The notes under the pieces: model-generated | Told to the model about the DNA's origin: nothing | Databases searched by the model: none | Seen by the model: the letters and a program-made list of their open reading frames with translations, nothing else | Translations under genes and position numbers: made by a program | Virus record (IMG/VR): IMGVR_UViG_3300045988_161023 | Reading direction: 5' to 3' (one strand) | Length of the DNA: 48,341 nt | Source of the DNA: a virus | Shown: positions 1-48,341 of the stretch, one piece after another | How positions within the stretch are numbered: the first letter of the stretch is position 1 | Layout: each line of letters begins with the position of its first letter

Positions 1-98
1 GCCACGCCGCATCGGGGTACTGCGCGGAAAGGCTCATCAAGGTCGAAAGGATGAAATCAATCACGGTCGCTTCCATCAGTACTTGCCTCCATGCTGGT
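1..98. repeat. Terminal direct repeat identical to 48244..48341, consistent with a circular-genome assembly overlap or terminal redundancy
   Basis: The first 98 nt of the window are repeated exactly at the last 98 nt. The endolysin stop (76-78) therefore abuts the holin-like start (48318) across the junction. Confidence 0.9.
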
Positions 99-462
99 AA
101 AAGGCCACGTCGCGCGGCTTGTCGGGGTCGTTGTCCACATGGATCCACGTCGGAGCCAGCTCGACGCGCCGGAACCCGGCCTCAAGCAGGGCTTGCAGCA
201 TGGCGAAACGGGAATGGGAATCCACGCAGCGGATATCCACGGCGTAGCCGCGAGTGTGCGCTGAGGTGGGCACACCGCCGACCGCCCTGTTGTGTTTGGG
301 GCAGCGGTAGGCGGAAGAAAGGGGGAACGGGATGCCCGCCAGATCACGGGCCTCGTCGAGCATCTGGAGCAGATCGGCGTCCATCTTCTCCATGCCCGCG
401 CCGCACCCGCACTTGCAGCGGAATTCGACCGGGGAGAAGTGGCGCAAGGGAAGAACAGCCAT
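76..462 (-). CDS. Endolysin, peptidase M15A (L-Ala-D-Glu / D-Ala-D-Ala metallopeptidase) family
   Basis: Translation MAVLPLRHFSPVEFRCKCGCG...SSAYRCPKHNRAVGGVPTSAHTRGYAVDI carries the Zn-binding H..D..H signature of the Peptidase_M15_3 family. Start chosen at the ATG at 462, preceded by GGAGGA; the track ORF extends further to a TTG at 570. Confidence 0.8.
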   Translation of the reverse strand: MAVLPLRHFSPVEFRCKCGCGAGMEKMDADLLQMLDEARDLAGIPFPLSSAYRCPKHNRAVGGVPTSAHTRGYAVDIRCVDSHSRFAMLQALLEAGFRRVELAPTWIHVDNDPDKPRDVAFYQHGGKY

Positions 463-511
463 AAAAAATATCCTCCTGCGTCCACTCTCGCACAAGAGAA
501 TAGGGGGAGGA

Positions 512-528
512 CACCGTGAACAAGATTC
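512..528 (-). promoter_or_regulatory. Late-promoter dyad motif copy 1 (CACCGTGAACAAGATTC), upstream of the lysis operon
   Basis: One of four near-identical copies of CACCGTGAACAAGGTTCG (others at 31650, 32526 and 44113). Each copy lies roughly 40-65 nt upstream of a minus-strand start codon. Confidence 0.5.
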
Positions 529-920
529 TACAACAGCCGATATTGCTGCTGTGGTTCCGGGTTCCCGCAAAGCTGCTTTTTGAGCCGACGGACGTACCTG
601 GTGGTCACGCCAAGGGCTTCGGCGATGGCGTCCGGCTTCTCCCCTGCTTCCAGACGGGACAGGATACGTCCTTTGAACGGTTCACCACGGCGCAGGTTGG
701 GCACGACGATCTGCATCCCCCCAAATTCTGTACAGAGGGCCGCCATACGCTGCCGACCAAGCAACTCCAGAAGAAAACCTGTGGGCTTCCGGGGGATAAA
801 GTATGAACGTCCACCGCACTGTGCGCAGAGGATGACCGCCCCCACGTCACCGATGGCCTCTGACAGTTCGAACTGGCTCACCCACACGTCACTCATGAGC
901 ACCAACCTTGTGTTCCCCAA
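528..920 (-). CDS. mor: Mor/C-family late transcription activator (Mu Mor-like)
   Basis: CAQCGGRSYFIPRKP matches the Mu Mor CKHLGGGQVYIPRG motif. A C-terminal HTH (AIAEALGVTTRYVRRLKKQL) matches the Mor TRYGVTFNTVYKAIRRM region. Length is 130 aa against 129 aa for Mor. Confidence 0.8.
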   Translation of the reverse strand: MGNTRLVLMSDVWVSQFELSEAIGDVGAVILCAQCGGRSYFIPRKPTGFLLELLGRQRMAALCTEFGGMQIVVPNLRRGEPFKGRILSRLEAGEKPDAIAEALGVTTRYVRRLKKQLCGNPEPQQQYRLL

Positions 921-1173
921 GCCATAGCCGCAGTGCGGTCACAGCTACATCGAGGGCTTCGTCGCGGATACGTTCCGGAGTTTCGTGCTCAACGGCGTGT
1001 ACAAGCTCACGGTACTCCCCCCCGATAACACCAAGCGCGTGGTATTTGCCCTCAGCAAAAACAGGGTGCTTCACACGTGCTTCCGACAGCCGCTGCATGA
1101 GCGCCGCAAGAGCCTTTTCACCAAGTATCGTGATGTCGATGTTATGCACTGATAGCCTCCCTGTGCGCGTCAA
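889..1173 (-). CDS. Hypothetical protein
   Basis: 94-aa ORF in the minus-strand early/middle operon. No family recognised. Confidence 0.35.
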   Translation of the reverse strand: MTRTGRLSVHNIDITILGEKALAALMQRLSEARVKHPVFAEGKYHALGVIGGEYRELVHAVEHETPERIRDEALDVAVTALRLWLGEHKVGAHE

Positions 1174-1336
1174 GCTCGTCGGTATAAGCGCATACGCCGT
1201 ACCCGAGATGAGTTGCCCTATCGCAATCGTGGACGGGGTAGGCGTAGCGGATCATGAGGAGGCGGCTAACTCCGGTGTAGGCTATGATAGCCTTCCAGCC
1301 GCACAACAGCCTGTGTTCATTCTTAGCCATGCTCAA
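1142..1336 (-). CDS. Small HTH DNA-binding protein (excisionase/MerR-like fold)
   Basis: LLCGWKAIIAYTGVSRLLMIRYAYP resembles the AlpA/excisionase-type HTH. Reading the overlap with RusA, the start codon coincides with the upstream stop. Confidence 0.4.
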   Translation of the reverse strand: MSMAKNEHRLLCGWKAIIAYTGVSRLLMIRYAYPVHDCDRATHLGYGVCAYTDELDAHREAISA

Positions 1337-1707
1337 ACCTCCATCGGCAGGATCTCGACAACAGCCTTTCCACCCTTCACCACTTCTCCGCGTGTGATGT
1401 AAATCGAATCGACTTGCTCATCGTCCAGCCACACCCCGGCGTGGGTAAGGGAATCAAGAAGGGCTTTCAGATACCCGTCAATATCTCTCTTACGGCGATC
1501 TGGCGGGCAAACAACCACATTGACTTTGACGCGAGAATCGATTTTTAGAGCCTTCTTTTCATCACCCACAATCTGCATCACGTTTTTTCTAAAATCGCGT
1601 CCACGGGCAGATATGAGCGTTCTTGGGGTGCCCTTGATGGTAATGTGCCTCCAGTAGTGGTTGACGAGCGGCGGGATAGGTAGCTCAAGGCGTACGGTTT
1701 CCATCAT
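1333..1707 (-). CDS. rusA: RusA-type Holliday junction resolvase
   Basis: PPLVNHYW...RKRDIDGYLKALLDSL...AGVWLDDEQV matches the conserved blocks of the RusA family. Confidence 0.85.
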   Translation of the reverse strand: MMETVRLELPIPPLVNHYWRHITIKGTPRTLISARGRDFRKNVMQIVGDEKKALKIDSRVKVNVVVCPPDRRKRDIDGYLKALLDSLTHAGVWLDDEQVDSIYITRGEVVKGGKAVVEILPMEV

Positions 1708-1943
1708 GCATCCCCCAACTTTTCGAGAATTTCCTTTGCTTTTTTGAGCATTATTTTCGCTTTTCTGCGTGCTATACGTTCAAATTTTATTTTCGCTTCT
1801 TTGAGAGTCATGGGAGGAAATATTAATTTTTTTGAACTTGCGGGAAATGCCCAGAATTCTTTTCCATCTTCACCAATCAAAGCACCAAAGGGGCATACAT
1901 GTATAACGCCTACGCTTTCCCATTTAAATTTAGGCTCTGCCAT
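1704..1943 (-). CDS. Hypothetical small basic protein
   Basis: ATG at 1943 preceded by GGGAGGAAGGAA. Start trimmed from the track ORF 1704..2078, whose N-terminus overlaps the next gene. Confidence 0.45.
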   Translation of the reverse strand: MAEPKFKWESVGVIHVCPFGALIGEDGKEFWAFPASSKKLIFPPMTLKEAKIKFERIARRKAKIMLKKAKEILEKLGDA

Positions 1944-2199
1944 TTCCTTCCTCCCTGTCTCTTCTCTCGCATTCTTCGCGGAATGCTTCCGGGGCGTATT
2001 CCATGCCCCAATGATTCTCAGTAACCCACCGGGCAAAAGCGAAAGCGTCGTCCTGAGCTTTGCCTGTAGCGTCGTCAATCATGGCTTCGATGGGCGGTTT
2101 CGGCTTCATGTATGCCCGGCCTGTTTCGGCATTGAACGCGGCTACTGTTTCGGGCTGTTCCTCGCACCACATGATGAAGTCCGCCCATGCAGCCGCCAT
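1930..2199 (-). CDS. Hypothetical protein
   Basis: Internal ATG (MAAAWADF...) chosen to avoid overlap with the upstream gene ending at 2220. No clear RBS, so the start is uncertain. Confidence 0.3.
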   Translation of the reverse strand: MAAAWADFIMWCEEQPETVAAFNAETGRAYMKPKPPIEAMIDDATGKAQDDAFAFARWVTENHWGMEYAPEAFREECERRDREEGNGRA

Positions 2200-2219
2200 T
2201 ATCGGGTTTTGTGCTGTAC

Positions 2220-2645
2220 TCACTGCTCCACCCCCAACGCCCGGAGATTGGCAAGCTGTTCGTTCAAGGGCATATCCGGCCTTCCCTGCTTCCGGGCGTC
2301 CATCTTCCCCCGCAGGTTGGCGAGAATCTTCGCGCACCAGTCGGCGCCCTCTTCGCAACGCTCGTCGAACGTCAACGCGGTTTCCGGCAAGGCCTCACGG
2401 CTCACGGTTGGTATCTGCTTTCGTGCCTCTTCCACCTGCCGCATAATGTCTGCCGGGACTGGGAAAAAGCTTGATTTAGCCTCAACACGGCGCATAGCGC
2501 CCCGAAACTCATTATCACCCACGTTAGCCAATACTTCATTCCAAGTCTTGACCAACAGCTCGAACTCTTCCCGTTCCGGCATCGGTTGCCGATAAAGCAC
2601 AAACGCCTTGCTCAGTTCCAAAGCCAACAGTTGCAAGCTCGCCAT
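2220..2645 (-). CDS. Hypothetical protein, possibly replication-associated (downstream of the initiator)
   Basis: 141-aa ORF immediately after the replication initiator, overlapping its 3' end. The true start may be the internal Met at 2582. Confidence 0.45.
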   Translation of the reverse strand: MASLQLLALELSKAFVLYRQPMPEREEFELLVKTWNEVLANVGDNEFRGAMRRVEAKSSFFPVPADIMRQVEEARKQIPTVSREALPETALTFDERCEEGADWCAKILANLRGKMDARKQGRPDMPLNEQLANLRALGVEQ

Positions 2646-3582
2646 TTTTCATCACCTCATCGAATTTCAAAATTTGTTTTGCCCATTCGCCGCGTTTTGC
2701 GGTTTCCGCCTGTCTCGCCGTCATAGGGGCTTGTGTTCGCCCGCTAGGAGCGGCTTGCTTTTTGGCTTTGCGCTCCTCAACGGCATCGAAAACCCACTTG
2801 CGGAGAGCCAGATAGTGCGACTTGTACGGGTCTTTCCCTGCTCTGGCCCCGAGATGGATGTCCAAGAAGGCGATGGCATCGGCGGTCTTATCTTCCCCGT
2901 AGGCTGCTATGAGCTTTCCGTGTTCTTCTGCCGTGAGCTTGACGTTGGCATATTCCCCGAACGTGAGCTTTTGTGGCTTCGGCTTCTGTGAGCGAGTGCG
3001 TGTGTGCGTCTGCACACTCTCTTCTAGGTTCTCTGATCGGTTCTTGATCGGTTCTTGGTAGATTCGGGTACCAGTTTTGGTAGGGGTGGGGTACCTAAAC
3101 TGGTAGGGGTGGGGTACCGAAACTGGTAGGGGTGGGGTACCTAAATCGGTACCGGTACCAGTTTTGGTAGGGGTACCTAAATCGGTAGGGGTGTCTAAAA
3201 AATTATCGTTAAAATCTTGATGGTTATCTATACCCCTACCAAAACTGGTAGGGGTAGCATTTTCAGAAAAAGGCTTTTTTGAGGCTGTTTTCCTATAATC
3301 TGTGAGAATTGTTTGATTTTCTCTTCCTTCAACGCCAACCAAAGTGTACTCATAGCCGCGCCCACGCACTTCTCTACGTGAGACGATTCCGGCTTGCGCG
3401 AGGTCGATAAGACACGTTCTGATGGTCTTCACATCAAGCCCGGTATCAAATGCCAGCCGTTGAAGAGAAGGCCAGCACACATGATTCTCCCCTGCTCTGT
3501 CGGCAAGAGACAGGAGCACCAGCTTTTGAGTGGGTCGAATCCCTTGGAGGCTCCAAGCCCAACGAGTTGCATCAATGCTCAT
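2536..3582 (-). CDS. Replication initiator protein (lambda O-like) with an N-terminal HTH_36-type winged helix
   Basis: N-terminus IDATRWAWSLQGIRPTQKLVLLSLADRAGENHVCWPSLQRLAFDTGLDVKTIRTCLIDLAQAGIV is typical of phage and plasmid replication initiators. The gene contains the iteron array in its central part. Confidence 0.7.
   Translation of the reverse strand: MSIDATRWAWSLQGIRPTQKLVLLSLADRAGENHVCWPSLQRLAFDTGLDVKTIRTCLIDLAQAGIVSRREVRGRGYEYTLVGVEGRENQTILTDYRKTASKKPFSENATPTSFGRGIDNHQDFNDNFLDTPTDLGTPTKTGTGTDLGTPPLPVSVPHPYQFRYPTPTKTGTRIYQEPIKNRSENLEESVQTHTRTRSQKPKPQKLTFGEYANVKLTAEEHGKLIAAYGEDKTADAIAFLDIHLGARAGKDPYKSHYLALRKWVFDAVEERKAKKQAAPSGRTQAPMTARQAETAKRGEWAKQILKFDEVMKNGELATVGFGTEQGVCALSATDAGTGRVRAVGQDLE
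3035..3265. repeat. Origin-like iteron array plus AT-rich tract inside the initiator gene
   Basis: GATCGGTTCTTG occurs twice. There are about 5 direct copies of a ~23-bp unit GGTACC(T/G)AAA(C/T)(T/C)GGTAGGGGTGG. An AT-rich stretch taaaaaattatcgttaaaatcttgatggttatctata follows, then an inverted copy CCCCTACCAAAACTGGTAGGGG. Confidence 0.7.
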
Positions 3583-3687
3583 GTCTATCTCCCTTGACTT
3601 CTTTGTCCATTTCGTACATATTTTCTTTGCACATGCTAGAGTTTCTGTGTTTGGCCCGGTGTTCCCGCATCGGGCCTTTTCTTTTGC

Positions 3688-3942
3688 CTATGCCGATTCC
3701 TGAAACCGCTTTTCTCTGGCCTTTTCCAGATTACCCCGCATTCTCTCGCGTTGCTCTTCTGTCATCACACGGGGTTTCCGGTTCGGATTTTTCCCGTGGC
3801 GGTACGCATACAGCGGGCAGTCTTTGATCTGGCATCTATCGGCCTCGCTTCTATTCCCACCCGAGCACTCAATGCATTTGGCGCGAATTGCCTTAACGGG
3901 CGTAAGCGTTTTCTGTTCTTCCATTTTCCTCTCTCCCTTCAA
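3688..3942 (-). CDS. Small Cys-rich (CxxC...CxxxxC) protein
   Basis: KCIECSGGNRSEADRCQIKDC motif. Start uncertain; it could be the internal MEEQK. Confidence 0.35.
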   Translation of the reverse strand: MKGERKMEEQKTLTPVKAIRAKCIECSGGNRSEADRCQIKDCPLYAYRHGKNPNRKPRVMTEEQRERMRGNLEKAREKRFQESA

Positions 3943-4120
3943 GTTTCACTTCAACCCTGTTCCGGCACTTCTGGCATCGCTTCTTGTCGAGCCACCACCA
4001 GTTAGCTTTTGGGCATGGCCTCAAGTGCGGAAATGCGCTGATAGCCTCCAGCAATGCCTCTTTCGTCTCGTACCCTGCGGCTTGCGGAGTGGGGAGGCGG
4101 TGACGGCAATGGAACGACAT
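3893..4120 (-). CDS. Small Cys-rich protein
   Basis: ATG at 4120 is one nt after the upstream stop (TGAtATG). C-terminal motif CPKANWWWLDKKRCQKCRNR. Trimmed from the track ORF 3893..4435. Confidence 0.3.
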   Translation of the reverse strand: MSFHCRHRLPTPQAAGYETKEALLEAISAFPHLRPCPKANWWWLDKKRCQKCRNRVEVKLEGREENGRTENAYAR

Positions 4121-4121
4121 A

Positions 4122-4613
4122 TCAAAACCCCAGAACCGGATCTGCGGCCCTTCCCGGCATACTCCCCCGGACGCTATGCAGTCCGTCGAAGTACAGCTTC
4201 TTCCCTTGGTAAGGATCAGGCATACAGAATTGTCCATACCAAGGTGCAGGAGTAAAATCCCCTTTGTATCGGGCCGCATCATACCGCTTCTTGTATTCTG
4301 CCCTGCATGATTGCTTTTCACATACCAATTGGTTGTGACTACGCGGGATAAATTCTTCCTCACATATGGCACAAGGCCTTGTCTCCCCAGACTCTTTTGC
4401 CTTCTCTCTGAACCGACGCACCCGCTCGGCACCATCCCGGATCTTCTTTTCTTTTAGGCAGCTTTCCGAGCAACAGATCTGGTTGTGTTCTGCCGGAATA
4501 AACATCGTGTGACAGATCACGCACTCTCGCTCTCCATAGACGCGATCAATCTCGCAGACATGATCCGCCTTTTCCCCTTTGAACCACCTTCCGCAAAGCT
4601 GGCATTTTTGCAT
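4122..4613 (-). CDS. Zinc-ribbon repeat protein
   Basis: Repeated C(V/A)IC..FIP..HNQ..C...C units plus CQLCG..F.......HVC, suggesting several Zn ribbons. No named family. Confidence 0.5.
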   Translation of the reverse strand: MQKCQLCGRWFKGEKADHVCEIDRVYGERECVICHTMFIPAEHNQICCSESCLKEKKIRDGAERVRRFREKAKESGETRPCAICEEEFIPRSHNQLVCEKQSCRAEYKKRYDAARYKGDFTPAPWYGQFCMPDPYQGKKLYFDGLHSVRGSMPGRAADPVLGF

Positions 4614-4615
4614 GT

Positions 4616-5059
4616 TTACTGCCTCGCTTGATTGTAATCTCGCCTATACCGAGTGTTCGTCTGGTCTATCTCGTCCTTCCATTCTTCCGCAGCCTTGGAG
4701 ACGATGGACGGATGCGCTTTTTCCTGCATGAGCATGACCATCTTCCCGCAGCATATGGTATCGTCCACGGATTCTCCTTCCCACGTCGGCTTGTCTGGCT
4801 CTGCCCATTCCTTGGGCTTCACGACATAGCCGAGCTTGTCCGCCAGCCATTCCAAGGGCGCGATTGAGCCACAGGAGGCCATAATGCCGAGTAGTGCGTC
4901 CGCTCCGAGCTTCGCGCCGTCGTCAGCCGGGTTCAGCTCACGCTTGAGAGTCGGATACGGCTTGCCGATCTCGGCGGCGATAGCTTTGATCGGCTTTTCG
5001 CCTTCATCGATCATGGCCTCAATGACTTCGGTCAACGTGTTATAATCTTGGGTATTCAT
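4616..5059 (-). CDS. Phage regulatory protein CII-like (CP76 / 186 CII family)
   Basis: LKRELNPADDGAKLGADALLGIMASCGSIAPLEWLADKLGYVV matches the CP76-family pattern (KL.P....KLGaD.Ll.Im...gd..pL.wLa..LGYv). It sits directly after the cro-like gene, as cII does in lambdoids. Confidence 0.6.
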   Translation of the reverse strand: MNTQDYNTLTEVIEAMIDEGEKPIKAIAAEIGKPYPTLKRELNPADDGAKLGADALLGIMASCGSIAPLEWLADKLGYVVKPKEWAEPDKPTWEGESVDDTICCGKMVMLMQEKAHPSIVSKAAEEWKDEIDQTNTRYRRDYNQARQ

Positions 5060-5305
5060 CGATCATTTTCCTTGGTGTATCCCCATGCTCTAATGGGGGC
5101 ATGGAAACCGTTCACCTACTCATCACCCGGCGCGGCCCCGTGTGGCGCGTCCGCATCCTGTCCGGCGGCACCATCCGCTGGAAGTGCTACCGCGTCGCGG
5201 AGTACCCGACGCCGGAGGCCGTGGTCCGGCGGTGCATGACGGGGCTAGCGTTCCGGAGCAAAAATCAGGAGCACGACAACAGCCACGCCGAGCGCAAGCA
5301 GGATG

Positions 5306-5551
5306 TCACACAGCATGACTCACCTCTTCGGGTTCGGTGGGAGTGCTGGGAGCGGCTGGAGGCCATAGGTCGGGCCTGAGAGATGAGAGGGGGATACCCA
5401 AAAAACGATTATAACGAATGGCAGCTTCAGGGCTTATAACGCGATGTTTCTTGAAATGCCTCCACACCGTCACATAAGGAAGCCCTGAGCGTGCGGCCGC
5501 GTCAGTGATTGTGAAGCCGTAAAAACTAGGGTGGGAAAGTTCGTTCTTCAT
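5306..5551 (-). CDS. Cro-like HTH regulator
   Basis: 81-aa HTH protein (FTITDAAARSGLPYVTVWRHFKKHRVISPEAAIRYNRFLGIP) transcribed divergently from the CI-like repressor. Confidence 0.6.
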   Translation of the reverse strand: MKNELSHPSFYGFTITDAAARSGLPYVTVWRHFKKHRVISPEAAIRYNRFLGIPLSSLRPDLWPPAAPSTPTEPEEVSHAV

Positions 5552-5641
5552 GAGAACTAAATACCAGTAGGTAAAATTATAGTCAACATAATTTACCTAT
5601 TGGTGGTAGCAATTCTTTTTTCCAGCTGGTAAAAAATTTTT
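5552..5641. promoter_or_regulatory. OR-like operator and divergent promoter region between cro-like and cI-like genes
   Basis: 90-bp AT-rich spacer with three related dyad sites, TACCAGTAGGTAA, TTTACCTATTGGTGGTA and TCCAGCTGGTAA. The outer two are inverted repeats of one another. Confidence 0.5.
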
Positions 5642-6376
5642 ATGGATATTTACGCTGAATTTTTGGCCTTACTGGATAAGGCCATCGAAAAATGTGGAAA
5701 CGCCAAAAAACTAGCTGAGGCTCTTGACGTTCACCCGAATCTTATCACTCGCTGGAAAAAAGGTGAGCGTGTACCTACTATTACATCAATACAACCTCTT
5801 TTAGATTTTCTTGGTGTAGGGTTTTCCGATCCAACCGTTACCCAAAGTAAAGAGGTCTGCTTTGTTGACGCGCGTATAGCCCCGGCTGGGGACACGCTCC
5901 CCCCTCCCCCGGATGAAGACTACCTCGCCGTTCCCCTTGTGGAAGAAGTTGGCGCGGGGCCCGGCATCATTCCGCAAAATGAACTCATCTCGTGGTTCCT
6001 CGTCTGGCGTCACCAGCGGGCCATTCAACACAAGCGCGATCTGATCGCCGTCATGCTCGGAAAGCATTCAACTTCGATGGTTCCCACGCTCAAGCCGCAG
6101 GATATTGTGCTGGTGGATAGGCAGGATAAGGATGTGATGAACTTTAAGGGAAGAATCATGCTTGTCCTCGATCCCGCCGACGGCAGCGGAAAGATCAAGC
6201 GCGTGGCAGCGGAAAACCAGCCGAAAAAGCGCGACTATCGCATCACCTACTATTCGGACAACGCCGCCGAGAATCCCCCCGAGGTCTACAGCTTAATGGA
6301 AGACTTCGAGGGGGACTGGAACAAGTCCATCGTCGGTCGGGTTGTATGGGCGTGGAGTGACGTGAGCTGCAAATGA
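5642..6376 (+). CDS. CI-like repressor (XRE HTH plus S24 LexA-like autopeptidase domain)
   Basis: N-terminal HTH LAEALDVHPNLITRWKKGERVPT. C-terminal S24 motifs HSTSMVPTLKPQDIVLVD (Ser nucleophile) and GSGKIKRV (Lys). Confidence 0.85.
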   Translation: MDIYAEFLALLDKAIEKCGNAKKLAEALDVHPNLITRWKKGERVPTITSIQPLLDFLGVGFSDPTVTQSKEVCFVDARIAPAGDTLPPPPDEDYLAVPLVEEVGAGPGIIPQNELISWFLVWRHQRAIQHKRDLIAVMLGKHSTSMVPTLKPQDIVLVDRQDKDVMNFKGRIMLVLDPADGSGKIKRVAAENQPKKRDYRITYYSDNAAENPPEVYSLMEDFEGDWNKSIVGRVVWAWSDVSCK

Positions 6377-6410
6377 AAATCCCCGCCGGAGCGGGGAGGA
6401 GGGAGATGCA

Positions 6411-7292
6411 ATGGGTCCAGTTGATAAAGTTGCATATGAAGCTTTGAATAATTATTGTATTAAACTAGAAGAACATCTCCAGTCTGATGTTTTTTTGTTT
6501 TATGGTGGTATTCACCCTAACCACAGAACATTCTTTACCACTGAATTTGAAAAATTAGCTAGAAAGAAAAAACATAAATCTCTTGCTGTCAATTTAACAA
6601 CAAATGGCGGCAGTGTAGAAATGGCTGAGATAATGGTTGAGGTGATGCGTAGGTTCTATGATGAAGTATATTTCATTGTACATGAATATGCATACTCAGC
6701 GGGTACTATTCTTTGCATGTCTGGCGACAAAATATATATGAATTTTGCCTCATCATTAGGCCCTATAGATCCTCAAGTATTGTCTAATGGACAATGGGTT
6801 CCTGCACAAGGGTATTTAGATCAATTTGATGCAATATGTAAAAAATCATTAAATAAAGATTCTAATAACCCCATAAGTCCAGTAGAGTTACAAATGGCTT
6901 TAAATTTAAATCTTGCTGATTTAAATTTTTATCAACAAGCACGAAATATAACCGTAACGCTATTAAAAAAATGGCTCGTAAATTATAAATTTAAAGACTG
7001 GACAATTCATAGTAAAACAAATACCGAAGTCACACTTAAAGAAAAAGAGCATAGAGCTGAAGAAATAGCTAGAATATTAGGTGATAATGCTCACTGGCAT
7101 ATACATGGAAGACATATAGGAATAAAAACTCTTCAAGACGATCTAAAGCTAAAGATTGAAGATTATTCAGACGACCTTAAATTATATAGATTAGTAAAAG
7201 AATATAATAGACTTGCGATTGACTTTTCATCAAAATATAACTATCAATTATTTTTACATACTAGAGAAATGACTAATGGGAGTTTACTCTAA
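6411..7292 (+). CDS. S49/SDH-family Clp-fold serine protease (moron in the rexA position)
   Basis: TNGGSVEMAEIM...VHEYAYSAGTILCMSGDKIYM...GPIDPQV matches the SppA/ClpP-fold GG(S/T)V...SAG...DKI pattern. GC is strikingly low, about 30-35% by eye against roughly 60% in the flanks. Confidence 0.7.
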   Translation: MGPVDKVAYEALNNYCIKLEEHLQSDVFLFYGGIHPNHRTFFTTEFEKLARKKKHKSLAVNLTTNGGSVEMAEIMVEVMRRFYDEVYFIVHEYAYSAGTILCMSGDKIYMNFASSLGPIDPQVLSNGQWVPAQGYLDQFDAICKKSLNKDSNNPISPVELQMALNLNLADLNFYQQARNITVTLLKKWLVNYKFKDWTIHSKTNTEVTLKEKEHRAEEIARILGDNAHWHIHGRHIGIKTLQDDLKLKIEDYSDDLKLYRLVKEYNRLAIDFSSKYNYQLFLHTREMTNGSLL

Positions 7293-7492
7293 TGAAAATC
7301 GACAAAAAGCATTATAAAATGTCATTATTACTTAAAAATATAGAAAACAATCCAGCATTGAAACATCATCATGAAATGATGTTAATTTTAAAAAATATGG
7401 GCATCAAGACAAACCCTATTCAACAAGTTGATTTTACAAATAAAAATATCACCGAACTATCTAATATGAATATTAATCCATTAGTACCTTAA
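7292..7492 (+). CDS. Small hypothetical protein, translationally coupled to the protease (TAATG overlap)
   Basis: 66-aa ORF with the same low GC. No family recognised. Confidence 0.5.
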   Translation: MKIDKKHYKMSLLLKNIENNPALKHHHEMMLILKNMGIKTNPIQQVDFTNKNITELSNMNINPLVP

Positions 7493-7506
7493 CGGAGCCT
7501 CCCTTT

Positions 7507-7533
7507 GCCCCTCCTCGTGAGGGGCTTTTTTGT
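7507..7533 (+). terminator. Rho-independent terminator after the cI / protease / small-ORF operon
   Basis: GCCCCTCctcgtGAGGGGC followed by TTTTTTGT. Confidence 0.65.
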
Positions 7534-7589
7534 GCCCTATGGGACGTGACCGCCGATGCCTTCATGGTGTCGGCGGTATTTTTATATCT

Positions 7590-7645
7590 CATATTTTACC
7601 TATTGGGAATTTTATTCTTGACCTATTTTTTACCAGTTGGTATTG
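7590..7645. promoter_or_regulatory. OL-like operator / leftward-operon promoter region
   Basis: TTTTACCTATTGGG repeats an OR site (12 of 12 nt). TTTACCAGTTGGTAT is a TACCA-NN-TGGTA palindrome. The region precedes the long plus-strand early operon. Confidence 0.4.
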
Positions 7646-8088
7646 TAGCTTCACGACGAACGGAAAAGGCGAGTGGCGCGGCAACGGCCCGCTGAAAGCT
7701 GGAACCGGACGGAGGAAGCCCCAACAAGTACGAGCTCGGCAAGCGCAAGCCTTTGGGAGGGGAAGCACGCGACGGCAGGAAAAGGGGTGAGGTGAAGACA
7801 ATCAGAGCGAAGAAGCCCCCCATTGAGGCGTTGTACCCGGAACTCCCGGCAAGGCGTCCAAACAAGGGCTGAGCATACACGGTTACGACACAAAGATCGG
7901 GCCGTGAAACGTGATGAAATACGAATTTCTACATCCGGGCGGTCAGTTGACTTTCTGACAATTCACCGCCCCGCATGAGAGGCGCAGCGACAATGCGCGT
8001 TGCGCCGAACCATGCGTTGAGATGTGCCGCATGGGAGCGCGCCCCGGCGGGGATTGGCCCCGTCGGGTGCTTGCCTTGAATCATCGAA

Positions 8089-8113
8089 GCCCGGACACGC
8101 GCCGGGCTTTTTC
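8089..8113 (+). terminator. Intrinsic terminator or attenuator in the early-operon leader
   Basis: GCCCGGacacgcgCCGGGC followed by TTTTT, about 50 nt upstream of the first early gene. Confidence 0.45.
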
Positions 8114-8161
8114 ATTGGTTCTGGGACTCCGGAACGAATTTCAAAACAGAGGAGAATAGCC

Positions 8162-8386
8162 ATGATGCAGTTCATCGTAATTTCGCATTCGGAAAGCGGC
8201 CCATTGGTTGAGGAGTTCGAGACGAAGGCAAAGGCGGTAGACTTCGCGGAGGCTGTAGCCAGTGATGGTATGCCATCGACCATACTCATGAGAATTTCCG
8301 AGATTCCCGCAGTTTTGCCAGAACGCGAAGACTTCGGCGTTCTCCCCGGCATCGACTTCCCCGCAACACTCCACCACGCTTGGTAA
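8162..8386 (+). CDS. Hypothetical protein
   Basis: ATG at 8162 preceded by GAGGAG. Trimmed from track ORF 8024..8386. Confidence 0.5.
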   Translation: MMQFIVISHSESGPLVEEFETKAKAVDFAEAVASDGMPSTILMRISEIPAVLPEREDFGVLPGIDFPATLHHAW

Positions 8387-8473
8387 AGCGCCTAGCCCCG
8401 CACTTGCCCCGGATTTCCGGGGCAGGAAAAGGGATTGGGACGCCGATCCAGACTTCAACACAGGAGAAAAGGT

Positions 8474-8650
8474 ATGACTATGACAATATCTCACGCAGAC
8501 GACTTTACCCGTAGCCATCCCGTGCTCACCGGGAAGCGCAAAGGTACAACGCTCCGGGAACGTCTTGAACGCATTCGTGCCAAGGCAAGAAAGGCCAGTG
8601 TGCGCGAGGCAGCAGAACAATGGCTGAGAAAGACGGAAGTGGCGGCATGA
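8474..8650 (+). CDS. Hypothetical small basic protein
   Basis: ATG preceded by AGGAGA. Trimmed from 8435..8650. Confidence 0.45.
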   Translation: MTMTISHADDFTRSHPVLTGKRKGTTLRERLERIRAKARKASVREAAEQWLRKTEVAA

Positions 8651-8802
8651 TCAAGGAAGTATACGTAAACCCTCCAGGCAAGAAGCGGTTCCCAATGCCA
8701 CCTCAGCGCGAGCGTTTGGCACCCCCTCCGTGGGCGTTGGGCGTGGTCCTCGTGGTTGTGGCTATCTTCATAGGCTCATGCGAATGGGTGAGGGGGATGT
8801 GA
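8647..8802 (+). CDS. Small membrane protein
   Basis: ATGA overlap with the upstream gene. Hydrophobic helix WALGVVLVVVAIFIGS. Confidence 0.4.
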   Translation: MIKEVYVNPPGKKRFPMPPQRERLAPPPWALGVVLVVVAIFIGSCEWVRGM

Positions 8803-9662
8803 TGAACAGGCAAGAATGGCTAGAGGCTAGACGCTCAGGAATAGGTGGAAGTGATATGCCGTCTATTCTTGGAATATGCCCCTTTGGGGGGACACCGTAT
8901 GGTGTATGGCAAGCCAAGGTATGCGGATGCGGTCCAGATAAGGATACCCCGGATATTCAGCGCGGCAGGTTTCTGGAACCTATTATTCGTTCCATGTATG
9001 CGGAACACACAGGCTACGAAGTGCAAACGCCGGGGATGCAACGGCACCCGATAGAGACATGGGCTATCGCATCTCTGGATGGACTCGTCATTCCTCCTAA
9101 GGAGGAAAATGGACTCGCTGTACCGCCGGGCATTCTCGAAATCAAAGCCCCAAGATACAGCAAGTTCGTATCTCTTGAGGAAGACGGAATAACGCAAAAT
9201 TATCAAGTACAGATGCAGCATTACATGGCTGTTACTGGCCTTCAATGGGCTGACTTTTGCGCTTGGAATGCTGACGCATTTAGACTGCTCATCATACGAA
9301 TACAACGTGATGACGATTTGATCAGTTTGATGTGGGATATAGCGCGGGATTTCTGGCAAAGATATGTCCTGACGGGTATCGCACCAGAGCAAGCTACAGA
9401 ATCAAAGATAAGCATTCCGCCTCTTGAGCCTACGCTAGTACGCATTGACACACCTGAATGGAACGAGGCGGCTCGTGAATGGCGAGAGGCGAGAGGTATT
9501 TTAAAAGATGCTGAAGCATACGAGGTCCAGTGCAAAGAAAAACTGATTGCGCTGGCCCTTTCTACTGGCAAGAGCAAGGTAAAAGGGGCTGACGTGTCCC
9601 TATCAGTCGATAAAAACGGAATCCCGAGAGTACGGGATACTGCAAAGGAGCAAGCTGCATGA
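8802..9662 (+). CDS. YqaJ-like / lambda Exo-like recombination exonuclease (PD-(D/E)XK)
   Basis: EWLEARRSGIGGSDMPSILG...TPYGVWQAK...LEIK match the YqaJ viral recombinase motifs. Start at the MNRQEW ATG at 8802. Confidence 0.8.
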   Translation: MNRQEWLEARRSGIGGSDMPSILGICPFGGTPYGVWQAKVCGCGPDKDTPDIQRGRFLEPIIRSMYAEHTGYEVQTPGMQRHPIETWAIASLDGLVIPPKEENGLAVPPGILEIKAPRYSKFVSLEEDGITQNYQVQMQHYMAVTGLQWADFCAWNADAFRLLIIRIQRDDDLISLMWDIARDFWQRYVLTGIAPEQATESKISIPPLEPTLVRIDTPEWNEAAREWREARGILKDAEAYEVQCKEKLIALALSTGKSKVKGADVSLSVDKNGIPRVRDTAKEQAA

Positions 9663-10588
9663 GCCAAGATATGATGTTAAGCGCGGAAATAGTTCCCACG
9701 CAACCCGCATCCGTACCTGTTGCCGTCGACCCGGCTGCAATCGCGGCGGCTGAGGAAGCAAAAGCCATTGTTCAAGCTGCGTATATCATGGCAACGCACA
9801 GGCCAAGAAATTTCATGCAGAGTCGGCAACGCATTCTTGACGCGTGCAAGCGGGCGGCATTCGCAGAAAGGGTTGAATATGCCAAGCCTGTAGGTGGGGG
9901 GAAGATATACGGCCCTTCAATCCGTTTCGCCGAACTTGCGATTCAGCAATGGGGGAATATCCGCGTAGATACCTCTACCCTATTTGAGGGAGACGAATTC
10001 AGAAAAATCAGGGTTCAGGTACTCGACCTCGAAACCAACACCAGCTTTTCCAAGGTGATCACTGTAAACAAAACCGTAGAACGAAAAGATTCATCCGGGA
10101 GAGAGGTTTTACGGTCACGCAAGAACACATACGGCAAAGACGTATTCATCGTAAGAGCCACGGAAGAGGAACTTGCCACGAAAGAGGCGGCAGCCATTTC
10201 CAAAGTTGTCCGAAATGAGGGTTTGCGGCTTATCCCCCAAGATATCATCGACGAAGCCCTTGAGACTGCAAGGGAAGCAAGACGCGGAGCAGTTCGCGAT
10301 CCGCATGAAAGAATCAGAAAAATATGTGACTGCTTCGCATATTATCGTATCACTCCTGAAGACTTAGGAGACTATCTAGGCGTAAGTATTGAAAAGGCAA
10401 GCACAGCACAACTTGAAGATCTGGAGTTGGTTTACAATGCAATCCGAAGTGGTGAAGCGAAATGGGCTGATTACGCCAAAAAAGACGACTCCGAAGACAC
10501 GCATAAAAATACGACAAAAGCCGCCCAAGATCTGAAAGACAGGCTTCAAAGCGCAAAGGCAGCGGCATCGTTAAGTAACCCTGAATAA
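9659..10588 (+). CDS. RecT-family single-strand annealing protein (partner of the YqaJ exonuclease)
   Basis: ATGA overlap with the exonuclease gene. AIVQAAYIMAT and LFEGDEFRKI resemble E. coli RecT SAIVQCSQLG and VREGDEFSFE. The yqaJ-yqaK gene order is conserved. Confidence 0.6.
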   Translation: MSQDMMLSAEIVPTQPASVPVAVDPAAIAAAEEAKAIVQAAYIMATHRPRNFMQSRQRILDACKRAAFAERVEYAKPVGGGKIYGPSIRFAELAIQQWGNIRVDTSTLFEGDEFRKIRVQVLDLETNTSFSKVITVNKTVERKDSSGREVLRSRKNTYGKDVFIVRATEEELATKEAAAISKVVRNEGLRLIPQDIIDEALETAREARRGAVRDPHERIRKICDCFAYYRITPEDLGDYLGVSIEKASTAQLEDLELVYNAIRSGEAKWADYAKKDDSEDTHKNTTKAAQDLKDRLQSAKAAASLSNPE

Positions 10589-10635
10589 CCACCCCGGCCC
10601 GGCTCACCACCGGGCCTTTCTTTTGAGGTGATGCC

Positions 10636-10929
10636 ATGAACAGAGCCGAATTTGTCAGGATGCTTCGAAATTCAGACACCACGGGCACCATGAACTCGAT
10701 CATGATGACCGAACGTGTCGTCAATCAGGTATTAGATACGCTCCAAAGGGCTATCGTTGAACACGGCTCCTTGAAAATTCAGGGCTTCGGCGTGTTCGAA
10801 GTCGTGGACGTGCCCGCCCGCCAAGGCCGCAATCCGCGCACCGGGGAAAGCATCCCCATTCCCGCGCACAAGGCCGTGAAGTTCAGGCCGGGCAAGGAAC
10901 TGCGGGAGGCGGTGAACCGTGGACAGTGA
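10636..10929 (+). CDS. HU/IHF-family histone-like DNA-binding protein
   Basis: GFGVFEVVDVPARQGRNPRTGESIPIPAHKAVKFRPGKELREAV is the canonical HU/IHF arm sequence. Confidence 0.85.
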   Translation: MNRAEFVRMLRNSDTTGTMNSIMMTERVVNQVLDTLQRAIVEHGSLKIQGFGVFEVVDVPARQGRNPRTGESIPIPAHKAVKFRPGKELREAVNRGQ

Positions 10930-11167
10930 CGCCCTCCCCGACATCAGACTAAAATGTCCTGATTTGGCATCGATAATTCCGGGGCGTCGTTTCCTCTACC
11001 GAGCAAAGGTAGGCGGCGAACGCCAAACCGTCACCGTTACGGCCTCCACAGCCCCATATCCCCGTGATTTCGGGAAAGGCCGCAAGGCTATGTACGTCAA
11101 CGTGTACGGCTACGAGGGGAAATGGACGGTTCCCGCAAGCAAACTGAGGATTGCGGAGAAAGTATAG
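10919..11167 (+). CDS. Hypothetical protein
   Basis: 82-aa ORF overlapping the HU stop by 11 nt. Start uncertain. Confidence 0.35.
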   Translation: MDSDALPDIRLKCPDLASIIPGRRFLYRAKVGGERQTVTVTASTAPYPRDFGKGRKAMYVNVYGYEGKWTVPASKLRIAEKV

Positions 11168-11231
11168 CACCCCACGCCCCGCCCTCCCCCGGCGGGGCTT
11201 TTCATACCCCACCATCATACTGGAGAACATC

Positions 11232-11408
11232 ATGAACACTGTTGGCGAACTGATTTCTGAACTGGAATCCTTTCCCCCTGAAACGCCTGTCGTCCACCAC
11301 GACGACGAGGAAGGCAACACGGTATCTAAGGTTTCCATCGGCTTCATGACGGACGGAGACGGCGACCCCGTGTGTGTCATCCTCTTTCCTGGCGAAGAGA
11401 TTGAATGA
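11232..11408 (+). CDS. Hypothetical acidic protein
   Basis: ATG preceded by GGAGA. Trimmed from 11151..11408. Confidence 0.4.
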   Translation: MNTVGELISELESFPPETPVVHHDDEEGNTVSKVSIGFMTDGDGDPVCVILFPGEEIE

Positions 11409-11488
11409 CAAAATGGGAAAGGCGGCTCACGTGGGTGTGGGTCGCCTTCTTCGTGTGGGTGGTCTGGATGGTGTGCGTGGAGTAACCA

Positions 11489-12196
11489 TTGAAAAAAACG
11501 ATTGTTGGTGATGCGATTATTTACTGTGCCGATTGTCGGTCTATTCTTCCCACGCTGGATACTGTAGATGCAGTAGTTACAGATCCTCCATATGGAATCG
11601 CATATCAAAGTGGATATGCGACAAAAAAGCTTTGGGCTGCAGGGAAGAAGATCGCAGGAGACGAGACAACGGCGGTTAGGGATGAGGCTTTACAGCTTTG
11701 TCATAATCTTTGCTCTCCCATGCTGGTTTTTGGTTCTCATAAAGCCATACCACCAGAGGGGACCAGACATATTTTGATCTGGGACAAGGGTCCAGCTCTC
11801 GGAATGGGAGCGCTGGACCTTCCGTGGAAACCTTCTATTGAAGAGATCTATGTCCTTGGGAAGGGCTTCGTAGGAAAACGTGATGAAGGTTCCGTTATCT
11901 ACTGTCCCCCGGTGCAGAGTATGGCGAAAAATGGTCGGAAGCATCCGAATGAAAAACCAGTTCCGTTGCTACGGCGGCTCATAAAGAAGTGCCCCGAAGG
12001 GACTATCCTTGATCCCTTCATGGGAAGCGGTGCCATAGGTGAAGCCGCTCTTTTAGAAGGCAGGCGTTTCGTAGGCATCGAAATTGAGCAGAAATTCTTT
12101 GAAATTGCTAAAAAACGCCTTGAATATGCTGAACACTCGATAAGCTTGCTGCATGGGCGCGGCTGCATGAACAACGCGCGGGGTGAAATATGCTGA
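11489..12196 (+). CDS. DNA N6-adenine / N4-cytosine methyltransferase (beta-class, orphan)
   Basis: VVTDPPYGI (motif IV) precedes DPFMGSGAIGEAA (motif I). TTG start as in the track, with GGAGT upstream. Confidence 0.85.
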   Translation: MKKTIVGDAIIYCADCRSILPTLDTVDAVVTDPPYGIAYQSGYATKKLWAAGKKIAGDETTAVRDEALQLCHNLCSPMLVFGSHKAIPPEGTRHILIWDKGPALGMGALDLPWKPSIEEIYVLGKGFVGKRDEGSVIYCPPVQSMAKNGRKHPNEKPVPLLRRLIKKCPEGTILDPFMGSGAIGEAALLEGRRFVGIEIEQKFFEIAKKRLEYAEHSISLLHGRGCMNNARGEIC

Positions 12197-12516
12197 CGGA
12201 TAAGGAAAAGAGGTGGCTGGAGTTTCGGAAGGACGTGTGCTTCCGGTGCAAGAAGCGCAGGCAGACATGTGGCCCTGTGCTTCGTGAGATTTGCCAGAAA
12301 GCTGGATACCCCATTCGTGATTTGGCGATGGTGATCCCGCCAGACTACCGCGACGCCGCCGAGTTTGCCGAGAGAGTGGCGGCAAAACTTACACTGGAAG
12401 AGCCTTGTCCTCTTCCCGAAAACGCTGGAAGCGCATTTTCGTGCAGATGGTGCCGTCTGAAAAGAGCTCGTATCACCGTTGAAGAGGAAATGGACAATGA
12501 ACAAAACCACTCTTGA
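12190..12516 (+). CDS. Hypothetical Cys-containing protein
   Basis: 108-aa ORF overlapping the methylase stop. CFRCKKRRQTCG...CRWC. Confidence 0.45.
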   Translation: MLTDKEKRWLEFRKDVCFRCKKRRQTCGPVLREICQKAGYPIRDLAMVIPPDYRDAAEFAERVAAKLTLEEPCPLPENAGSAFSCRWCRLKRARITVEEEMDNEQNHS

Positions 12517-12694
12517 ATCCATCATGAAGTGCTCGAAAAAGGCGATTGCGCTGGCGTATATGTGCAAAATCAGTGCATCGGTTTATACTCGATGCCCGCT
12601 ACATGGCGAAGAAACAGAAAATTGCCCCATGAAAGAGGTGTGGTGTTCAGATGTTACCCCACAAGATTGGGAAAAAGTGTTGAATGAGAGATAA
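12497..12694 (+). CDS. Hypothetical protein
   Basis: ATG at 12497 with AGAGGA upstream. Trimmed from 12479..12694. Confidence 0.4.
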   Translation: MNKTTLESIMKCSKKAIALAYMCKISASVYTRCPLHGEETENCPMKEVWCSDVTPQDWEKVLNER

Positions 12695-12695
12695 C

Positions 12696-12932
12696 ATGGG
12701 ATTCATTTTCTGCATTATTGCGAATTTATCGGCATTGGCCACAATAGCGTGGCTAGGTTTTCTCCTTACCCGTCGCGCTAGTCTGTGGCTTATCGTTGTT
12801 ATGCTCCTTCTCAGTGTCCATTTTGTTATTCCTGCAAGCGATATTTTTACCTGCCCGAAATGTGGACACATCGAAAAGGTTAAAGTCTTTAAAACGTATA
12901 CGACGACTGTAAGTCAGGGAGATGATGGGTGA
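12696..12932 (+). CDS. Small membrane protein
   Basis: Two predicted TM helices (FIFCIIANLSALATIAWLGFLL and LWLIVVMLLLSVHFVI) plus a CPKCGH motif. Confidence 0.45.
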   Translation: MGFIFCIIANLSALATIAWLGFLLTRRASLWLIVVMLLLSVHFVIPASDIFTCPKCGHIEKVKVFKTYTTTVSQGDDG

Positions 12933-13279
12933 TGACCGCACAGGAATGGATTGACGAACTAGAACGGCTGCACAACAAGGCGATCATGCCACCCTATTAT
13001 CTCAGGAAGAAACTTTTTTTTGGAGAGGATGAAGAAGAGTACTACATCACCGACAAAGAAGAGCGCATCATCTGCCGGATGAAATACATGTCCACAGAAC
13101 CGGACAACGCCGCCTACATCGTCGCCGCGTGCAACGCCGTGCCGAGGCTAGTGGAGATGCTCAGAATTGCCGTGAGCCTCCTTGCAGCACAAAAAGCGCA
13201 GAGAGTGTGCGAAGAGGAAATGGATATTAGGTGCGACATGATGCAAGAGCTTTTTCGCATGACGGAGCCGAAAGAATGA
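12929..13279 (+). CDS. Hypothetical protein
   Basis: ATGA coupling to the upstream gene. 116 aa. Confidence 0.5.
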   Translation: MMTAQEWIDELERLHNKAIMPPYYLRKKLFFGEDEEEYYITDKEERIICRMKYMSTEPDNAAYIVAACNAVPRLVEMLRIAVSLLAAQKAQRVCEEEMDIRCDMMQELFRMTEPKE

Positions 13280-13851
13280 ACATCACCACCGAAGAACTCG
13301 CCCGCATCCGGGCTATCGCAGAGGCCGACAGAGACGGCGCGGACGGGAAGGCATGGGACGAGGCCATTACCCCGGATACCGTGATCGCGCTGTGCCGGGA
13401 ATTAGAACTAGCACGGAAACACGCCGTCACCATGTCAGAAGTGGCAGCCGCCGCATGGGGCGGGGAAATCCCCTCTCCCCTCCCCGGTCATACTTCCAGT
13501 GAAGAGCAGATGGTGGAGATGTTTGACCATCTGAATTGTCCTTTTTGCGGGGGATCAGGGCACGTTGACGACTGCGATGAGATACAGGTCAAACTCCTGC
13601 GAGAGCGTGATGAGGCGAGAGCGCAGGTAGTCCAACTCTCTTCTGCATTGAAACCTCTCCTTTCTTTCGCAGAACGCCAGATATGCAGACACGAGGAGAC
13701 TCACCGGGGCGGTTTAATCTGGGAGATATGCGATATCTGCGGAGCAAAGTGGGCCGATGATGAAGGCGGAAAACCTGAGTTCGTGGAACCAAAAGAGATA
13801 AAGAATGCTTACAGGGTTCTTGGCGAAATAGAAAAATCATCGGGAGAATGA
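13276..13851 (+). CDS. Hypothetical protein (CxxC..C-containing)
   Basis: ATGA coupling to the upstream gene. NCPFCGGSGHVDDCDE and CDICGAKW motifs. Confidence 0.5.
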   Translation: MNITTEELARIRAIAEADRDGADGKAWDEAITPDTVIALCRELELARKHAVTMSEVAAAAWGGEIPSPLPGHTSSEEQMVEMFDHLNCPFCGGSGHVDDCDEIQVKLLRERDEARAQVVQLSSALKPLLSFAERQICRHEETHRGGLIWEICDICGAKWADDEGGKPEFVEPKEIKNAYRVLGEIEKSSGE

Positions 13852-13852
13852 A

Positions 13853-14002
13853 ATGACCATATCAAAAACAGAACGTGACCAGTGGCGCGAAAGACTGTCA
13901 TCCCCATACACCTGTTTCGAAGCTGCCCATGCAGACTTCACCATCCGGCTACTTCGTGGAGAAAATATGACCCCAACCAAAAGAGCTAGGAGAAGTGAAT
14001 GA
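13853..14002 (+). CDS. Small hypothetical protein (49 aa, below the ORF-track threshold)
   Basis: Found by manual reading. GGGAGA RBS, then ATG at 13853. ATGA overlap with the next gene at 13999. Confidence 0.3.
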   Translation: MTISKTERDQWRERLSSPYTCFEAAHADFTIRLLRGENMTPTKRARRSE

Positions 14003-14484
14003 GTACGTTGACGTTGAATCTGAGTGAGAAGCTGGTGAAGGACATCATCGAGAGTGATGCCAGTTTGAAGGCCGAGATCGACGCCTTGGTCATCGACAAG
14101 GCCGCGAAGAGTTTCCTCACCAAGGGTATCGAAAAGCGCGTTGAACGGATGATAAAGAACGATCTGTCCGACTCCGTAAATAAAGCTATTGAAAAGTACA
14201 TTCAAAGTGGCGCATTCGGGCTGAACCACTATAGCACCATCAAAGAGGTCCTGTACGACAGGATTGCTTCTTTGGTAGATGCCGAGGTTGAAAAGAGAAT
14301 TAGAAAGAGCATCGAGGAATATGCTGAGGTCAAGATCAAAGAACTTGTCGATACCAGATTGGGTAAAGAGAGTGATACGATTCTTTCATACATTGATCGT
14401 GTCATAGAATTTAAGATCAACAGCATCATCGCCGGATTGATGGATATGAGAAAGAAGGAAGGTGGGGCATGTGTGAAGGACTGA
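13999..14484 (+). CDS. Hypothetical protein
   Basis: 161-aa helical, Lys/Glu-rich ORF. Confidence 0.5.
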   Translation: MSTLTLNLSEKLVKDIIESDASLKAEIDALVIDKAAKSFLTKGIEKRVERMIKNDLSDSVNKAIEKYIQSGAFGLNHYSTIKEVLYDRIASLVDAEVEKRIRKSIEEYAEVKIKELVDTRLGKESDTILSYIDRVIEFKINSIIAGLMDMRKKEGGACVKD

Positions 14485-14843
14485 CGTTGCTACCGTGCCC
14501 GGCGTGTGGGGCTTCCGATGTGGTCCTGAGAGTAGATACGAGAGCCTACGGATTCTGTCACGCGTGCGGGATGTGCGGCCCTTGCGCTCCAAAGGTCGAC
14601 GCGGAATATGCGATCAGGCAATGGAATTCCATCCCCCGAGCGCTGGAGTGGACGGACGAGCCGCCGAAGGTGCCGGGGTGCTATCTTGGCAGAAAAAAGG
14701 GCGGTCGTATTTCGATGGTCATATACTGCTTTTATCAAAAAGACGAATTAGGGTTTTGGAACGGGAAGAAGTTTTGCACATTTGAACAAGATGCAACTGA
14801 ATATTTTGGCCCCATACCCGAACCCCGCGAACCGAAGGAATAG
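14469..14843 (+). CDS. lar: Lar-family restriction alleviation protein
   Basis: LLPCPACGASDVVL...GFCHACGMCGPCA...AIRQWNS matches the Lar_restr_allev pattern (CPFCGG...C..C...A...AWN). Confidence 0.7.
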   Translation: MCEGLTLLPCPACGASDVVLRVDTRAYGFCHACGMCGPCAPKVDAEYAIRQWNSIPRALEWTDEPPKVPGCYLGRKKGGRISMVIYCFYQKDELGFWNGKKFCTFEQDATEYFGPIPEPREPKE

Positions 14844-14845
14844 CC

Positions 14846-15043
14846 ATGGCCTTGAAACCGTGCCCTCTCTGCGGGCATTCCGCATACACAGAGTGCGTAT
14901 TGATAGAAACGTTTGTCGGCATGGCCGAAGTGTGGCGCGTCTCTTGTAATAGAGTTGGATGTCCTGCAAAAACTCTGCTTTTCGATACACTCAAGGAAGC
15001 CATAGACGCTTGGAACGCCAAAGCCAAGCACGAACCGAAATAG
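14846..15043 (+). CDS. lar: Lar-family restriction alleviation protein (second copy)
   Basis: LKPCPLCGHSAY...CNRVGCPAKT...AIDAWNAKA. Confidence 0.7.
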   Translation: MALKPCPLCGHSAYTECVLIETFVGMAEVWRVSCNRVGCPAKTLLFDTLKEAIDAWNAKAKHEPK

Positions 15044-15078
15044 CCCCGAAAGGGGCTTTTCCTTTTCTGGAGGAGAAC

Positions 15079-15573
15079 ATGCGAAGACCCATCAACCCCG
15101 TAATCCCGTACCCGCACGAGGCCGTCCAACACACCCGCTGTGTTCTGGCCCTGTCCATGATCACCGTGGCCATATCCCTCCTCAAGCCCGAGACTCTTCC
15201 TCAGCTTGGTGACCTTGGCAGGCAGGTCGAGAAGGTCAACCGCTGGATCGACCGATGCGCGGATGACACGCAGAAGCGCAGGCTCTCCGCAGGCGCGAAG
15301 CGAGATCTGGATGCCCGGTTCCATATCCTTGCCGGGCATGTCGGGGACATTCAGACGGCTTCCGGCGACGCTTCCCGCTGGACGCAATGGGGCGCCGGGA
15401 TGTGGGCCGGGCTGACCTTCCTTGAGGACTGCCGGAACACTTGCCCCGCCTACTTCCGGGGCCTTCACTGGCACAACCTGCTCAAGACGCTGACCACGCT
15501 GTGCAATGCGCTTGAAAATGTCGACCCGCAGATAGCAGAGATTGGGACGCGGGTGTACGAGCGGGCCGCGTAG
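15079..15573 (+). CDS. Hypothetical protein
   Basis: ATG preceded by GGAGGAGAA. Trimmed from 14959..15573. Confidence 0.5.
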   Translation: MRRPINPVIPYPHEAVQHTRCVLALSMITVAISLLKPETLPQLGDLGRQVEKVNRWIDRCADDTQKRRLSAGAKRDLDARFHILAGHVGDIQTASGDASRWTQWGAGMWAGLTFLEDCRNTCPAYFRGLHWHNLLKTLTTLCNALENVDPQIAEIGTRVYERAA

Positions 15574-15581
15574 GGGGAGAT

Positions 15582-15773
15582 ATGAGTGAGGCAGAAAAAC
15601 TGCAAAAAATTGCCCAGATTATGTTGGAAAAAGAGAAGAAAGAAAAAGAAGTTGCAGCACTTAACCGCATGATTGCCGAACTTCTAGGAATATCCTCTAC
15701 AGAAACAATGAAATTACCGAACAAGGTCTATTCATCAAATCAGTTTAAAGCTGCATGTAGGGGGGCAAAGTGA
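15582..15773 (+). CDS. Small protein upstream of and overlapping int; possible excisionase/DNA-binding protein
   Basis: 63-aa ORF with GGGGGAGAT RBS and a GTGA overlap with the int start. The Xis assignment rests on position only. Confidence 0.35.
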   Translation: MSEAEKLQKIAQIMLEKEKKEKEVAALNRMIAELLGISSTETMKLPNKVYSSNQFKAACRGAK

Positions 15774-16768
15774 GTTGGTCACAGAGATCTGACGGTCGAT
15801 TCATTGTAAAATACAAAGACAAAGGAATATGGAAACAGATTTCTTTCACAGACAAAGAGAAGGCTATACTCTTTGACGCAATGCATAACGCCCCAAAAGA
15901 AGAGATTCGTCTCACTATGGGAGAATTGATCGTCAAGTATCTACATGGAAATCCGGATCTTTTTCATGAAACCCGCGAGCGCATTATCTGGTTGTATGCC
16001 GATGGTGGTCCATGCGCCTTCATGCGCGACAAATATGCAGATTCTCTAAATCGCCAAGACCTCGAACAACTTCGGGAAAACATACGGGAACGCAAAGCCA
16101 GCAACAACACGTCAAACCACTATCAAGCATATACAAGGGCAATATTGGCGTGGGGAGTCGATCAAGGTCTACTTGTGCTTAACCCTTGGCGAGATTTCAA
16201 AAAACTTAAAATATCAAAACCAATTCATACCGCAACGTTACTAGATCTGAAACGCTTATATCCTTTTCTTCCCCCTTATCTGCAATGGGCCGCAAAGACG
16301 GCCTTTTTTTTGGCACTTCGCCCGGGGATGGTTGAGCTTTTCAGCTTGAAATGGGATGCCTTCGATTTTAGGCGGGGAATCGTTTCAATCCGTCAAGGTA
16401 AAACAGGAAAGATCAAGAGTGTCTATCCGAACCCTGTGTACATGCAAGAAGCCGCCGCACGCTGTGCCGAAGATTTCAAGCGAGGGGTAGCGCTGGTTTG
16501 CCACAACAATGGGAAACCCGTTCTGTCCTACCATAAAATGTGGGGAAAGGCGTGCCGACAAGCAGGGGTCAATTTAAGGTTCTACGATGTGCGACACCTT
16601 GCCGCTACAGAAATGCTTGCCCGTGGCGCAGACCTTGCCGCAGTCGCCGCCCAACTCGGCCACGCATCGGTAACGACAACCGGAAGCACATATGCGCACG
16701 TCACCCCGGGGGGGCAGTCACATGCCGGATCACTCATGCCTGCAATCGACATCGAACCGAACTCATAA
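15770..16768 (+). CDS. int: Tyrosine recombinase / phage integrase
   Basis: C-terminal catalytic region RFYDVRHLAATEM...LGHASVTTTGSTYAHV carries the R..H..R..Y signature. GTG start after GGGGGG. Confidence 0.9.
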   Translation: MSWSQRSDGRFIVKYKDKGIWKQISFTDKEKAILFDAMHNAPKEEIRLTMGELIVKYLHGNPDLFHETRERIIWLYADGGPCAFMRDKYADSLNRQDLEQLRENIRERKASNNTSNHYQAYTRAILAWGVDQGLLVLNPWRDFKKLKISKPIHTATLLDLKRLYPFLPPYLQWAAKTAFFLALRPGMVELFSLKWDAFDFRRGIVSIRQGKTGKIKSVYPNPVYMQEAAARCAEDFKRGVALVCHNNGKPVLSYHKMWGKACRQAGVNLRFYDVRHLAATEMLARGADLAAVAAQLGHASVTTTGSTYAHVTPGGQSHAGSLMPAIDIEPNS

Positions 16769-16770
16769 AG

Positions 16771-16812
16771 CCTTGGTGCAATCGTGGTGCATTTGGTGCG
16801 GTTTGGTGCAAG
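16771..16812. repeat. Arm-type repeat cluster (4 direct copies of TGGTGCA at about 10-bp spacing)
   Basis: ccTTGGTGCAatcgTGGTGCAttTGGTGCggttTGGTGCAag. An inverted pair GCACCAAacgcTTGGTGC lies at 16941-16962 on the other side of the core. Confidence 0.4.
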
Positions 16813-16841
16813 AAAAAGGGCTTACATTTTCATGTAAGCCC
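16813..16841 (-). terminator. Terminator downstream of the tRNA 3' fragment (minus-strand orientation)
   Basis: GGGCTTACATtttcATGTAAGCCC hairpin. The reverse complement is followed by TTTTT, so it terminates transcripts arriving from the tRNA side. Confidence 0.5.
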
Positions 16842-16850
16842 TTGAATAAA

Positions 16851-16896
16851 CTGGCTCCCCGGGACGGACTTGAACCGCCAACCTAGTGATTAACAG
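16851..16896 (-). other. attP core: 3' portion of a tRNA gene (anticodon loop to CCA), probably tRNA-Asn(GTT)
   Basis: The reverse complement reads ...CTGTTAA (anticodon loop with GTT) TCACT AGGTT GGCGG TTCAAGT CCGTC CCGGGGA G CCA. The T-arm and acceptor 3' strand form correctly. The 5' acceptor strand is absent, so this is a fragment rather than a gene. Confidence 0.6.
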
Positions 16897-16965
16897 TCAA
16901 GCTTACATACTAGTAAAATCAATATGTTAAAAACATTTTCGCACCAAACGCTTGGTGCAAGCTAT

Positions 16966-17006
16966 AAAAATCCCCCTCCCGGCACAAACCGGGAGGGGGA
17001 TTTTTT
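16966..17006. terminator. Bidirectional rho-independent terminator
   Basis: AAAAATCCCCCTCCCGGcacaaaCCGGGAGGGGGATTTTTT is a perfect 17-bp stem flanked by A and T runs. Confidence 0.7.
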
Positions 17007-17012
17007 GTGTCT

Positions 17013-17243
17013 TCAATCCGGCTTTTTCGCCACGAATCGGATCTCATCCCGGTGCTCAGGCAGCCACCTGCATTTGTTCAGGCACCACCACGGCGTGATG
17101 ATGAACCGACCATCGGCTTTTGCCTTTCTGTCGGGATGTGCCCCCGACACGGCACAGTCGAGTGAGCACAGCATCAACGCTTGAACACGTTCACCGTGCG
17201 GGCAACGAAAGTGCTCCTCTTCTTCGGGCATGGGTAGCGGCAT
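17013..17243 (-). CDS. Small Cys/His-rich protein (putative zinc-binding)
   Basis: ATG preceded by AAGGAGAG. FRCPHGE...CSLDC...WWCLNKC. Confidence 0.5.
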   Translation of the reverse strand: MPLPMPEEEEHFRCPHGERVQALMLCSLDCAVSGAHPDRKAKADGRFIITPWWCLNKCRWLPEHRDEIRFVAKKPD

Positions 17244-17305
17244 GGCCTCTCTCCTTTTTGGGGAAGAAGGATACTGTATGGGGTGAAATAAAGCAATCCT
17301 TGCTT

Positions 17306-17560
17306 TTATTTATAGAATAGCCTTTTTATTCTTAGCTCCGGCGGGGACTGCATTCCCTCCCTCTCACTCTCGTAGCTGCTCTTGCAGTGTTCTTCCCTCT
17401 GCCAGAAGAACAGCCTGTCTACCACGCGCCGGGGCCATGCCCGCACGCCGTCCCGCGCCCAACGATAACAGCGCGAGGACAGGGTTTCGTCGGGCCAGCC
17501 GCCGAGAAGCGTATTGAGGAGTTGATCGACGGCGATCAGAGTGCGCTTTCCGTAGGTCAT
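17306..17560 (-). CDS. Hypothetical protein
   Basis: 84-aa ORF at the distal end of the tail operon. No family recognised. Confidence 0.45.
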   Translation of the reverse strand: MTYGKRTLIAVDQLLNTLLGGWPDETLSSRCYRWARDGVRAWPRRVVDRLFFWQREEHCKSSYESEREGMQSPPELRIKRLFYK

Positions 17561-18075
17561 GCTTCTCCCCCGCCCGGCATGGAGATATCAACGGTGATGC
17601 CCTGCACCTCTTCCAGCGTCATACAGGCATCAAGCCGATCTTCCAGTGCCTGCCGCTGGCCGATGATGGAGCCGGACGCCACGGCGAAGGCGTCGGCCTT
17701 GGCGAGCACCCTGCGCACAAGCCCATCAAGAGGGACACCCCGAGCCTGTGCCAACGCCGAAAGAAGCGGCGTTGAAGCCGTAGGGTCGGCAGCATAGGCG
17801 CGGCCCTCGGATTCCTGCTTGTCGAACGTGCTGATTTCGCGGTCCGGGTAGGTCGCCGTAAGTGTGGCTATGGCCCTGTCCGCAGCCCCGTTGATTTCCG
17901 AGAGCTTGGCGGCCTTGGCCTCGTCAAGAGATAACTCCGGATACGCTACGATCTGAAACTGCCGCTGTTCGCCGTCTTTTTCTGTCTCTTTGATGTACGC
18001 CCGGTTTCCGTTACACCATTCAGCGGCATCTGGGGGATACGTATCAATAAAGTACTGTCCCACGCTAAATTCCAT
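17557..18075 (-). CDS. Putative tail fibre assembly protein (Mu U / lambda Tfa-like position)
   Basis: Immediately downstream of the tail fibre gene. The call rests on size and position more than sequence. Confidence 0.45.
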   Translation of the reverse strand: MEFSVGQYFIDTYPPDAAEWCNGNRAYIKETEKDGEQRQFQIVAYPELSLDEAKAAKLSEINGAADRAIATLTATYPDREISTFDKQESEGRAYAADPTASTPLLSALAQARGVPLDGLVRRVLAKADAFAVASGSIIGQRQALEDRLDACMTLEEVQGITVDISMPGGGEA

Positions 18076-18091
18076 ACGTTGCTCCTATTTT

Positions 18092-19294
18092 TTAAAAACC
18101 ACACGCGTACCACGCAAAGGGCGCTGACAGTCTTTTGGTTTGCCCGTTCAATATTTCAACATAGAAACTTGTGGTTGAATATGAATACGCCTGCATCGAT
18201 ATGTTATAAAAATTGTCTTGATACGCAGGGCTGACAGAAGATAGCTGAATATTATAGAGTCCATTGAGAAAGGGAGTGGGAAATGTGATGATGGTGTCAC
18301 CAGACTCCGCTGTTTGAGCCATACCCCACTGTTCAATAAAACCGTCGCTGTACTTTCGATAAAACCATCCGTCACCAGACGCTCCTCCAACTATCGTTGC
18401 CGCCAGAGGATGGTCGTTGATATTGACAAAATAGCCGTGCTGGAAAGCAGATCCCGGACGTCCGCAGTAAGAATTGACAATCGCGCCCCCGGTGGGTTCG
18501 ATAGAGAAATAGTTGGCGGCGGCATCCGCTGTCATTATGCCGCATAGCACCCCAGCGGGGCTATGCACGCCAAAAAGCCGAGCACGCATCTGATAAAAAG
18601 GCGCTTCTTGCGTTCCAACCACGAATTGCGCGGAATTTCCACACTGTATCGACCCAAGCATGGTACCGCCAGACAGCGGCAATTTTGCATTTGCCGCAGT
18701 AACCCCGGCAGTCCCCTGATCATATGCAGCCTTGACCGCCGTAGCGGACGCAGCCGTCGTCGAATCCGCCAGGCTCACGCTGTCGGTCAGCTTCGCCGCG
18801 AGAGTCACGTCAGCAGAGAGCGGGCCGCCGCCAGTGAGCCCCGTTCCGGCGATGACCCGCCGCGAATCTGGAACAAAGTCGCCGGAGACAAAAGATGCAA
18901 GCGAAACCCAGTACGCGCGGTTTGCTTGCTGTGCAGGGTCTTTTGCTCCAGTTCCCGATACATCTGGCCCGGAAGGTTGCAACGCGATGTACTCGACATC
19001 ATCACTTCCTTTGACATGAGAGCCCGCGATATAGTTCAGCGTAGCTTGCCACGGGTAGACGCATCCGGATTGTTGGAAAAAGGCGTGTTGACCAAGCAAG
19101 TTGAAAAGCGCGTTCATCCACGCTCTTTCAACCATGACGCCGCCCGCGTCCGGGTCGACCTGCGTGATGAACGGAAAGAGATCCCGGAAAGAAGGAATAC
19201 CTTGACCTGTCGGGGTCGTCTCAGGGATCTGCACGGTATCCGCTGCATATCCCAAGACGTTGGGCATGATGCTAGGAGTCGAGGGAATAGGCAT
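18092..19294 (-). CDS. Tail fibre protein
   Basis: 400 aa. Conserved N-terminal fibre-attachment region, then Gly/Ala/Thr-rich shaft (TGLTGGGPLSADVTLAAKLTDSVSLADSTTAASATAVKAAYD...LPLSGGTMLG), then a C-terminal distal domain. Confidence 0.75.
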   Translation of the reverse strand: MPIPSTPSIMPNVLGYAADTVQIPETTPTGQGIPSFRDLFPFITQVDPDAGGVMVERAWMNALFNLLGQHAFFQQSGCVYPWQATLNYIAGSHVKGSDDVEYIALQPSGPDVSGTGAKDPAQQANRAYWVSLASFVSGDFVPDSRRVIAGTGLTGGGPLSADVTLAAKLTDSVSLADSTTAASATAVKAAYDQGTAGVTAANAKLPLSGGTMLGSIQCGNSAQFVVGTQEAPFYQMRARLFGVHSPAGVLCGIMTADAAANYFSIEPTGGAIVNSYCGRPGSAFQHGYFVNINDHPLAATIVGGASGDGWFYRKYSDGFIEQWGMAQTAESGDTIITFPTPFLNGLYNIQLSSVSPAYQDNFYNISMQAYSYSTTSFYVEILNGQTKRLSAPFAWYACGF

Positions 19295-19937
19295 CTACAG
19301 GGCCTCCATACGGCTGAAAAACGCCGTTGTTGAAATTCTGACCGCCGGATCCGGCGAAACCGAAGGTATGTTTCGGGATGACTTGATAGACGTCATAGCC
19401 GACGCCCGCAGGCTTTGGGGGAACGTCATCGCGCAGGAGAAGCGCACGCTCGTATGGCTGGAGCTTGAAGCCGATAACGTAGCGTATTTTCATCGTTCCG
19501 ACATGCACGACGGCAATATGACCGCGATCCGAGAAAAGCCAATGAACGATCTTGTTCAAATCTAGGAGGCTGCCGTCGGTGATGTTCGAAGCTGCTTTCA
19601 TCCAGATCAAAAGATGATATGCGTTATCTTGAAGTATGAACGTGTTCGATTTGCTCTCATATGCAAAAGGACCGTGCCCAAAGTTGCTGAGGTTTGAACC
19701 GGAGAAACCGAACGGCTTGATGTCCGTCGCCTCTACTTCAAGCGTACGCGGAATGGCGACGATGCGTCCCCACACGTCAAGCCCCCATCCGAATGCCGTT
19801 TCTGGGTCAAAGACGGACTCATAGAACGCCGCAATATCCGCCGTGGGCTCAATGACGGCATTCATCGATTCGATGAGCGCCAGCAGCCGTTCAGAGTTGT
19901 CGTACTGCGAAAGTATCGTTTCTCGCCAGTTATCCAC
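19272..19937 (-). CDS. Tail protein (Mu gp48-like / DUF2612-like position)
   Basis: 221-aa ORF between the baseplate J-like gene and the tail fibre gene. Confidence 0.5.
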   Translation of the reverse strand: MDNWRETILSQYDNSERLLALIESMNAVIEPTADIAAFYESVFDPETAFGWGLDVWGRIVAIPRTLEVEATDIKPFGFSGSNLSNFGHGPFAYESKSNTFILQDNAYHLLIWMKAASNITDGSLLDLNKIVHWLFSDRGHIAVVHVGTMKIRYVIGFKLQPYERALLLRDDVPPKPAGVGYDVYQVIPKHTFGFAGSGGQNFNNGVFQPYGGPVDAYSLDS

Positions 19938-21186
19938 GGCCCGACCTCGTTTTGATGATAGTTACAGTGACGTTATCGGAGACGAGCGTGGGGGCTTCAT
20001 CTATATTGATGGTGATGTAGTCGCCCCATGTTGGTGGGGAGCCTTCGCCGACGGGCGCCGCGATTTCGATACTCACCAAGTCGGTGACACCCGTTCCGAG
20101 CACGGCTGAATAAAAGCGGCTTGCATACACGGTATCCCCGATATGAACGCGCTGACCCGTATTTCCGCAGGCGTCGGCGGTTTCTCCGTAGAATTCGGCG
20201 ACAACGGCAGCTTTAATGAGTTCTTCGACGTTGCTCGGCATTGAGGCATTTTTGCGGATAGTCACCTGAATGCCCACCGGGAGCGATTCCGGGCGCTCAA
20301 AGAGTACCGTCTCGACCGCTCCGGTTACCGGATCGGTCACAGTGACGCTGGTGTTGCCGTTGTAATCACATCCGGCTGAACAACGGGCGTAAATGGCCTC
20401 AGCAATATCACTATCCGTCGCGCTGCCGACGACCGCCACATAGATTGAGTGCGGCTTGAGCGTAACGCCCTGCACTTCAAGCGGCGCGCTGGTTTTGTTC
20501 TCGCGCACACAGACATCAAGCACGCCATCCAGATCGCCGACGTTGGCATAGACGGCGGCGGCGACGCTCCTGGCGTTCTTCGCGACGCTGGCGTAGCGCC
20601 GGGACTCGAACGCGGCCCGGCTCTCGACGTTTTGTCCAGTGATCCCATCGGCGTTTGTGATCGTATCCCACCCGGGGATGGTACGTACAATCGTAGTCAC
20701 GGTTCCCTGCCGGATTTCGATGGGGCCCGGAACCTGACAGGCAAACTCCAAAACAATGCTTCCGGATTGAGGTATCGTGCCGCTTGTCTGACAGACCAAG
20801 ATGTTCCCGTCCGCATCTTTCGCGAGCGCCGGGGCGTCGCTGCCGATGCCGGGGATGACGGTGCCGGGAAGCCCCGTACAGGTACAGGGGACGACCGTGG
20901 AGCGTGCGGGCTGCCGGGTCAGAAAGTAAATCTTGGCGAGCGCGTCTTGATAGATACCCTCCGCAGTCTCGGGGTTGAACATGTTTGCGAGAAACAGGAG
21001 CTGGCTGTTCTTGTCCTGCACGATGGCCGTTTCGGATGTGATGAGCTGTCCCTGCGGCGTGGCCGGATCCGGGTTCAGCCGATTGTCGAATGCCGCCTGC
21101 CAATTCGTTTCGACAGCGTCCCGGACGGTCGCGGTATCGGGTACGACCGGGCCGTTTTCGGTAAAATCGATGCTAGACTGCGACAT
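19930..21186 (-). CDS. Baseplate J-like protein (Mu gp47 / P2 gpJ family)
   Basis: 418 aa, in the baseplate_J position downstream of the gp45/gp46-like genes. Confidence 0.7.
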   Translation of the reverse strand: MSQSSIDFTENGPVVPDTATVRDAVETNWQAAFDNRLNPDPATPQGQLITSETAIVQDKNSQLLFLANMFNPETAEGIYQDALAKIYFLTRQPARSTVVPCTCTGLPGTVIPGIGSDAPALAKDADGNILVCQTSGTIPQSGSIVLEFACQVPGPIEIRQGTVTTIVRTIPGWDTITNADGITGQNVESRAAFESRRYASVAKNARSVAAAVYANVGDLDGVLDVCVRENKTSAPLEVQGVTLKPHSIYVAVVGSATDSDIAEAIYARCSAGCDYNGNTSVTVTDPVTGAVETVLFERPESLPVGIQVTIRKNASMPSNVEELIKAAVVAEFYGETADACGNTGQRVHIGDTVYASRFYSAVLGTGVTDLVSIEIAAPVGEGSPPTWGDYITINIDEAPTLVSDNVTVTIIKTRSGRG

Positions 21187-21607
21187 CTGCGGTTTCCCCC
21201 GTTTCCGTGGTGATGCGGATCGTCCCGCTCAAGATGCGTTTTTCAAGCCGAGAAAGCTGCGTATCAGCCTGCGCTACGCCGGGGACTTCAAGCGCACGGG
21301 CATTCGAGCGCGCCCGCACGAGCTCGGCGGGAGGGAGGGAACCAAGCTCGCGCATGAAGTACGGGATTCCGTCTTGCTGCGCGTAGTACGGTTCTCCTTG
21401 GAATGTGCGTACATACGATGCGACATCCTGCACGATGCGCATAGTCCCCCCTGCCGAAGCAAGATTGCCCCCTACGGAGAGCGTCAAATCCCACTGTCCA
21501 TCAAGACGTAATGATAGGAGCCCCGAATCTACCACTTCGGCAGTTGCTTGCACTTCATCACGAATATTAGACAGCGCGCGGATATTCAGAACCGCTCGGA
21601 AATTCAT
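21173..21607 (-). CDS. Baseplate protein (Mu gp46 / GPW-gp25-like)
   Basis: 144-aa ORF between the spike and J-like genes. Call is by position and size. Confidence 0.55.
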   Translation of the reverse strand: MNFRAVLNIRALSNIRDEVQATAEVVDSGLLSLRLDGQWDLTLSVGGNLASAGGTMRIVQDVASYVRTFQGEPYYAQQDGIPYFMRELGSLPPAELVRARSNARALEVPGVAQADTQLSRLEKRILSGTIRITTETGETADVAV

Positions 21608-22371
21608 AAAGCCCCTTCTTCCGCTTTTACAGATTCAGCAAGCCGAGCCTGCGCAGCGGCGACAAGCGTCGCTATGTCCCGCCACTTTCCATCGCCACAG
21701 AGCACGTAGTTGGCTTGCCCGGCGGCTGCGGGCGGAACAAGGCCGCTTGTCCCGGCTGCCGATGCCGTCGCGCCCTCGTATTCGGGGACGGAGATGATGC
21801 CGTTGTTGACGGTGAGGCCGTCGCCGATTTGCTGTTCGGTAATGAGCCGATTGTACCCGCTGAATCCTTGTTCAGTATCGATAGTACTGACGGCGGCGCG
21901 GGGGAGTGTGGGACGTCCACTCGTTATCAACAGAGAGCCTCTGTACGTAGGCGACCCCAAGATCATTTCTGCAAAAGGCCCAGTGAACGGAACGTTTGTG
22001 GAACCCGATTTTATTGCGGTGTACATGCCCGGTTTTTCACTGAGCATCCCGGATGAAAAATCGTGCGAATTTGTTGCTTTTGAATTCCCAATCTGCCCCC
22101 GCGCGCTCGCCAGATCCCCGAGATCCCCACCAATCGCCACGTCCTTCGCGGTGATCACGCCGCCCGCGTCGGACTGCGTGGTCTTCCCGTCGACAAGGTT
22201 TGAGGCTTGAGCTCGCTCGATCGCCTCGTTTGCAGTGATCTGTGCAGCTATTGCGGTAGACTGTGCTGCGTCTGCGGCTCCCTGCACTTGCTGAAAGAAC
22301 CGTGTGGTTTGTCGCTCGAATTCGCTGCCGGACAGCGGTCCTGTAGGCGGCTGGTACTGAAAATCAGGCAT
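21604..22371 (-). CDS. Hypothetical phage structural protein
   Basis: 255-aa ORF within the baseplate gene block. Gly/Ala/Thr-rich. Confidence 0.45.
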   Translation of the reverse strand: MPDFQYQPPTGPLSGSEFERQTTRFFQQVQGAADAAQSTAIAAQITANEAIERAQASNLVDGKTTQSDAGGVITAKDVAIGGDLGDLASARGQIGNSKATNSHDFSSGMLSEKPGMYTAIKSGSTNVPFTGPFAEMILGSPTYRGSLLITSGRPTLPRAAVSTIDTEQGFSGYNRLITEQQIGDGLTVNNGIISVPEYEGATASAAGTSGLVPPAAAGQANYVLCGDGKWRDIATLVAAAQARLAESVKAEEGAL

Positions 22372-22382
22372 AACACCCCCCG

Positions 22383-23165
22383 TTACTGTGGTTGTCCGGA
22401 TATGCCGGAACCGGGCTCGACCCCGGTATGAACATGGGTTTCCAAGACCTTACCGTTGCTCTCAACCGTCCCTCCCGCGTTCGTGAGTCCGCCGGAGAAC
22501 CGGGCCGGGCCGCCGTCACCCTGCGCCGTGCCCGTCCACGTCAAGGATCCGTTGATGCGCACGTCGGCGTTGATGGTGAGGCCATTTTCCGCCGTCAGGA
22601 CGGAAGTTTCCCCGTGCATCGTCAGTTTGGCCACTCCTTCGATGGTGACGCCCTCGTCGTTGACCAGCACATAGCGTTCCGGCGCGGCGTTTAAGAAGCC
22701 TCCGAGATAGAAGCCGTCGCCTTTGCTCATGGCGCGGGCTGACCCCGGATTGACGTTTCCATCCTTCCCCCGGCTTTCCTTGAGCGATTCCGTGTCGCGC
22801 ATGGCGTAGACGGCGAGGCCGATGTCACCCGGCTGCGGGTCGATGACGAGGGCGTTTTTTCCGCCCTGAATGCGCAGGTAGGGAAGCTTGAAGAGTACGC
22901 TCTGCTCCTGCGCCTTCTGTTCGCCCGTCACCAAGTTGATGAGGGGTTGCACGTCGACGAAGCCCACCGGGGAGACGCCCGAGCCGGAGACGGCGACCAC
23001 GCGAACGGGTTCCGCCGTTGCGATGCGTCCGAGCATCTGGCTGATCATGAAGTCCTGCGCGTTGTACTCGCTGGAATTTGTCGAGAGGCCGCGTTGTCCC
23101 TGCATTATTTCTTGTCCTTCTTCGGCTTCGCGCCGGGATAGCTTGCCTTGACCTGACTCACCCAC
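22383..23165 (-). CDS. Baseplate assembly / spike protein (Mu gp45, P2 gpV-like)
   Basis: MQGQRGL...YNAQDFMISQMLGRIATAEPVRVVAV matches the Mu Gp45 family N-terminus. Confidence 0.7.
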   Translation of the reverse strand: MGESGQGKLSRREAEEGQEIMQGQRGLSTNSSEYNAQDFMISQMLGRIATAEPVRVVAVSGSGVSPVGFVDVQPLINLVTGEQKAQEQSVLFKLPYLRIQGGKNALVIDPQPGDIGLAVYAMRDTESLKESRGKDGNVNPGSARAMSKGDGFYLGGFLNAAPERYVLVNDEGVTIEGVAKLTMHGETSVLTAENGLTINADVRINGSLTWTGTAQGDGGPARFSGGLTNAGGTVESNGKVLETHVHTGVEPGSGISGQPQ

Positions 23166-24007
23166 TGCGTTGCGCCGGGATAGCCTGCCTGCAATTTGTG
23201 GCTCAGGCTCACGACCTGCCAGAGGCCTGATGCGCGAGGGACGATGCTCTCGATGCGCACCGGGCCGCCAAGCTGGAGCTTCGGCTCGTAGATGCCTTTC
23301 ACCGTCACGCCCTCGTTATCGAAGCTCGGATAGCCAATCATGCCGCTTTTCGCGGACCAGAGGGGCGTCGAGCCGCCGTCATCGCTGCGAAGCGTCGCAA
23401 GCGGGGAGATGACCATCTCGCCATCGTCCACGATGAGGTCAATACGGGCATCGTGGGCAAGCTGCTGCGCCTGTTCCATCGGGCCCCCGACGATGGCGAC
23501 ATTGCGAATGGAAACGGACACGCCCCTGTTGACGAAAGCGAGCCCCATTTGCTTCGCGAGCCCCTGCATGAGCGTGGCAACGTCCTGCGCACCCTGCGCC
23601 GTCAACGGCGGCACGGGCGTGATGCTGGCGACGTATCCCGTGATGCACTCAATATCGAAAGAGGGATCAGGGGCGGAATTGAAGTTCGGAACGGCGCTCA
23701 CGATGTCGCCGGAAAATGCTAGCGACATCCCATGCTCTTCATCGCCCGCGTACACGGCAATGCGGTTTTTCGACGCCTGCAACGGCTTGAACGCCAGCGT
23801 CGTCAGCGTCTCCATATCGGCAAGAGGCAGGTTGAAGATACGGACTTTGGCCTTGTTCTTCTCTTTCCCGCCGGGCTTCTGGATGTCCACATCCATGCCG
23901 AGCCGGATGATCTTGGTGTTCGCACCTTGCCCGGTAACCGTGTTGAAGCCGCCCTCGGCGAGCGTGATGTGCGCTTCAAGCAGCTTTTTGGTGAAGCTCG
24001 TGTTCAC
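23105..24007 (-). CDS. Baseplate hub / tail protein (Mu gp44-like position)
   Basis: 300-aa ORF upstream of the gp45-like gene. Confidence 0.5.
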   Translation of the reverse strand: MNTSFTKKLLEAHITLAEGGFNTVTGQGANTKIIRLGMDVDIQKPGGKEKNKAKVRIFNLPLADMETLTTLAFKPLQASKNRIAVYAGDEEHGMSLAFSGDIVSAVPNFNSAPDPSFDIECITGYVASITPVPPLTAQGAQDVATLMQGLAKQMGLAFVNRGVSVSIRNVAIVGGPMEQAQQLAHDARIDLIVDDGEMVISPLATLRSDDGGSTPLWSAKSGMIGYPSFDNEGVTVKGIYEPKLQLGGPVRIESIVPRASGLWQVVSLSHKLQAGYPGATQWVSQVKASYPGAKPKKDKK

Positions 24008-24306
24008 AGCGTTTCCCCTTCTTCGACATAAACGAGCTGGAATCGGTCGCCGAGGCCCGACCAGTGCGGATCCTCTTCCTTTTGCATATCGACAAAGTAG
24101 AGCTGCCCCCGGAAGGCGAGATAGTCGTACAGCTTCAAGCCGACGAGGTTACGGCAGATGAACCCAGACCAGATGACCGTCTGGTCAATGGCAAGGTCGC
24201 AGTACAGGTTCACGCCTCGGGAGATAAACCGGAGGGTGCAGTTCTGTTCCCCAAGCACAATCTGGAGGCTCTGGTTCGGCTCATGCCGGAGCGGTACGGT
24301 CATCAT
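24004..24306 (-). CDS. Hypothetical tail protein
   Basis: 100-aa ORF coupled to its neighbours. Confidence 0.4.
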   Translation of the reverse strand: MMTVPLRHEPNQSLQIVLGEQNCTLRFISRGVNLYCDLAIDQTVIWSGFICRNLVGLKLYDYLAFRGQLYFVDMQKEEDPHWSGLGDRFQLVYVEEGETL

Positions 24307-24860
24307 CCGAAAATCCCCTCGCCCAGCTTTTTCAGTGTGCTTTTTTGCGTCGTCTGCCCCTGCTGTTTCCCTGCATCCGTCGTACTGGCATCAGTCGGAT
24401 TTTTGGCCTGCGCCTTGCTGATCGGCTTTATGGTTTCGTTGCTGTACTGCGGCTCGACCTGCCGGATCTCTTGCAGCATGATCCCCACAAGCAGCCTGTC
24501 CACACCGTTTTCGGCCTTGCGGTCGTAGTCGTAGGAGACAAGGTTGTAGTCGAGAAACGTTTTTTCCGGGGTGACGATGCTCACGAGGTCGGTGCTTTCC
24601 GCCAGCTTGTCCAGCGCCTCCAGAAAAGCCGCAAGCTCGTCGCTCTTCCCCGTGCGGCCCATCACGACCGACACCGCCGTGGGAGAAGCGACCTTGTTGT
24701 AATCCGCGAAACTCCCTTTCTCGACGGGATTGGAGCTGATTTTGTTCTCGGCCTTGATCGAGCAGGAAAAGAACGTGTCGAAGTCGAGGGCCTTGGCGCC
24801 GTCTTTATCGAAAATCGACCAGTTGCCGGGCTGTCCCGGCGGGAGCGCGCCGAATGCCAT
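24303..24860 (-). CDS. Hypothetical tail protein downstream of tape measure
   Basis: Start at ATG 24860 (MAFGALPPG...), adjacent to the TGA stop of the tape measure gene. Trimmed from track ORF 24303..24977. Confidence 0.45.
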   Translation of the reverse strand: MAFGALPPGQPGNWSIFDKDGAKALDFDTFFSCSIKAENKISSNPVEKGSFADYNKVASPTAVSVVMGRTGKSDELAAFLEALDKLAESTDLVSIVTPEKTFLDYNLVSYDYDRKAENGVDRLLVGIMLQEIRQVEPQYSNETIKPISKAQAKNPTDASTTDAGKQQGQTTQKSTLKKLGEGIFG

Positions 24861-24861
24861 G

Positions 24862-26670
24862 TCAGTACCCGAATGCGCTGTCTGCCTGCGCGGTCTGATT
24901 ACGAAGTGCCGGAACCACTCCTTCGGCCATCCCCTCCGCATCCGTAGCCTGCGTGTAGACCTTGACCTCACCCACATTGGTGGTTGACGTCATCTGACGA
25001 GAATTGTTGACGTTGCTCACGTTTCCCGGACGCGCATCCCCGGCGCGCACCTGCGGCGGCAGAATAGACGGGCGGACATCACCAACCCGCATCGAATCGG
25101 CGACGCCGCCGGGCTTGGCTTCGGCCTTCGTTTCTTCCGGGCGCGAAGACTCATCGCCGCCGAGCCAATCCTTGATCCAGTCGGGAAGCAAATTGTAGAG
25201 CTTCTGGGCTACCCAGTTCAGCATTTCGACAAGCACATCATTGATTTTGGAGATGCCTCCCCAGATCGTTTTGAGGGCTTCGATAACGCCTTTTCCGTCC
25301 AGTGTAAGAACGGAGTTGAAGAGCTTGGCGACCCCCGAAAGGGCATCCCAGACGCCACCGAGGATACTTTTGATGCCTTCCCAAATAGCCTTGAAACGAG
25401 CCCCGATTTCATCGCCAGTTCCGAACATCGACCAGAGCCCGGAAAGTGCAGATTCTCCGCCTTTGATGTAGGTAATGAGATCGTCGACAACCAGCGCGAT
25501 CGCGCCGATGCCCGCAATCAACGGCGTAAACGGCGCAATCGCAGCCCATGCCGCCGTCGCCATCGCGCTCAACGCCGGGAGCATGAGCGTCGTAATGACC
25601 CCGGCTAACGCCGTAAAGAAGACGATCACGAACTGCTTGTTTTCTTTCACCCACCCGAGGAGATCGCCGAGCAGGTTCGTCAAAAACGTGATCACAGGGG
25701 AGACGGTGCTGGCGAAAAGGGCTGAGATGGCCTCCCATGCGTCATTGAGCCGCTGCTGCGCCTCCCGTTGCTTCTTCGCGTTTTCGATGTCCTGCTTGCT
25801 GTAGATGGCTTGAGCCTTCTGGACTTTCAGAAGCTCCTCAATCCCTTTGCGGCCCTTGAGGATGAGCGGGATGGTTTTTTCGTCGAAGCCGATCTGCGTG
25901 AGGATCGAGGTCGCCTTCTGGCGGTCGATTTTTGACGTGGCGTCGGAAAGCCGAAGAAGCCCTTCTTCAAAGGAAACGGCCTTCCCTTTCGCATCCGTGA
26001 AGCTCACCCCCAGGTCTTTGGTCGCGTCCTTAAGCGGCCCGGAGTCGTGCAAAATGAGATCCTGCATCCAGTCGCCCAGATCCATAAACCGAGTCGAAAG
26101 TTCCTCGGCGTCAACCCCGGCGGCGGCTGCCGTCCGTTGCCATGCCTGCCAGTCTTCAATGCTCATGCCGAGCGCGTCCGAAGTCTTCTCGATAGCCTGA
26201 GCCTGCTCGTAATACTGCGCTATGGAGCTTTTCAGGATGGAGACGCCGCCGATGACGGCGAGGGCCTGCGCTGCCACGCTCTTGAGCCGTTCAAAGCCAA
26301 ACGCGCCTTTGTCCGCCGCGTCTTCCAGCGAAACGCCCAGTTTTTTCGCTGCATCATCAAGGGCCTCAAGACGTTCTTTTGCCGCTCCGGTGCGGATAAG
26401 CTCCTCGCGCATCCGCTGATACTCTTTCGTCACCTCGCTGATTTCGCGGCCTTTTTGCACGGCTTCCTCAAAGGCGGCTTGCAACGAAGAGGCGGCATCG
26501 GAAGACTGGCCAAGACCTTGGGCCCCCTTGACGCCTGCGTCATATGTCGCGCGCCCCGCGTCAGCGGCTGCGGCCTGCACGCCGTCCAGCCGCTCCTGTG
26601 CGGCCTGCACCTGCGCTTTAAAATCCCCTGCTTTCAGCAAGAGGCTGACGACGAGTTCACCTGCGTTCAT
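24862..26670 (-). CDS. Tail tape measure protein
   Basis: 602 aa. Long Ala/Glu/Lys-rich coiled-coil N-terminal part. Central hydrophobic segments (FVIVFFTALAGVITTLMLPALSAMATAAWAAIAPFTPLIAGIGAIALVV). Repeated W/G motifs. Confidence 0.8.
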   Translation of the reverse strand: MNAGELVVSLLLKAGDFKAQVQAAQERLDGVQAAAADAGRATYDAGVKGAQGLGQSSDAASSLQAAFEEAVQKGREISEVTKEYQRMREELIRTGAAKERLEALDDAAKKLGVSLEDAADKGAFGFERLKSVAAQALAVIGGVSILKSSIAQYYEQAQAIEKTSDALGMSIEDWQAWQRTAAAAGVDAEELSTRFMDLGDWMQDLILHDSGPLKDATKDLGVSFTDAKGKAVSFEEGLLRLSDATSKIDRQKATSILTQIGFDEKTIPLILKGRKGIEELLKVQKAQAIYSKQDIENAKKQREAQQRLNDAWEAISALFASTVSPVITFLTNLLGDLLGWVKENKQFVIVFFTALAGVITTLMLPALSAMATAAWAAIAPFTPLIAGIGAIALVVDDLITYIKGGESALSGLWSMFGTGDEIGARFKAIWEGIKSILGGVWDALSGVAKLFNSVLTLDGKGVIEALKTIWGGISKINDVLVEMLNWVAQKLYNLLPDWIKDWLGGDESSRPEETKAEAKPGGVADSMRVGDVRPSILPPQVRAGDARPGNVSNVNNSRQMTSTTNVGEVKVYTQATDAEGMAEGVVPALRNQTAQADSAFGY

Positions 26671-26920
26671 GGAATTTGCTCCAAAGGCGTTGGTTGTGGC
26701 CGTCCACGGCGATGATTTCTAGCATCTCGTAGGCATCGGACAGGCCGTATACTGTCTGCATTTCGTGCAACGTCGCGAGGTTCCGGCTTACCGGGATGCC
26801 GACGCATCCGGGGAGGTTTGCGTAGTCCCGGAGCCCGAGGGGTTGAGGATCTGCGACAGGCGGGAGGTCAAGCCCTCGCCGCCATGCAAAAAATCCAGAC
26901 AGACGGCGATGGCCTCCCAA
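26657..26920 (-). CDS. Tail assembly chaperone -1 frameshift extension (GT-like C-terminal part)
   Basis: Lies in the -1 frame relative to 26788..27297 and overlaps it by 133 nt. Reachable through the slippery heptamer T_TTT_TTG in the reverse complement of about 26895-26905. It also overlaps the tape measure start. Confidence 0.55.
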   Translation of the reverse strand: MGGHRRLSGFFAWRRGLDLPPVADPQPLGLRDYANLPGCVGIPVSRNLATLHEMQTVYGLSDAYEMLEIIAVDGHNQRLWSKFHERR

Positions 26921-27297
26921 CGCAAACGATAGATCGTGCCCACGTCCTCGACATGGGCGTCGAGGTTTTGCGGGGTGAGCCTGATGGCGTCATCGGGCTT
27001 GCCGGGGTTCGGGACGCGGTAGATCTGTCCGAGAAGCTCGTCATAGAGCGGTTCGGCCTGTTCCCACCGGAGCCCCGAGAGCCCCCGGAGCCCTGCGGAA
27101 AGCAGCGCGGCGGTGTTCGAAGACGCTGAAAGCGTCCGGATGTCGGCGGGCATCTCGGAACCGAAGACGGCGAGCAGCGCACGGGCGGCCCATTTTTCTA
27201 GTTTCGTGACGGGCATCTCCTTGACCTTGAAGGTCTTCCCGGCGTCGCGGCCCTTGTCGATGGCAATGATCTTTTCGTTGAGCATGACGGCCTCCAC
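26788..27297 (-). CDS. Tail assembly chaperone (lambda G / Mu gp41-like)
   Basis: 169-aa ORF between the tail tube and tape measure genes. The 0-frame product ends shortly after the slippery site. Confidence 0.6.
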   Translation of the reverse strand: MEAVMLNEKIIAIDKGRDAGKTFKVKEMPVTKLEKWAARALLAVFGSEMPADIRTLSASSNTAALLSAGLRGLSGLRWEQAEPLYDELLGQIYRVPNPGKPDDAIRLTPQNLDAHVEDVGTIYRLRWEAIAVCLDFLHGGEGLTSRLSQILNPSGSGTTQTSPDASASR

Positions 27298-27300
27298 GGT

Positions 27301-27750
27301 TTAAAGCGGGCTCGCGGTCCACTGGTCGAAGGTGATGACGAAGGCGCTCGCCTGCAAGGTCTGAGCGGCGTTGGGGCTGGACTGTACGGAGGTGAGGCCG
27401 CCCCGTTTCCCGGTGATCTTCCGGTTGATGCTCGGCATGGCGAACTCGGCATTGCAGAGCATCACTTCCCGGGCGGTTTCCTGATACGTGGCCCAATCTT
27501 CCATGATTTGGCGGCTCGGACTGTCAGCAGCGAGGGTAATCGTAACTTCTTTGTTGGTCGGAACCCACCCAAAAGAGGTATGCCCGTCAACGCCCTTTTC
27601 CGCGACGACTGGGGTATTCGTGGCGACGCTGACCATCGCGTCGGTGCTGAACCCCTCGATCTGCACGGGACTGTCGTAGAGCCCGGGAACCGTCAGGAAA
27701 AGCGTGCAATTTGCCGCTGTAATCGTCATGTTGCCGAAGTTGTCAGCCAT
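27301..27750 (-). CDS. Tail tube protein (Mu gpM-like)
   Basis: 149-aa ORF directly after the sheath gene. Confidence 0.7.
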   Translation of the reverse strand: MADNFGNMTITAANCTLFLTVPGLYDSPVQIEGFSTDAMVSVATNTPVVAEKGVDGHTSFGWVPTNKEVTITLAADSPSRQIMEDWATYQETAREVMLCNAEFAMPSINRKITGKRGGLTSVQSSPNAAQTLQASAFVITFDQWTASPL

Positions 27751-27764
27751 GTTTTACCTCATCA

Positions 27765-29270
27765 TCACTGAATGGCCGTGGCGGGCATGACGATTTGCTG
27801 CACGCTGCCGCCGTCCATGTAGTAGAATTTGCATTCGGGGGACTGGCGCTGTCCGCGTACGGTCGCGCCGGGGTCCTTGACCTGCATGTACCAGCCCTGC
27901 GTTTCAAGCGTCTGGGAAACGTCCAGCCCGATTTCCGCGAGGAGCTGCACCTTTTGGGTGTTCGAGAGGGTCACGCCCGTGCGGATAGCCCCGAAGTCGA
28001 GAAACCGCGTGATGGTGTCGAGACATGCCGTGCGGATCATGCCGTAGCCGCTCTCGTTGTAGGGGATGCACGTTACGGCCTTGAACAGATCAAGGAGGTT
28101 AAGCTGGAGGCCGTCTTTGATGGCGATGGCGTCAAGGTAGGTGTCGAGCCAGCCCCATTTGCCGGAAACCTGCCCATTCTGGAAAAACTTGAACTGGCTG
28201 GAGGCCGTGGCGAAGTCCGCATAGCAGTTGTAGCCATTGGCGATCAGCGCATCATAGTTCTCGTCGTTGTCGCAGGTTACGGCAAGCCCTTCGCCTTGCT
28301 TGAAAGCGAATGTGAGCCGTCCGTTCGTCTCTTCAAAATTGATTGAGGCCGCCGTGCCCATGACCCACGCGGCGAGCTCAGGCGTGTTGAACACGGGAAC
28401 CGTCCCGTCAAGTTCGAGCACCTTGGCGATCTGATACCCCGCCGAGGCCGTGGAACCCGCGACCTGCGCGGCGTTGTCGGTATCATACAGCACATAGGCG
28501 AAACGTGTGTCATACCCGGCGCACCATTGTGCGAGCGCGATCTTGTCGTTAAGCTCTGGCTCCCATACCGTGGAGAACGTCACCCAATCGCGGGCGTACA
28601 GGAGCACGTTGGTCATGCAGTCGGGGAGCGTCTGGCCAGCCATGCCTACGGATTGGACGGCACCGGACTGTTCGGTGAGCAGAAGCAGTGCGCCGAGGTC
28701 GGTCCCGGCTTCCGGCGGTGTCGGAAAGGCCACGGCGGAACTTGCCCCGGTCGTCGGGCTGTCGATCTGGAACGCCCCGGTCTGGCTGGAGTACGTCACC
28801 TTCGCCCCGGTCGCGCCCGCCGTCGTGAGCGCGGTCTGGATCGCCTCCGCAACCTGCGAGAAGCTGGTCGCAGCGGACAAATCCACGGAGGAAAGCGTGT
28901 GCGGCGTGTTGTCGATGGAAATGACCATCGCGCCGTTGGTGACGGCCTGCAACACGGCGATATTGCCCGTATACTTCGCGCCGCGCAGCCATGCGCCCAC
29001 GGCCTCGCCGTTGTACCGGGCAAAGAAGATCTTGTCCGGGAGGCTCGTCGTGTTCACGTAGCCGGAGAAGTACATTGAAGCCATGCTTGCCTCTTCCGAA
29101 AGCGAGCCGAAATAATTGGCCACGGCCTGCGCGCTGGCGAACTGCACGACTCTGCCTGCGGGCAAAAGCTCGGACTGCGAAAGCAGGAGCCCGGCGAAGG
29201 TCAGGCCCGGCGTGCCGCCCTCGATAATGCGGGGGATGATTTGAACCAGTTTGTCGGCATTGACGCTCAT
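27765..29270 (-). CDS. Tail sheath protein (Mu gpL-like)
   Basis: 501 aa, at the head of the tail module, with conserved sheath-family C-terminal blocks. Confidence 0.8.
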   Translation of the reverse strand: MSVNADKLVQIIPRIIEGGTPGLTFAGLLLSQSELLPAGRVVQFASAQAVANYFGSLSEEASMASMYFSGYVNTTSLPDKIFFARYNGEAVGAWLRGAKYTGNIAVLQAVTNGAMVISIDNTPHTLSSVDLSAATSFSQVAEAIQTALTTAGATGAKVTYSSQTGAFQIDSPTTGASSAVAFPTPPEAGTDLGALLLLTEQSGAVQSVGMAGQTLPDCMTNVLLYARDWVTFSTVWEPELNDKIALAQWCAGYDTRFAYVLYDTDNAAQVAGSTASAGYQIAKVLELDGTVPVFNTPELAAWVMGTAASINFEETNGRLTFAFKQGEGLAVTCDNDENYDALIANGYNCYADFATASSQFKFFQNGQVSGKWGWLDTYLDAIAIKDGLQLNLLDLFKAVTCIPYNESGYGMIRTACLDTITRFLDFGAIRTGVTLSNTQKVQLLAEIGLDVSQTLETQGWYMQVKDPGATVRGQRQSPECKFYYMDGGSVQQIVMPATAIQ

Positions 29271-29285
29271 TGCGCCCTCCTTTTG

Positions 29286-29771
29286 CTATGCCAGCGGATG
29301 TACGGAAAGTTCCGCGTCGGTAAAAGTATCAATCTCAACGTGTTCAACGCGGTTTGCCTGAACCAGCACGTTGAGCATGAAGCGGGGGTTGTACTGCTCG
29401 TCACCTTCCGCCTGCGTCATGTCCTGCGGGTCTTCGACGTACAGGGGGGCAATCCCGTACGTTTGCAGGAAGCGGCACCCGACGCCGTCGCGCAGGAGCG
29501 TTGCGAGCGTCTGGGCACGGTCGGCGGCGGTCGGGCCGTAGACGTCAAGCTGGACACGGCGGCGCTGCGGCTGCACGATGGCCTCTCCGCCGCACTCGGT
29601 CTGGTGCAGGTTCGTCGAGAGGCGCGTCATGCTCATCGGGGTGACGAGCACGTAGTTTTTCGCCTTCGGCTTGCTCACGCGGTTGACGTAGCCGCGGACA
29701 ACAACGGCGGAATCGCCGAGGTAACGCTTACAAAAATCGCCGAGGGCCTGCACGAGGATGCCGTCACTCAT
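29286..29771 (-). CDS. Phage protein, putative tail terminator / completion (Mu gp37-like position)
   Basis: 161-aa ORF between the head-completion genes and the sheath. Confidence 0.45.
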   Translation of the reverse strand: MSDGILVQALGDFCKRYLGDSAVVVRGYVNRVSKPKAKNYVLVTPMSMTRLSTNLHQTECGGEAIVQPQRRRVQLDVYGPTAADRAQTLATLLRDGVGCRFLQTYGIAPLYVEDPQDMTQAEGDEQYNPRFMLNVLVQANRVEHVEIDTFTDAELSVHPLA

Positions 29772-30195
29772 CGTCTCCCCCTTTGGGCGGTTCCGTGGCC
29801 CCGACTTCCGGCGGCGCGGTTTCCCTGAGCTTCACGCACCGGATTTTCGTCCAGCCCGCCGTGGGATTCCAGCGCTCCAGAACTTGATCTACCTGCCACT
29901 CGGCGCCATCCCAGTAGAGAAGATCGCCGCCCTGCTCCGCCGGACGATCAAGGGCCGACCAGTCCCCTGAAAGATAAAAGTCGTGCCAGATCGTGTTCTG
30001 GCGCTGCTGCACGAGGAATTGCAGCGTTTTGTCGGCGACAGGCTGCGGCTGCGCCATGACTTCCACGGCGGGGGCCCATGCCGGGACCTGCTCATACTGC
30101 GCGGTTATGGTGAAGCCTGTGGAGACGAGAATCACGACCGACTGGAAAGGGTTCACGATGCTGATAAGCGGACGCACAAGTTCATGGAGATTCAT
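29764..30195 (-). CDS. Hypothetical head-tail joining protein
   Basis: 143-aa ORF coupled upstream and downstream. Confidence 0.4.
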   Translation of the reverse strand: MNLHELVRPLISIVNPFQSVVILVSTGFTITAQYEQVPAWAPAVEVMAQPQPVADKTLQFLVQQRQNTIWHDFYLSGDWSALDRPAEQGGDLLYWDGAEWQVDQVLERWNPTAGWTKIRCVKLRETAPPEVGATEPPKGGDDE

Positions 30196-30755
30196 CTTTT
30201 GACTACCTCGTAATCGATGGACTTGAGCAGGCTTCCGGAATCGATGAGCGTCCCCTTTCCCGCGCCCTTGGCGTTCTTGCGGCGCCTGGTGGATTCGGCA
30301 TTGTCCGGGGGCATATTGCTCTTGATCGTTGCTTGAATGTCGTCTGCCATGCGGCGTCCCACAAGCCGCATCGCCTCTTTCGGCGTCCGTCCGGCTTCCA
30401 ACGCTTCCGCGAGGTTATCGCACCATGCGTCCGCCTTGGCATCGAGCGTTGAACGCAGGAAAGGCCGGGAGGGGATGGTGACGGTGTGGGCTTTGACCGT
30501 CGCATCCTGCGCAAAATCGCTTTTGCCCTTCTTCACGAACCGATTCCCGACGCTGCCGTCACGCTTCCGCTTGAAGTACAAGGTTTGCGTCCGCTCAGGG
30601 ATTTCGATGGTGGCGCCGTATTCGTTGTACGCCGCATACTCTGCGACGGGAGTACCACCTTCGCCCCGCGTCGCATTTTCGAGCACCCCGGCCTTCACGA
30701 CGATATCGGGGGTAATGTACCGCTTGAGCAGCTTTTCGAGTTCTCCGGACACCAT
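30192..30755 (-). CDS. Phage virion morphogenesis protein (Mu G-like family)
   Basis: Internal start MVSGELEKLL at ATG 30755 (TAATG overlap with the upstream gene). GTPVAEYAAYNEYGATIEIPER...IPSRPFLR fits the virion-morphogenesis family. Confidence 0.55.
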   Translation of the reverse strand: MVSGELEKLLKRYITPDIVVKAGVLENATRGEGGTPVAEYAAYNEYGATIEIPERTQTLYFKRKRDGSVGNRFVKKGKSDFAQDATVKAHTVTIPSRPFLRSTLDAKADAWCDNLAEALEAGRTPKEAMRLVGRRMADDIQATIKSNMPPDNAESTRRRKNAKGAGKGTLIDSGSLLKSIDYEVVKR

Positions 30756-31186
30756 TACCCCCACGGATGCCAATACCGGGCGGCATAGTAGCGCCCGCCT
30801 ACTGCATAGGGCTGGATGGCCTGCCAAAACGTCTGTCCGCACGGTGTCTGGTTGTAGAACGCCTTCCCCGTCGCCGTGGGCACGGAGAAGCTGATGCTGA
30901 CAGTTCCTTCCGTCGCCGAAGCTACCGGCCCGGCCTGCCCCATCGGCCACAAGGCCAGCGTCGCCAGATGGCAGACGAGGAGGTACAGCAGCGTCTTGCG
31001 GATCATGACGCCGTGGGCCGGGTCGTAGGGAACCGGGGATGAGTTTGTGTTGTCCAAGAGCAGACAGGCGACGTCGAACGCCTGCCGAAGCTGTGCATCG
31101 GTCAGGAGAGGCTGCCCGGTCTTCGGATCGACGAAGCGCGGGTAGGCCTCCCGGAACTCCTGCGGGTCAAAGACAACAACAGCCAC
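30755..31186 (-). CDS. Hypothetical head-tail connector protein (DUF4054-like position)
   Basis: 143-aa ORF. Confidence 0.4.
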   Translation of the reverse strand: MAVVVFDPQEFREAYPRFVDPKTGQPLLTDAQLRQAFDVACLLLDNTNSSPVPYDPAHGVMIRKTLLYLLVCHLATLALWPMGQAGPVASATEGTVSISFSVPTATGKAFYNQTPCGQTFWQAIQPYAVGGRYYAARYWHPWG

Positions 31187-31189
31187 GGT

Positions 31190-31594
31190 TTAGAACCCCG
31201 CCTTGCTCTGGAGCGGTTCGGTCTGCGCCTTGGCTACGTCCACGGGCTCCAGCCCGTTGCGCAGTTCCGCCCTTTCGTCGGCCTCGTCCACGGCGTCGGC
31301 CTTGCGCGCCTGCGCGAAGATGAGCCCGGACTTGAAGATTTCCATGTGCGGACCATAGGTCTTTTCAATGTATGCCCAATCGTCGGCGTTCACCCGCGTC
31401 AGCCCAAACGCGCCCACGGGCAGCACGCCCTTTTCCTTTCCGCGCAGGCTGGCGGCGTTGCCTTCGATGAGCACCTTGCGTCCGTCGGGCATGGGGAACG
31501 TGATCCCGGTCGCCCGGTTCAGGGCGACCATCACTGTATCCGTCTTCGTCGCCTGCGTTGTTTCCGGGGCGGTATTCTTTTTGGGTCTGGCCAT
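31190..31594 (-). CDS. Hypothetical protein, first gene of the long head-completion/tail operon
   Basis: Start moved to ATG 31594 (MARPKKNTAPE...), preceded by GGAGGG. The track start at 31627 lacks an RBS and would sit only 22 nt from the promoter motif. Confidence 0.45.
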   Translation of the reverse strand: MARPKKNTAPETTQATKTDTVMVALNRATGITFPMPDGRKVLIEGNAASLRGKEKGVLPVGAFGLTRVNADDWAYIEKTYGPHMEIFKSGLIFAQARKADAVDEADERAELRNGLEPVDVAKAQTEPLQSKAGF

Positions 31595-31649
31595 ATCTCT
31601 GTATCCCTCCGTTGTTTTGGTCATCATGACAAAAGAGCCGGGACGAAAT

Positions 31650-31667
31650 CACCGTGAACAAAGTTCG
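31650..31667 (-). promoter_or_regulatory. Late-promoter dyad motif copy 2 (CACCGTGAACAAAGTTCG)
   Basis: Lies between the antirepressor stop (31669) and the 31594 start. 17 of 18 nt match copies 3 and 4. Confidence 0.5.
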
Positions 31668-31668
31668 G

Positions 31669-32472
31669 CTATGCGGCACGGCGAAGGCGGTACTTGCCCA
31701 GCATGTTCAGGTCGTTTTTCAGGGACAGCCGGAAGGCTTCGATCACGTCGACGTGGTACGCCTTCACGCTCCCGAAACGGCTGTCCTCGATTTCCCGGAT
31801 TTCGTAATCCATACGGCGGGACATATCGGAAAGCTTGCGTCCCGCGACGGAGTACGCGGCTGGCGTATCTGCGAAGATGTCAAGGAACCACGGGATGCCC
31901 TTCACGGACTTGTAGTCCCTGCCCCGCCCAAGTTCGTTCTCAAGAGCCGCAGCCTTGCGTACGGCTGCGGAGGCGGTTGCCATTGCGGTGGCCTCGCGGC
32001 GTGAACCGATTTCGGCCTTGGTGCGGATTGCATCGTCGCGCTCGGCTTCGATGCGCCTGATGGTTTCCTGCGCGACCAGCACGGCGCGGGCAAGGATGAC
32101 TTCGGGGGTATCGTCCAGCTTGGCTATCAGGTAGCCGCCCGTCTTACGGATGGAGGGGATGACCTCATGCGTCACCCACCGCTTGAACGCCTTGGCTTCG
32201 GGCTTGCGGGAACGCAGGATGAGGGAATACAGGCCCGGTTCTGAAATGATACGGCTATCGCGTCGCAATCCTGTGGAATCATTCAGAGTGTGGATAATAT
32301 CGACAATAGGGCGTTGCTCGTCGTGCTCCAGAATGTCCGGCAGATCCCGCGTCTCCGTCCCGAGGACGGCGCATACATCCCGCGCCACAAACCACGGCTC
32401 ACCCTTGTGCTCGATCACGCGAAGGGAACCGAACTTTTCATGCTCAAAAAGAGCCAAGGGAGAATTTTCCAT
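31669..32472 (-). CDS. Antirepressor with N-terminal Bro-N domain
   Basis: Start at MENSPLALFEHEKFGSLRVIEHKGEPWFVARDVCAVLG, which is Bro-N. ATG 32472 is preceded by GGAGGTG. The 50 upstream codons of the track ORF are leader sequence containing the promoter motif. Confidence 0.7.
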   Translation of the reverse strand: MENSPLALFEHEKFGSLRVIEHKGEPWFVARDVCAVLGTETRDLPDILEHDEQRPIVDIIHTLNDSTGLRRDSRIISEPGLYSLILRSRKPEAKAFKRWVTHEVIPSIRKTGGYLIAKLDDTPEVILARAVLVAQETIRRIEAERDDAIRTKAEIGSRREATAMATASAAVRKAAALENELGRGRDYKSVKGIPWFLDIFADTPAAYSVAGRKLSDMSRRMDYEIREIEDSRFGSVKAYHVDVIEAFRLSLKNDLNMLGKYRLRRAA

Positions 32473-32525
32473 CGCTGCACCTCCATAGTGTTTTGGAGAT
32501 GATGCCGCATGGCGGCGTGGGGGCA

Positions 32526-32543
32526 CACCGTGAACAAGGTTCG
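32526..32543 (-). promoter_or_regulatory. Late-promoter dyad motif copy 3 (CACCGTGAACAAGGTTCG)
   Basis: Sits 54 nt upstream of the antirepressor ATG. Confidence 0.5.
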
Positions 32544-32646
32544 TGCAGGCAAAAGAAAAGCCCCTTTCGGGGCGGAGGGCGGCGGCGGTGGATTTTTGGA
32601 ACGGCCTATGCCATGATAGCCTCATCTATAATAAGGGGGATGATGT

Positions 32647-33246
32647 ATGGCTACCTACATCAAATTTCTGGCAGGGGACTACGGGAAAGAAGAATATATT
32701 TACATTAAAAATAAAAACCAGTTGCGTTGCTCTTCAAAAATGTTTGGAGCAAAGGAACTTTTTCTTTCCAGTATTGCCTCTTGCGAAGTAGCCAATGAAG
32801 AATCGGTCAAAAAGCTCGGCGGAACTTTGGGAGGCGCACTTGTCGGCGGCGTCTTGCTTGGAGGCATCGGAGCGGTTGCGGGTGCGGTAGCTGGAGGCAA
32901 GACGACTGAGTCTACCGTCATTATTGAGTTCAAAAATGGAAATAAGGCATTGGCAAAGGTGAATAGCCCCATGATGGAGGTTATCCGCGCACACCTTTTT
33001 GATGACCAATTGGCCCAAGAGCGTGGAGAACCAAACCCGCTTATACATCATGAACGTTCTCAGACGCCCCCTAAAAAAATTGCCCTTATCATTGGAGTGC
33101 TGATAACAGTAGTGCTAGCCGTATTGTGGCTGAGTTGTGCCCTCCAAACGCCGCCCAATACGAATGGGGCCTTGTTATGGGGAATCCTCACTATCCTTTC
33201 CGGACTGTATTCTTGGAAAACCTATAAGAAAATATATAAATCTTAA
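32647..33246 (+). CDS. Glycine-zipper membrane protein (moron)
   Basis: LGGTLGGALVGGVLLGGIGAVAGAVAGG glycine zipper, then two C-terminal TM helices (IALIIGVLITVVLAVLWL and LLWGILTILSGLY). GC about 44%. Transcribed opposite to the flanking late genes. Confidence 0.6.
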   Translation: MATYIKFLAGDYGKEEYIYIKNKNQLRCSSKMFGAKELFLSSIASCEVANEESVKKLGGTLGGALVGGVLLGGIGAVAGAVAGGKTTESTVIIEFKNGNKALAKVNSPMMEVIRAHLFDDQLAQERGEPNPLIHHERSQTPPKKIALIIGVLITVVLAVLWLSCALQTPPNTNGALLWGILTILSGLYSWKTYKKIYKS

Positions 33247-33281
33247 TATATTAACTTGAATCCGAACAGGGAGAGAGGACC

Positions 33282-34352
33282 ATGGATTTTTCGGAAAGAA
33301 TTGCTGAATTGTCGAAAAAGGTAAAGAATCTGGGAGATAGCCTCAAGACCGAAGAGGCCACGAAAAACGCCTTGGTGATGCCTTTCATCGCGGCCCTGGG
33401 ATACGACGTTTTCAACCCTGCGGAAGTCGTGCCCGAATTTTCAGCCCCCATCGGCGAATATAAGGACGCCCGCGTGGACTATGCGATTCTTGTGGACGGC
33501 AAGCCTATCCTTCTTCTGGAGTGCAAGGCTTTGGGCACGTCTCTCGACATGAAGCACTGCAACCAGCTACAGCTTTACTTCCACGGGACGGAAGCCCCCA
33601 TTGCCATCCTGACGGACGGCAACCGTTACCGGTTCTATTCCGATCTTGAAACAGCCAACAAAATGGACAGCAAGCCCTATATGGAGTTCGTCCTTGACGA
33701 TATGGATGAAATGTTGCTCCCGGAACTGCGCAAGTTGGCAAAAGGCAAGTTTGATCGGGATGCCTGCATGAGCGCGGCAAACGAACTCAAGTACAACCGA
33801 GAGTTCAAACGCCTCATGTCCGAACAAATGGAAACGCCCCACGAAGATTTCGCACGCTTTTTCATCGGACAGACGTATGATGGGCGTATCACGCAAAACG
33901 TTCTGGATCGCTTCACTCCAATCCTTACCGCTGCGCTTGACCAGTTCATCAACGACCGCATCAACGACCGATTGAAAAATGCCATGACGCAGCAGAAACC
34001 GGAAATTGTAGAGATAGAGTCCGAAGATACCCCACAAGGAAAAGAGCAGGATTCGCGTATAGTCACCACCGAGGAAGAAAAAGAGGCGTATTACCTTGTC
34101 AAATCGCTTCTGATGGGCACCGTTGATCCGGGGCGCGTAGCCATGCGGGACAGCATCAGCTACTGCTCCATCCTTCTTGACGACAACAGGCTCAAGCCTC
34201 TGTGCCGCCTGTATTTCAACGGAAAACAGTGGAGGGTCGGACTGTTTGATGGGGAGAATAAGGACGCAAAGGAAGACATCGAAAAACTGGAAGATATTAT
34301 CCCCTTTGCGGATCGAATCCGGGCTACGGCCTTGAAATACGATAACAAGTAA
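33282..34352 (+). CDS. HsdR-N (type I restriction enzyme R-subunit N-terminal, PD-(D/E)xK) domain protein
   Basis: TEEATKNALVMPFIAALGYDVFNPAEVVPEF...ARVDYAILVDGKPILLLECKALGTSL matches the HSDR_N nuclease-fold core (D...E.K). It has no helicase or other fused domain. Confidence 0.65.
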   Translation: MDFSERIAELSKKVKNLGDSLKTEEATKNALVMPFIAALGYDVFNPAEVVPEFSAPIGEYKDARVDYAILVDGKPILLLECKALGTSLDMKHCNQLQLYFHGTEAPIAILTDGNRYRFYSDLETANKMDSKPYMEFVLDDMDEMLLPELRKLAKGKFDRDACMSAANELKYNREFKRLMSEQMETPHEDFARFFIGQTYDGRITQNVLDRFTPILTAALDQFINDRINDRLKNAMTQQKPEIVEIESEDTPQGKEQDSRIVTTEEEKEAYYLVKSLLMGTVDPGRVAMRDSISYCSILLDDNRLKPLCRLYFNGKQWRVGLFDGENKDAKEDIEKLEDIIPFADRIRATALKYDNK

Positions 34353-34363
34353 AACTTTCCAAC

Positions 34364-34500
34364 GTGGCGTTGTCCGCCAATGCAGATGAATAACATCCAG
34401 ATGCGGGCAACGCCACTGCTTTTCTCTTTACATTTTTCGCGTTTTGTGCTGTCTTTTTTCTACGGTGCTCATCACACCAACAGTAGGCGGACAACGCCAC
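34364..34500. repeat. Perfect 15-bp inverted repeat pair (GTGGCGTTGTCCGCC ... GGCGGACAACGCCAC) flanking a T-rich 107-bp spacer
   Basis: A third partial copy GCGGGCAACGCCAC lies at 34402. A further 12-bp inverted repeat, GATGCCGGGTGT / ACACCCGGCATC, lies at 34575 and 34657. Confidence 0.4.
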
Positions 34501-34709
34501 CCGATAGTATGGCTCTTTTTGTGCCCTTTTGCCGAAGTCAAGACTCTTTTTGACTTTGGTTTTCTGCTATACTTGCATCTTCCTGATGCCGGGTGTCCCT
34601 GATATGTCCAAGCGTAAGCTAAAGGCAGGGAGCCGCTCCTACTGGCGGTGATGAACACCCGGCATCGTCATTCATCGGCGATGCCAACTCTTAACAGTAG
34701 GAGTTGGTT

Positions 34710-35639
34710 ATGTCTCATTCTCTTTGCTTCAACGATTTCACTTTCTCCCCCATAACTCGCGGCAATCAGCCTTGGATTCGCGCTACAGAACTCGCACGAG
34801 CTCTTGGGTATGGACGCGAAAATCAAGTTTCGCGTCTTTACCGAAATAACGCCGATGAATTCACGCCAGACATGACGCAACTAGTTGAAATTACCGCACA
34901 GCCCCAAAACGGGGCTGAGGGTCGCGCCCGCATCTTCTCACTTCGCGGCTGCCACCTCCTCGCCATGTTCGCCCGGACTCCGGTAGCAAAGGCATTCCGC
35001 AAGTGGGTGCTGGACGTCATCGAGCAGTACGGCGACAGGGTGCCCGTTGCCGAACCTGTGACGCTCAACGACGAGCTGATCAGTGCGGCGGAACGTGCCG
35101 AGCTCAAGCTCATCGTAGACGCCAAGCTCTCGACCTACCCCGCCGCTGTGCAGGGCAAGGCCCGTGCCGAAATCTGGGCGAAGCACAACCGCCATTTCCG
35201 CATCGCGGAATACAGCCAGCTCCCGGCCCGGCTCATGCCCGAGGCCCGCGAGTTCCTGCTTTCCGTCCGAGTCCGCGCCATCAACGCCATACCCACGGCG
35301 GAATCCGCGATCCCGTACCCTGCGCTTCCCGTCGCATCGTCACTATACCGCGACCGCGTGAGGGAGCTTGAACGGCTCGAACAGGATTGGATGGAACTTG
35401 CAGTCCTGATCCGCGACCGCGCTTATGGACTGGAACGAGATTTCCGCCGGGTGATGCAAGGAACGTATCCCGAGCTGCTCCGGCATGTATCGCCATCCGG
35501 GAAGACGCCCGTTGACGCGCTTATCCAGCTCATGACAGCCCCGACCTACACCGCCCGGCAAAACCTCGAATCCGCGCTTGATGATATGCGTCTTGCCATC
35601 CGTGCCGCGAAGACGGCAAACAGGTTGATGCTAGGGTAA
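34710..35639 (+). CDS. Second antirepressor-like protein (Bro-N-like N-terminus)
   Basis: ATG 34710 follows AGGAG. FNDFTFSPITRGNQPWIRATELARALGY fits the Bro-N pattern. Confidence 0.55.
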   Translation: MSHSLCFNDFTFSPITRGNQPWIRATELARALGYGRENQVSRLYRNNADEFTPDMTQLVEITAQPQNGAEGRARIFSLRGCHLLAMFARTPVAKAFRKWVLDVIEQYGDRVPVAEPVTLNDELISAAERAELKLIVDAKLSTYPAAVQGKARAEIWAKHNRHFRIAEYSQLPARLMPEAREFLLSVRVRAINAIPTAESAIPYPALPVASSLYRDRVRELERLEQDWMELAVLIRDRAYGLERDFRRVMQGTYPELLRHVSPSGKTPVDALIQLMTAPTYTARQNLESALDDMRLAIRAAKTANRLMLG

Positions 35640-35694
35640 TCCTTGGCAAGCCTACATGAATCATATAAGACTTTACCAACGGAGGGATTCCCCC

Positions 35695-36006
35695 ATGCTG
35701 CTGTTCGATGATGGGAAAAAGCTTGAAAAGGCCGTCGGCGAGGAAGCCGCAAAAGCCATCGTGGAAGTACTGGAACGCTTTGACGAGAGCCAAAGGAACG
35801 CCAGTGCCACCAAGGGAGATCTGCGCGAAACGGAACTGCGGTTGCAAAAAGAAATTCGGGAATTGGACCTGAAAGTGCAAGCGGAGATCGAAAAAATTCG
35901 TGCTGAAGTGTTGAAGGTCAAGTATGATCTTTTGAAATGGCAAATCGCCATAGGGTTTGCCCTTGTCGCAGTTATGGCCAAGGGCTTCGGCTGGCTCGGA
36001 TTCTAA
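35695..36006 (+). CDS. Coiled-coil protein with a C-terminal transmembrane anchor
   Basis: ATG follows GGAGGG. Heptad-rich RETELRLQKEIRELDLKVQAEIEKIRAEVLKVKYDLL, then WQIAIGFALVAVMAKGFGWLGF. Confidence 0.5.
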   Translation: MLLFDDGKKLEKAVGEEAAKAIVEVLERFDESQRNASATKGDLRETELRLQKEIRELDLKVQAEIEKIRAEVLKVKYDLLKWQIAIGFALVAVMAKGFGWLGF

Positions 36007-36027
36007 TAAAGAAAGAATATCGTAGAA

Positions 36028-36063
36028 AAGGGGTGGCTTTAAGAGCCGCCCCTTTTTGTTTTT
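36028..36063 (+). terminator. Rho-independent terminator
   Basis: AGGGGTGGCtttaagaGCCGCCCCT followed by TTTTGTTTTT. Confidence 0.6.
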
Positions 36064-47708: not shown

Positions 47709-48031
47709 CAGCTTCCAGCCTCAACGCCCTTGATCCACAGGAGCAAGTTCCCGGCCTCCCCAGCGGGCAGATGCACCCACTCGCCGGGCTCGGTAAACGT
47801 CTCGCCGCCGTAGCGATATGACCAGCCGTCAGTCACGACGGCCCCCGGCGTCAGCGGAGCCGGGCTTGTCGCGGCGGTCGGTTCCACCCATCGAGTGCAC
47901 CCACTCGCCGCCAGCGTCATCACGCACAGCAGCGCGATCAGCCTCGCGGCGTTCGCCGTACCGTTGACGCAGCCACAGCTTGAGGAGCCCGGCGAGCGAT
48001 GAAAGGAACTCAAGGACGGCCCGCACATCAC
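47708..48031 (-). CDS. Putative lipoprotein, Pro-rich (o-spanin-like)
   Basis: ARLIALLCVMTLAASGC signal ending in a lipobox-like Cys, then Pro-rich TRWVEPTAATSPAPLTPGAVV. ATGA coupling to the holin-like gene. Start uncertain. Confidence 0.4.
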   Translation of the reverse strand: MMCGPSLSSFHRSPGSSSCGCVNGTANAARLIALLCVMTLAASGCTRWVEPTAATSPAPLTPGAVVTDGWSYRYGGETFTEPGEWVHLPAGEAGNLLLWIKGVEAGS

Positions 48032-48318
48032 TTTCCCGTCACGGCCTTGACTTCGGCCTTCACGGTTTCGGACTTACCGTCCGCCACGGCACCCCTGTTC
48101 TGCCCGAAATGCGCGGCAAGAGCATGGGCCCAGCGGTAGAAGACGGCATAAAGCCCCTCCGTTTCCTTGGGGACGGGCATCCACGCGGTGGCCACGGCGC
48201 ACAGGCCGCACACGGTCATGACCACGCTCAGGGCGGTCACGAGCCACGCCGCATCGGGGTACTGCGCGGAAAGGCTCATCAAGGTCGAAAGGATGAAATC
48301 AATCACGGTCGCTTCCAT
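48028..48318 (-). CDS. Holin-like protein (two TM helices, charged C-terminus)
   Basis: TM1 VIDFILSTLMSLSA, TM2 AAWLVTALSVVMTVCGLCAVATAW, then a Lys/Glu-rich tail. The start abuts the endolysin stop across the window junction. Confidence 0.55.
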   Translation of the reverse strand: MEATVIDFILSTLMSLSAQYPDAAWLVTALSVVMTVCGLCAVATAWMPVPKETEGLYAVFYRWAHALAAHFGQNRGAVADGKSETVKAEVKAVTGK

Positions 48319-48341
48319 CAGTACTTGCCTCCATGCTGGTA

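Follow-up and report, generated by a model that had tools for sequence, protein, structure and literature searches.

Organization of the immunity region

The window, by which we mean the whole 48,341-nucleotide stretch of DNA that was analyzed (IMG/VR record IMGVR_UViG_3300045988_161023), belongs to a temperate Bilophila phage. Its immunity region runs from a cro-like gene through three operators, a cI-like gene, a protease gene, and a 66-amino-acid open reading frame (ORF) to two terminators, followed by two operators with a rightward promoter. The individual features are as follows.

5306..5551, minus strand: cro-like small helix-turn-helix (HTH) regulator of 81 aa, divergent from cI and starting beside the operator cluster; weak match to HTH_3, and to phrog_35 ("transcriptional repressor") at E = 1e-4
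5562-5575, 5592-5605, and 5618-5633, no strand: OR-like cluster of three TTTACC-N4-GGTA sites, found by pattern scan
5642..6376, plus strand: cI-like repressor with an N-terminal HTH and a LexA/S24-type C-terminal domain
6344..7583, plus strand: mobile unit (protease and partner cassette), delimited by blastn against locus L014
6380..6397, no strand: 7-bp GC hairpin located after the cI stop codon and before the ribosome-binding site (GGAGG) of the protease gene
6411..7292, plus strand: SDH-family Clp-fold serine protease of 293 aa (PF01972)
7292..7492, plus strand: 66-aa partner protein, whose ATG overlaps the protease stop codon
7507..7587, plus strand: two tandem intrinsic terminators, with stems at 7507-7525 and 7549-7577 and a T-run after each
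7595..7646, plus strand: OL-like operators (7595-7608 and 7629-7642) and a PL-like rightward promoter, TTGACC-17-TATTGT (7618-7646), overlapping these sites

An earlier note on this DNA had placed the protease gene and the 66-aa ORF at these positions, behind the cI-like gene and on its strand. The ORF listing confirmed this, with all three genes on the plus strand. The cI-like protein matched HTH_3 (E = 6e-6), phrog_4 "transcriptional repressor" (E = 3e-14), and, weakly, Peptidase_S24 (E = 0.01). It could be aligned with the S24 repressor of another prophage (L007) through the "S-M-x-P" and "KR" motifs and the Ala-Gly site. The LexA-type self-cleavage motifs are apparently kept, with a catalytic assignment read from this one alignment.

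The same note had held that shared operator elements bracket the block of genes downstream of cI, and a pattern scan bore this out. Allowing one mismatch at most, TTTACCNNNNGGTA was found at five sites, three OR-like (5562-5633) and two OL-like (7595-7642), and nowhere else in the 48 kb. The scan counted six matches, as one palindromic site scored on both strands, against 1.08 expected by chance, and none of 100 shuffles reached six. Moreover, TTTACCTATTGG occurs verbatim both at 5592 and at 7595.

Base composition sets the block apart from its surroundings. When measured in 200-nt segments, GC content ranged from 0.24 to 0.39 across positions 6400 to 7500, compared to 0.50 to 0.60 on either side; the protease gene itself has a GC content of 0.31 and its flanks 0.57. 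The AT-rich character claimed for the cargo is thus real, at about 31% GC, while the 60% once given for the flanks was slightly generous. The terminator described at the end of the block is indeed strong, with a minimum free energy of −47.1 kcal/mol and a folding z-score of −5.2, and consists of two tandem hairpins, not one.

The hairpin at 6380-6397 is followed by a U-tract on the minus strand and by none on the plus strand, and it should therefore not terminate read-through from cI. In the lysogen, the cassette would be expressed from the 3′ end of the cI transcript, because only 34 nt separate cI from the protease gene, no promoter-like site was found in that gap, and no plus-strand terminator precedes position 7507. 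The tandem terminators would shield the cassette from the PL-like promoter, which itself points away. Downstream of the OL-like sites is a YqaJ exonuclease gene of the early-left type (8730-9662; PF09588, E = 2e-26). The 309-aa ORF that follows it (9659-10588), which has no Pfam match, may be its recombinase partner, by analogy to a 309-aa RecT that holds the equivalent slot in a related locus (L005).

The protease belongs to a distinct group of SDH-family Clp-fold proteins

The protease of the window passed the Pfam cut-offs for SDH_protease (PF01972, residues 56 to 125; 35.0 bits versus 31.3) and CLP_protease (PF00574; 21.6 bits versus 20.2) and matched a PHROG family of unknown function (phrog_11747, E = 3e-56). 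With the PF01972 and NF047768 SDH proteinases it shares a Clp/crotonase-fold N-terminal domain and the order Ser-Asp-His. Against the NCBIfam equivalog "SDH family Clp fold serine proteinase" (NF047768), however, it reached 46 bits with a cut-off of 250, aligning over residues 53 to 134 alone, and its E. coli homologue reached 54.5 bits. By its sequence, the mobile bacterial protease is a subfamily apart from NF047768, with a C-terminal helical domain of its own (WHxHGR) and an obligate small partner.

An AlphaFold2 (AF2) model of the protease (pLDDT 92) contained neither a signal peptide nor a membrane segment, and the protein is predicted from this model to be a cytoplasmic effector. The closest solved folds were SppA, 1510-N (NfeD), and ClpP (Foldseek E about 3e-6, TM 0.3 to 0.44), while a full-length fold match was obtained with models of giant-virus "serine dehydrogenase proteinases" (TM 0.57). 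Unlike SppA, 1510-N, and ClpP, to which it is 13 to 18% identical, the window protein has a different C-terminal domain and lacks a membrane anchor. Its "YSAGT" motif aligned with "AASMG" of ClpP, placing the nucleophile at the position of the ClpP serine. Across 39 protease sequences, S96 (in YSAGT), D120 (in GPIDPQ), D137, K145, H230, and H232 were invariant. The order Ser, Asp, His is conserved in this alignment, and the catalytic Asp would be D120 or D137 and the catalytic His H230 or H232. The gene is under purifying selection (pN/pS 0.14).

The protein had been labeled an S49/SDH protease of Clp fold. The SDH family and the Clp fold are upheld by PF01972, PF00574, and the fold matches; S49/SppA was rejected, with TIGR00706 scoring 20.9 bits where 155.45 are needed. 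An identity as head-maturation protease was likewise rejected, as NF045542 scored 33.3 bits (cut-off 120) and the phage encodes a head-maturation protease of its own between the portal and major capsid genes (40026-41756; phrog_2229, E = 2e-108). Searches of phages with the protease by tblastn returned uninformative partial matches at 26 to 34% identity, such as Gordonia phage BeeGee gp31 and a Shewanella Mu-like phage. No PADLOC family matched either the protease or the 66-aa protein at E values up to 0.1.

A small protein is paired with the protease throughout the family

The start codon of the 66-aa ORF overlaps the stop codon of the protease gene by a single base (TAATG), and, judged from this overlap, the partner is translationally coupled to the protease. 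Comparison with a 90%-identical relative yielded a pN/pS of 0.20, indicating purifying selection. The AF2 model consists of a two-helix hairpin (residues 5 to 35, pLDDT about 80) and a disordered tail. No match to the ORF was found in Pfam, PADLOC, or PHROGs, and a database search with this sequence alone recovered six close relatives only.

The protease served to trace the pair more widely. Its family has more than 6,000 members; among the 119 relatives listed, identity to the window protease was 46 to 63%, with the closest at 90%. Species-representative genomes held at least 579 matches across phyla, at 45 to 51% identity except for two Desulfovibrionaceae loci. Co-occurrence of the pair in other genomes, proposed in the earlier note as a check, was pronounced: a co-oriented ORF of 56 to 84 aa followed the protease in 77 of 79 species-genome loci, nearly always within about 25 nt and in two cases about 100 to 115 nt downstream. 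The two exceptions are a locus with an insertion sequence, in which the protease is truncated as well (L029), and one whose ORF was missing from a later extraction (L020). The window copy, with a 66-aa ORF at offset 0, fits the spacing and length of the cassette. Three E. coli prophages retain the partner alone, and no intact protease without a partner was seen among the loci examined.

A cross-validated hidden Markov model (HMM) recognized 74 of the 79 extracted downstream ORFs as one small-protein family, which has no entry in Pfam, NCBIfam, PHROGs, or PADLOC. Its signature is a helical hairpin, followed by G-[ILV]-x-x-K-x-x-Y and then P-x-x-D-T-I-G-R or a variant. Relatives of this widespread partner, in about 200 representative clusters, were all stand-alone proteins of 58 to 100 aa. 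The partner of the window has the same position, length, alignment register, and predicted hairpin-plus-tail shape and keeps "KNMGI"; it is without the P-x-x-D-T-I-G-R motif. An HMM built on 72 partners from the 79 loci assigned it E = 0.13. Its Desulfovibrionaceae-clade mates are homologous to one another, and hhalign of a profile of that clade against the main family gave P = 0.004. In the cross-validation, the window partner scored E = 12. None of these comparisons reached significance. At the level of sequence, the window partner is too divergent to prove homology with the widespread family.

Several properties mark the pair as foreign to its surroundings. In 74 of the 76 loci with flanking sequence, the GC content of the protease gene was lower than that of its flanks. 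A search of the two nearest genes on each side in 78 loci turned up no conserved third gene, the neighbors being variable, and no ATPase partner was seen among them. A neighborhood scan for defense genes, also suggested in the earlier note, had a mixed outcome: a minority of loci carried such genes within two genes of the cassette (Type I, II, and III restriction-modification, Schlafen/AlbA_2, PLD, and PADLOC candidate systems), while most chromosomal copies lay among housekeeping genes, and the association with defense genes was modest. Half of the window DNA was also compared with 50,697 phage records, and no near-identical match was found. Overall, the protease and the small ORF are one copy of an autonomous mobile cassette and are obligatorily paired.

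The cassette has been captured repeatedly behind prophage repressors

The arrangement around the cassette was originally likened to OR-cI-rexA-rexB-OL of phage lambda. The comparison is correct and is strengthened by the occurrence of the cassette elsewhere. Lambdoid and Stx1 prophages in 17 E. coli genomes carry it in the stretch that separates cI from the early-left genes. Among the E. coli copies are those of strains LHM10-1 (3196527-3198368) and 2015C-3121 (3291765-3293989). Of two such prophages inspected, one carries it between cI and N (L093) and the other after cI, ahead of the early-left genes (L092); the E. coli prophage protease is 48% identical to that of the window. Among 53 non-redundant viral contigs from IMG/VR that bear the cassette, an S24 repressor is the immediate upstream gene on the same strand in 21. 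In a separate prophage, whose cI is 23% identical to that of the window, a protease of 60% identity with its small ORF comes 35 nt past the S24 repressor.

The clearest case of exchange was found in a heteroimmune prophage of Bilophila wadsworthia ATCC 49260 (locus L014). Positions 6344 to 7583 of the window are common to both at 99.4% identity (blastn), while the cI/OR segment (5360-6344) and the OL segment (7583-7878) are unmatched; the cassette is thus the sole stretch shared within about 5360 to 7878. The gene upstream of the cassette in ATCC 49260 encodes a different S24 repressor (E = 4e-18). Together, these data demonstrate recurrent capture of the cassette behind prophage repressors. 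The region from cI to N is a documented hotspot for such cargo, occupied in lambda by rexAB and in BTP1 by bstA, and it is transcribed from the repressor promoter, which is highly expressed (PMC8585504).

Relation to known systems

Contrary to the earlier note, which had called the pair a system it could not name, a name probably exists. DefenseFinder includes a two-gene system, FS_HP_SDH_sah, composed of a hypothetical protein and an SDH_sah/PF01972 protein, and the window combines a protease that passes PF01972 with a small ORF overlapping its stop codon. By name and domain make-up, the cassette probably matches FS_HP_SDH_sah and has probably been catalogued already. This system is reportedly encoded by PICIs and is said to have been validated experimentally by Fillol-Salom et al. 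in 2022. Both are carried by mobile elements, FS_HP_SDH_sah reportedly at the PICI accessory end and the cassette of the window, differently, in a prophage immunity region. The FS_HP_SDH_sah partner profile would probably miss the divergent partner of the window. In the literature searched on SDH_sah/Clp-fold serine proteinases and phage defense, FS_HP_SDH_sah was mentioned once, in passing, and no mechanistic work was found. Tai, for "tail assembly inhibition," was considered as an identity for the cassette and ruled out, since Tai contains no protease.

Of the lambda proteins, RexA is a cytoplasmic sensor, and RexB spans the membrane several times. The cassette, in contrast, is predicted to encode a soluble serine protease and a soluble 66-aa protein, and it has no sequence or fold relation to rexAB, with no RexA- or RexB-type match in PADLOC, Pfam, or PHROGs. 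What the two have in common is that each is a pair of genes lying between cI and OL/PL, in the orientation of cI, and closed off before PL; rexAB is expressed in the lysogen (PMC8585504), as the cassette would be. The relation is best described as an analogy of place, not membership.

A closer parallel in distribution is BstA of prophage BTP1, an abortive-infection protein whose gene recurs just 3′ of the repressor in prophages of diverse bacteria and is found outside prophages as well (PMC8585504). The cassette similarly occurs both behind repressors and outside prophages. BstA differs in consisting of one DNA-binding protein, with self-immunity conferred by a DNA element; it involves no protease and has no homology to the cassette.

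Proposed function and alternative explanations

We favor the interpretation that positions 6344 to 7583 are a horizontally acquired two-gene cassette in the cargo slot between repressor and OL and that it probably provides defense against other phages, expressed by the lysogen. Position, mobility, and neighbors make defense the most likely function. This reading draws on the layout of the slot, the independent captures, the mobility and obligate pairing of the genes, the defense neighbors of some copies, purifying selection, the intact catalytic residues, and the name FS_HP_SDH_sah. A lysogen carrying the cassette would resist other phages, through either superinfection exclusion or abortive infection. 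With Ser96 intact, the protease would act as the effector, cleaving a phage or host protein. The small partner would silence it or lend it specificity; the partner might occupy the active-site groove as an inhibitor or pseudo-substrate, or it might be a sensor that is removed on infection.

A more detailed mechanism can be put forward tentatively, as a possibility. The flexible tail of the 60- to 70-aa partner may restrain the protease as a pseudo-substrate or bait. Displacement or destruction of the partner by a phage product would then free the protease to cleave a phage protein or an essential host protein. The Desulfovibrionaceae version, including that of the window, might then be one in which the partner tail was re-invented, with a different trigger specificity. 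The title of one SppA structure entry, which speaks of C-termini bound in the active sites and of self-processing, offers a precedent for a peptide tail in the groove.

Other explanations were weighed against defense. The pair could be an addiction or toxin-antitoxin (TA) module, in which the protease is a toxin and the partner a labile or DNA-binding antitoxin, and which stabilizes the prophage or islet with phage defense as a by-product. Such a module would account for the tight coupling, with the small ORF 0 to 25 nt past the protease, and for the three E. coli prophages that keep the partner alone, no intact protease having been seen without one. The cassette is also scattered among housekeeping genes in the manner of a selfish insert, hicAB adjoins it in the Stx1 prophage, and the E. 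coli partner weakly matches the ArgR winged helix (E = 0.005, below threshold). However, toxicity of the protease is a supposition, the partner has no antitoxin or DNA-binding domain above threshold, and addiction leaves repeated capture in the lysogen-expressed repressor slot unexplained. We regard this explanation as unlikely; it is also compatible with the favored one, as many TA modules act as abortive-infection systems.

Lysogenic conversion unrelated to phages, with the pair serving host physiology, for example by processing or breaking down proteins or peptides of the host or its environment, appears less likely still. The family is mostly chromosomal, spans many phyla, often sits beside metabolic genes, and matches no known defense profile, all of which would suit a physiological role. 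Yet no consistent metabolic neighbor was found, and the protease model has no signal peptide or membrane segment, so the protein would not be exported. The AT-rich, mobile nature of the cassette and its strong association with repressor genes in viral contigs argue further against this role.

It is quite improbable that the protease works in the lysis-lysogeny circuit of the phage itself, cleaving the repressor, cII, or an anti-repressor. Its position directly 3′ of cI, with which it is probably co-transcribed, recalls ImmR/ImmA; ImmA, however, is an unrelated metalloprotease. The 99.4%-identical cassette serves a prophage with another repressor and other operators, most copies lie outside prophages, and cI, with its apparent LexA-type self-cleavage motifs, would need no separate protease. 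Finally, an ordinary head-maturation protease or housekeeping SppA-type peptidase, the weak matches to phrog_53 (E = 6e-7), NF045542 (33 bits), and an SppA domain notwithstanding, is effectively refuted: the SppA and NF045542 models score far under their cut-offs (21 versus 155 bits; 33 versus 120 bits), the gene lies 33 kb from the head module and its proper head-maturation protease, within the immunity region, and, where the earlier note would have given up its proposal had homologues proved to be such proteases without the small partner, the partner is almost always present.

Implications

Should phage defense be the function of the cassette, the rexAB position would have been refilled repeatedly by one portable protease cassette, in hosts as different as a sulfite reducer of the human gut and Shiga-toxin E. 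coli, and the rule that defense cargo sits behind the repressor would extend well beyond enterobacteria. The obligate small-partner family would provide a handle on the control of an otherwise uncharacterized protease system, and the mechanism could be tested directly on the tractable copies that lambdoid and Stx1 prophages of E. coli carry, as well as on natural variants that keep the partner only. If the detailed mechanism proposed above holds, this would be the first biological role assigned to bacterial SDH proteases and a mechanistically new protease-based immune module. These possibilities are relevant to work with phages of Bilophila wadsworthia, and to the fitness of lysogens that carry Stx prophages.

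Phage genome and immunity region

The protease sequence is present on many gut-metagenome contigs, and ERZ807525 NODE_4 (48,475 bp, coverage 911) runs across the window end into the window start. The window is therefore the genome of a temperate phage, complete and circularly closed at about 48.3 kb, and the host is probably Bilophila wadsworthia. It encodes an integrase, a contractile-tail module (tail sheath, 27765-29270) and a lambda-like immunity region, organized as follows.

Features of the immunity region
5551-5306, minus strand: cro-like HTH gene, 81 aa (ORF calling)
5642-6376, plus strand: cI-like repressor gene (HTH_3, phrog_4, weak Peptidase_S24)
6411-7292, plus strand: SDH-family protease gene, 293 aa (PF01972, PF00574)
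7292-7492, plus strand: small partner ORF, 66 aa, its ATG overlapping the protease stop codon by one base (TAATG)
7507-7525 and 7549-7577, 3' of the small ORF: two tandem terminators (folding z-score -5.2)

The ORFs lie where the earlier note had placed them, and its description of an AT-rich block bracketed by operators was confirmed by GC profile and motif scan. GC content falls to 0.24-0.39 across 6400-7500, compared with 0.50-0.60 on both sides. The motif TTTACC-N4-GGTA occurs at five sites in the 48 kb, three between cro and cI and two beyond the terminators, and the pattern scan found none elsewhere in the window; the scan gave 6 matches against a chance expectation of 1.08, a number reached in 0/100 shuffles. 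The predicted terminator after the small ORF is present, but as a tandem pair rather than a single element. For the cI-like protein the profile matches are HTH_3, phrog_4 ("transcriptional repressor") and a weak Peptidase_S24; the protein's Ser motif, Lys motif and Ala-Gly site align with those of a bona fide S24 repressor.

The two right-hand operator sites overlie a rightward promoter (TTGACC-17-TATTGT), and beyond them lie a YqaJ exonuclease gene and then a 309-aa ORF, an arrangement of early-left type. The 309-aa ORF had no family match and was taken for the recombinase partner of the exonuclease. In the early-left operon of related contigs, precomputed Pfam marks denote an N6/N4 DNA methyltransferase (equivalent to window 15079-15786 in the gene list of contig L001, where 18059-18400 is also marked) and a Lar-like restriction-alleviation gene, which are anti-restriction cargo of the same phage. 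An Ant-type anti-repressor gene (31669-32625, minus strand; phrog_130, E 1e-41) sits amid late and tail genes, distant from the immunity region.

The cassette as a mobile unit

Bilophila wadsworthia ATCC 49260 carries a 100%-identical protease in a heteroimmune prophage (L014/L100) that, across the region of about 5360-7878, has only 6344-7583 in common with the window, at 99.4% identity. Upstream of the cassette this prophage has another, strongly S24-type repressor, and other sequence occupies the position of the window's OL. Because it is the only stretch of this region common to both phages, 6344-7583 is the mobile unit; by sequence comparison, it comprises a short hairpin, both genes and both terminators. 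The pair of phages thus presents immunity-region mosaicism around fixed cargo, with different operator regions and a near-identical cassette.

The hairpin, a GC-rich 7-bp stem at 6380-6397 that falls within this common unit, separates the cI stop codon from the ribosome-binding site of the protease gene and has a U-tract on the minus strand only. It may serve RNA processing or transcript stability, or may be a relic of the cassette's previous context.

The protease

The protease passes the cut-offs of PF01972 SDH_protease (35.0 bits, cut-off 31.3) and PF00574 (21.6 bits, cut-off 20.2) and falls into the uncharacterized family phrog_11747 (E 3e-56). The profile scores do not support the "S49" label of the earlier note, and they refute SppA as an identity. 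Since the protein scores only 46 bits against the NCBIfam equivalog (cut-off 250), it represents a distinct subfamily. The AF2 model is confident (pLDDT 92) and predicts a Clp/crotonase fold for the N-terminal half; the nearest solved structures to the model are SppA, the 1510-N stomatin-specific protease and ClpP (TM 0.3-0.44, 13-18% identity), and the full-length model resembles giant-virus proteins annotated "serine dehydrogenase proteinase" (TM 0.57).

Ser96 (YSAGT) aligns to the ClpP nucleophile, and D120, D137, K145, H230 and H232 are invariant in 39 sequences, the two histidines lying in WHxHGR. From the alignment, D120 (in GPIDPQ) is read as occupying the ClpP His position. The Ser-Asp-His order gives the family its name (Pfam description), and the invariant D120, D137, H230 and H232 fit it. 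The catalytic residues are intact, and they are under selection (protease pN/pS, 0.14). A separate head-maturation protease (40026-41756; phrog_2229, E 2e-108) lies between the portal and capsid genes, which excludes head maturation as the role of the protease at 6411-7292.

Distribution and obligate pairing

A search at E up to 0.001 puts the protease family at 6135 members, of which the best 120 are all 264-325 aa and 46-90% identical. A scan of one genome per species gave at least 579 confirmed protease loci in Bacteroidota, Acidobacteriota, Planctomycetota, Gemmatimonadota, Pseudomonadota, Deinococcota, Bacillota and others; identity among the matches listed was 45-51%, save for the Bilophila copy itself and one Desulfovibrionaceae locus. 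Pairing is obligate: in 77/79 kept loci the protease is followed by a co-oriented ORF of 56-84 aa, whose start lies no more than about 25 nt beyond the stop codon in all but two of them, and no locus with an intact protease alone was found. Of the two loci outside these 77, one (L029) has an IS insertion and a protease truncated by it, and in the other (L020) the small ORF dropped out of later extraction.

Of the 76 loci with flanks, all but 2 have a protease gene lower in GC than its surroundings. Among two genes on each side there was no conserved third gene, as size, orientation and family vary; a minority of these neighbors are restriction-modification, Schlafen/AlbA_2, PLD or PADLOC candidate genes, and in a Mailhella genome the pair adjoins a type I R-M system with a Schlafen ATPase.

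The small partner

The window's small ORF had no match in Pfam, PHROGs, PADLOC or NCBIfam. In five-fold cross-validation of a partner HMM, 74/79 extracted downstream ORFs were recognized by models trained on the rest; by this profile evidence, the downstream small proteins of the family are homologous. They are helical in the N-terminal part and carry a G-[ILV]-x-x-K-x-x-Y segment and, usually, a P-x-x-D-T-I-G-R tail. When 1.84 billion representative proteins were searched exhaustively with the profile, 200 clusters came back, nearly all stand-alone proteins of 58-100 aa, with no convincing fusions.

Homology of the window partner to this main family was not significant by HMM, hhalign or cross-validation; the two agree only in position, length, alignment register and a "KNMGI" segment. 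Its own clade (Bilophila, Mailhella and other Desulfovibrionaceae) has the pattern A-x-K-H-H...M-G-[FI]-x-P-N-P-x-Q. The window partner is under purifying selection, given its pN/pS of 0.20; its predicted structure is a hairpin of two helices (residues 5-35), and its tail is predicted to be disordered. The E. coli partner belongs to the family at a significant score (E ~1e-6). The copy in the lambda-like prophage L093 (9691-9858) weakly resembles the ArgR winged-helix DNA-binding domain, at scores below threshold (Pfam E 0.0055, NCBIfam E 0.0033), a hint that partners might bind DNA.

Recurrent capture behind repressors

The cassette has occupied the repressor slot repeatedly. In a second prophage lineage (L007-L012), whose cI is only 23% identical, a 60%-identical protease lies 35 nt 3' of an S24 repressor; next come an ORF of 73-77 aa, a third gene that is also AT-rich, a terminator and a promoter with operators. 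In L007 this third gene (9115-9489, 124 aa), which follows the small partner and precedes the terminator/OL, has a weak, sub-threshold Trypco2 (trypsin-co-occurring domain 2) match (E 0.009). An S24 repressor is the immediate upstream gene in 21/53 non-redundant IMG/VR loci, and HTH families add more.

E. coli also has the full cassette, in 17 complete genomes. In the two prophages examined from this set, a 48%-identical protease and a 56-aa ORF take the place of lambda's rexAB: the lambda-like prophage has them between cI and N, and the Stx1 prophage between cI and the early-left genes. In the same interval of the latter (2015C-3121, L092), a hicAB toxin-antitoxin pair directly follows the cassette (10003-10592), so cargo is stacked in this slot. 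Three further E. coli prophages, natural variants related to the Stx1-type carrier, have kept the partner and lost the protease (FHI_NMBU_10, L099 7014-7184, and hits H45 and H46); the 56-aa partner directly follows cI.

Proposed function

The cI-to-N interval is a mosaic hotspot driven by the strongly expressed repressor promoter, with rexAB in lambda and bstA in BTP1 (PMC8585504). The cassette resembles rexAB and bstA in place and logic, with no homology between its proteins and their products. The best-supported reading is a lysogen-expressed defense module, a phenotype that we infer together with each step of its mechanism. The cassette would form the 3' portion of the repressor transcript, with the tandem terminators insulating it from PL. 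Effector activity would reside in the protease, for which the small protein would serve as inhibitor, pseudo-substrate or sensor.

A pure addiction module is a rival compatible with defense, and the partner-only E. coli variants, together with the lack of protease-only loci, fit toxin-antitoxin-like logic on thin evidence. Conversion of host physiology by the cassette is another rival. A role in the phage's own lysis-lysogeny switch is contradicted, as the cassette also serves heteroimmune phages and non-phage loci.

For the defense reading, the nearest known system by content is FS_HP_SDH_sah of DefenseFinder, a PICI-derived two-gene "hypothetical protein plus SDH_sah" system reported to be active in experiments. 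The gene pair is probably already listed as a defense system. The window pair probably represents this catalogued family of proteases, placed in the immunity slot of a prophage and accompanied by a partner whose sequence has diverged past recognition. The slot logic itself is textbook. The feature is real and highly ordered, and the useful additions are the recurrence of the slot across phyla and the partner family.

Follow-up and report, generated by a model that had tools for sequence, protein, structure and literature searches.

The DNA analysed here, referred to as the window, is a 48-kb stretch (48,341 nucleotides) of viral sequence whose source is a lambda-like Bilophila wadsworthia prophage. 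Its gene order runs from CI (5642-6376) through an AT-rich moron, two terminators, operators and a promoter to a leader and its terminator, which are followed, in order, by genes for a YqaJ exonuclease, a RecT-like protein, HU, a methyltransferase, a Lar-like protein and an integrase. The opposite side of CI carries a cro-like gene, a CII-like gene, an O-like gene, RusA and a late activator. The CI-repressed PL-type early operon of this prophage begins with an untranslated leader, 7653-8113, whose features are listed in Table 1. An earlier, sequence-only reading had likened the position of the leader to that of lambda nutL-N-tL1 and of HK022 putL, and the matching gene order shows the analogy to be correct. 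The same reading had called the region GC-rich, which holds only in a relative sense: its GC content of 55-61% is that of the phage overall, and the contrast is with the moron directly 5' of it (27%). A blastn comparison of 7480-8400 with GenBank phages gave zero matches, ARAGORN detected neither tRNA nor tmRNA in the window, and no previous description of the conserved leader element was found in the literature searched.

Table 1. Features of the early leader and its surroundings, with positions in the window
Feature	Position	Strand	Basis or remark
Two operator-like repeats (OL equivalent), TTTTACCTATTGG (7594-7606) and TTTTACCAGTTGG (7628-7640)	7594-7640		Sequence reading
Sigma70-type early promoter (PL equivalent), TTGACC, 17 nt, TG-n-TATTGT	7618-7646	+	Promoter scan
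Conserved leader core RNA (predicted)	7653-7803	+	Covariance model R1, 130 bits
Domain 1, irregular hairpin (P2, P3, P4)	7657-7711	+	MFE fold
Purine linker GGAGGAAG, predicted unpaired, Shine-Dalgarno-like	7711-7718	+	Most conserved internal motif
Domain 2, closed by helix P5 (CCCC 7719-7722/GGGG 7784-7787)	7719-7787	+	Strand co-change among variants
Variable module V3, one of several alternatives at this position	7804-7877	+	Comparison with relatives
Accessory conserved module D	7878-7971	+	Motif search and predicted helices
Hairpin cluster and insertion hot spot	7972-8082	+	Predicted helices, comparison with relatives
Intrinsic terminator, AGCCCGG, loop ACACGCG, CCGGGCU, UUUUC	8088-8113	+	Folds at -15.6 kcal/mol
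RBS GAGGAG (8149-8154) and first early gene (ATG 8162)	8149-8386	+	74 aa

Related copies of the leader were collected from gut viromes and metagenomes and numbered at least 82 in total, at least 59 of them distinct. The predicted transcription start of the PL-type promoter is A7653. The -35/-10 pair was present in 59/59 distinct copies, with the -10 element ending exactly 6 nt before a conserved A, and the majority-base frequency in these copies was 0.94 for +1 to +22 versus 0.59 upstream. The promoters and operators upstream differ between immunity types, and conservation begins at the predicted +1. The OL-like sites proposed earlier were recovered as repeats of the form TTTTACC(N3)TTGG that flank and overlap the promoter; their motif, as TTACC(N4)TGG, occurs three times at ~5556-5637, in the cro-like/CI intergenic region, and related phages carry different palindromes at the operator position. 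A helix between UUCAC, just 5' of the conserved part, and a downstream GUGAA/CGUGA was considered and rejected, because the predicted +1 falls after UUC and many copies have no module D.

The absence of a credible ORF from 7646-8161, claimed before, was upheld. Plus-strand ORFs inside these 516 bases reach at most 51 aa, and the longest on the minus strand is 85 aa, aside from a 129-aa ORF that lies mostly over the downstream gene. Nor was a credible ORF found in 7653-8088, the interval separating the promoter from the first terminator, for which the earlier statement that no N-like protein is evident likewise stands. The accompanying remark that every frame is open was wrong, since the six frames contain 24 stop codons and the longest open run is 103 codons. 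Among relatives, indels of 1, 2 and 4 nt together with whole-module swaps disrupt all reading frames. Given the short ORFs and the 24 stops, a coding role for the leader was dismissed, as were the small ORFs of module D (MKYEFLHPGGQLTF) and of the type-c Domain 2 as genes, whose frame shifts between variants. Because no reading frame is kept among the variants, it is also unlikely that the conserved part is a decayed gene. The first real early gene begins at the previously noted position 8162, with an ATG behind GAGGAG; its product had no match to any family and is 95-99% identical among relatives.

Comparison of the copies indicates that the leader contains a conserved RNA element whose helices carry compensatory changes. 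From 5' to 3' this core consists of a block ACGACGAACGG..AAGGCGA, Domain 1, the GGAGGAAG linker, Domain 2 and a tail GGUGAGGUGAAGACA; it is ~150 nt long in the window, with lengths of about 140-175 nt. The earlier proposal of a structured or antitermination RNA is thus retained for the first ~150 nt (7653-7803), where a conserved RNA element, compensatory helices and a terminator-riddled operon speak for it, and not for the whole 500 bp. Covariance model R1 detected exactly one core per locus at 82 loci (78-157 bits) and no second core in either the 48-kb window or the related loci, the next-best matches scoring at most 16 bits. A nutR/putR-like second copy was sought by eye in the cro-cII intergenic region, and nothing there resembled the core. 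One of the copies lies in B. wadsworthia ATCC 49260 (NZ_JNJP01000012, locus L036), and every copy belongs to a single narrow phage group (Bilophila and one MAG). Within it, near-invariant blocks of 20 nt and 9 nt are kept across otherwise divergent core variants.

In the predicted fold of Domain 1, P2 pairs 7657-7658 and 7661-7663 with 7705-7707 and 7710-7711, P3 pairs 7668-7670 with 7698-7700, and the P4 hairpin spans 7674-7694; this topology is identical in the MFE folds of all variant types. The linker is unpaired in every fold. An extended block around it, GGAGGAAGC, is identical in 32 of the 38 distinct cores from viral contigs and the window, with AGGA kept in the variants, and the window-type core has no start codon at a usable distance from this Shine-Dalgarno-like sequence. 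The interior of Domain 2 is poorly defined in the window type (type a) and multi-branched in types b and c. A search of the whole window against Rfam 15 at gathering thresholds gave 0 matches, and Rfam searches in E-value mode with 7400-8300 and three relatives returned only tRNAs and chance-level matches. Among the families that the core did not match are riboswitches, EAR/epsC, JUMPstart, C4, 6S, tmRNA, RNase P and large ncRNAs.

The structure and covariation check suggested by the sequence-only reading did reveal compensatory helix changes, alongside the lack of an Rfam match. The P4 stem is exchanged for unrelated stems in other types (GGCGCGG/CCCGCY, CCGGC/GCCGG and CCGGaCUGG/CCAGCCGG), one P4 pair occurs as G-C, G.U and A-U, and P2 positions 7/8 covary as CC-GG, AA-UU and CG-UG. 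The strands of P5 also change together between variants (CCCCA/UGGGG, CCUC/GAGG, CCAGCC/GGCUGG, CCGGUU/GACUGG and CACCAGCC/GGCUGGUG), and cognate strands formed 5.0/6 pairs versus 3.4/6 for non-cognate strands. When the proposed structure was scored on the same sequences from which it had been derived, 81.5% of cells in the MAFFT alignment were paired, versus 19-43% with the partners slid, and the covariation score was 0.147 versus 0.103±0.006 in shuffles, none of 500 shuffles reaching the observed value. Pairs changed on both sides numbered 7, against a shuffle mean of 7.3, and so showed no excess over the control. Because whole modules are inherited together, independent covariation events are few. 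Realignment of the swapped modules with the covariance model essentially reproduced the MAFFT alignment, implying that the pairing counts understate types b and c. In the proposed helices G.U cells far outnumber C.A cells, and the core structure was therefore assigned to the plus strand. Alifold energies were -55.7 kcal/mol for type b, -58.7 kcal/mol for type c and -16.4 kcal/mol for type a; relative to shuffled sequences, the fold of the window type had z = +1.45 and those of types b and c had z = -2.6 and -3.9. RNAalifold on the global alignment recovered little (-5.6 kcal/mol). Taken together, these comparisons lend modest formal covariation support to the core.

Downstream of the core the relatives diverge. 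The core is directly followed in them by unrelated sequence, by tRNA genes (arrays beginning 6-20 nt 3' of it) or by a protein gene, which in some begins ~20 nt 3' of it. A protein-coding gene at this place in related phages had been named beforehand as an observation that would speak against a non-coding leader; such sequence, be it cargo, tRNA or an ordinary early gene, does occur 3' of the core, where the objection formally holds. Module D contains the predicted hairpins CACGGUU..GGCCGUG (7878-7906) and the long GGGCGGU..ACCGCCC (7937-7971). It is found in ~20 viral-contig loci (search motif CGGGCCGTGAAACGTG) and is missing from many core-bearing loci; in locus L057 it shows one compensatory change, U-A to C-G (AGUUG/CAAUU versus AGCUG/CAGUU). 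The hairpin cluster comprises a palindromic hairpin (7972-8016), which is reversed in orientation in L003, a CAUGCG/CGCAUG stem and a hairpin at 8039-8070, and relatives have insertions of 0.75-1 kb with different cargo genes after the equivalents of 7982, 8019 and 8068.

The terminator described in the sequence-only reading is present, with GCCCGG (8089-8094), CCGGGC (8102-8107) and TTTTT (8108-8112); the pattern scan missed it because A-T pairs at the stem base absorb the T run. Among 67 distinct related loci, 35 share this terminator, always with the same stem but with differing loops, and in loci without intervening cargo it lies 380-500 nt from +1. Of these 35 distinct loci, 13 have 0.7-3.7 kb of cargo or tRNA genes between core and terminator. 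The interval between the two is a slot for cargo genes or tRNA arrays that differ from phage to phage.

Pattern predictions placed 7-8 co-oriented intrinsic terminators in the 9.4-kb PL-type operon of the window; the interiors of the PR-like operon and of the long late operon on the minus strand gave no sense terminators. In the 4 kb past the core at 55 loci, the same kind of prediction gave 119 sense versus 16 antisense terminator hairpins, with at least one hairpin after the core at 50 of the 55 loci. The restriction of sense terminators to the PL-type operon makes a cis-acting processive antitermination leader of the put/canT kind the best reading of the core, although we infer the role in read-through and would put it slightly short of an even prospect. 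That the core may be followed by a tRNA array, a protein gene or an ncRNA favours a cis function at the level of transcription, independent of translation or of any one downstream gene. According to this model, the core RNA would fold while emerging from RNA polymerase and act in cis on the transcribing enzyme, by itself or aided by a host factor, rendering it termination-resistant. The modified polymerase would pass the terminator at 8088-8113 and then the sense terminators at ~10.6, 11.2, 11.4, 12.7 and 16.3 kb, so that read-through would deliver transcription to exo/recT, HU, the methyltransferase, Lar and int. The lytic genes would presumably be meant to stay out of reach of polymerase that leaks past the pair of terminators following the CI/moron operon.

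The best reading, antitermination, draws on the lambdoid position, conservation from +1, constraint at the RNA level, the need for read-through, the lack of an ORF and precedent. Counted against it are the weak fold of the window type, the few independent covariation events and the single copy. Were read-through constitutive, it would also weigh against this reading that polymerase arriving from upstream would transcribe the element as well. Antitermination by the leader, as the earlier reading suggested, fits the position, the conserved RNA and the terminator-rich operon, and as a statement about function it is offered tentatively.

The arguments from position and terminators would apply identically if the core were a nut-type loading site for a phage protein antiterminator, N-like or other, acting in concert with the host's Nus factors or a NusG paralogue. 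Its single-stranded conserved blocks (the 5' 20 nt, the GGAGGAAG linker and GGUGA) could be protein-binding sites, and a 58-aa Arg-rich ORF lies downstream at 8474-8650 (RERLERIRAKARKASVREAAEQW), presumably recalling the arginine-rich RNA-binding motif of N proteins. However, there is no ORF from the promoter to the first terminator; the 58-aa ORF lies 3' of the terminator, its product has no Pfam or PHROG match, and only about half of the loci contain it, the ORF being missing from L055, L109, L084, L110, L041, L028, L054 and others despite 8-12 kb of downstream sequence. Because many core-bearing loci are without it, this ORF was rejected as an obligatory partner of the core. By eye, neither a boxA-like pyrimidine-rich motif nor a boxB-like hairpin with a GNRA-type pentaloop was seen, and a nut-type site is in our judgement distinctly improbable. 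A function unrelated to termination is somewhat easier to accept and still unlikely. Promoter, structured RNA and strong terminator are arranged as in an sRNA gene, and the leader could be an early ncRNA of 461 nt, from promoter to terminator, or one released by RNase P, that works in trans as a sponge or decoy whose target is an RNA-binding protein, the 16S 3' end or a defence system. As we read the sequence, the linker GGAGGAAG and the tail GGUGAU look complementary to the 16S 3' end, and where tRNA arrays begin 6-20 nt after the core, processing would free it as a discrete RNA. The leader could instead be a 5' stabiliser or processing element: its first paired base is only 5 nt from the 5' terminus, a feature shared by known 5' stabilisers. 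A plain stabiliser, however, does not need 150 conserved nucleotides. Any role unrelated to termination would leave the abundance of sense terminators in the PL-type operon alone unexplained, and the 3' end of the RNA varies in every phage with cargo, tRNAs or a protein gene, so that a 5'-anchored cis element fits better than a defined trans-acting RNA. Readings as a CsrA-type GGA sponge, an Hfq (ARN)n target, an ops/RfaH-like element or an R-loop/origin were also considered.

A long structured leader ending in a terminator just 5' of the first gene would also suit an attenuator or riboswitch that senses a ligand or signal and controls the adjacent terminator at 8088-8113 only, and in the MFE fold the segment 7809-7831 is paired to 8099-8113, which is the 3' half of that terminator. 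This segment lies in the variable V3, however, and most variants do not have it; core and terminator are 0.7-3.7 kb apart in 13 of the 35 distinct loci, the core stands directly before a gene or tRNA in others, and Rfam gave no riboswitch match, all of which renders local attenuation highly improbable. Scarcely better placed is the absence of any RNA function, with the conserved sequences being DNA recombination linkers between mosaic modules, a decayed gene or promoter-linked sequence. Mosaicism is strong, with conserved blocks on either side of swapped modules, the fold of the window variant is unexceptional in its predicted stability and the copies are limited to one narrow phage group. Yet conservation starts exactly at the predicted +1 in 59/59 distinct copies beside unrelated promoters, the swapped modules retain end complementarity with strand-specific G.U but few C.A combinations, no frame is preserved, and the near-invariant 20-nt and 9-nt blocks persist in divergent variants. 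We consider a purely DNA-level origin very unlikely.

Among known systems, HK022 put is a two-stem RNA directly after PL that is active without protein factors, ~70-74 nt long, with two stem-loops of put-type sequence and bulges (PMC9378689). The core resembles putL in lying immediately 3' of a repressor-controlled PL in a lambdoid phage, beginning within a few nt of +1, in its two stem-loop domains joined by a short linker, and in heading an operon with multiple terminators and no antiterminator gene before the first of them. It differs in its length of ~150 nt and in showing no noticed sequence resemblance, being set apart from put by the published description; its host is Bilophila (Desulfovibrionaceae) rather than E. 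coli, and its activity is predicted. In HK022, put occurs in both early operons (putL and putR), whereas there is one core per genome here and none in the PR-like operon, although terminators are not predicted in that operon either. The put RNA suppresses termination in cis via the beta' zinc-binding domain, and its stem I forms a triplex. With lambda nutL-N-tL1 the leader shares its slot (cI, accessory gene, terminator, OL/PL, leader, terminator, recombination genes to int), but no N-like ORF precedes the first terminator, the Arg-rich 58-aa ORF lies after it and is not universal, and boxA/boxB were unrecognised in the core by eye.

Tn916 canT, a cis-acting RNA whose activity needs 341-452 nt, belongs with EAR and conAn2 to a set of long multi-helix RNAs, located in leaders or within operons, with which polymerase passes several terminators in a long operon, and in the mobile-element systems of the canT type the terminators insulate against read-in transcription (PMC11658703). 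Like Tn916 canT, B. subtilis EAR and pLS20 conAn2, the core is a long multi-helix leader heading a terminator-rich mobile-element operon. Those RNAs belong to Firmicutes hosts, have unrelated sequences (EAR, Rfam epsC, was unmatched by the core) and were defined genetically, whereas the core is defined by comparative sequence analysis. The P4 CI RNA and P1 c4 are regulatory RNAs processed from the 5' leaders of phage early operons, which give immunity by causing termination or blocking translation. The core likewise lies in an early-operon 5' leader, and RNase P could release it where tRNAs adjoin, but the present phage has a classical CI/cro switch and Rfam C4 was unmatched.

In its widest form the antitermination reading would make the core an undescribed RNA class that modifies RNA polymerase, put/canT-like in function and unrelated in sequence, universal in the lambdoid prophages of B. 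wadsworthia, a pathobiont of the human gut, and licensing both a terminator-studded early operon and a protected slot for tRNA arrays and toxin-antitoxin or defence-like cargo; we regard this as possible and more doubtful than antitermination itself. To our knowledge, very few RNA-only processive antiterminators have been described (put, EAR, canT and conAn2). If antitermination is right, the core would be a new one, from a deltaproteobacterial gut phage group, and would explain delayed-early gene expression in lambdoid phages without an N gene. Its 59 natural variants would tell swappable helices from fixed single-stranded blocks and allow the reprogramming of RNA polymerase by nascent RNA to be studied comparatively. 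If it is wrong, the core would still be an unannotated conserved RNA suitable for RNA family databases, and its motif marks the early promoter and the cargo/tRNA insertion slot in Bilophila prophages.

An AT-rich insert of two genes (6411-7492, 27% GC) precedes the interval 7646-8161, and the first early gene (ATG at 8162) follows it. An ORF scan showed no credible ORF in the interval, in agreement with the sequence-only reading, which had placed an untranslated leader here; its remark that every frame is open on both strands was mistaken, as the six frames of the 516 nt contain 24 stops, with no open stretch longer than 103 codons. Purines are abundant and T is scarce on the + strand (G 167, C 138, A 132, T 79). 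The terminator proposed before the first early gene was recovered as GCCCGG (8089-8094), ACACGCG and CCGGGC (8102-8107), then TTTTT, with a folding energy of -15.6 kcal/mol; a standard scan and our first detector overlooked it, the T run being absorbed by A-T and G-T pairs at the stem base.

Alignments of related phages showed that promoters and operators vary, reflecting different immunity types, and that the sequence is almost invariant starting at the predicted transcription start (A7653). In all 59 distinct copies, a -35/-10 pair is present with the -10 end 6 nt 5′ of this conserved A, and the majority-base frequency is 0.94 at +1 to +22 versus 0.59 at -70 to -8. Only the first 140-175 nt, designated the core, are universally conserved; they comprise a 5′ block (ACGACGAACGGGGAAGGCGA), a variable hairpin followed by AAAG(C/U), the segment GGAGGAAGC, a variable multi-helix module and GGUGA(G/U)GUGAAGACA. 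With R1, a covariance model built from the core, each locus had exactly one strong copy (78-157 bits; 130 bits in the window); there was no second copy in the 48-kb window, and the next-best matches scored at most 16 bits. The Rfam check that had been proposed for the leader returned no match of this conserved element to any known family, and literature searches found no prior description of it. The core is a genuine RNA element, conserved and so far unannotated; a role in antitermination is plausible for it, and its formal covariation is modest.

Scans of IMG/VR and metagenomes with the 74-aa protein encoded 3′ of the leader gave 7 loci, two leader motifs gave 20 and 18 additional true loci, and a metagenome scan with a gapped core motif gave at least 42 true copies among 120 rows, all on human-gut contigs among the matches listed. 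The sample overall comprises at least 82 copies and at least 59 distinct core sequences. The host is Bilophila wadsworthia; among 185,579 species genomes, a leader 20-mer matched B. wadsworthia ATCC 49260 and one Proteobacteria MAG, and GenBank phages gave no DNA-level match. The distribution of the core is narrow (Bilophila prophages of the human gut) yet richly sampled.

The predicted topology is identical across the core variant types (a, b and c; the window's own is type a). Domain 1, an irregular hairpin of helices P2, P3 and a terminal P4 hairpin, is followed by an unpaired GGAGGAAG linker and by Domain 2, closed by helix P5. P4 occurs in three unrelated versions, each hairpin-forming (GGCGCGG/CCCGCY with a bulge, CCGGC/GCCGG and CCGGaCUGG/CCAGCCGG), and within type a one pair is found as G-C, G.U and A-U. 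Positions 7/8 of P2 are CC-GG, AA-UU or CG-UG, with purine-purine mismatches also frequent. The strands of P5 co-change (CCCCA/UGGGG, CCUC/GAGG, CCAGCC/GGCUGG, CACCAGCC/GGCUGGUG, and CCGGUU, CCAGUU or CUGGUU with GACUGG), cognate strands forming 5.0 of 6 pairs versus 3.4 of 6 for non-cognate strands. In an unfitted MAFFT alignment (n = 59 sequences), 81.5% of cells were paired versus 19-43% with slid partners, and the covariation score was 0.147 versus 0.103±0.006 in shuffles (0 of 500 reached the observed value), for a structure derived from the same sequences as those used in testing. An alignment made by the covariance model gave the same outcome. G.U cells were many and C.A cells few, implying that the structure is on the + strand. 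Independent events are few because many changes are inherited as modules, and pairs with both sides changed showed no excess (7 versus 7.3 in shuffles). RNAalifold on the global alignment found little structure (-5.6 kcal/mol), partly because the swapped modules are unalignable by sequence. Types b and c were clearly stable (alifold -55.7 and -58.7; MFE z = -2.6 and -3.9), and type a was not (alifold -16.4; window core MFE z = +1.45). For the entire window leader (7650-8120), z was -2.06 (+ strand) and -0.23 (- strand), with the main contribution from the downstream module D and the 3′ hairpins. In our view the element is a conserved leader RNA whose predicted two-domain architecture has support; the conserved purine blocks, which are single-stranded, may be as important as helices in the window variant.

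Features of the lambda-like prophage and of related phage loci
Feature	Coordinates	Strand	Remarks
Late transcriptional activator	528-920	-	
O-like replication initiator	2536-3582	-	
RusA, between late activator and O-like gene		-	diverging from CI side
CII-like gene		-	diverging from CI side
cro-like HTH gene	5306-5551	-	diverging from CI
CI-type HTH/S24 repressor	5642-6376	+	
SDH/ClpP-like protease, probable moron		+	after CI; then terminators, operators, promoter, leader
Intrinsic terminators	7507-7530, 7549-7585		close upstream operon
sigma70 promoter	7618-7646		TTGACC-17-TG-n-TATTGT
Core	7653-7803	+	
Variable module	7804-7877		window type
Module D	7878-7971		accessory, conserved; two hairpins
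Hairpin cluster	7972-8070		then terminator
Three small ORFs		+	74, 58, 60 aa; 3′ of leader
YqaJ/RecE-like exonuclease	8802-9662	+	
RecT-like protein	9659-10588	+	
HU, DNA methyltransferase, Lar-like protein		+	between RecT-like protein and integrase
Integrase	15770-16768	+	
Terminator hairpins (sense)	10596-10616, 11176-11198, 11421-11446, 12735-12756, 16287-16304		first after recT, second after HU
Terminator hairpin (sense)	16968-17003	+	strong; after integrase
Cargo, L004	2955-3620		221-aa protein without family match
Cargo, L007	3063-3876		SocA/Panacea-domain protein and small membrane protein; own terminator
Cargo, L002	747-1585		DUF2335 membrane protein
tRNA-array loci	L044 8509-8597; L048 1052-1139; L049 618-705; L167 883-970; L026 4971-5059		

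The window is a lambda-like prophage. The repeats flanking the promoter, TTTTACC(N3)TTGG, have three further occurrences in the cro/CI intergenic region, implying that this promoter is the OL/PL equivalent. The leader stands exactly in the nutL-N-tL1 slot of lambda and the putL slot of HK022, and the positional analogy drawn earlier holds. The insert between the CI gene and OL/PL (23-39% GC) encodes a 293-aa SDH/ClpP-fold serine protease (PF01972, phrog_11747) and a 66-aa ORF, is ended by two tandem terminators and has the position of lambda rexAB, which makes a moron or defence gene expressed in the lysogen probable. The slot is filled differently in other relatives, for example by a gene for a 178-aa membrane protein in locus L004. 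On the - strand, the cro-like and CII-like genes are separated by 245 nt of GC-rich sequence (5060-5305) at the position of lambda nutR/tR1. The content of this gap is limited to a hydrophobic ORF of 23 codons and a weak terminator-like hairpin (5289-5270), and the gap does not resemble the PL leader core.

Content 3′ of the core differs between phages. Cargo of 0.75-1 kb is inserted after the equivalents of 7982 (L004), 8068 (L007) and 8019 (L002), the L007 pair being toxin-antitoxin-like; the stretch between leader and terminator (~7982-8082 equivalent) is an insertion hot spot with phage-specific cargo. In L040 and L045, the core is followed after ~20 nt by an ordinary protein gene that has its own ribosome-binding site. 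A protein-coding gene in related phages, which the sequence-only reading had named as counting against it, therefore occurs in the 3′ half of the interval and never in the core. At least 10 loci have tRNA arrays starting 6-20 nt 3′ of the core (Ser, Gln, Met, Leu, Phe and an atypical tRNA), including Ser-UGA and Gln-UUG. For a recurrent 88-nt tRNA-like gene (ARAGORN 'tRNA-???', two-base anticodon (aa); Rfam tRNA score just 38.9 bits), possible readings are an atypical anticodon loop, a suppressor tRNA or a decoy tRNA. Of 67 distinct loci, 35 have the conserved terminator, whose stem is constant and whose loop takes at least 6 different forms; its distance from +1 is 380-500 nt in loci lacking cargo and 1.1-4.1 kb in those with it. 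The 45-nt near-palindromic hairpin at 7972-8016 (CGCAUGA GAGGCGCAGCG ACAA UGCGCGUUGCGCC..CAUGCG) is reversed in L003/L018 (L003 445-490), the DNA segment being inverted with hairpin potential retained.

The distribution of terminators is the strongest functional clue. The 9.4-kb PL-type operon has pattern-predicted sense terminator hairpins at 8088 and at the tabulated positions from 10596 to 16968, and the same detector, run across the whole window, found none in the PR-like operon (5551 to 1, - strand) or the 14-kb minus-strand late operon. The hairpins of the early operon are strong and placed between genes. In the 4 kb 3′ of the core, 55 related loci had 119 sense versus 16 antisense terminator hairpins, at least one being present in 50 of the 55; these loci are partly redundant, and the ratio outweighs the raw counts. 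Where an operon must be read to int in spite of intervening terminators, processive antitermination is needed, as in lambda. All these operons share a single element at their start, the core. No protein is encoded 5′ of the first terminator, and the sequence-only reading had likewise noted no evident N-like protein. The core is also present before untranslated tRNAs, which points to a cis function at the level of transcription. It is quite possible, if not quite probable, that the core is a put/canT-like cis-acting antitermination leader. Of the antitermination RNA suggested earlier, the conserved leader RNA and the need for read-through are borne out, and from these two we infer that this RNA confers read-through.

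A nut-type site requiring a protein would find a suggestive partner in the Arg-rich 58-aa ORF (8474-8650), whose arginine/lysine-rich stretch GKRKGTTLRERLERIRAKARKASVREAAEQW is reminiscent of the RNA-binding, arginine-rich motifs found in antiterminators of the N type. However, this ORF lies after the terminator, matches no Pfam or PHROG family and, among related loci, is limited to about half, being missing from many with long downstream sequence. The promoter-RNA-terminator layout would also suit a stand-alone early ncRNA or a 5′ stabiliser, as would the short unpaired 5′ end (4 nt), the SD-like blocks GGAGGAAG and GGUGAU, and tRNA processing, which could release the RNA; the variable 3′ context and operon-specific terminators argue against it.

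A local attenuator or riboswitch is contradicted by the kilobases of cargo that separate the core from the terminator in relatives. Folding of 7796-8120 (MFE) predicts that GAAGAAGCCC and GGCGU are paired to the terminator's 3′ arm and U-tract (GCGCC GGGCUUUUUC; 7809-7831 with 8099-8113), which could be a local anti-terminator or simply a chance repeat of the terminator's 5′ arm; the segment 7809-7831 sits in a non-conserved module missing from most variants. That the interval has no RNA function, being a recombination linker or a product of decay, is contradicted by the boundary of conservation at +1, the strand-specific wobble pairs and the invariant blocks.

Known RNA antiterminators include HK022 putL, which has ~70 nt in two stem-loops, starts at +3 just past PL, is protein-independent and binds the β′ zinc-binding domain (PMC9378689), and Tn916 canT, a cis-acting processive element of 341-452 nt; EAR and pLS20 conAn2 are additional examples (PMC11658703). 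In function, the nearest counterparts of the core would be HK022 putL and Tn916 canT. The core does not belong to the put family, because in the testable defining features it departs in size (140-175 nt versus ~70 nt) and copy number, and it shows no resemblance. The core is classified among the cis-regulatory leader RNAs of mobile-element early operons, and its putative antitermination role is testable.

Follow-up and report, generated by a model that had tools for sequence, protein, structure and literature searches.

A solitary HsdR-N nuclease-domain protein and a PH-like glycine-zipper membrane protein in a hypervariable cargo slot of a Bilophila wadsworthia prophage

Introduction

Nuclease domains of the HsdR type are best known from the restriction subunit HsdR (EcoR124I; the Vibrio vulnificus fragment 3h1t) and from the type IIG/IIL enzymes BpuSI and DrdV. 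The protein ORF2 studied here has a related N-terminal nuclease domain. Unlike these enzymes, it lacks an SF2 helicase motor, a methyltransferase and a specificity domain, has no HsdM or HsdS nearby, and continues from the nuclease domain into a helical domain and a small α+β domain that match no family. It belongs to the same family as the solitary HsdR-N proteins of phrog_4225, from which it does not differ.

Temperate phages also carry exclusion genes in their lysogeny modules, such as lambda rexAB, P22 sieA/sieB and S. thermophilus Ltp. The ORF2 family, together with one relative of the adjacent gene ORF1, shares with these genes a location on the repressor strand, adjoining a CI-type repressor, in unrelated temperate phages. 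There is no sequence or fold relationship between them, and the copies in our window (the whole 48,341-nt stretch of viral DNA that was analysed) lie outside the lysogeny module.

Hypervariable defence hotspots have been described in P2-like prophages and P4-like satellites (bioRxiv 10.1101/2021.01.21.427644). The slot occupied by ORF1 and ORF2 is similar in having a fixed position in near-identical prophages and alternative cassettes of 1–3 genes; it differs in belonging to E217-like Bilophila myoviruses, in its other cargo, and in the presence of anti-CRISPR cargo in the same island.

The initial annotation of this DNA proposed that ORF1 and ORF2 form a two-gene defence pair that does not correspond to a named system. 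PADLOC models and literature searches indeed yielded no description of the ORF1–ORF2 pairing, and NCBIfam gives no family name for either protein. Literature searches (HSDR_N, PF13588, prophage) found no experimental characterisation of the ORF2 or PH_gly_zipper families, and a search on Bilophila anti-CRISPR found neither the ORF1 nor the ORF2 family characterised. The pairing itself does not hold up in the comparisons reported below, and therefore opens no new class of system.

Results

Prophage setting and cargo slot

The whole window is an E217-like prophage of Bilophila wadsworthia, with its lysogeny module at 5.6–16.8 kb. A low-GC cargo island, encoded on the opposite strand, separates the tail genes from the head genes, and ORF1 and ORF2 occupy its first, hypervariable slot. 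The GC content of the ORF1–ORF2 stretch is 50–54%, compared with 60–62% for the phage, indicating that the cargo is foreign. As initially annotated, the slot contains two adjacent + strand genes of 199 aa (ORF1, 32647..33246) and 356 aa (ORF2, 33282..34352). Each has a purine-rich ribosome-binding site (AAGGGGGA for ORF1 and GGGAGAGAGG for ORF2), and ORF2 starts 35 nt after ORF1.

The left edge of the slot is formed by a − strand Bro-N antirepressor-like gene (31669..32625; Pfam Bro-N E 1e-21, phrog_130), the true start of which is probably near 32460, since gene calls in sister phages (L005–L013) give 262–263 aa. A second Bro-N antirepressor-like gene, on the + strand (34704..35639; Pfam and phrog matches, sister-locus comparison), is the first of the conserved right part of the island, which comprises Bro-N, a coiled-coil protein, AcrIF11 and a Cas8f/Cas5f-like protein. 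Sister prophages with an identical right part carry other cargo in the first slot, which is thus a cargo hotspot. One alternative cassette consists of two tRNA_anti-like genes, another of a 235-aa gene with a Zn-ribbon/tRNA_anti-like gene, and a further one of DUF7424, Zn-ribbon and DUF4236 genes. In L279, a 151-aa DUF4236 protein is found in the slot. To our knowledge, none of these alternative cassettes is a characterised defence system. The sites of ORF1 and ORF2 are phage cargo positions, of a type often used by exclusion or defence genes. The window also gives a clean view of a cargo hotspot in the prophages of B. wadsworthia, a common gut pathobiont, and the alternative cassettes could be screened side by side.

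A terminator scan revealed a terminator-like hairpin of 13 pairs with a T-rich tail, 180 nt 3' of ORF2 (34531..34560, + strand), which likely marks the end of the ORF1–ORF2 transcript. Apart from two weak matches inside the ORFs (33178–33190 in ORF1 and 33471–33485 in ORF2), the scan found nothing else between ORF1 and ORF2. A sigma-70 consensus scan gave no credible promoter 5' of ORF1, with promoter-like sites at the level of shuffled controls; an Rfam scan of 32000–39000 gave nothing near any gathering score, and the 2.3-kb region, searched as DNA, matched no phage record. A 15-bp perfect inverted repeat after ORF2 (34364–78 / 34486–500) was dropped as a candidate feature, since it is broken in the sister phage L103.

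ORF1 is a PH-like protein with a glycine-zipper insert

ORF1 is identical to WP_370791676.1 / DAE09105.1 and belongs to phrog_20920; its assignment to PF27000 (PH_gly_zipper) was made through precomputed Pfam matches of its homologues P0121 (99%), P0122 (98%) and also P0129. In the AF2 model, residues 1–125 (32647..33021, + strand) form a PH-like domain with strands at 4–9, 16–20, 25–28, 43–48, 88–95 and 100–106, followed by a C-terminal helix at 107–125. This domain is the conserved part of the family, which has 629 cluster representatives at E<=1e-3. The glycine zipper noted earlier is confirmed. It spans residues 57–85 (LGGTLGGALVGGVLLGGIGAVAGAVAGG; 32815..32901, + strand), inserted between strands of the PH fold, and glycines G58, G59, G62, G67, G72, G75, G79, G83 and G84 do not vary among relatives with identities as low as 38%. 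ORF1 combines a PH-like fold with an inserted zipper. The zipper is hydrophobic (19-residue hydropathy up to 1.95), is modelled with low pLDDT, and probably dips into the membrane.

The C-terminal membrane anchor (33073..33237, + strand) was located from the AF2 model and hydropathy. Of the two transmembrane helices originally proposed, TM1 (143–167) is clear, with a mean Kyte–Doolittle value of 2.87 over residues 145–163, whereas TM2 (about 174–197) is a helix in the AF2 model and only moderately hydrophobic (about 0.8). Given the KK preceding TM1 and the KTYKKIYKS following TM2, both ends of the anchor are predicted to be cytoplasmic. Variants of ORF1 in sister phages are 187 or 330 aa long and differ in the tail, and the two-TM tail of the ORF1 type is also present on DUF4236 proteins (P0137, P0138); by these comparisons the anchor is a swappable module. 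It is absent from most other PF27000 proteins, the distant members being mostly 116–126 aa and consisting of the domain alone. Among ten long PH_gly_zipper proteins, the fusion partner has no Pfam domain in nine and is tRNA_anti-like in one (P0242). The modelled fold would suit a membrane-level exclusion factor at least as well as the membrane-disrupting effector that had been suggested.

ORF2 is a solitary HsdR-N protein with a conserved catalytic set

ORF2 is identical to WP_029435268.1, labelled 'type I restriction endonuclease [Bilophila wadsworthia]'. A Pfam scan detected HSDR_N (50.4 bits, gathering cut-off 25.1, E 3.2e-13) and HSDR_N_2 (33.2 bits, cut-off 25, E 6.1e-8) and no other domain, in agreement with the initial annotation of HsdR-N as its only recognisable domain. 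The nuclease domain, of the RecB-type PD-(D/E)xK class, comprises residues 1–140 (33282..33701, + strand) and has a restriction-endonuclease-like fold according to the AF2 model and structure comparison. The motif VDYAILVDGKPILLLECK corresponds to residues 65–82, with the predicted catalytic D66 encoded at 33477–33479 and E80-C81-K82 at 33519–33527; Q95xxxY99 follows at 33564–33578. D66, E80, K82, Q95 and Y99 show no substitution in any of 59 homologues of 47–82% identity.

The nuclease domain is followed by a helical middle domain (residues 143–238, 33708..33995, + strand; AF2 helices 143–150, 159–184, 188–198 and 205–238), a disordered linker (residues 239–257) and a C-terminal α+β domain of a helix, five strands and a helix (residues 258–356, 34053..34349, + strand), which is a candidate substrate-recognition domain. 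Scanned alone, the middle (residues 134–238) and C-terminal parts gave no Pfam match at E<=10. The AF2 model is confident (pLDDT 88.9), and structure comparison places it closest to the nuclease domains of DrdV, HsdR and BpuSI, all of the nearest matches being nuclease domains of restriction enzymes. A PDB sequence search gave nothing meaningful (best E 0.53, V-ATPase subunit F). With its invariant catalytic residues, confident model, restriction-nuclease matches and conserved 356-aa architecture, ORF2 looks like an active, autonomous nuclease.

The absence of a helicase or methylase partner, also noted earlier, is likewise upheld. The 356 aa contain no SF2 helicase/translocase domain (no helicase Pfam match), no helicase, HsdM or HsdS gene is adjacent, and the window encodes a single methyltransferase, 21 kb distant (11489–12196). 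ORF2 has no cognate methyltransferase and is solitary in most contexts. PADLOC v2.0.0 gave no match for ORF1 and no named system for either protein; for ORF2 it gave only weak matches (E about 2e-3), which fall on the nuclease ends of the MTase_I and type IIG models.

Distribution and neighbours of the ORF2 family

ORF2 is a full-length member of phrog_4225 ('endonuclease'), with residues 1–354 matching profile positions 2–355 of 357 (E 1.8e-114). The family has over 6,400 homologues, is present on at least 570 viral contigs, and retains the full 356-aa architecture at 43–51% identity across bacterial phyla and archaea, including Pseudomonas and Methanosarcina. Of the eight annotated temperate phages checked, seven carry the homologue within the lysogeny module, encoded on the same strand as the repressor. 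The gene is situated between repressor and integrase wherever an integrase is annotated (EG-TP1, FNU_1P, Juicebox and IPP25), after the repressor and a metalloprotease in ANDSL2_ph1, after HTH regulators in CWou-2020a, and at the matching position in P7.1, where all genes are unannotated. The commonest neighbour families in viral contigs are HTH_3 (13), Peptidase_S24 (12) and HTH_19 (8), and the location beside a CI-type repressor extends across phages of Firmicutes, Actinobacteria, Fusobacteria and Proteobacteria. This repressor-side position suggests expression in the lysogen.

Among 145 chromosomal and 150 viral neighbours of ORF2 homologues, N6_Mtase and Methylase_S are absent from the 25 commonest families; type I partners are missing around the homologues as they are in the window. 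JGI gives one homologue (P0111) the name 'predicted type IV restriction endonuclease', which we take to be the COG2810 label. COG2810 and COG4748 were grouped with HSDR_N in a survey of PD-(D/E)xK proteins (PMC3424549). We regard the 'type IV' label for the family as an annotation guess.

The expected enrichment near known defence genes did not emerge, as PADLOC analysis of the 145 chromosomal neighbours gave scattered single matches. This result is compatible with a phage-borrowed DNA-processing enzyme that acts in repair, recombination or the control of prophage or host DNA transactions rather than in defence, with ORF1 as unrelated cargo. Chromosomal homologues in stable non-defence neighbourhoods point the same way: the Pseudomonas copies have retained housekeeping surroundings, with Peptidase_C26/GATase in seven loci, which counts against protective cargo, RecA is a neighbour in two loci, and PPK2/fumarase genes lie near the solitary copy in L194. 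Conservation is also unusually high for a defence gene, at 43–51% between Bilophila, Pseudomonas and Methanosarcina. We nevertheless consider a DNA-processing role distinctly unlikely: the recurrent CI-repressor or cargo-hotspot position in unrelated temperate phages of five or more phyla is typical of lysogenic conversion genes, the patchy distribution over bacteria and archaea indicates frequent horizontal transfer, and every one of ORF2's nearest structural relatives is the nuclease domain of a restriction enzyme.

Co-occurrence of ORF1 and ORF2

A PH_gly_zipper gene was present at none of 75 viral ORF2 loci and was lacking at 77 of 80 genomic ORF2 loci, drawn from lineages that include Pseudomonas, Methanosarcina, Chloroflexota and Planctomycetota. 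The three exceptions are the source strain (L018), a cut contig (L019) and a 51%-identical homologue (L021) that was included with the close relatives; the 77 partner-less loci include 67–76%-identical Desulfovibrio/Bilophila homologues (L020, L022) as well as relatives of 43–50% identity. Conversely, no HSDR_N gene was found within 4 kb at any of 45 distant PH_gly_zipper loci. These counts speak against the earlier proposal that the two genes form one system, and co-occurrence across genomes, on which that proposal had been made to depend, is mostly negative, each gene occurring alone in its closest relatives. Only a few phage contexts, all in Desulfovibrionaceae, contain the pair.

Several close relatives illustrate this separation. 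ORF2 homologues of 80% and 77% identity (L193, L196) are the first gene in the same head–tail island of sister prophages, without PH_gly_zipper and with an exported tRNA_anti-like OB-fold gene 3 nt downstream; L202 and L022 have the same arrangement, the two genes being linked by a 2–3 nt gap or an overlap. A 75%-identical ORF2 (L194) stands by itself on a chromosome, flanked by genes for PPK2 and an SNF transporter. In a near-identical phage (L103/L157), ORF1 is intact and about 950 bp of ORF2 is deleted between CTGGGAGATA and CTGGAAGATA. Relatives of ORF1 with 53–56% identity (L127, L128) stand alone at the same Pam3_gp18/Dit site that holds the pair in L014, and L015 has an ORF1 relative immediately after an S24 repressor and before a secreted SNase, with ORF2 absent.

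Other observations favour a facultative two-gene module of Desulfovibrionaceae phages, in which nuclease and envelope protein would act together (the latter being PH_gly_zipper here and the exported tRNA_anti-like OB protein in sisters); either the membrane protein would hold or activate the nuclease where DNA enters the cell, or the nuclease would sense foreign DNA and the zipper protein collapse the membrane. ORF1 and ORF2 recur in the Bilophila phage lineage with a 32–45 nt gap across three C-terminal variants of ORF1, and are exchanged as a block against the other hotspot cassettes. In every Desulfovibrionaceae phage context seen, the neighbour of ORF2 within about 50 nt is membrane or exported (PH_gly_zipper or tRNA_anti-like), and P0242 fuses the two neighbour types; both observations count against separability, as does the recurrence of the pair across the ORF1 variants.

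The pair in L014, located in another phage and at another site, provides a second juxtaposition. Its ORF1 and ORF2 share 58% and 40% identity with those of the window, and its ORF2 belongs to a different subclade. Since the L014 ORF2 is no closer to that of the window (40%, rank above 100) than to the Pseudomonas and Methanosarcina homologues (44–47%), an independent juxtaposition is favoured and shared ancestry of the two pairs is disfavoured. The cut contig L019 probably carries the pair as well, as a third case. That two different ORF2 lineages have come to lie beside a PH_gly_zipper gene hints that adjacency brings some benefit.

Against a module stand the occurrence of each gene alone in the nearest relatives or at the same sites (L127/L128 versus L014, the deletion in L103, the solitary L194) and the partner-less state of the wider ORF2 family, which has the same full-length architecture. 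TM-containing neighbours show no enrichment around viral ORF2 homologues (7 of 40 upstream, 9 of 29 downstream), and tRNA_anti-like genes occupy the slot without ORF2 in L277 and L280. A tRNA_anti-like remnant was sought in the 350-nt gap after ORF2, and none was found. We therefore view the module as possible, if unlikely. A bolder version, which we treat as a speculative long shot, is that the ORF2 family, which accompanies the CI repressor in hundreds of temperate phages of different phyla, is an unrecognised, very widespread single-gene prophage defence nuclease that has become coupled in Desulfovibrionaceae phages to envelope proteins, a DNA-entry signal at the membrane placing or switching on the nuclease. 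If true, this would represent a new 'membrane sensor plus stand-alone HsdR-N nuclease' defence architecture.

Because relatives of each gene usually occur without the other, in a swappable slot, two independent cargo genes are the preferred explanation. We assign a probability of roughly 55% to ORF1 and ORF2 being adjacent, probably co-transcribed and functionally separable cargo genes ('morons') in a hypervariable prophage slot, most likely expressed in the lysogen and possibly protective.

Proposed roles and the anti-CRISPR part of the island

As independent cargo, ORF2 would be a self-sufficient endonuclease that needs no helicase, methylase or ORF1. Its PD-(D/E)xK domain, joined to the helical domain and then through the flexible linker to the C-terminal α+β domain that most likely selects the substrate, would be expressed from the prophage and cut incoming foreign DNA, much as a restriction enzyme of type IV or of a type II-like kind does when it stands alone. 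ORF1, with its PH-like domain in the cytoplasm, its zipper loop probably dipping into the inner membrane and a swappable TM anchor holding it there, would work alone at the membrane, either as a superinfection-exclusion factor or as one of the abortive-infection type. The solitary HsdR-N family, which PADLOC v2.0.0 does not include, is a strong candidate for a putative restriction function carried by prophages as a single gene.

The AcrIF11-family and Cas8f/Cas5f-like genes in the same island raise the alternative that ORF1 and ORF2 belong to an anti-defence load, ORF2 for instance acting on the host's type I restriction complexes as a decoy or poison, or degrading a host defence nucleic acid. 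In the Porphyromonas phage019b, a homologue lies four genes from an annotated acr candidate. Such a role appears very improbable, since the full catalytic set, needless in a decoy, is invariant, the repressor-strand position fits lysogen expression rather than early infection, many chromosomal copies of ORF2 occur outside phages, and the ORF1–ORF2 slot varies independently of the Acr part.

Further along the window, a + strand ORF at 38335–39480 was first suspected to be Cas7-like, and was set aside as spurious because it overlaps the major capsid gene on the − strand (38353–39366, 337 aa, PF09950 in sister loci). The AcrIF11 gene overlaps the Cas8f/Cas5f-like gene, which encodes 463 aa, an arrangement that may merit more attention than the ORF1–ORF2 pair.

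ORF2 is a solitary HsdR-N nuclease

ORF2 (33282-34352, + strand, 356 aa) scores above threshold for Pfam HSDR_N and HSDR_N_2; the Pfam scan returned no further domain, in agreement with the initial annotation, which had recognised only the HsdR N-terminal fold. Over its whole length the protein aligns with phrog_4225 ('endonuclease'; E 1.8e-114). A confident AF2 model (pLDDT 88.9) begins with a PD-(D/E)xK domain at residues 1-140 and a helical domain at 143-238; a disordered linker spans 239-257, and residues 258-356 form a helix-five-strand-helix domain. Residues D66, E80, K82, Q95 and Y99 are invariant among 59 homologues of 47-82% identity and correspond to the D / ExK / QxxxY motifs described for EcoR124I HsdR and typical of RecB-family nucleases.

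The more than 6,400 homologues are mostly unnamed, the few names being 'type I restriction endonuclease', 'HsdR N-terminal domain-containing protein' and 'predicted type IV restriction endonuclease'. The HSDR_N family has been grouped with COG2810 and COG4748 (PMC3424549). A gene with 100% identity to ORF2 is present in Bilophila wadsworthia ATCC 49260 (L018), and the protein is deposited at NCBI as WP_029435268.1, 'type I restriction endonuclease'; ORF1 is WP_370791676.1 / DAE09105.1, and the sources of both are B. wadsworthia and the gut virome contig Myoviridae sp. ctEg02. Both proteins therefore fall in existing families (phrog_4225/HSDR_N and PF27000), with identical sequences already deposited.

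ORF1 is a PH-like protein on an exchangeable membrane anchor

ORF1 (32647-33246, + strand, 199 aa) carries the glycine run LGGTLGGALVGGVLLGGIGAVAGAVAGG at residues 57-85, nine glycines of which are invariant in relatives as low as 38% identity, which bears out the long glycine zipper first noticed. Of the two C-terminal TM helices also proposed, the first is clear (145-163) and the second weaker. Pfam's precomputed annotation assigns PF27000 'PH_gly_zipper' to the ORF1 homologues P0121 (99% identity), P0122 (98%) and P0129; this moderately large family has 629 representatives at E<=1e-3, mostly domain-only proteins of 116-126 aa. The AF2 model of ORF1 (pLDDT 67) contains six strands and a closing helix followed by two TM helices, with the zipper inserted between strands in a low-confidence region. 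Lysines flank the anchor at both ends (PPKK before TM1, KTYKKIYKS after TM2), which under the positive-inside rule probably places the PH-like domain in the cytoplasm.

The C-terminal membrane module (33073-33237) is exchanged between sister phages, giving 199-, 187- and 330-aa forms (P0128 and P0129 among them). The N-terminal 135-141 residues of the 187- and 330-aa forms are 89-95% identical to ORF1 and the tail is different, the 330-aa form having one TM helix and then a domain of ~190 aa. The very 2-TM tail of ORF1 is also present on DUF4236 proteins (P0137, P0138). The anchor is a swappable module, with domains shuffled on a common anchor. We read ORF1 as probably a separate membrane-level factor; its tail varies and faces outward, which hints at an external contact.

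ORF1 and ORF2 are probably not an obligate pair

The two genes are separated by 35 nt and have separate ribosome-binding sites; two terminator-like matches inside ORF1/ORF2 are both weak, and a stronger terminator-like hairpin follows ORF2 (34531-34560). Within the 350-nt non-coding stretch 3' of ORF2 lies a perfect 15-bp inverted repeat, GTGGCGTTGTCCGCC / GGCGGACAACGCCAC (34364-34378 and 34486-34500), its arms 107 nt apart. An Rfam search gave no match at this repeat, and its right arm is unconserved in the sister phage L103.

The initial annotation proposed the genes as a candidate two-gene abortive-infection-type defence system, a proposal that failed on co-occurrence in close relatives and in the wider families. 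They stand together throughout the window's phage lineage, with all three ORF1 tail variants, except in the near-identical Bilophila phage L103/L157, where ~950 bp of ORF2 is deleted and ORF1 is intact upstream. This deletion (L103 5600-6074 versus window 33335-34290) removes most of ORF2 and joins ...AATCTGGGA to TGGAAGATATT... at the short imperfect repeat CTGGGAGATA / CTGGAAGATA; L103 and L157 are a single IMG/VR contig, and the deletion may be either genuine or an artefact of assembly. A different phage, L014, has a pair between baseplate genes (Pam3_gp18, Dit-like), with ORF1 58% and ORF2 only 40% identical. Since L014 ORF2 is closer to Pseudomonas/Methanosarcina homologues (44-47%) than to the window's (40%), the two pairs hold different ORF2 lineages. 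Contig L019, which is cut, has an 82% ORF2 homologue preceded by the final part of a PH_gly_zipper-like ORF.

Outside the lineage, the full-length homologues most similar to ORF2, in sister prophages L193 (80%) and L196 (77%), occupy the same island position; no PH_gly_zipper gene is present in these islands, and an exported tRNA_anti-like OB-fold gene lies 3 nt after the nuclease. L202 and L022 (76%) likewise have a tRNA_anti-like gene and no PH_gly_zipper gene. A 75% homologue is solitary, flanked by PPK2 and a transporter, and the 67% homologue in L020 has no partner gene. Conversely, an ORF1 relative stands alone in L127 and L128 at exactly the site of L014's pair, and in L015 one lies between an S24 repressor and a secreted SNase. 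In the wider families, a PH_gly_zipper partner was found in 0/75 viral ORF2 loci and was absent from 77/80 genomic ones, and 0/45 distant ORF1 loci had a nuclease.

The first island slot is a cargo hotspot

The first slot of the head-tail island (32460-34700) is hypervariable among otherwise near-identical Bilophila prophages (L277-L281, L193, L196, L103). Contigs encoding an identical Cas8f/Cas5f-like protein (the window and L277-L281) agree to the right of the slot, where Bro-N is followed by a coiled-coil protein of 103 aa, AcrIF11 and the Cas8f/5f-like gene. The slot holds PH_gly_zipper and HSDR_N in the window, L278 and L281; a 235-aa gene and a Zn-ribbon/tRNA_anti-like gene in L277; DUF7424, Zn-ribbon and DUF4236 (151 aa) in L279; two tRNA_anti-like genes in L280; and HSDR_N with tRNA_anti-like in L193 and L196. 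Across these contigs, L193, L196 and L103 included, the nuclease is found beside PH_gly_zipper, beside tRNA_anti-like or solitary, and each of the other two occurs with or without the nuclease. Such free assortment is more in keeping with independent single-gene modules than with an obligate pair.

The exported tRNA_anti-like genes following ORF2 homologues (L193 4598-5125; L196 4598-5299; L022 6095-6616; L202 ~4065-4793) have a 2-3 nt gap or small overlap with the nuclease gene and a signal-peptide-like N-terminus; PF12869 is matched significantly in L196 (E 4e-8) and below threshold in L193 and L022 (E 0.02). We retain, as an unlikely alternative to independent modules, a facultative module of ORF2 and an envelope protein, because in Desulfovibrionaceae phages an envelope-protein neighbour stands beside ORF2 in every context seen and because the otherwise unrelated P0242 (404 aa) fuses PH_gly_zipper to tRNA_anti-like. 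With ORF1 and ORF2 read as independent modules, the locus still offers a well-placed representative of a nuclease family that is large and uncharacterised, together with a tidy hotspot in a prophage, suited to side-by-side screening of cassettes.

ORF2 homologues in lysogeny modules and chromosomes

Of eight annotated temperate phages checked, seven have the ORF2 homologue within the lysogeny module and on the same strand as the repressor (Enterococcus EG-TP1, Fusobacterium FNU_1P, Corynebacterium Juicebox, Streptococcus IPP25, Lacticaseibacillus P7.1, Acetoanaerobium ANDSL2_ph1 and Clostridium CWou-2020a), P7.1 being placed by position alone as all its genes are unannotated. An ImmA-like metalloprotease often precedes the homologue, which lies before the integrase wherever one is annotated. 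In Porphyromonas phage019b, HicAB adjoins the homologue and an acr candidate is near. The commonest families among 150 viral neighbours are HTH_3 (13), Peptidase_S24 (12) and HTH_19 (8). Type I methylase, specificity and helicase genes are absent from the commonest neighbour families, chromosomal and viral; the ORF2 family is therefore not a fragment of type I systems, and the lack of a type I partner noted at the outset holds. The second refuting condition set for the defence proposal, homologues always fused or adjacent to complete type I R-M systems, thus does not apply. Our preferred reading is that ORF2 is an autonomous endonuclease which would be expressed in the lysogen and attack incoming DNA, its C-terminal domain choosing the substrate; motif conservation, folds and gene positions are observed, and nuclease activity, timing of expression, protection and the sparing of self are inferred.

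Enrichment of defence genes, suggested earlier as a check on the defence proposal, was not found around chromosomal ORF2 homologues. Those of several Pseudomonas species keep the same neighbours (L062-L064, L068, L069, L071, L074, L075, L079, L082), which suggests stable vertical inheritance, unusual for a defence gene. Downstream, one group has a 260-aa protein and another a 180-aa one; the 260-aa proteins are taken to be the seven Peptidase_C26/GATase matches among neighbours in the whole chromosomal set. At five loci a second HSDR_N paralogue adjoins the homologue. The missing defence enrichment and this conserved Pseudomonas neighbourhood, with Peptidase_C26 in 7 loci, keep a non-defence role of the family alive as an alternative.

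Prophage layout and neighbouring cargo

By gene content the window is a nearly complete prophage; structural genes were identified using the Pfam families of sister loci as well. Tail fibre, baseplate and tail genes extend up to 31.6 kb and head genes begin at 38.35 kb, all on the - strand, and between them lies the + strand cargo island (32.6-38.1 kb), of which ORF1 and ORF2 are genes 1 and 2. GC content is 48-58% in the island and 50-54% across ORF1 and ORF2, versus 60-62% in the flanking structural genes. A 381-aa + strand ORF (38335-39480) is almost certainly spurious, as it overlaps the 337-aa major capsid gene (38353-39366, - strand; PF09950 in sister loci).

At the right end of the island (36112-38065, + strand), an AcrIF11-family ADP-ribosyltransferase gene (36112-36690; NCBIfam NF052490, E 1.8e-28) shares a 17-nt overlap with a 463-aa gene whose product resembles the N-terminal half of Cas8f at residues 10-193 and Cas5f at 207-457 (PADLOC, E 1e-20 to 1e-21); Cas8/5f fusion models are also matched, at their tail. 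Neither Cas7f, Cas6f or Cas3 nor a CRISPR array was found near the two genes, and a literature search found no published description of a phage Cas8f(N)-Cas5f-like protein. Such a protein, without the Cas8f C-terminal half, might speculatively be a dominant-negative anti-CRISPR. All 5 contig contexts shown contain the gene pair, and in each it stands immediately before the capsid gene.

The prophage also encodes a replication initiator (2536-3582, - strand), a CI-like repressor (5642-6376), an integrase (15770-16768) and a RecE-like exonuclease. An orphan DNA methyltransferase (11489-12196, + strand; phrog_67, E 7.5e-53) lies in its early/lysogeny region, 21 kb away from ORF2. Directly after the repressor, a 293-aa gene of unknown function (6411-7292, + strand; phrog_11747) lies where GC content is at its minimum for the window (41-42% at 6-8 kb) and is likely another cargo gene of the lysogeny module.
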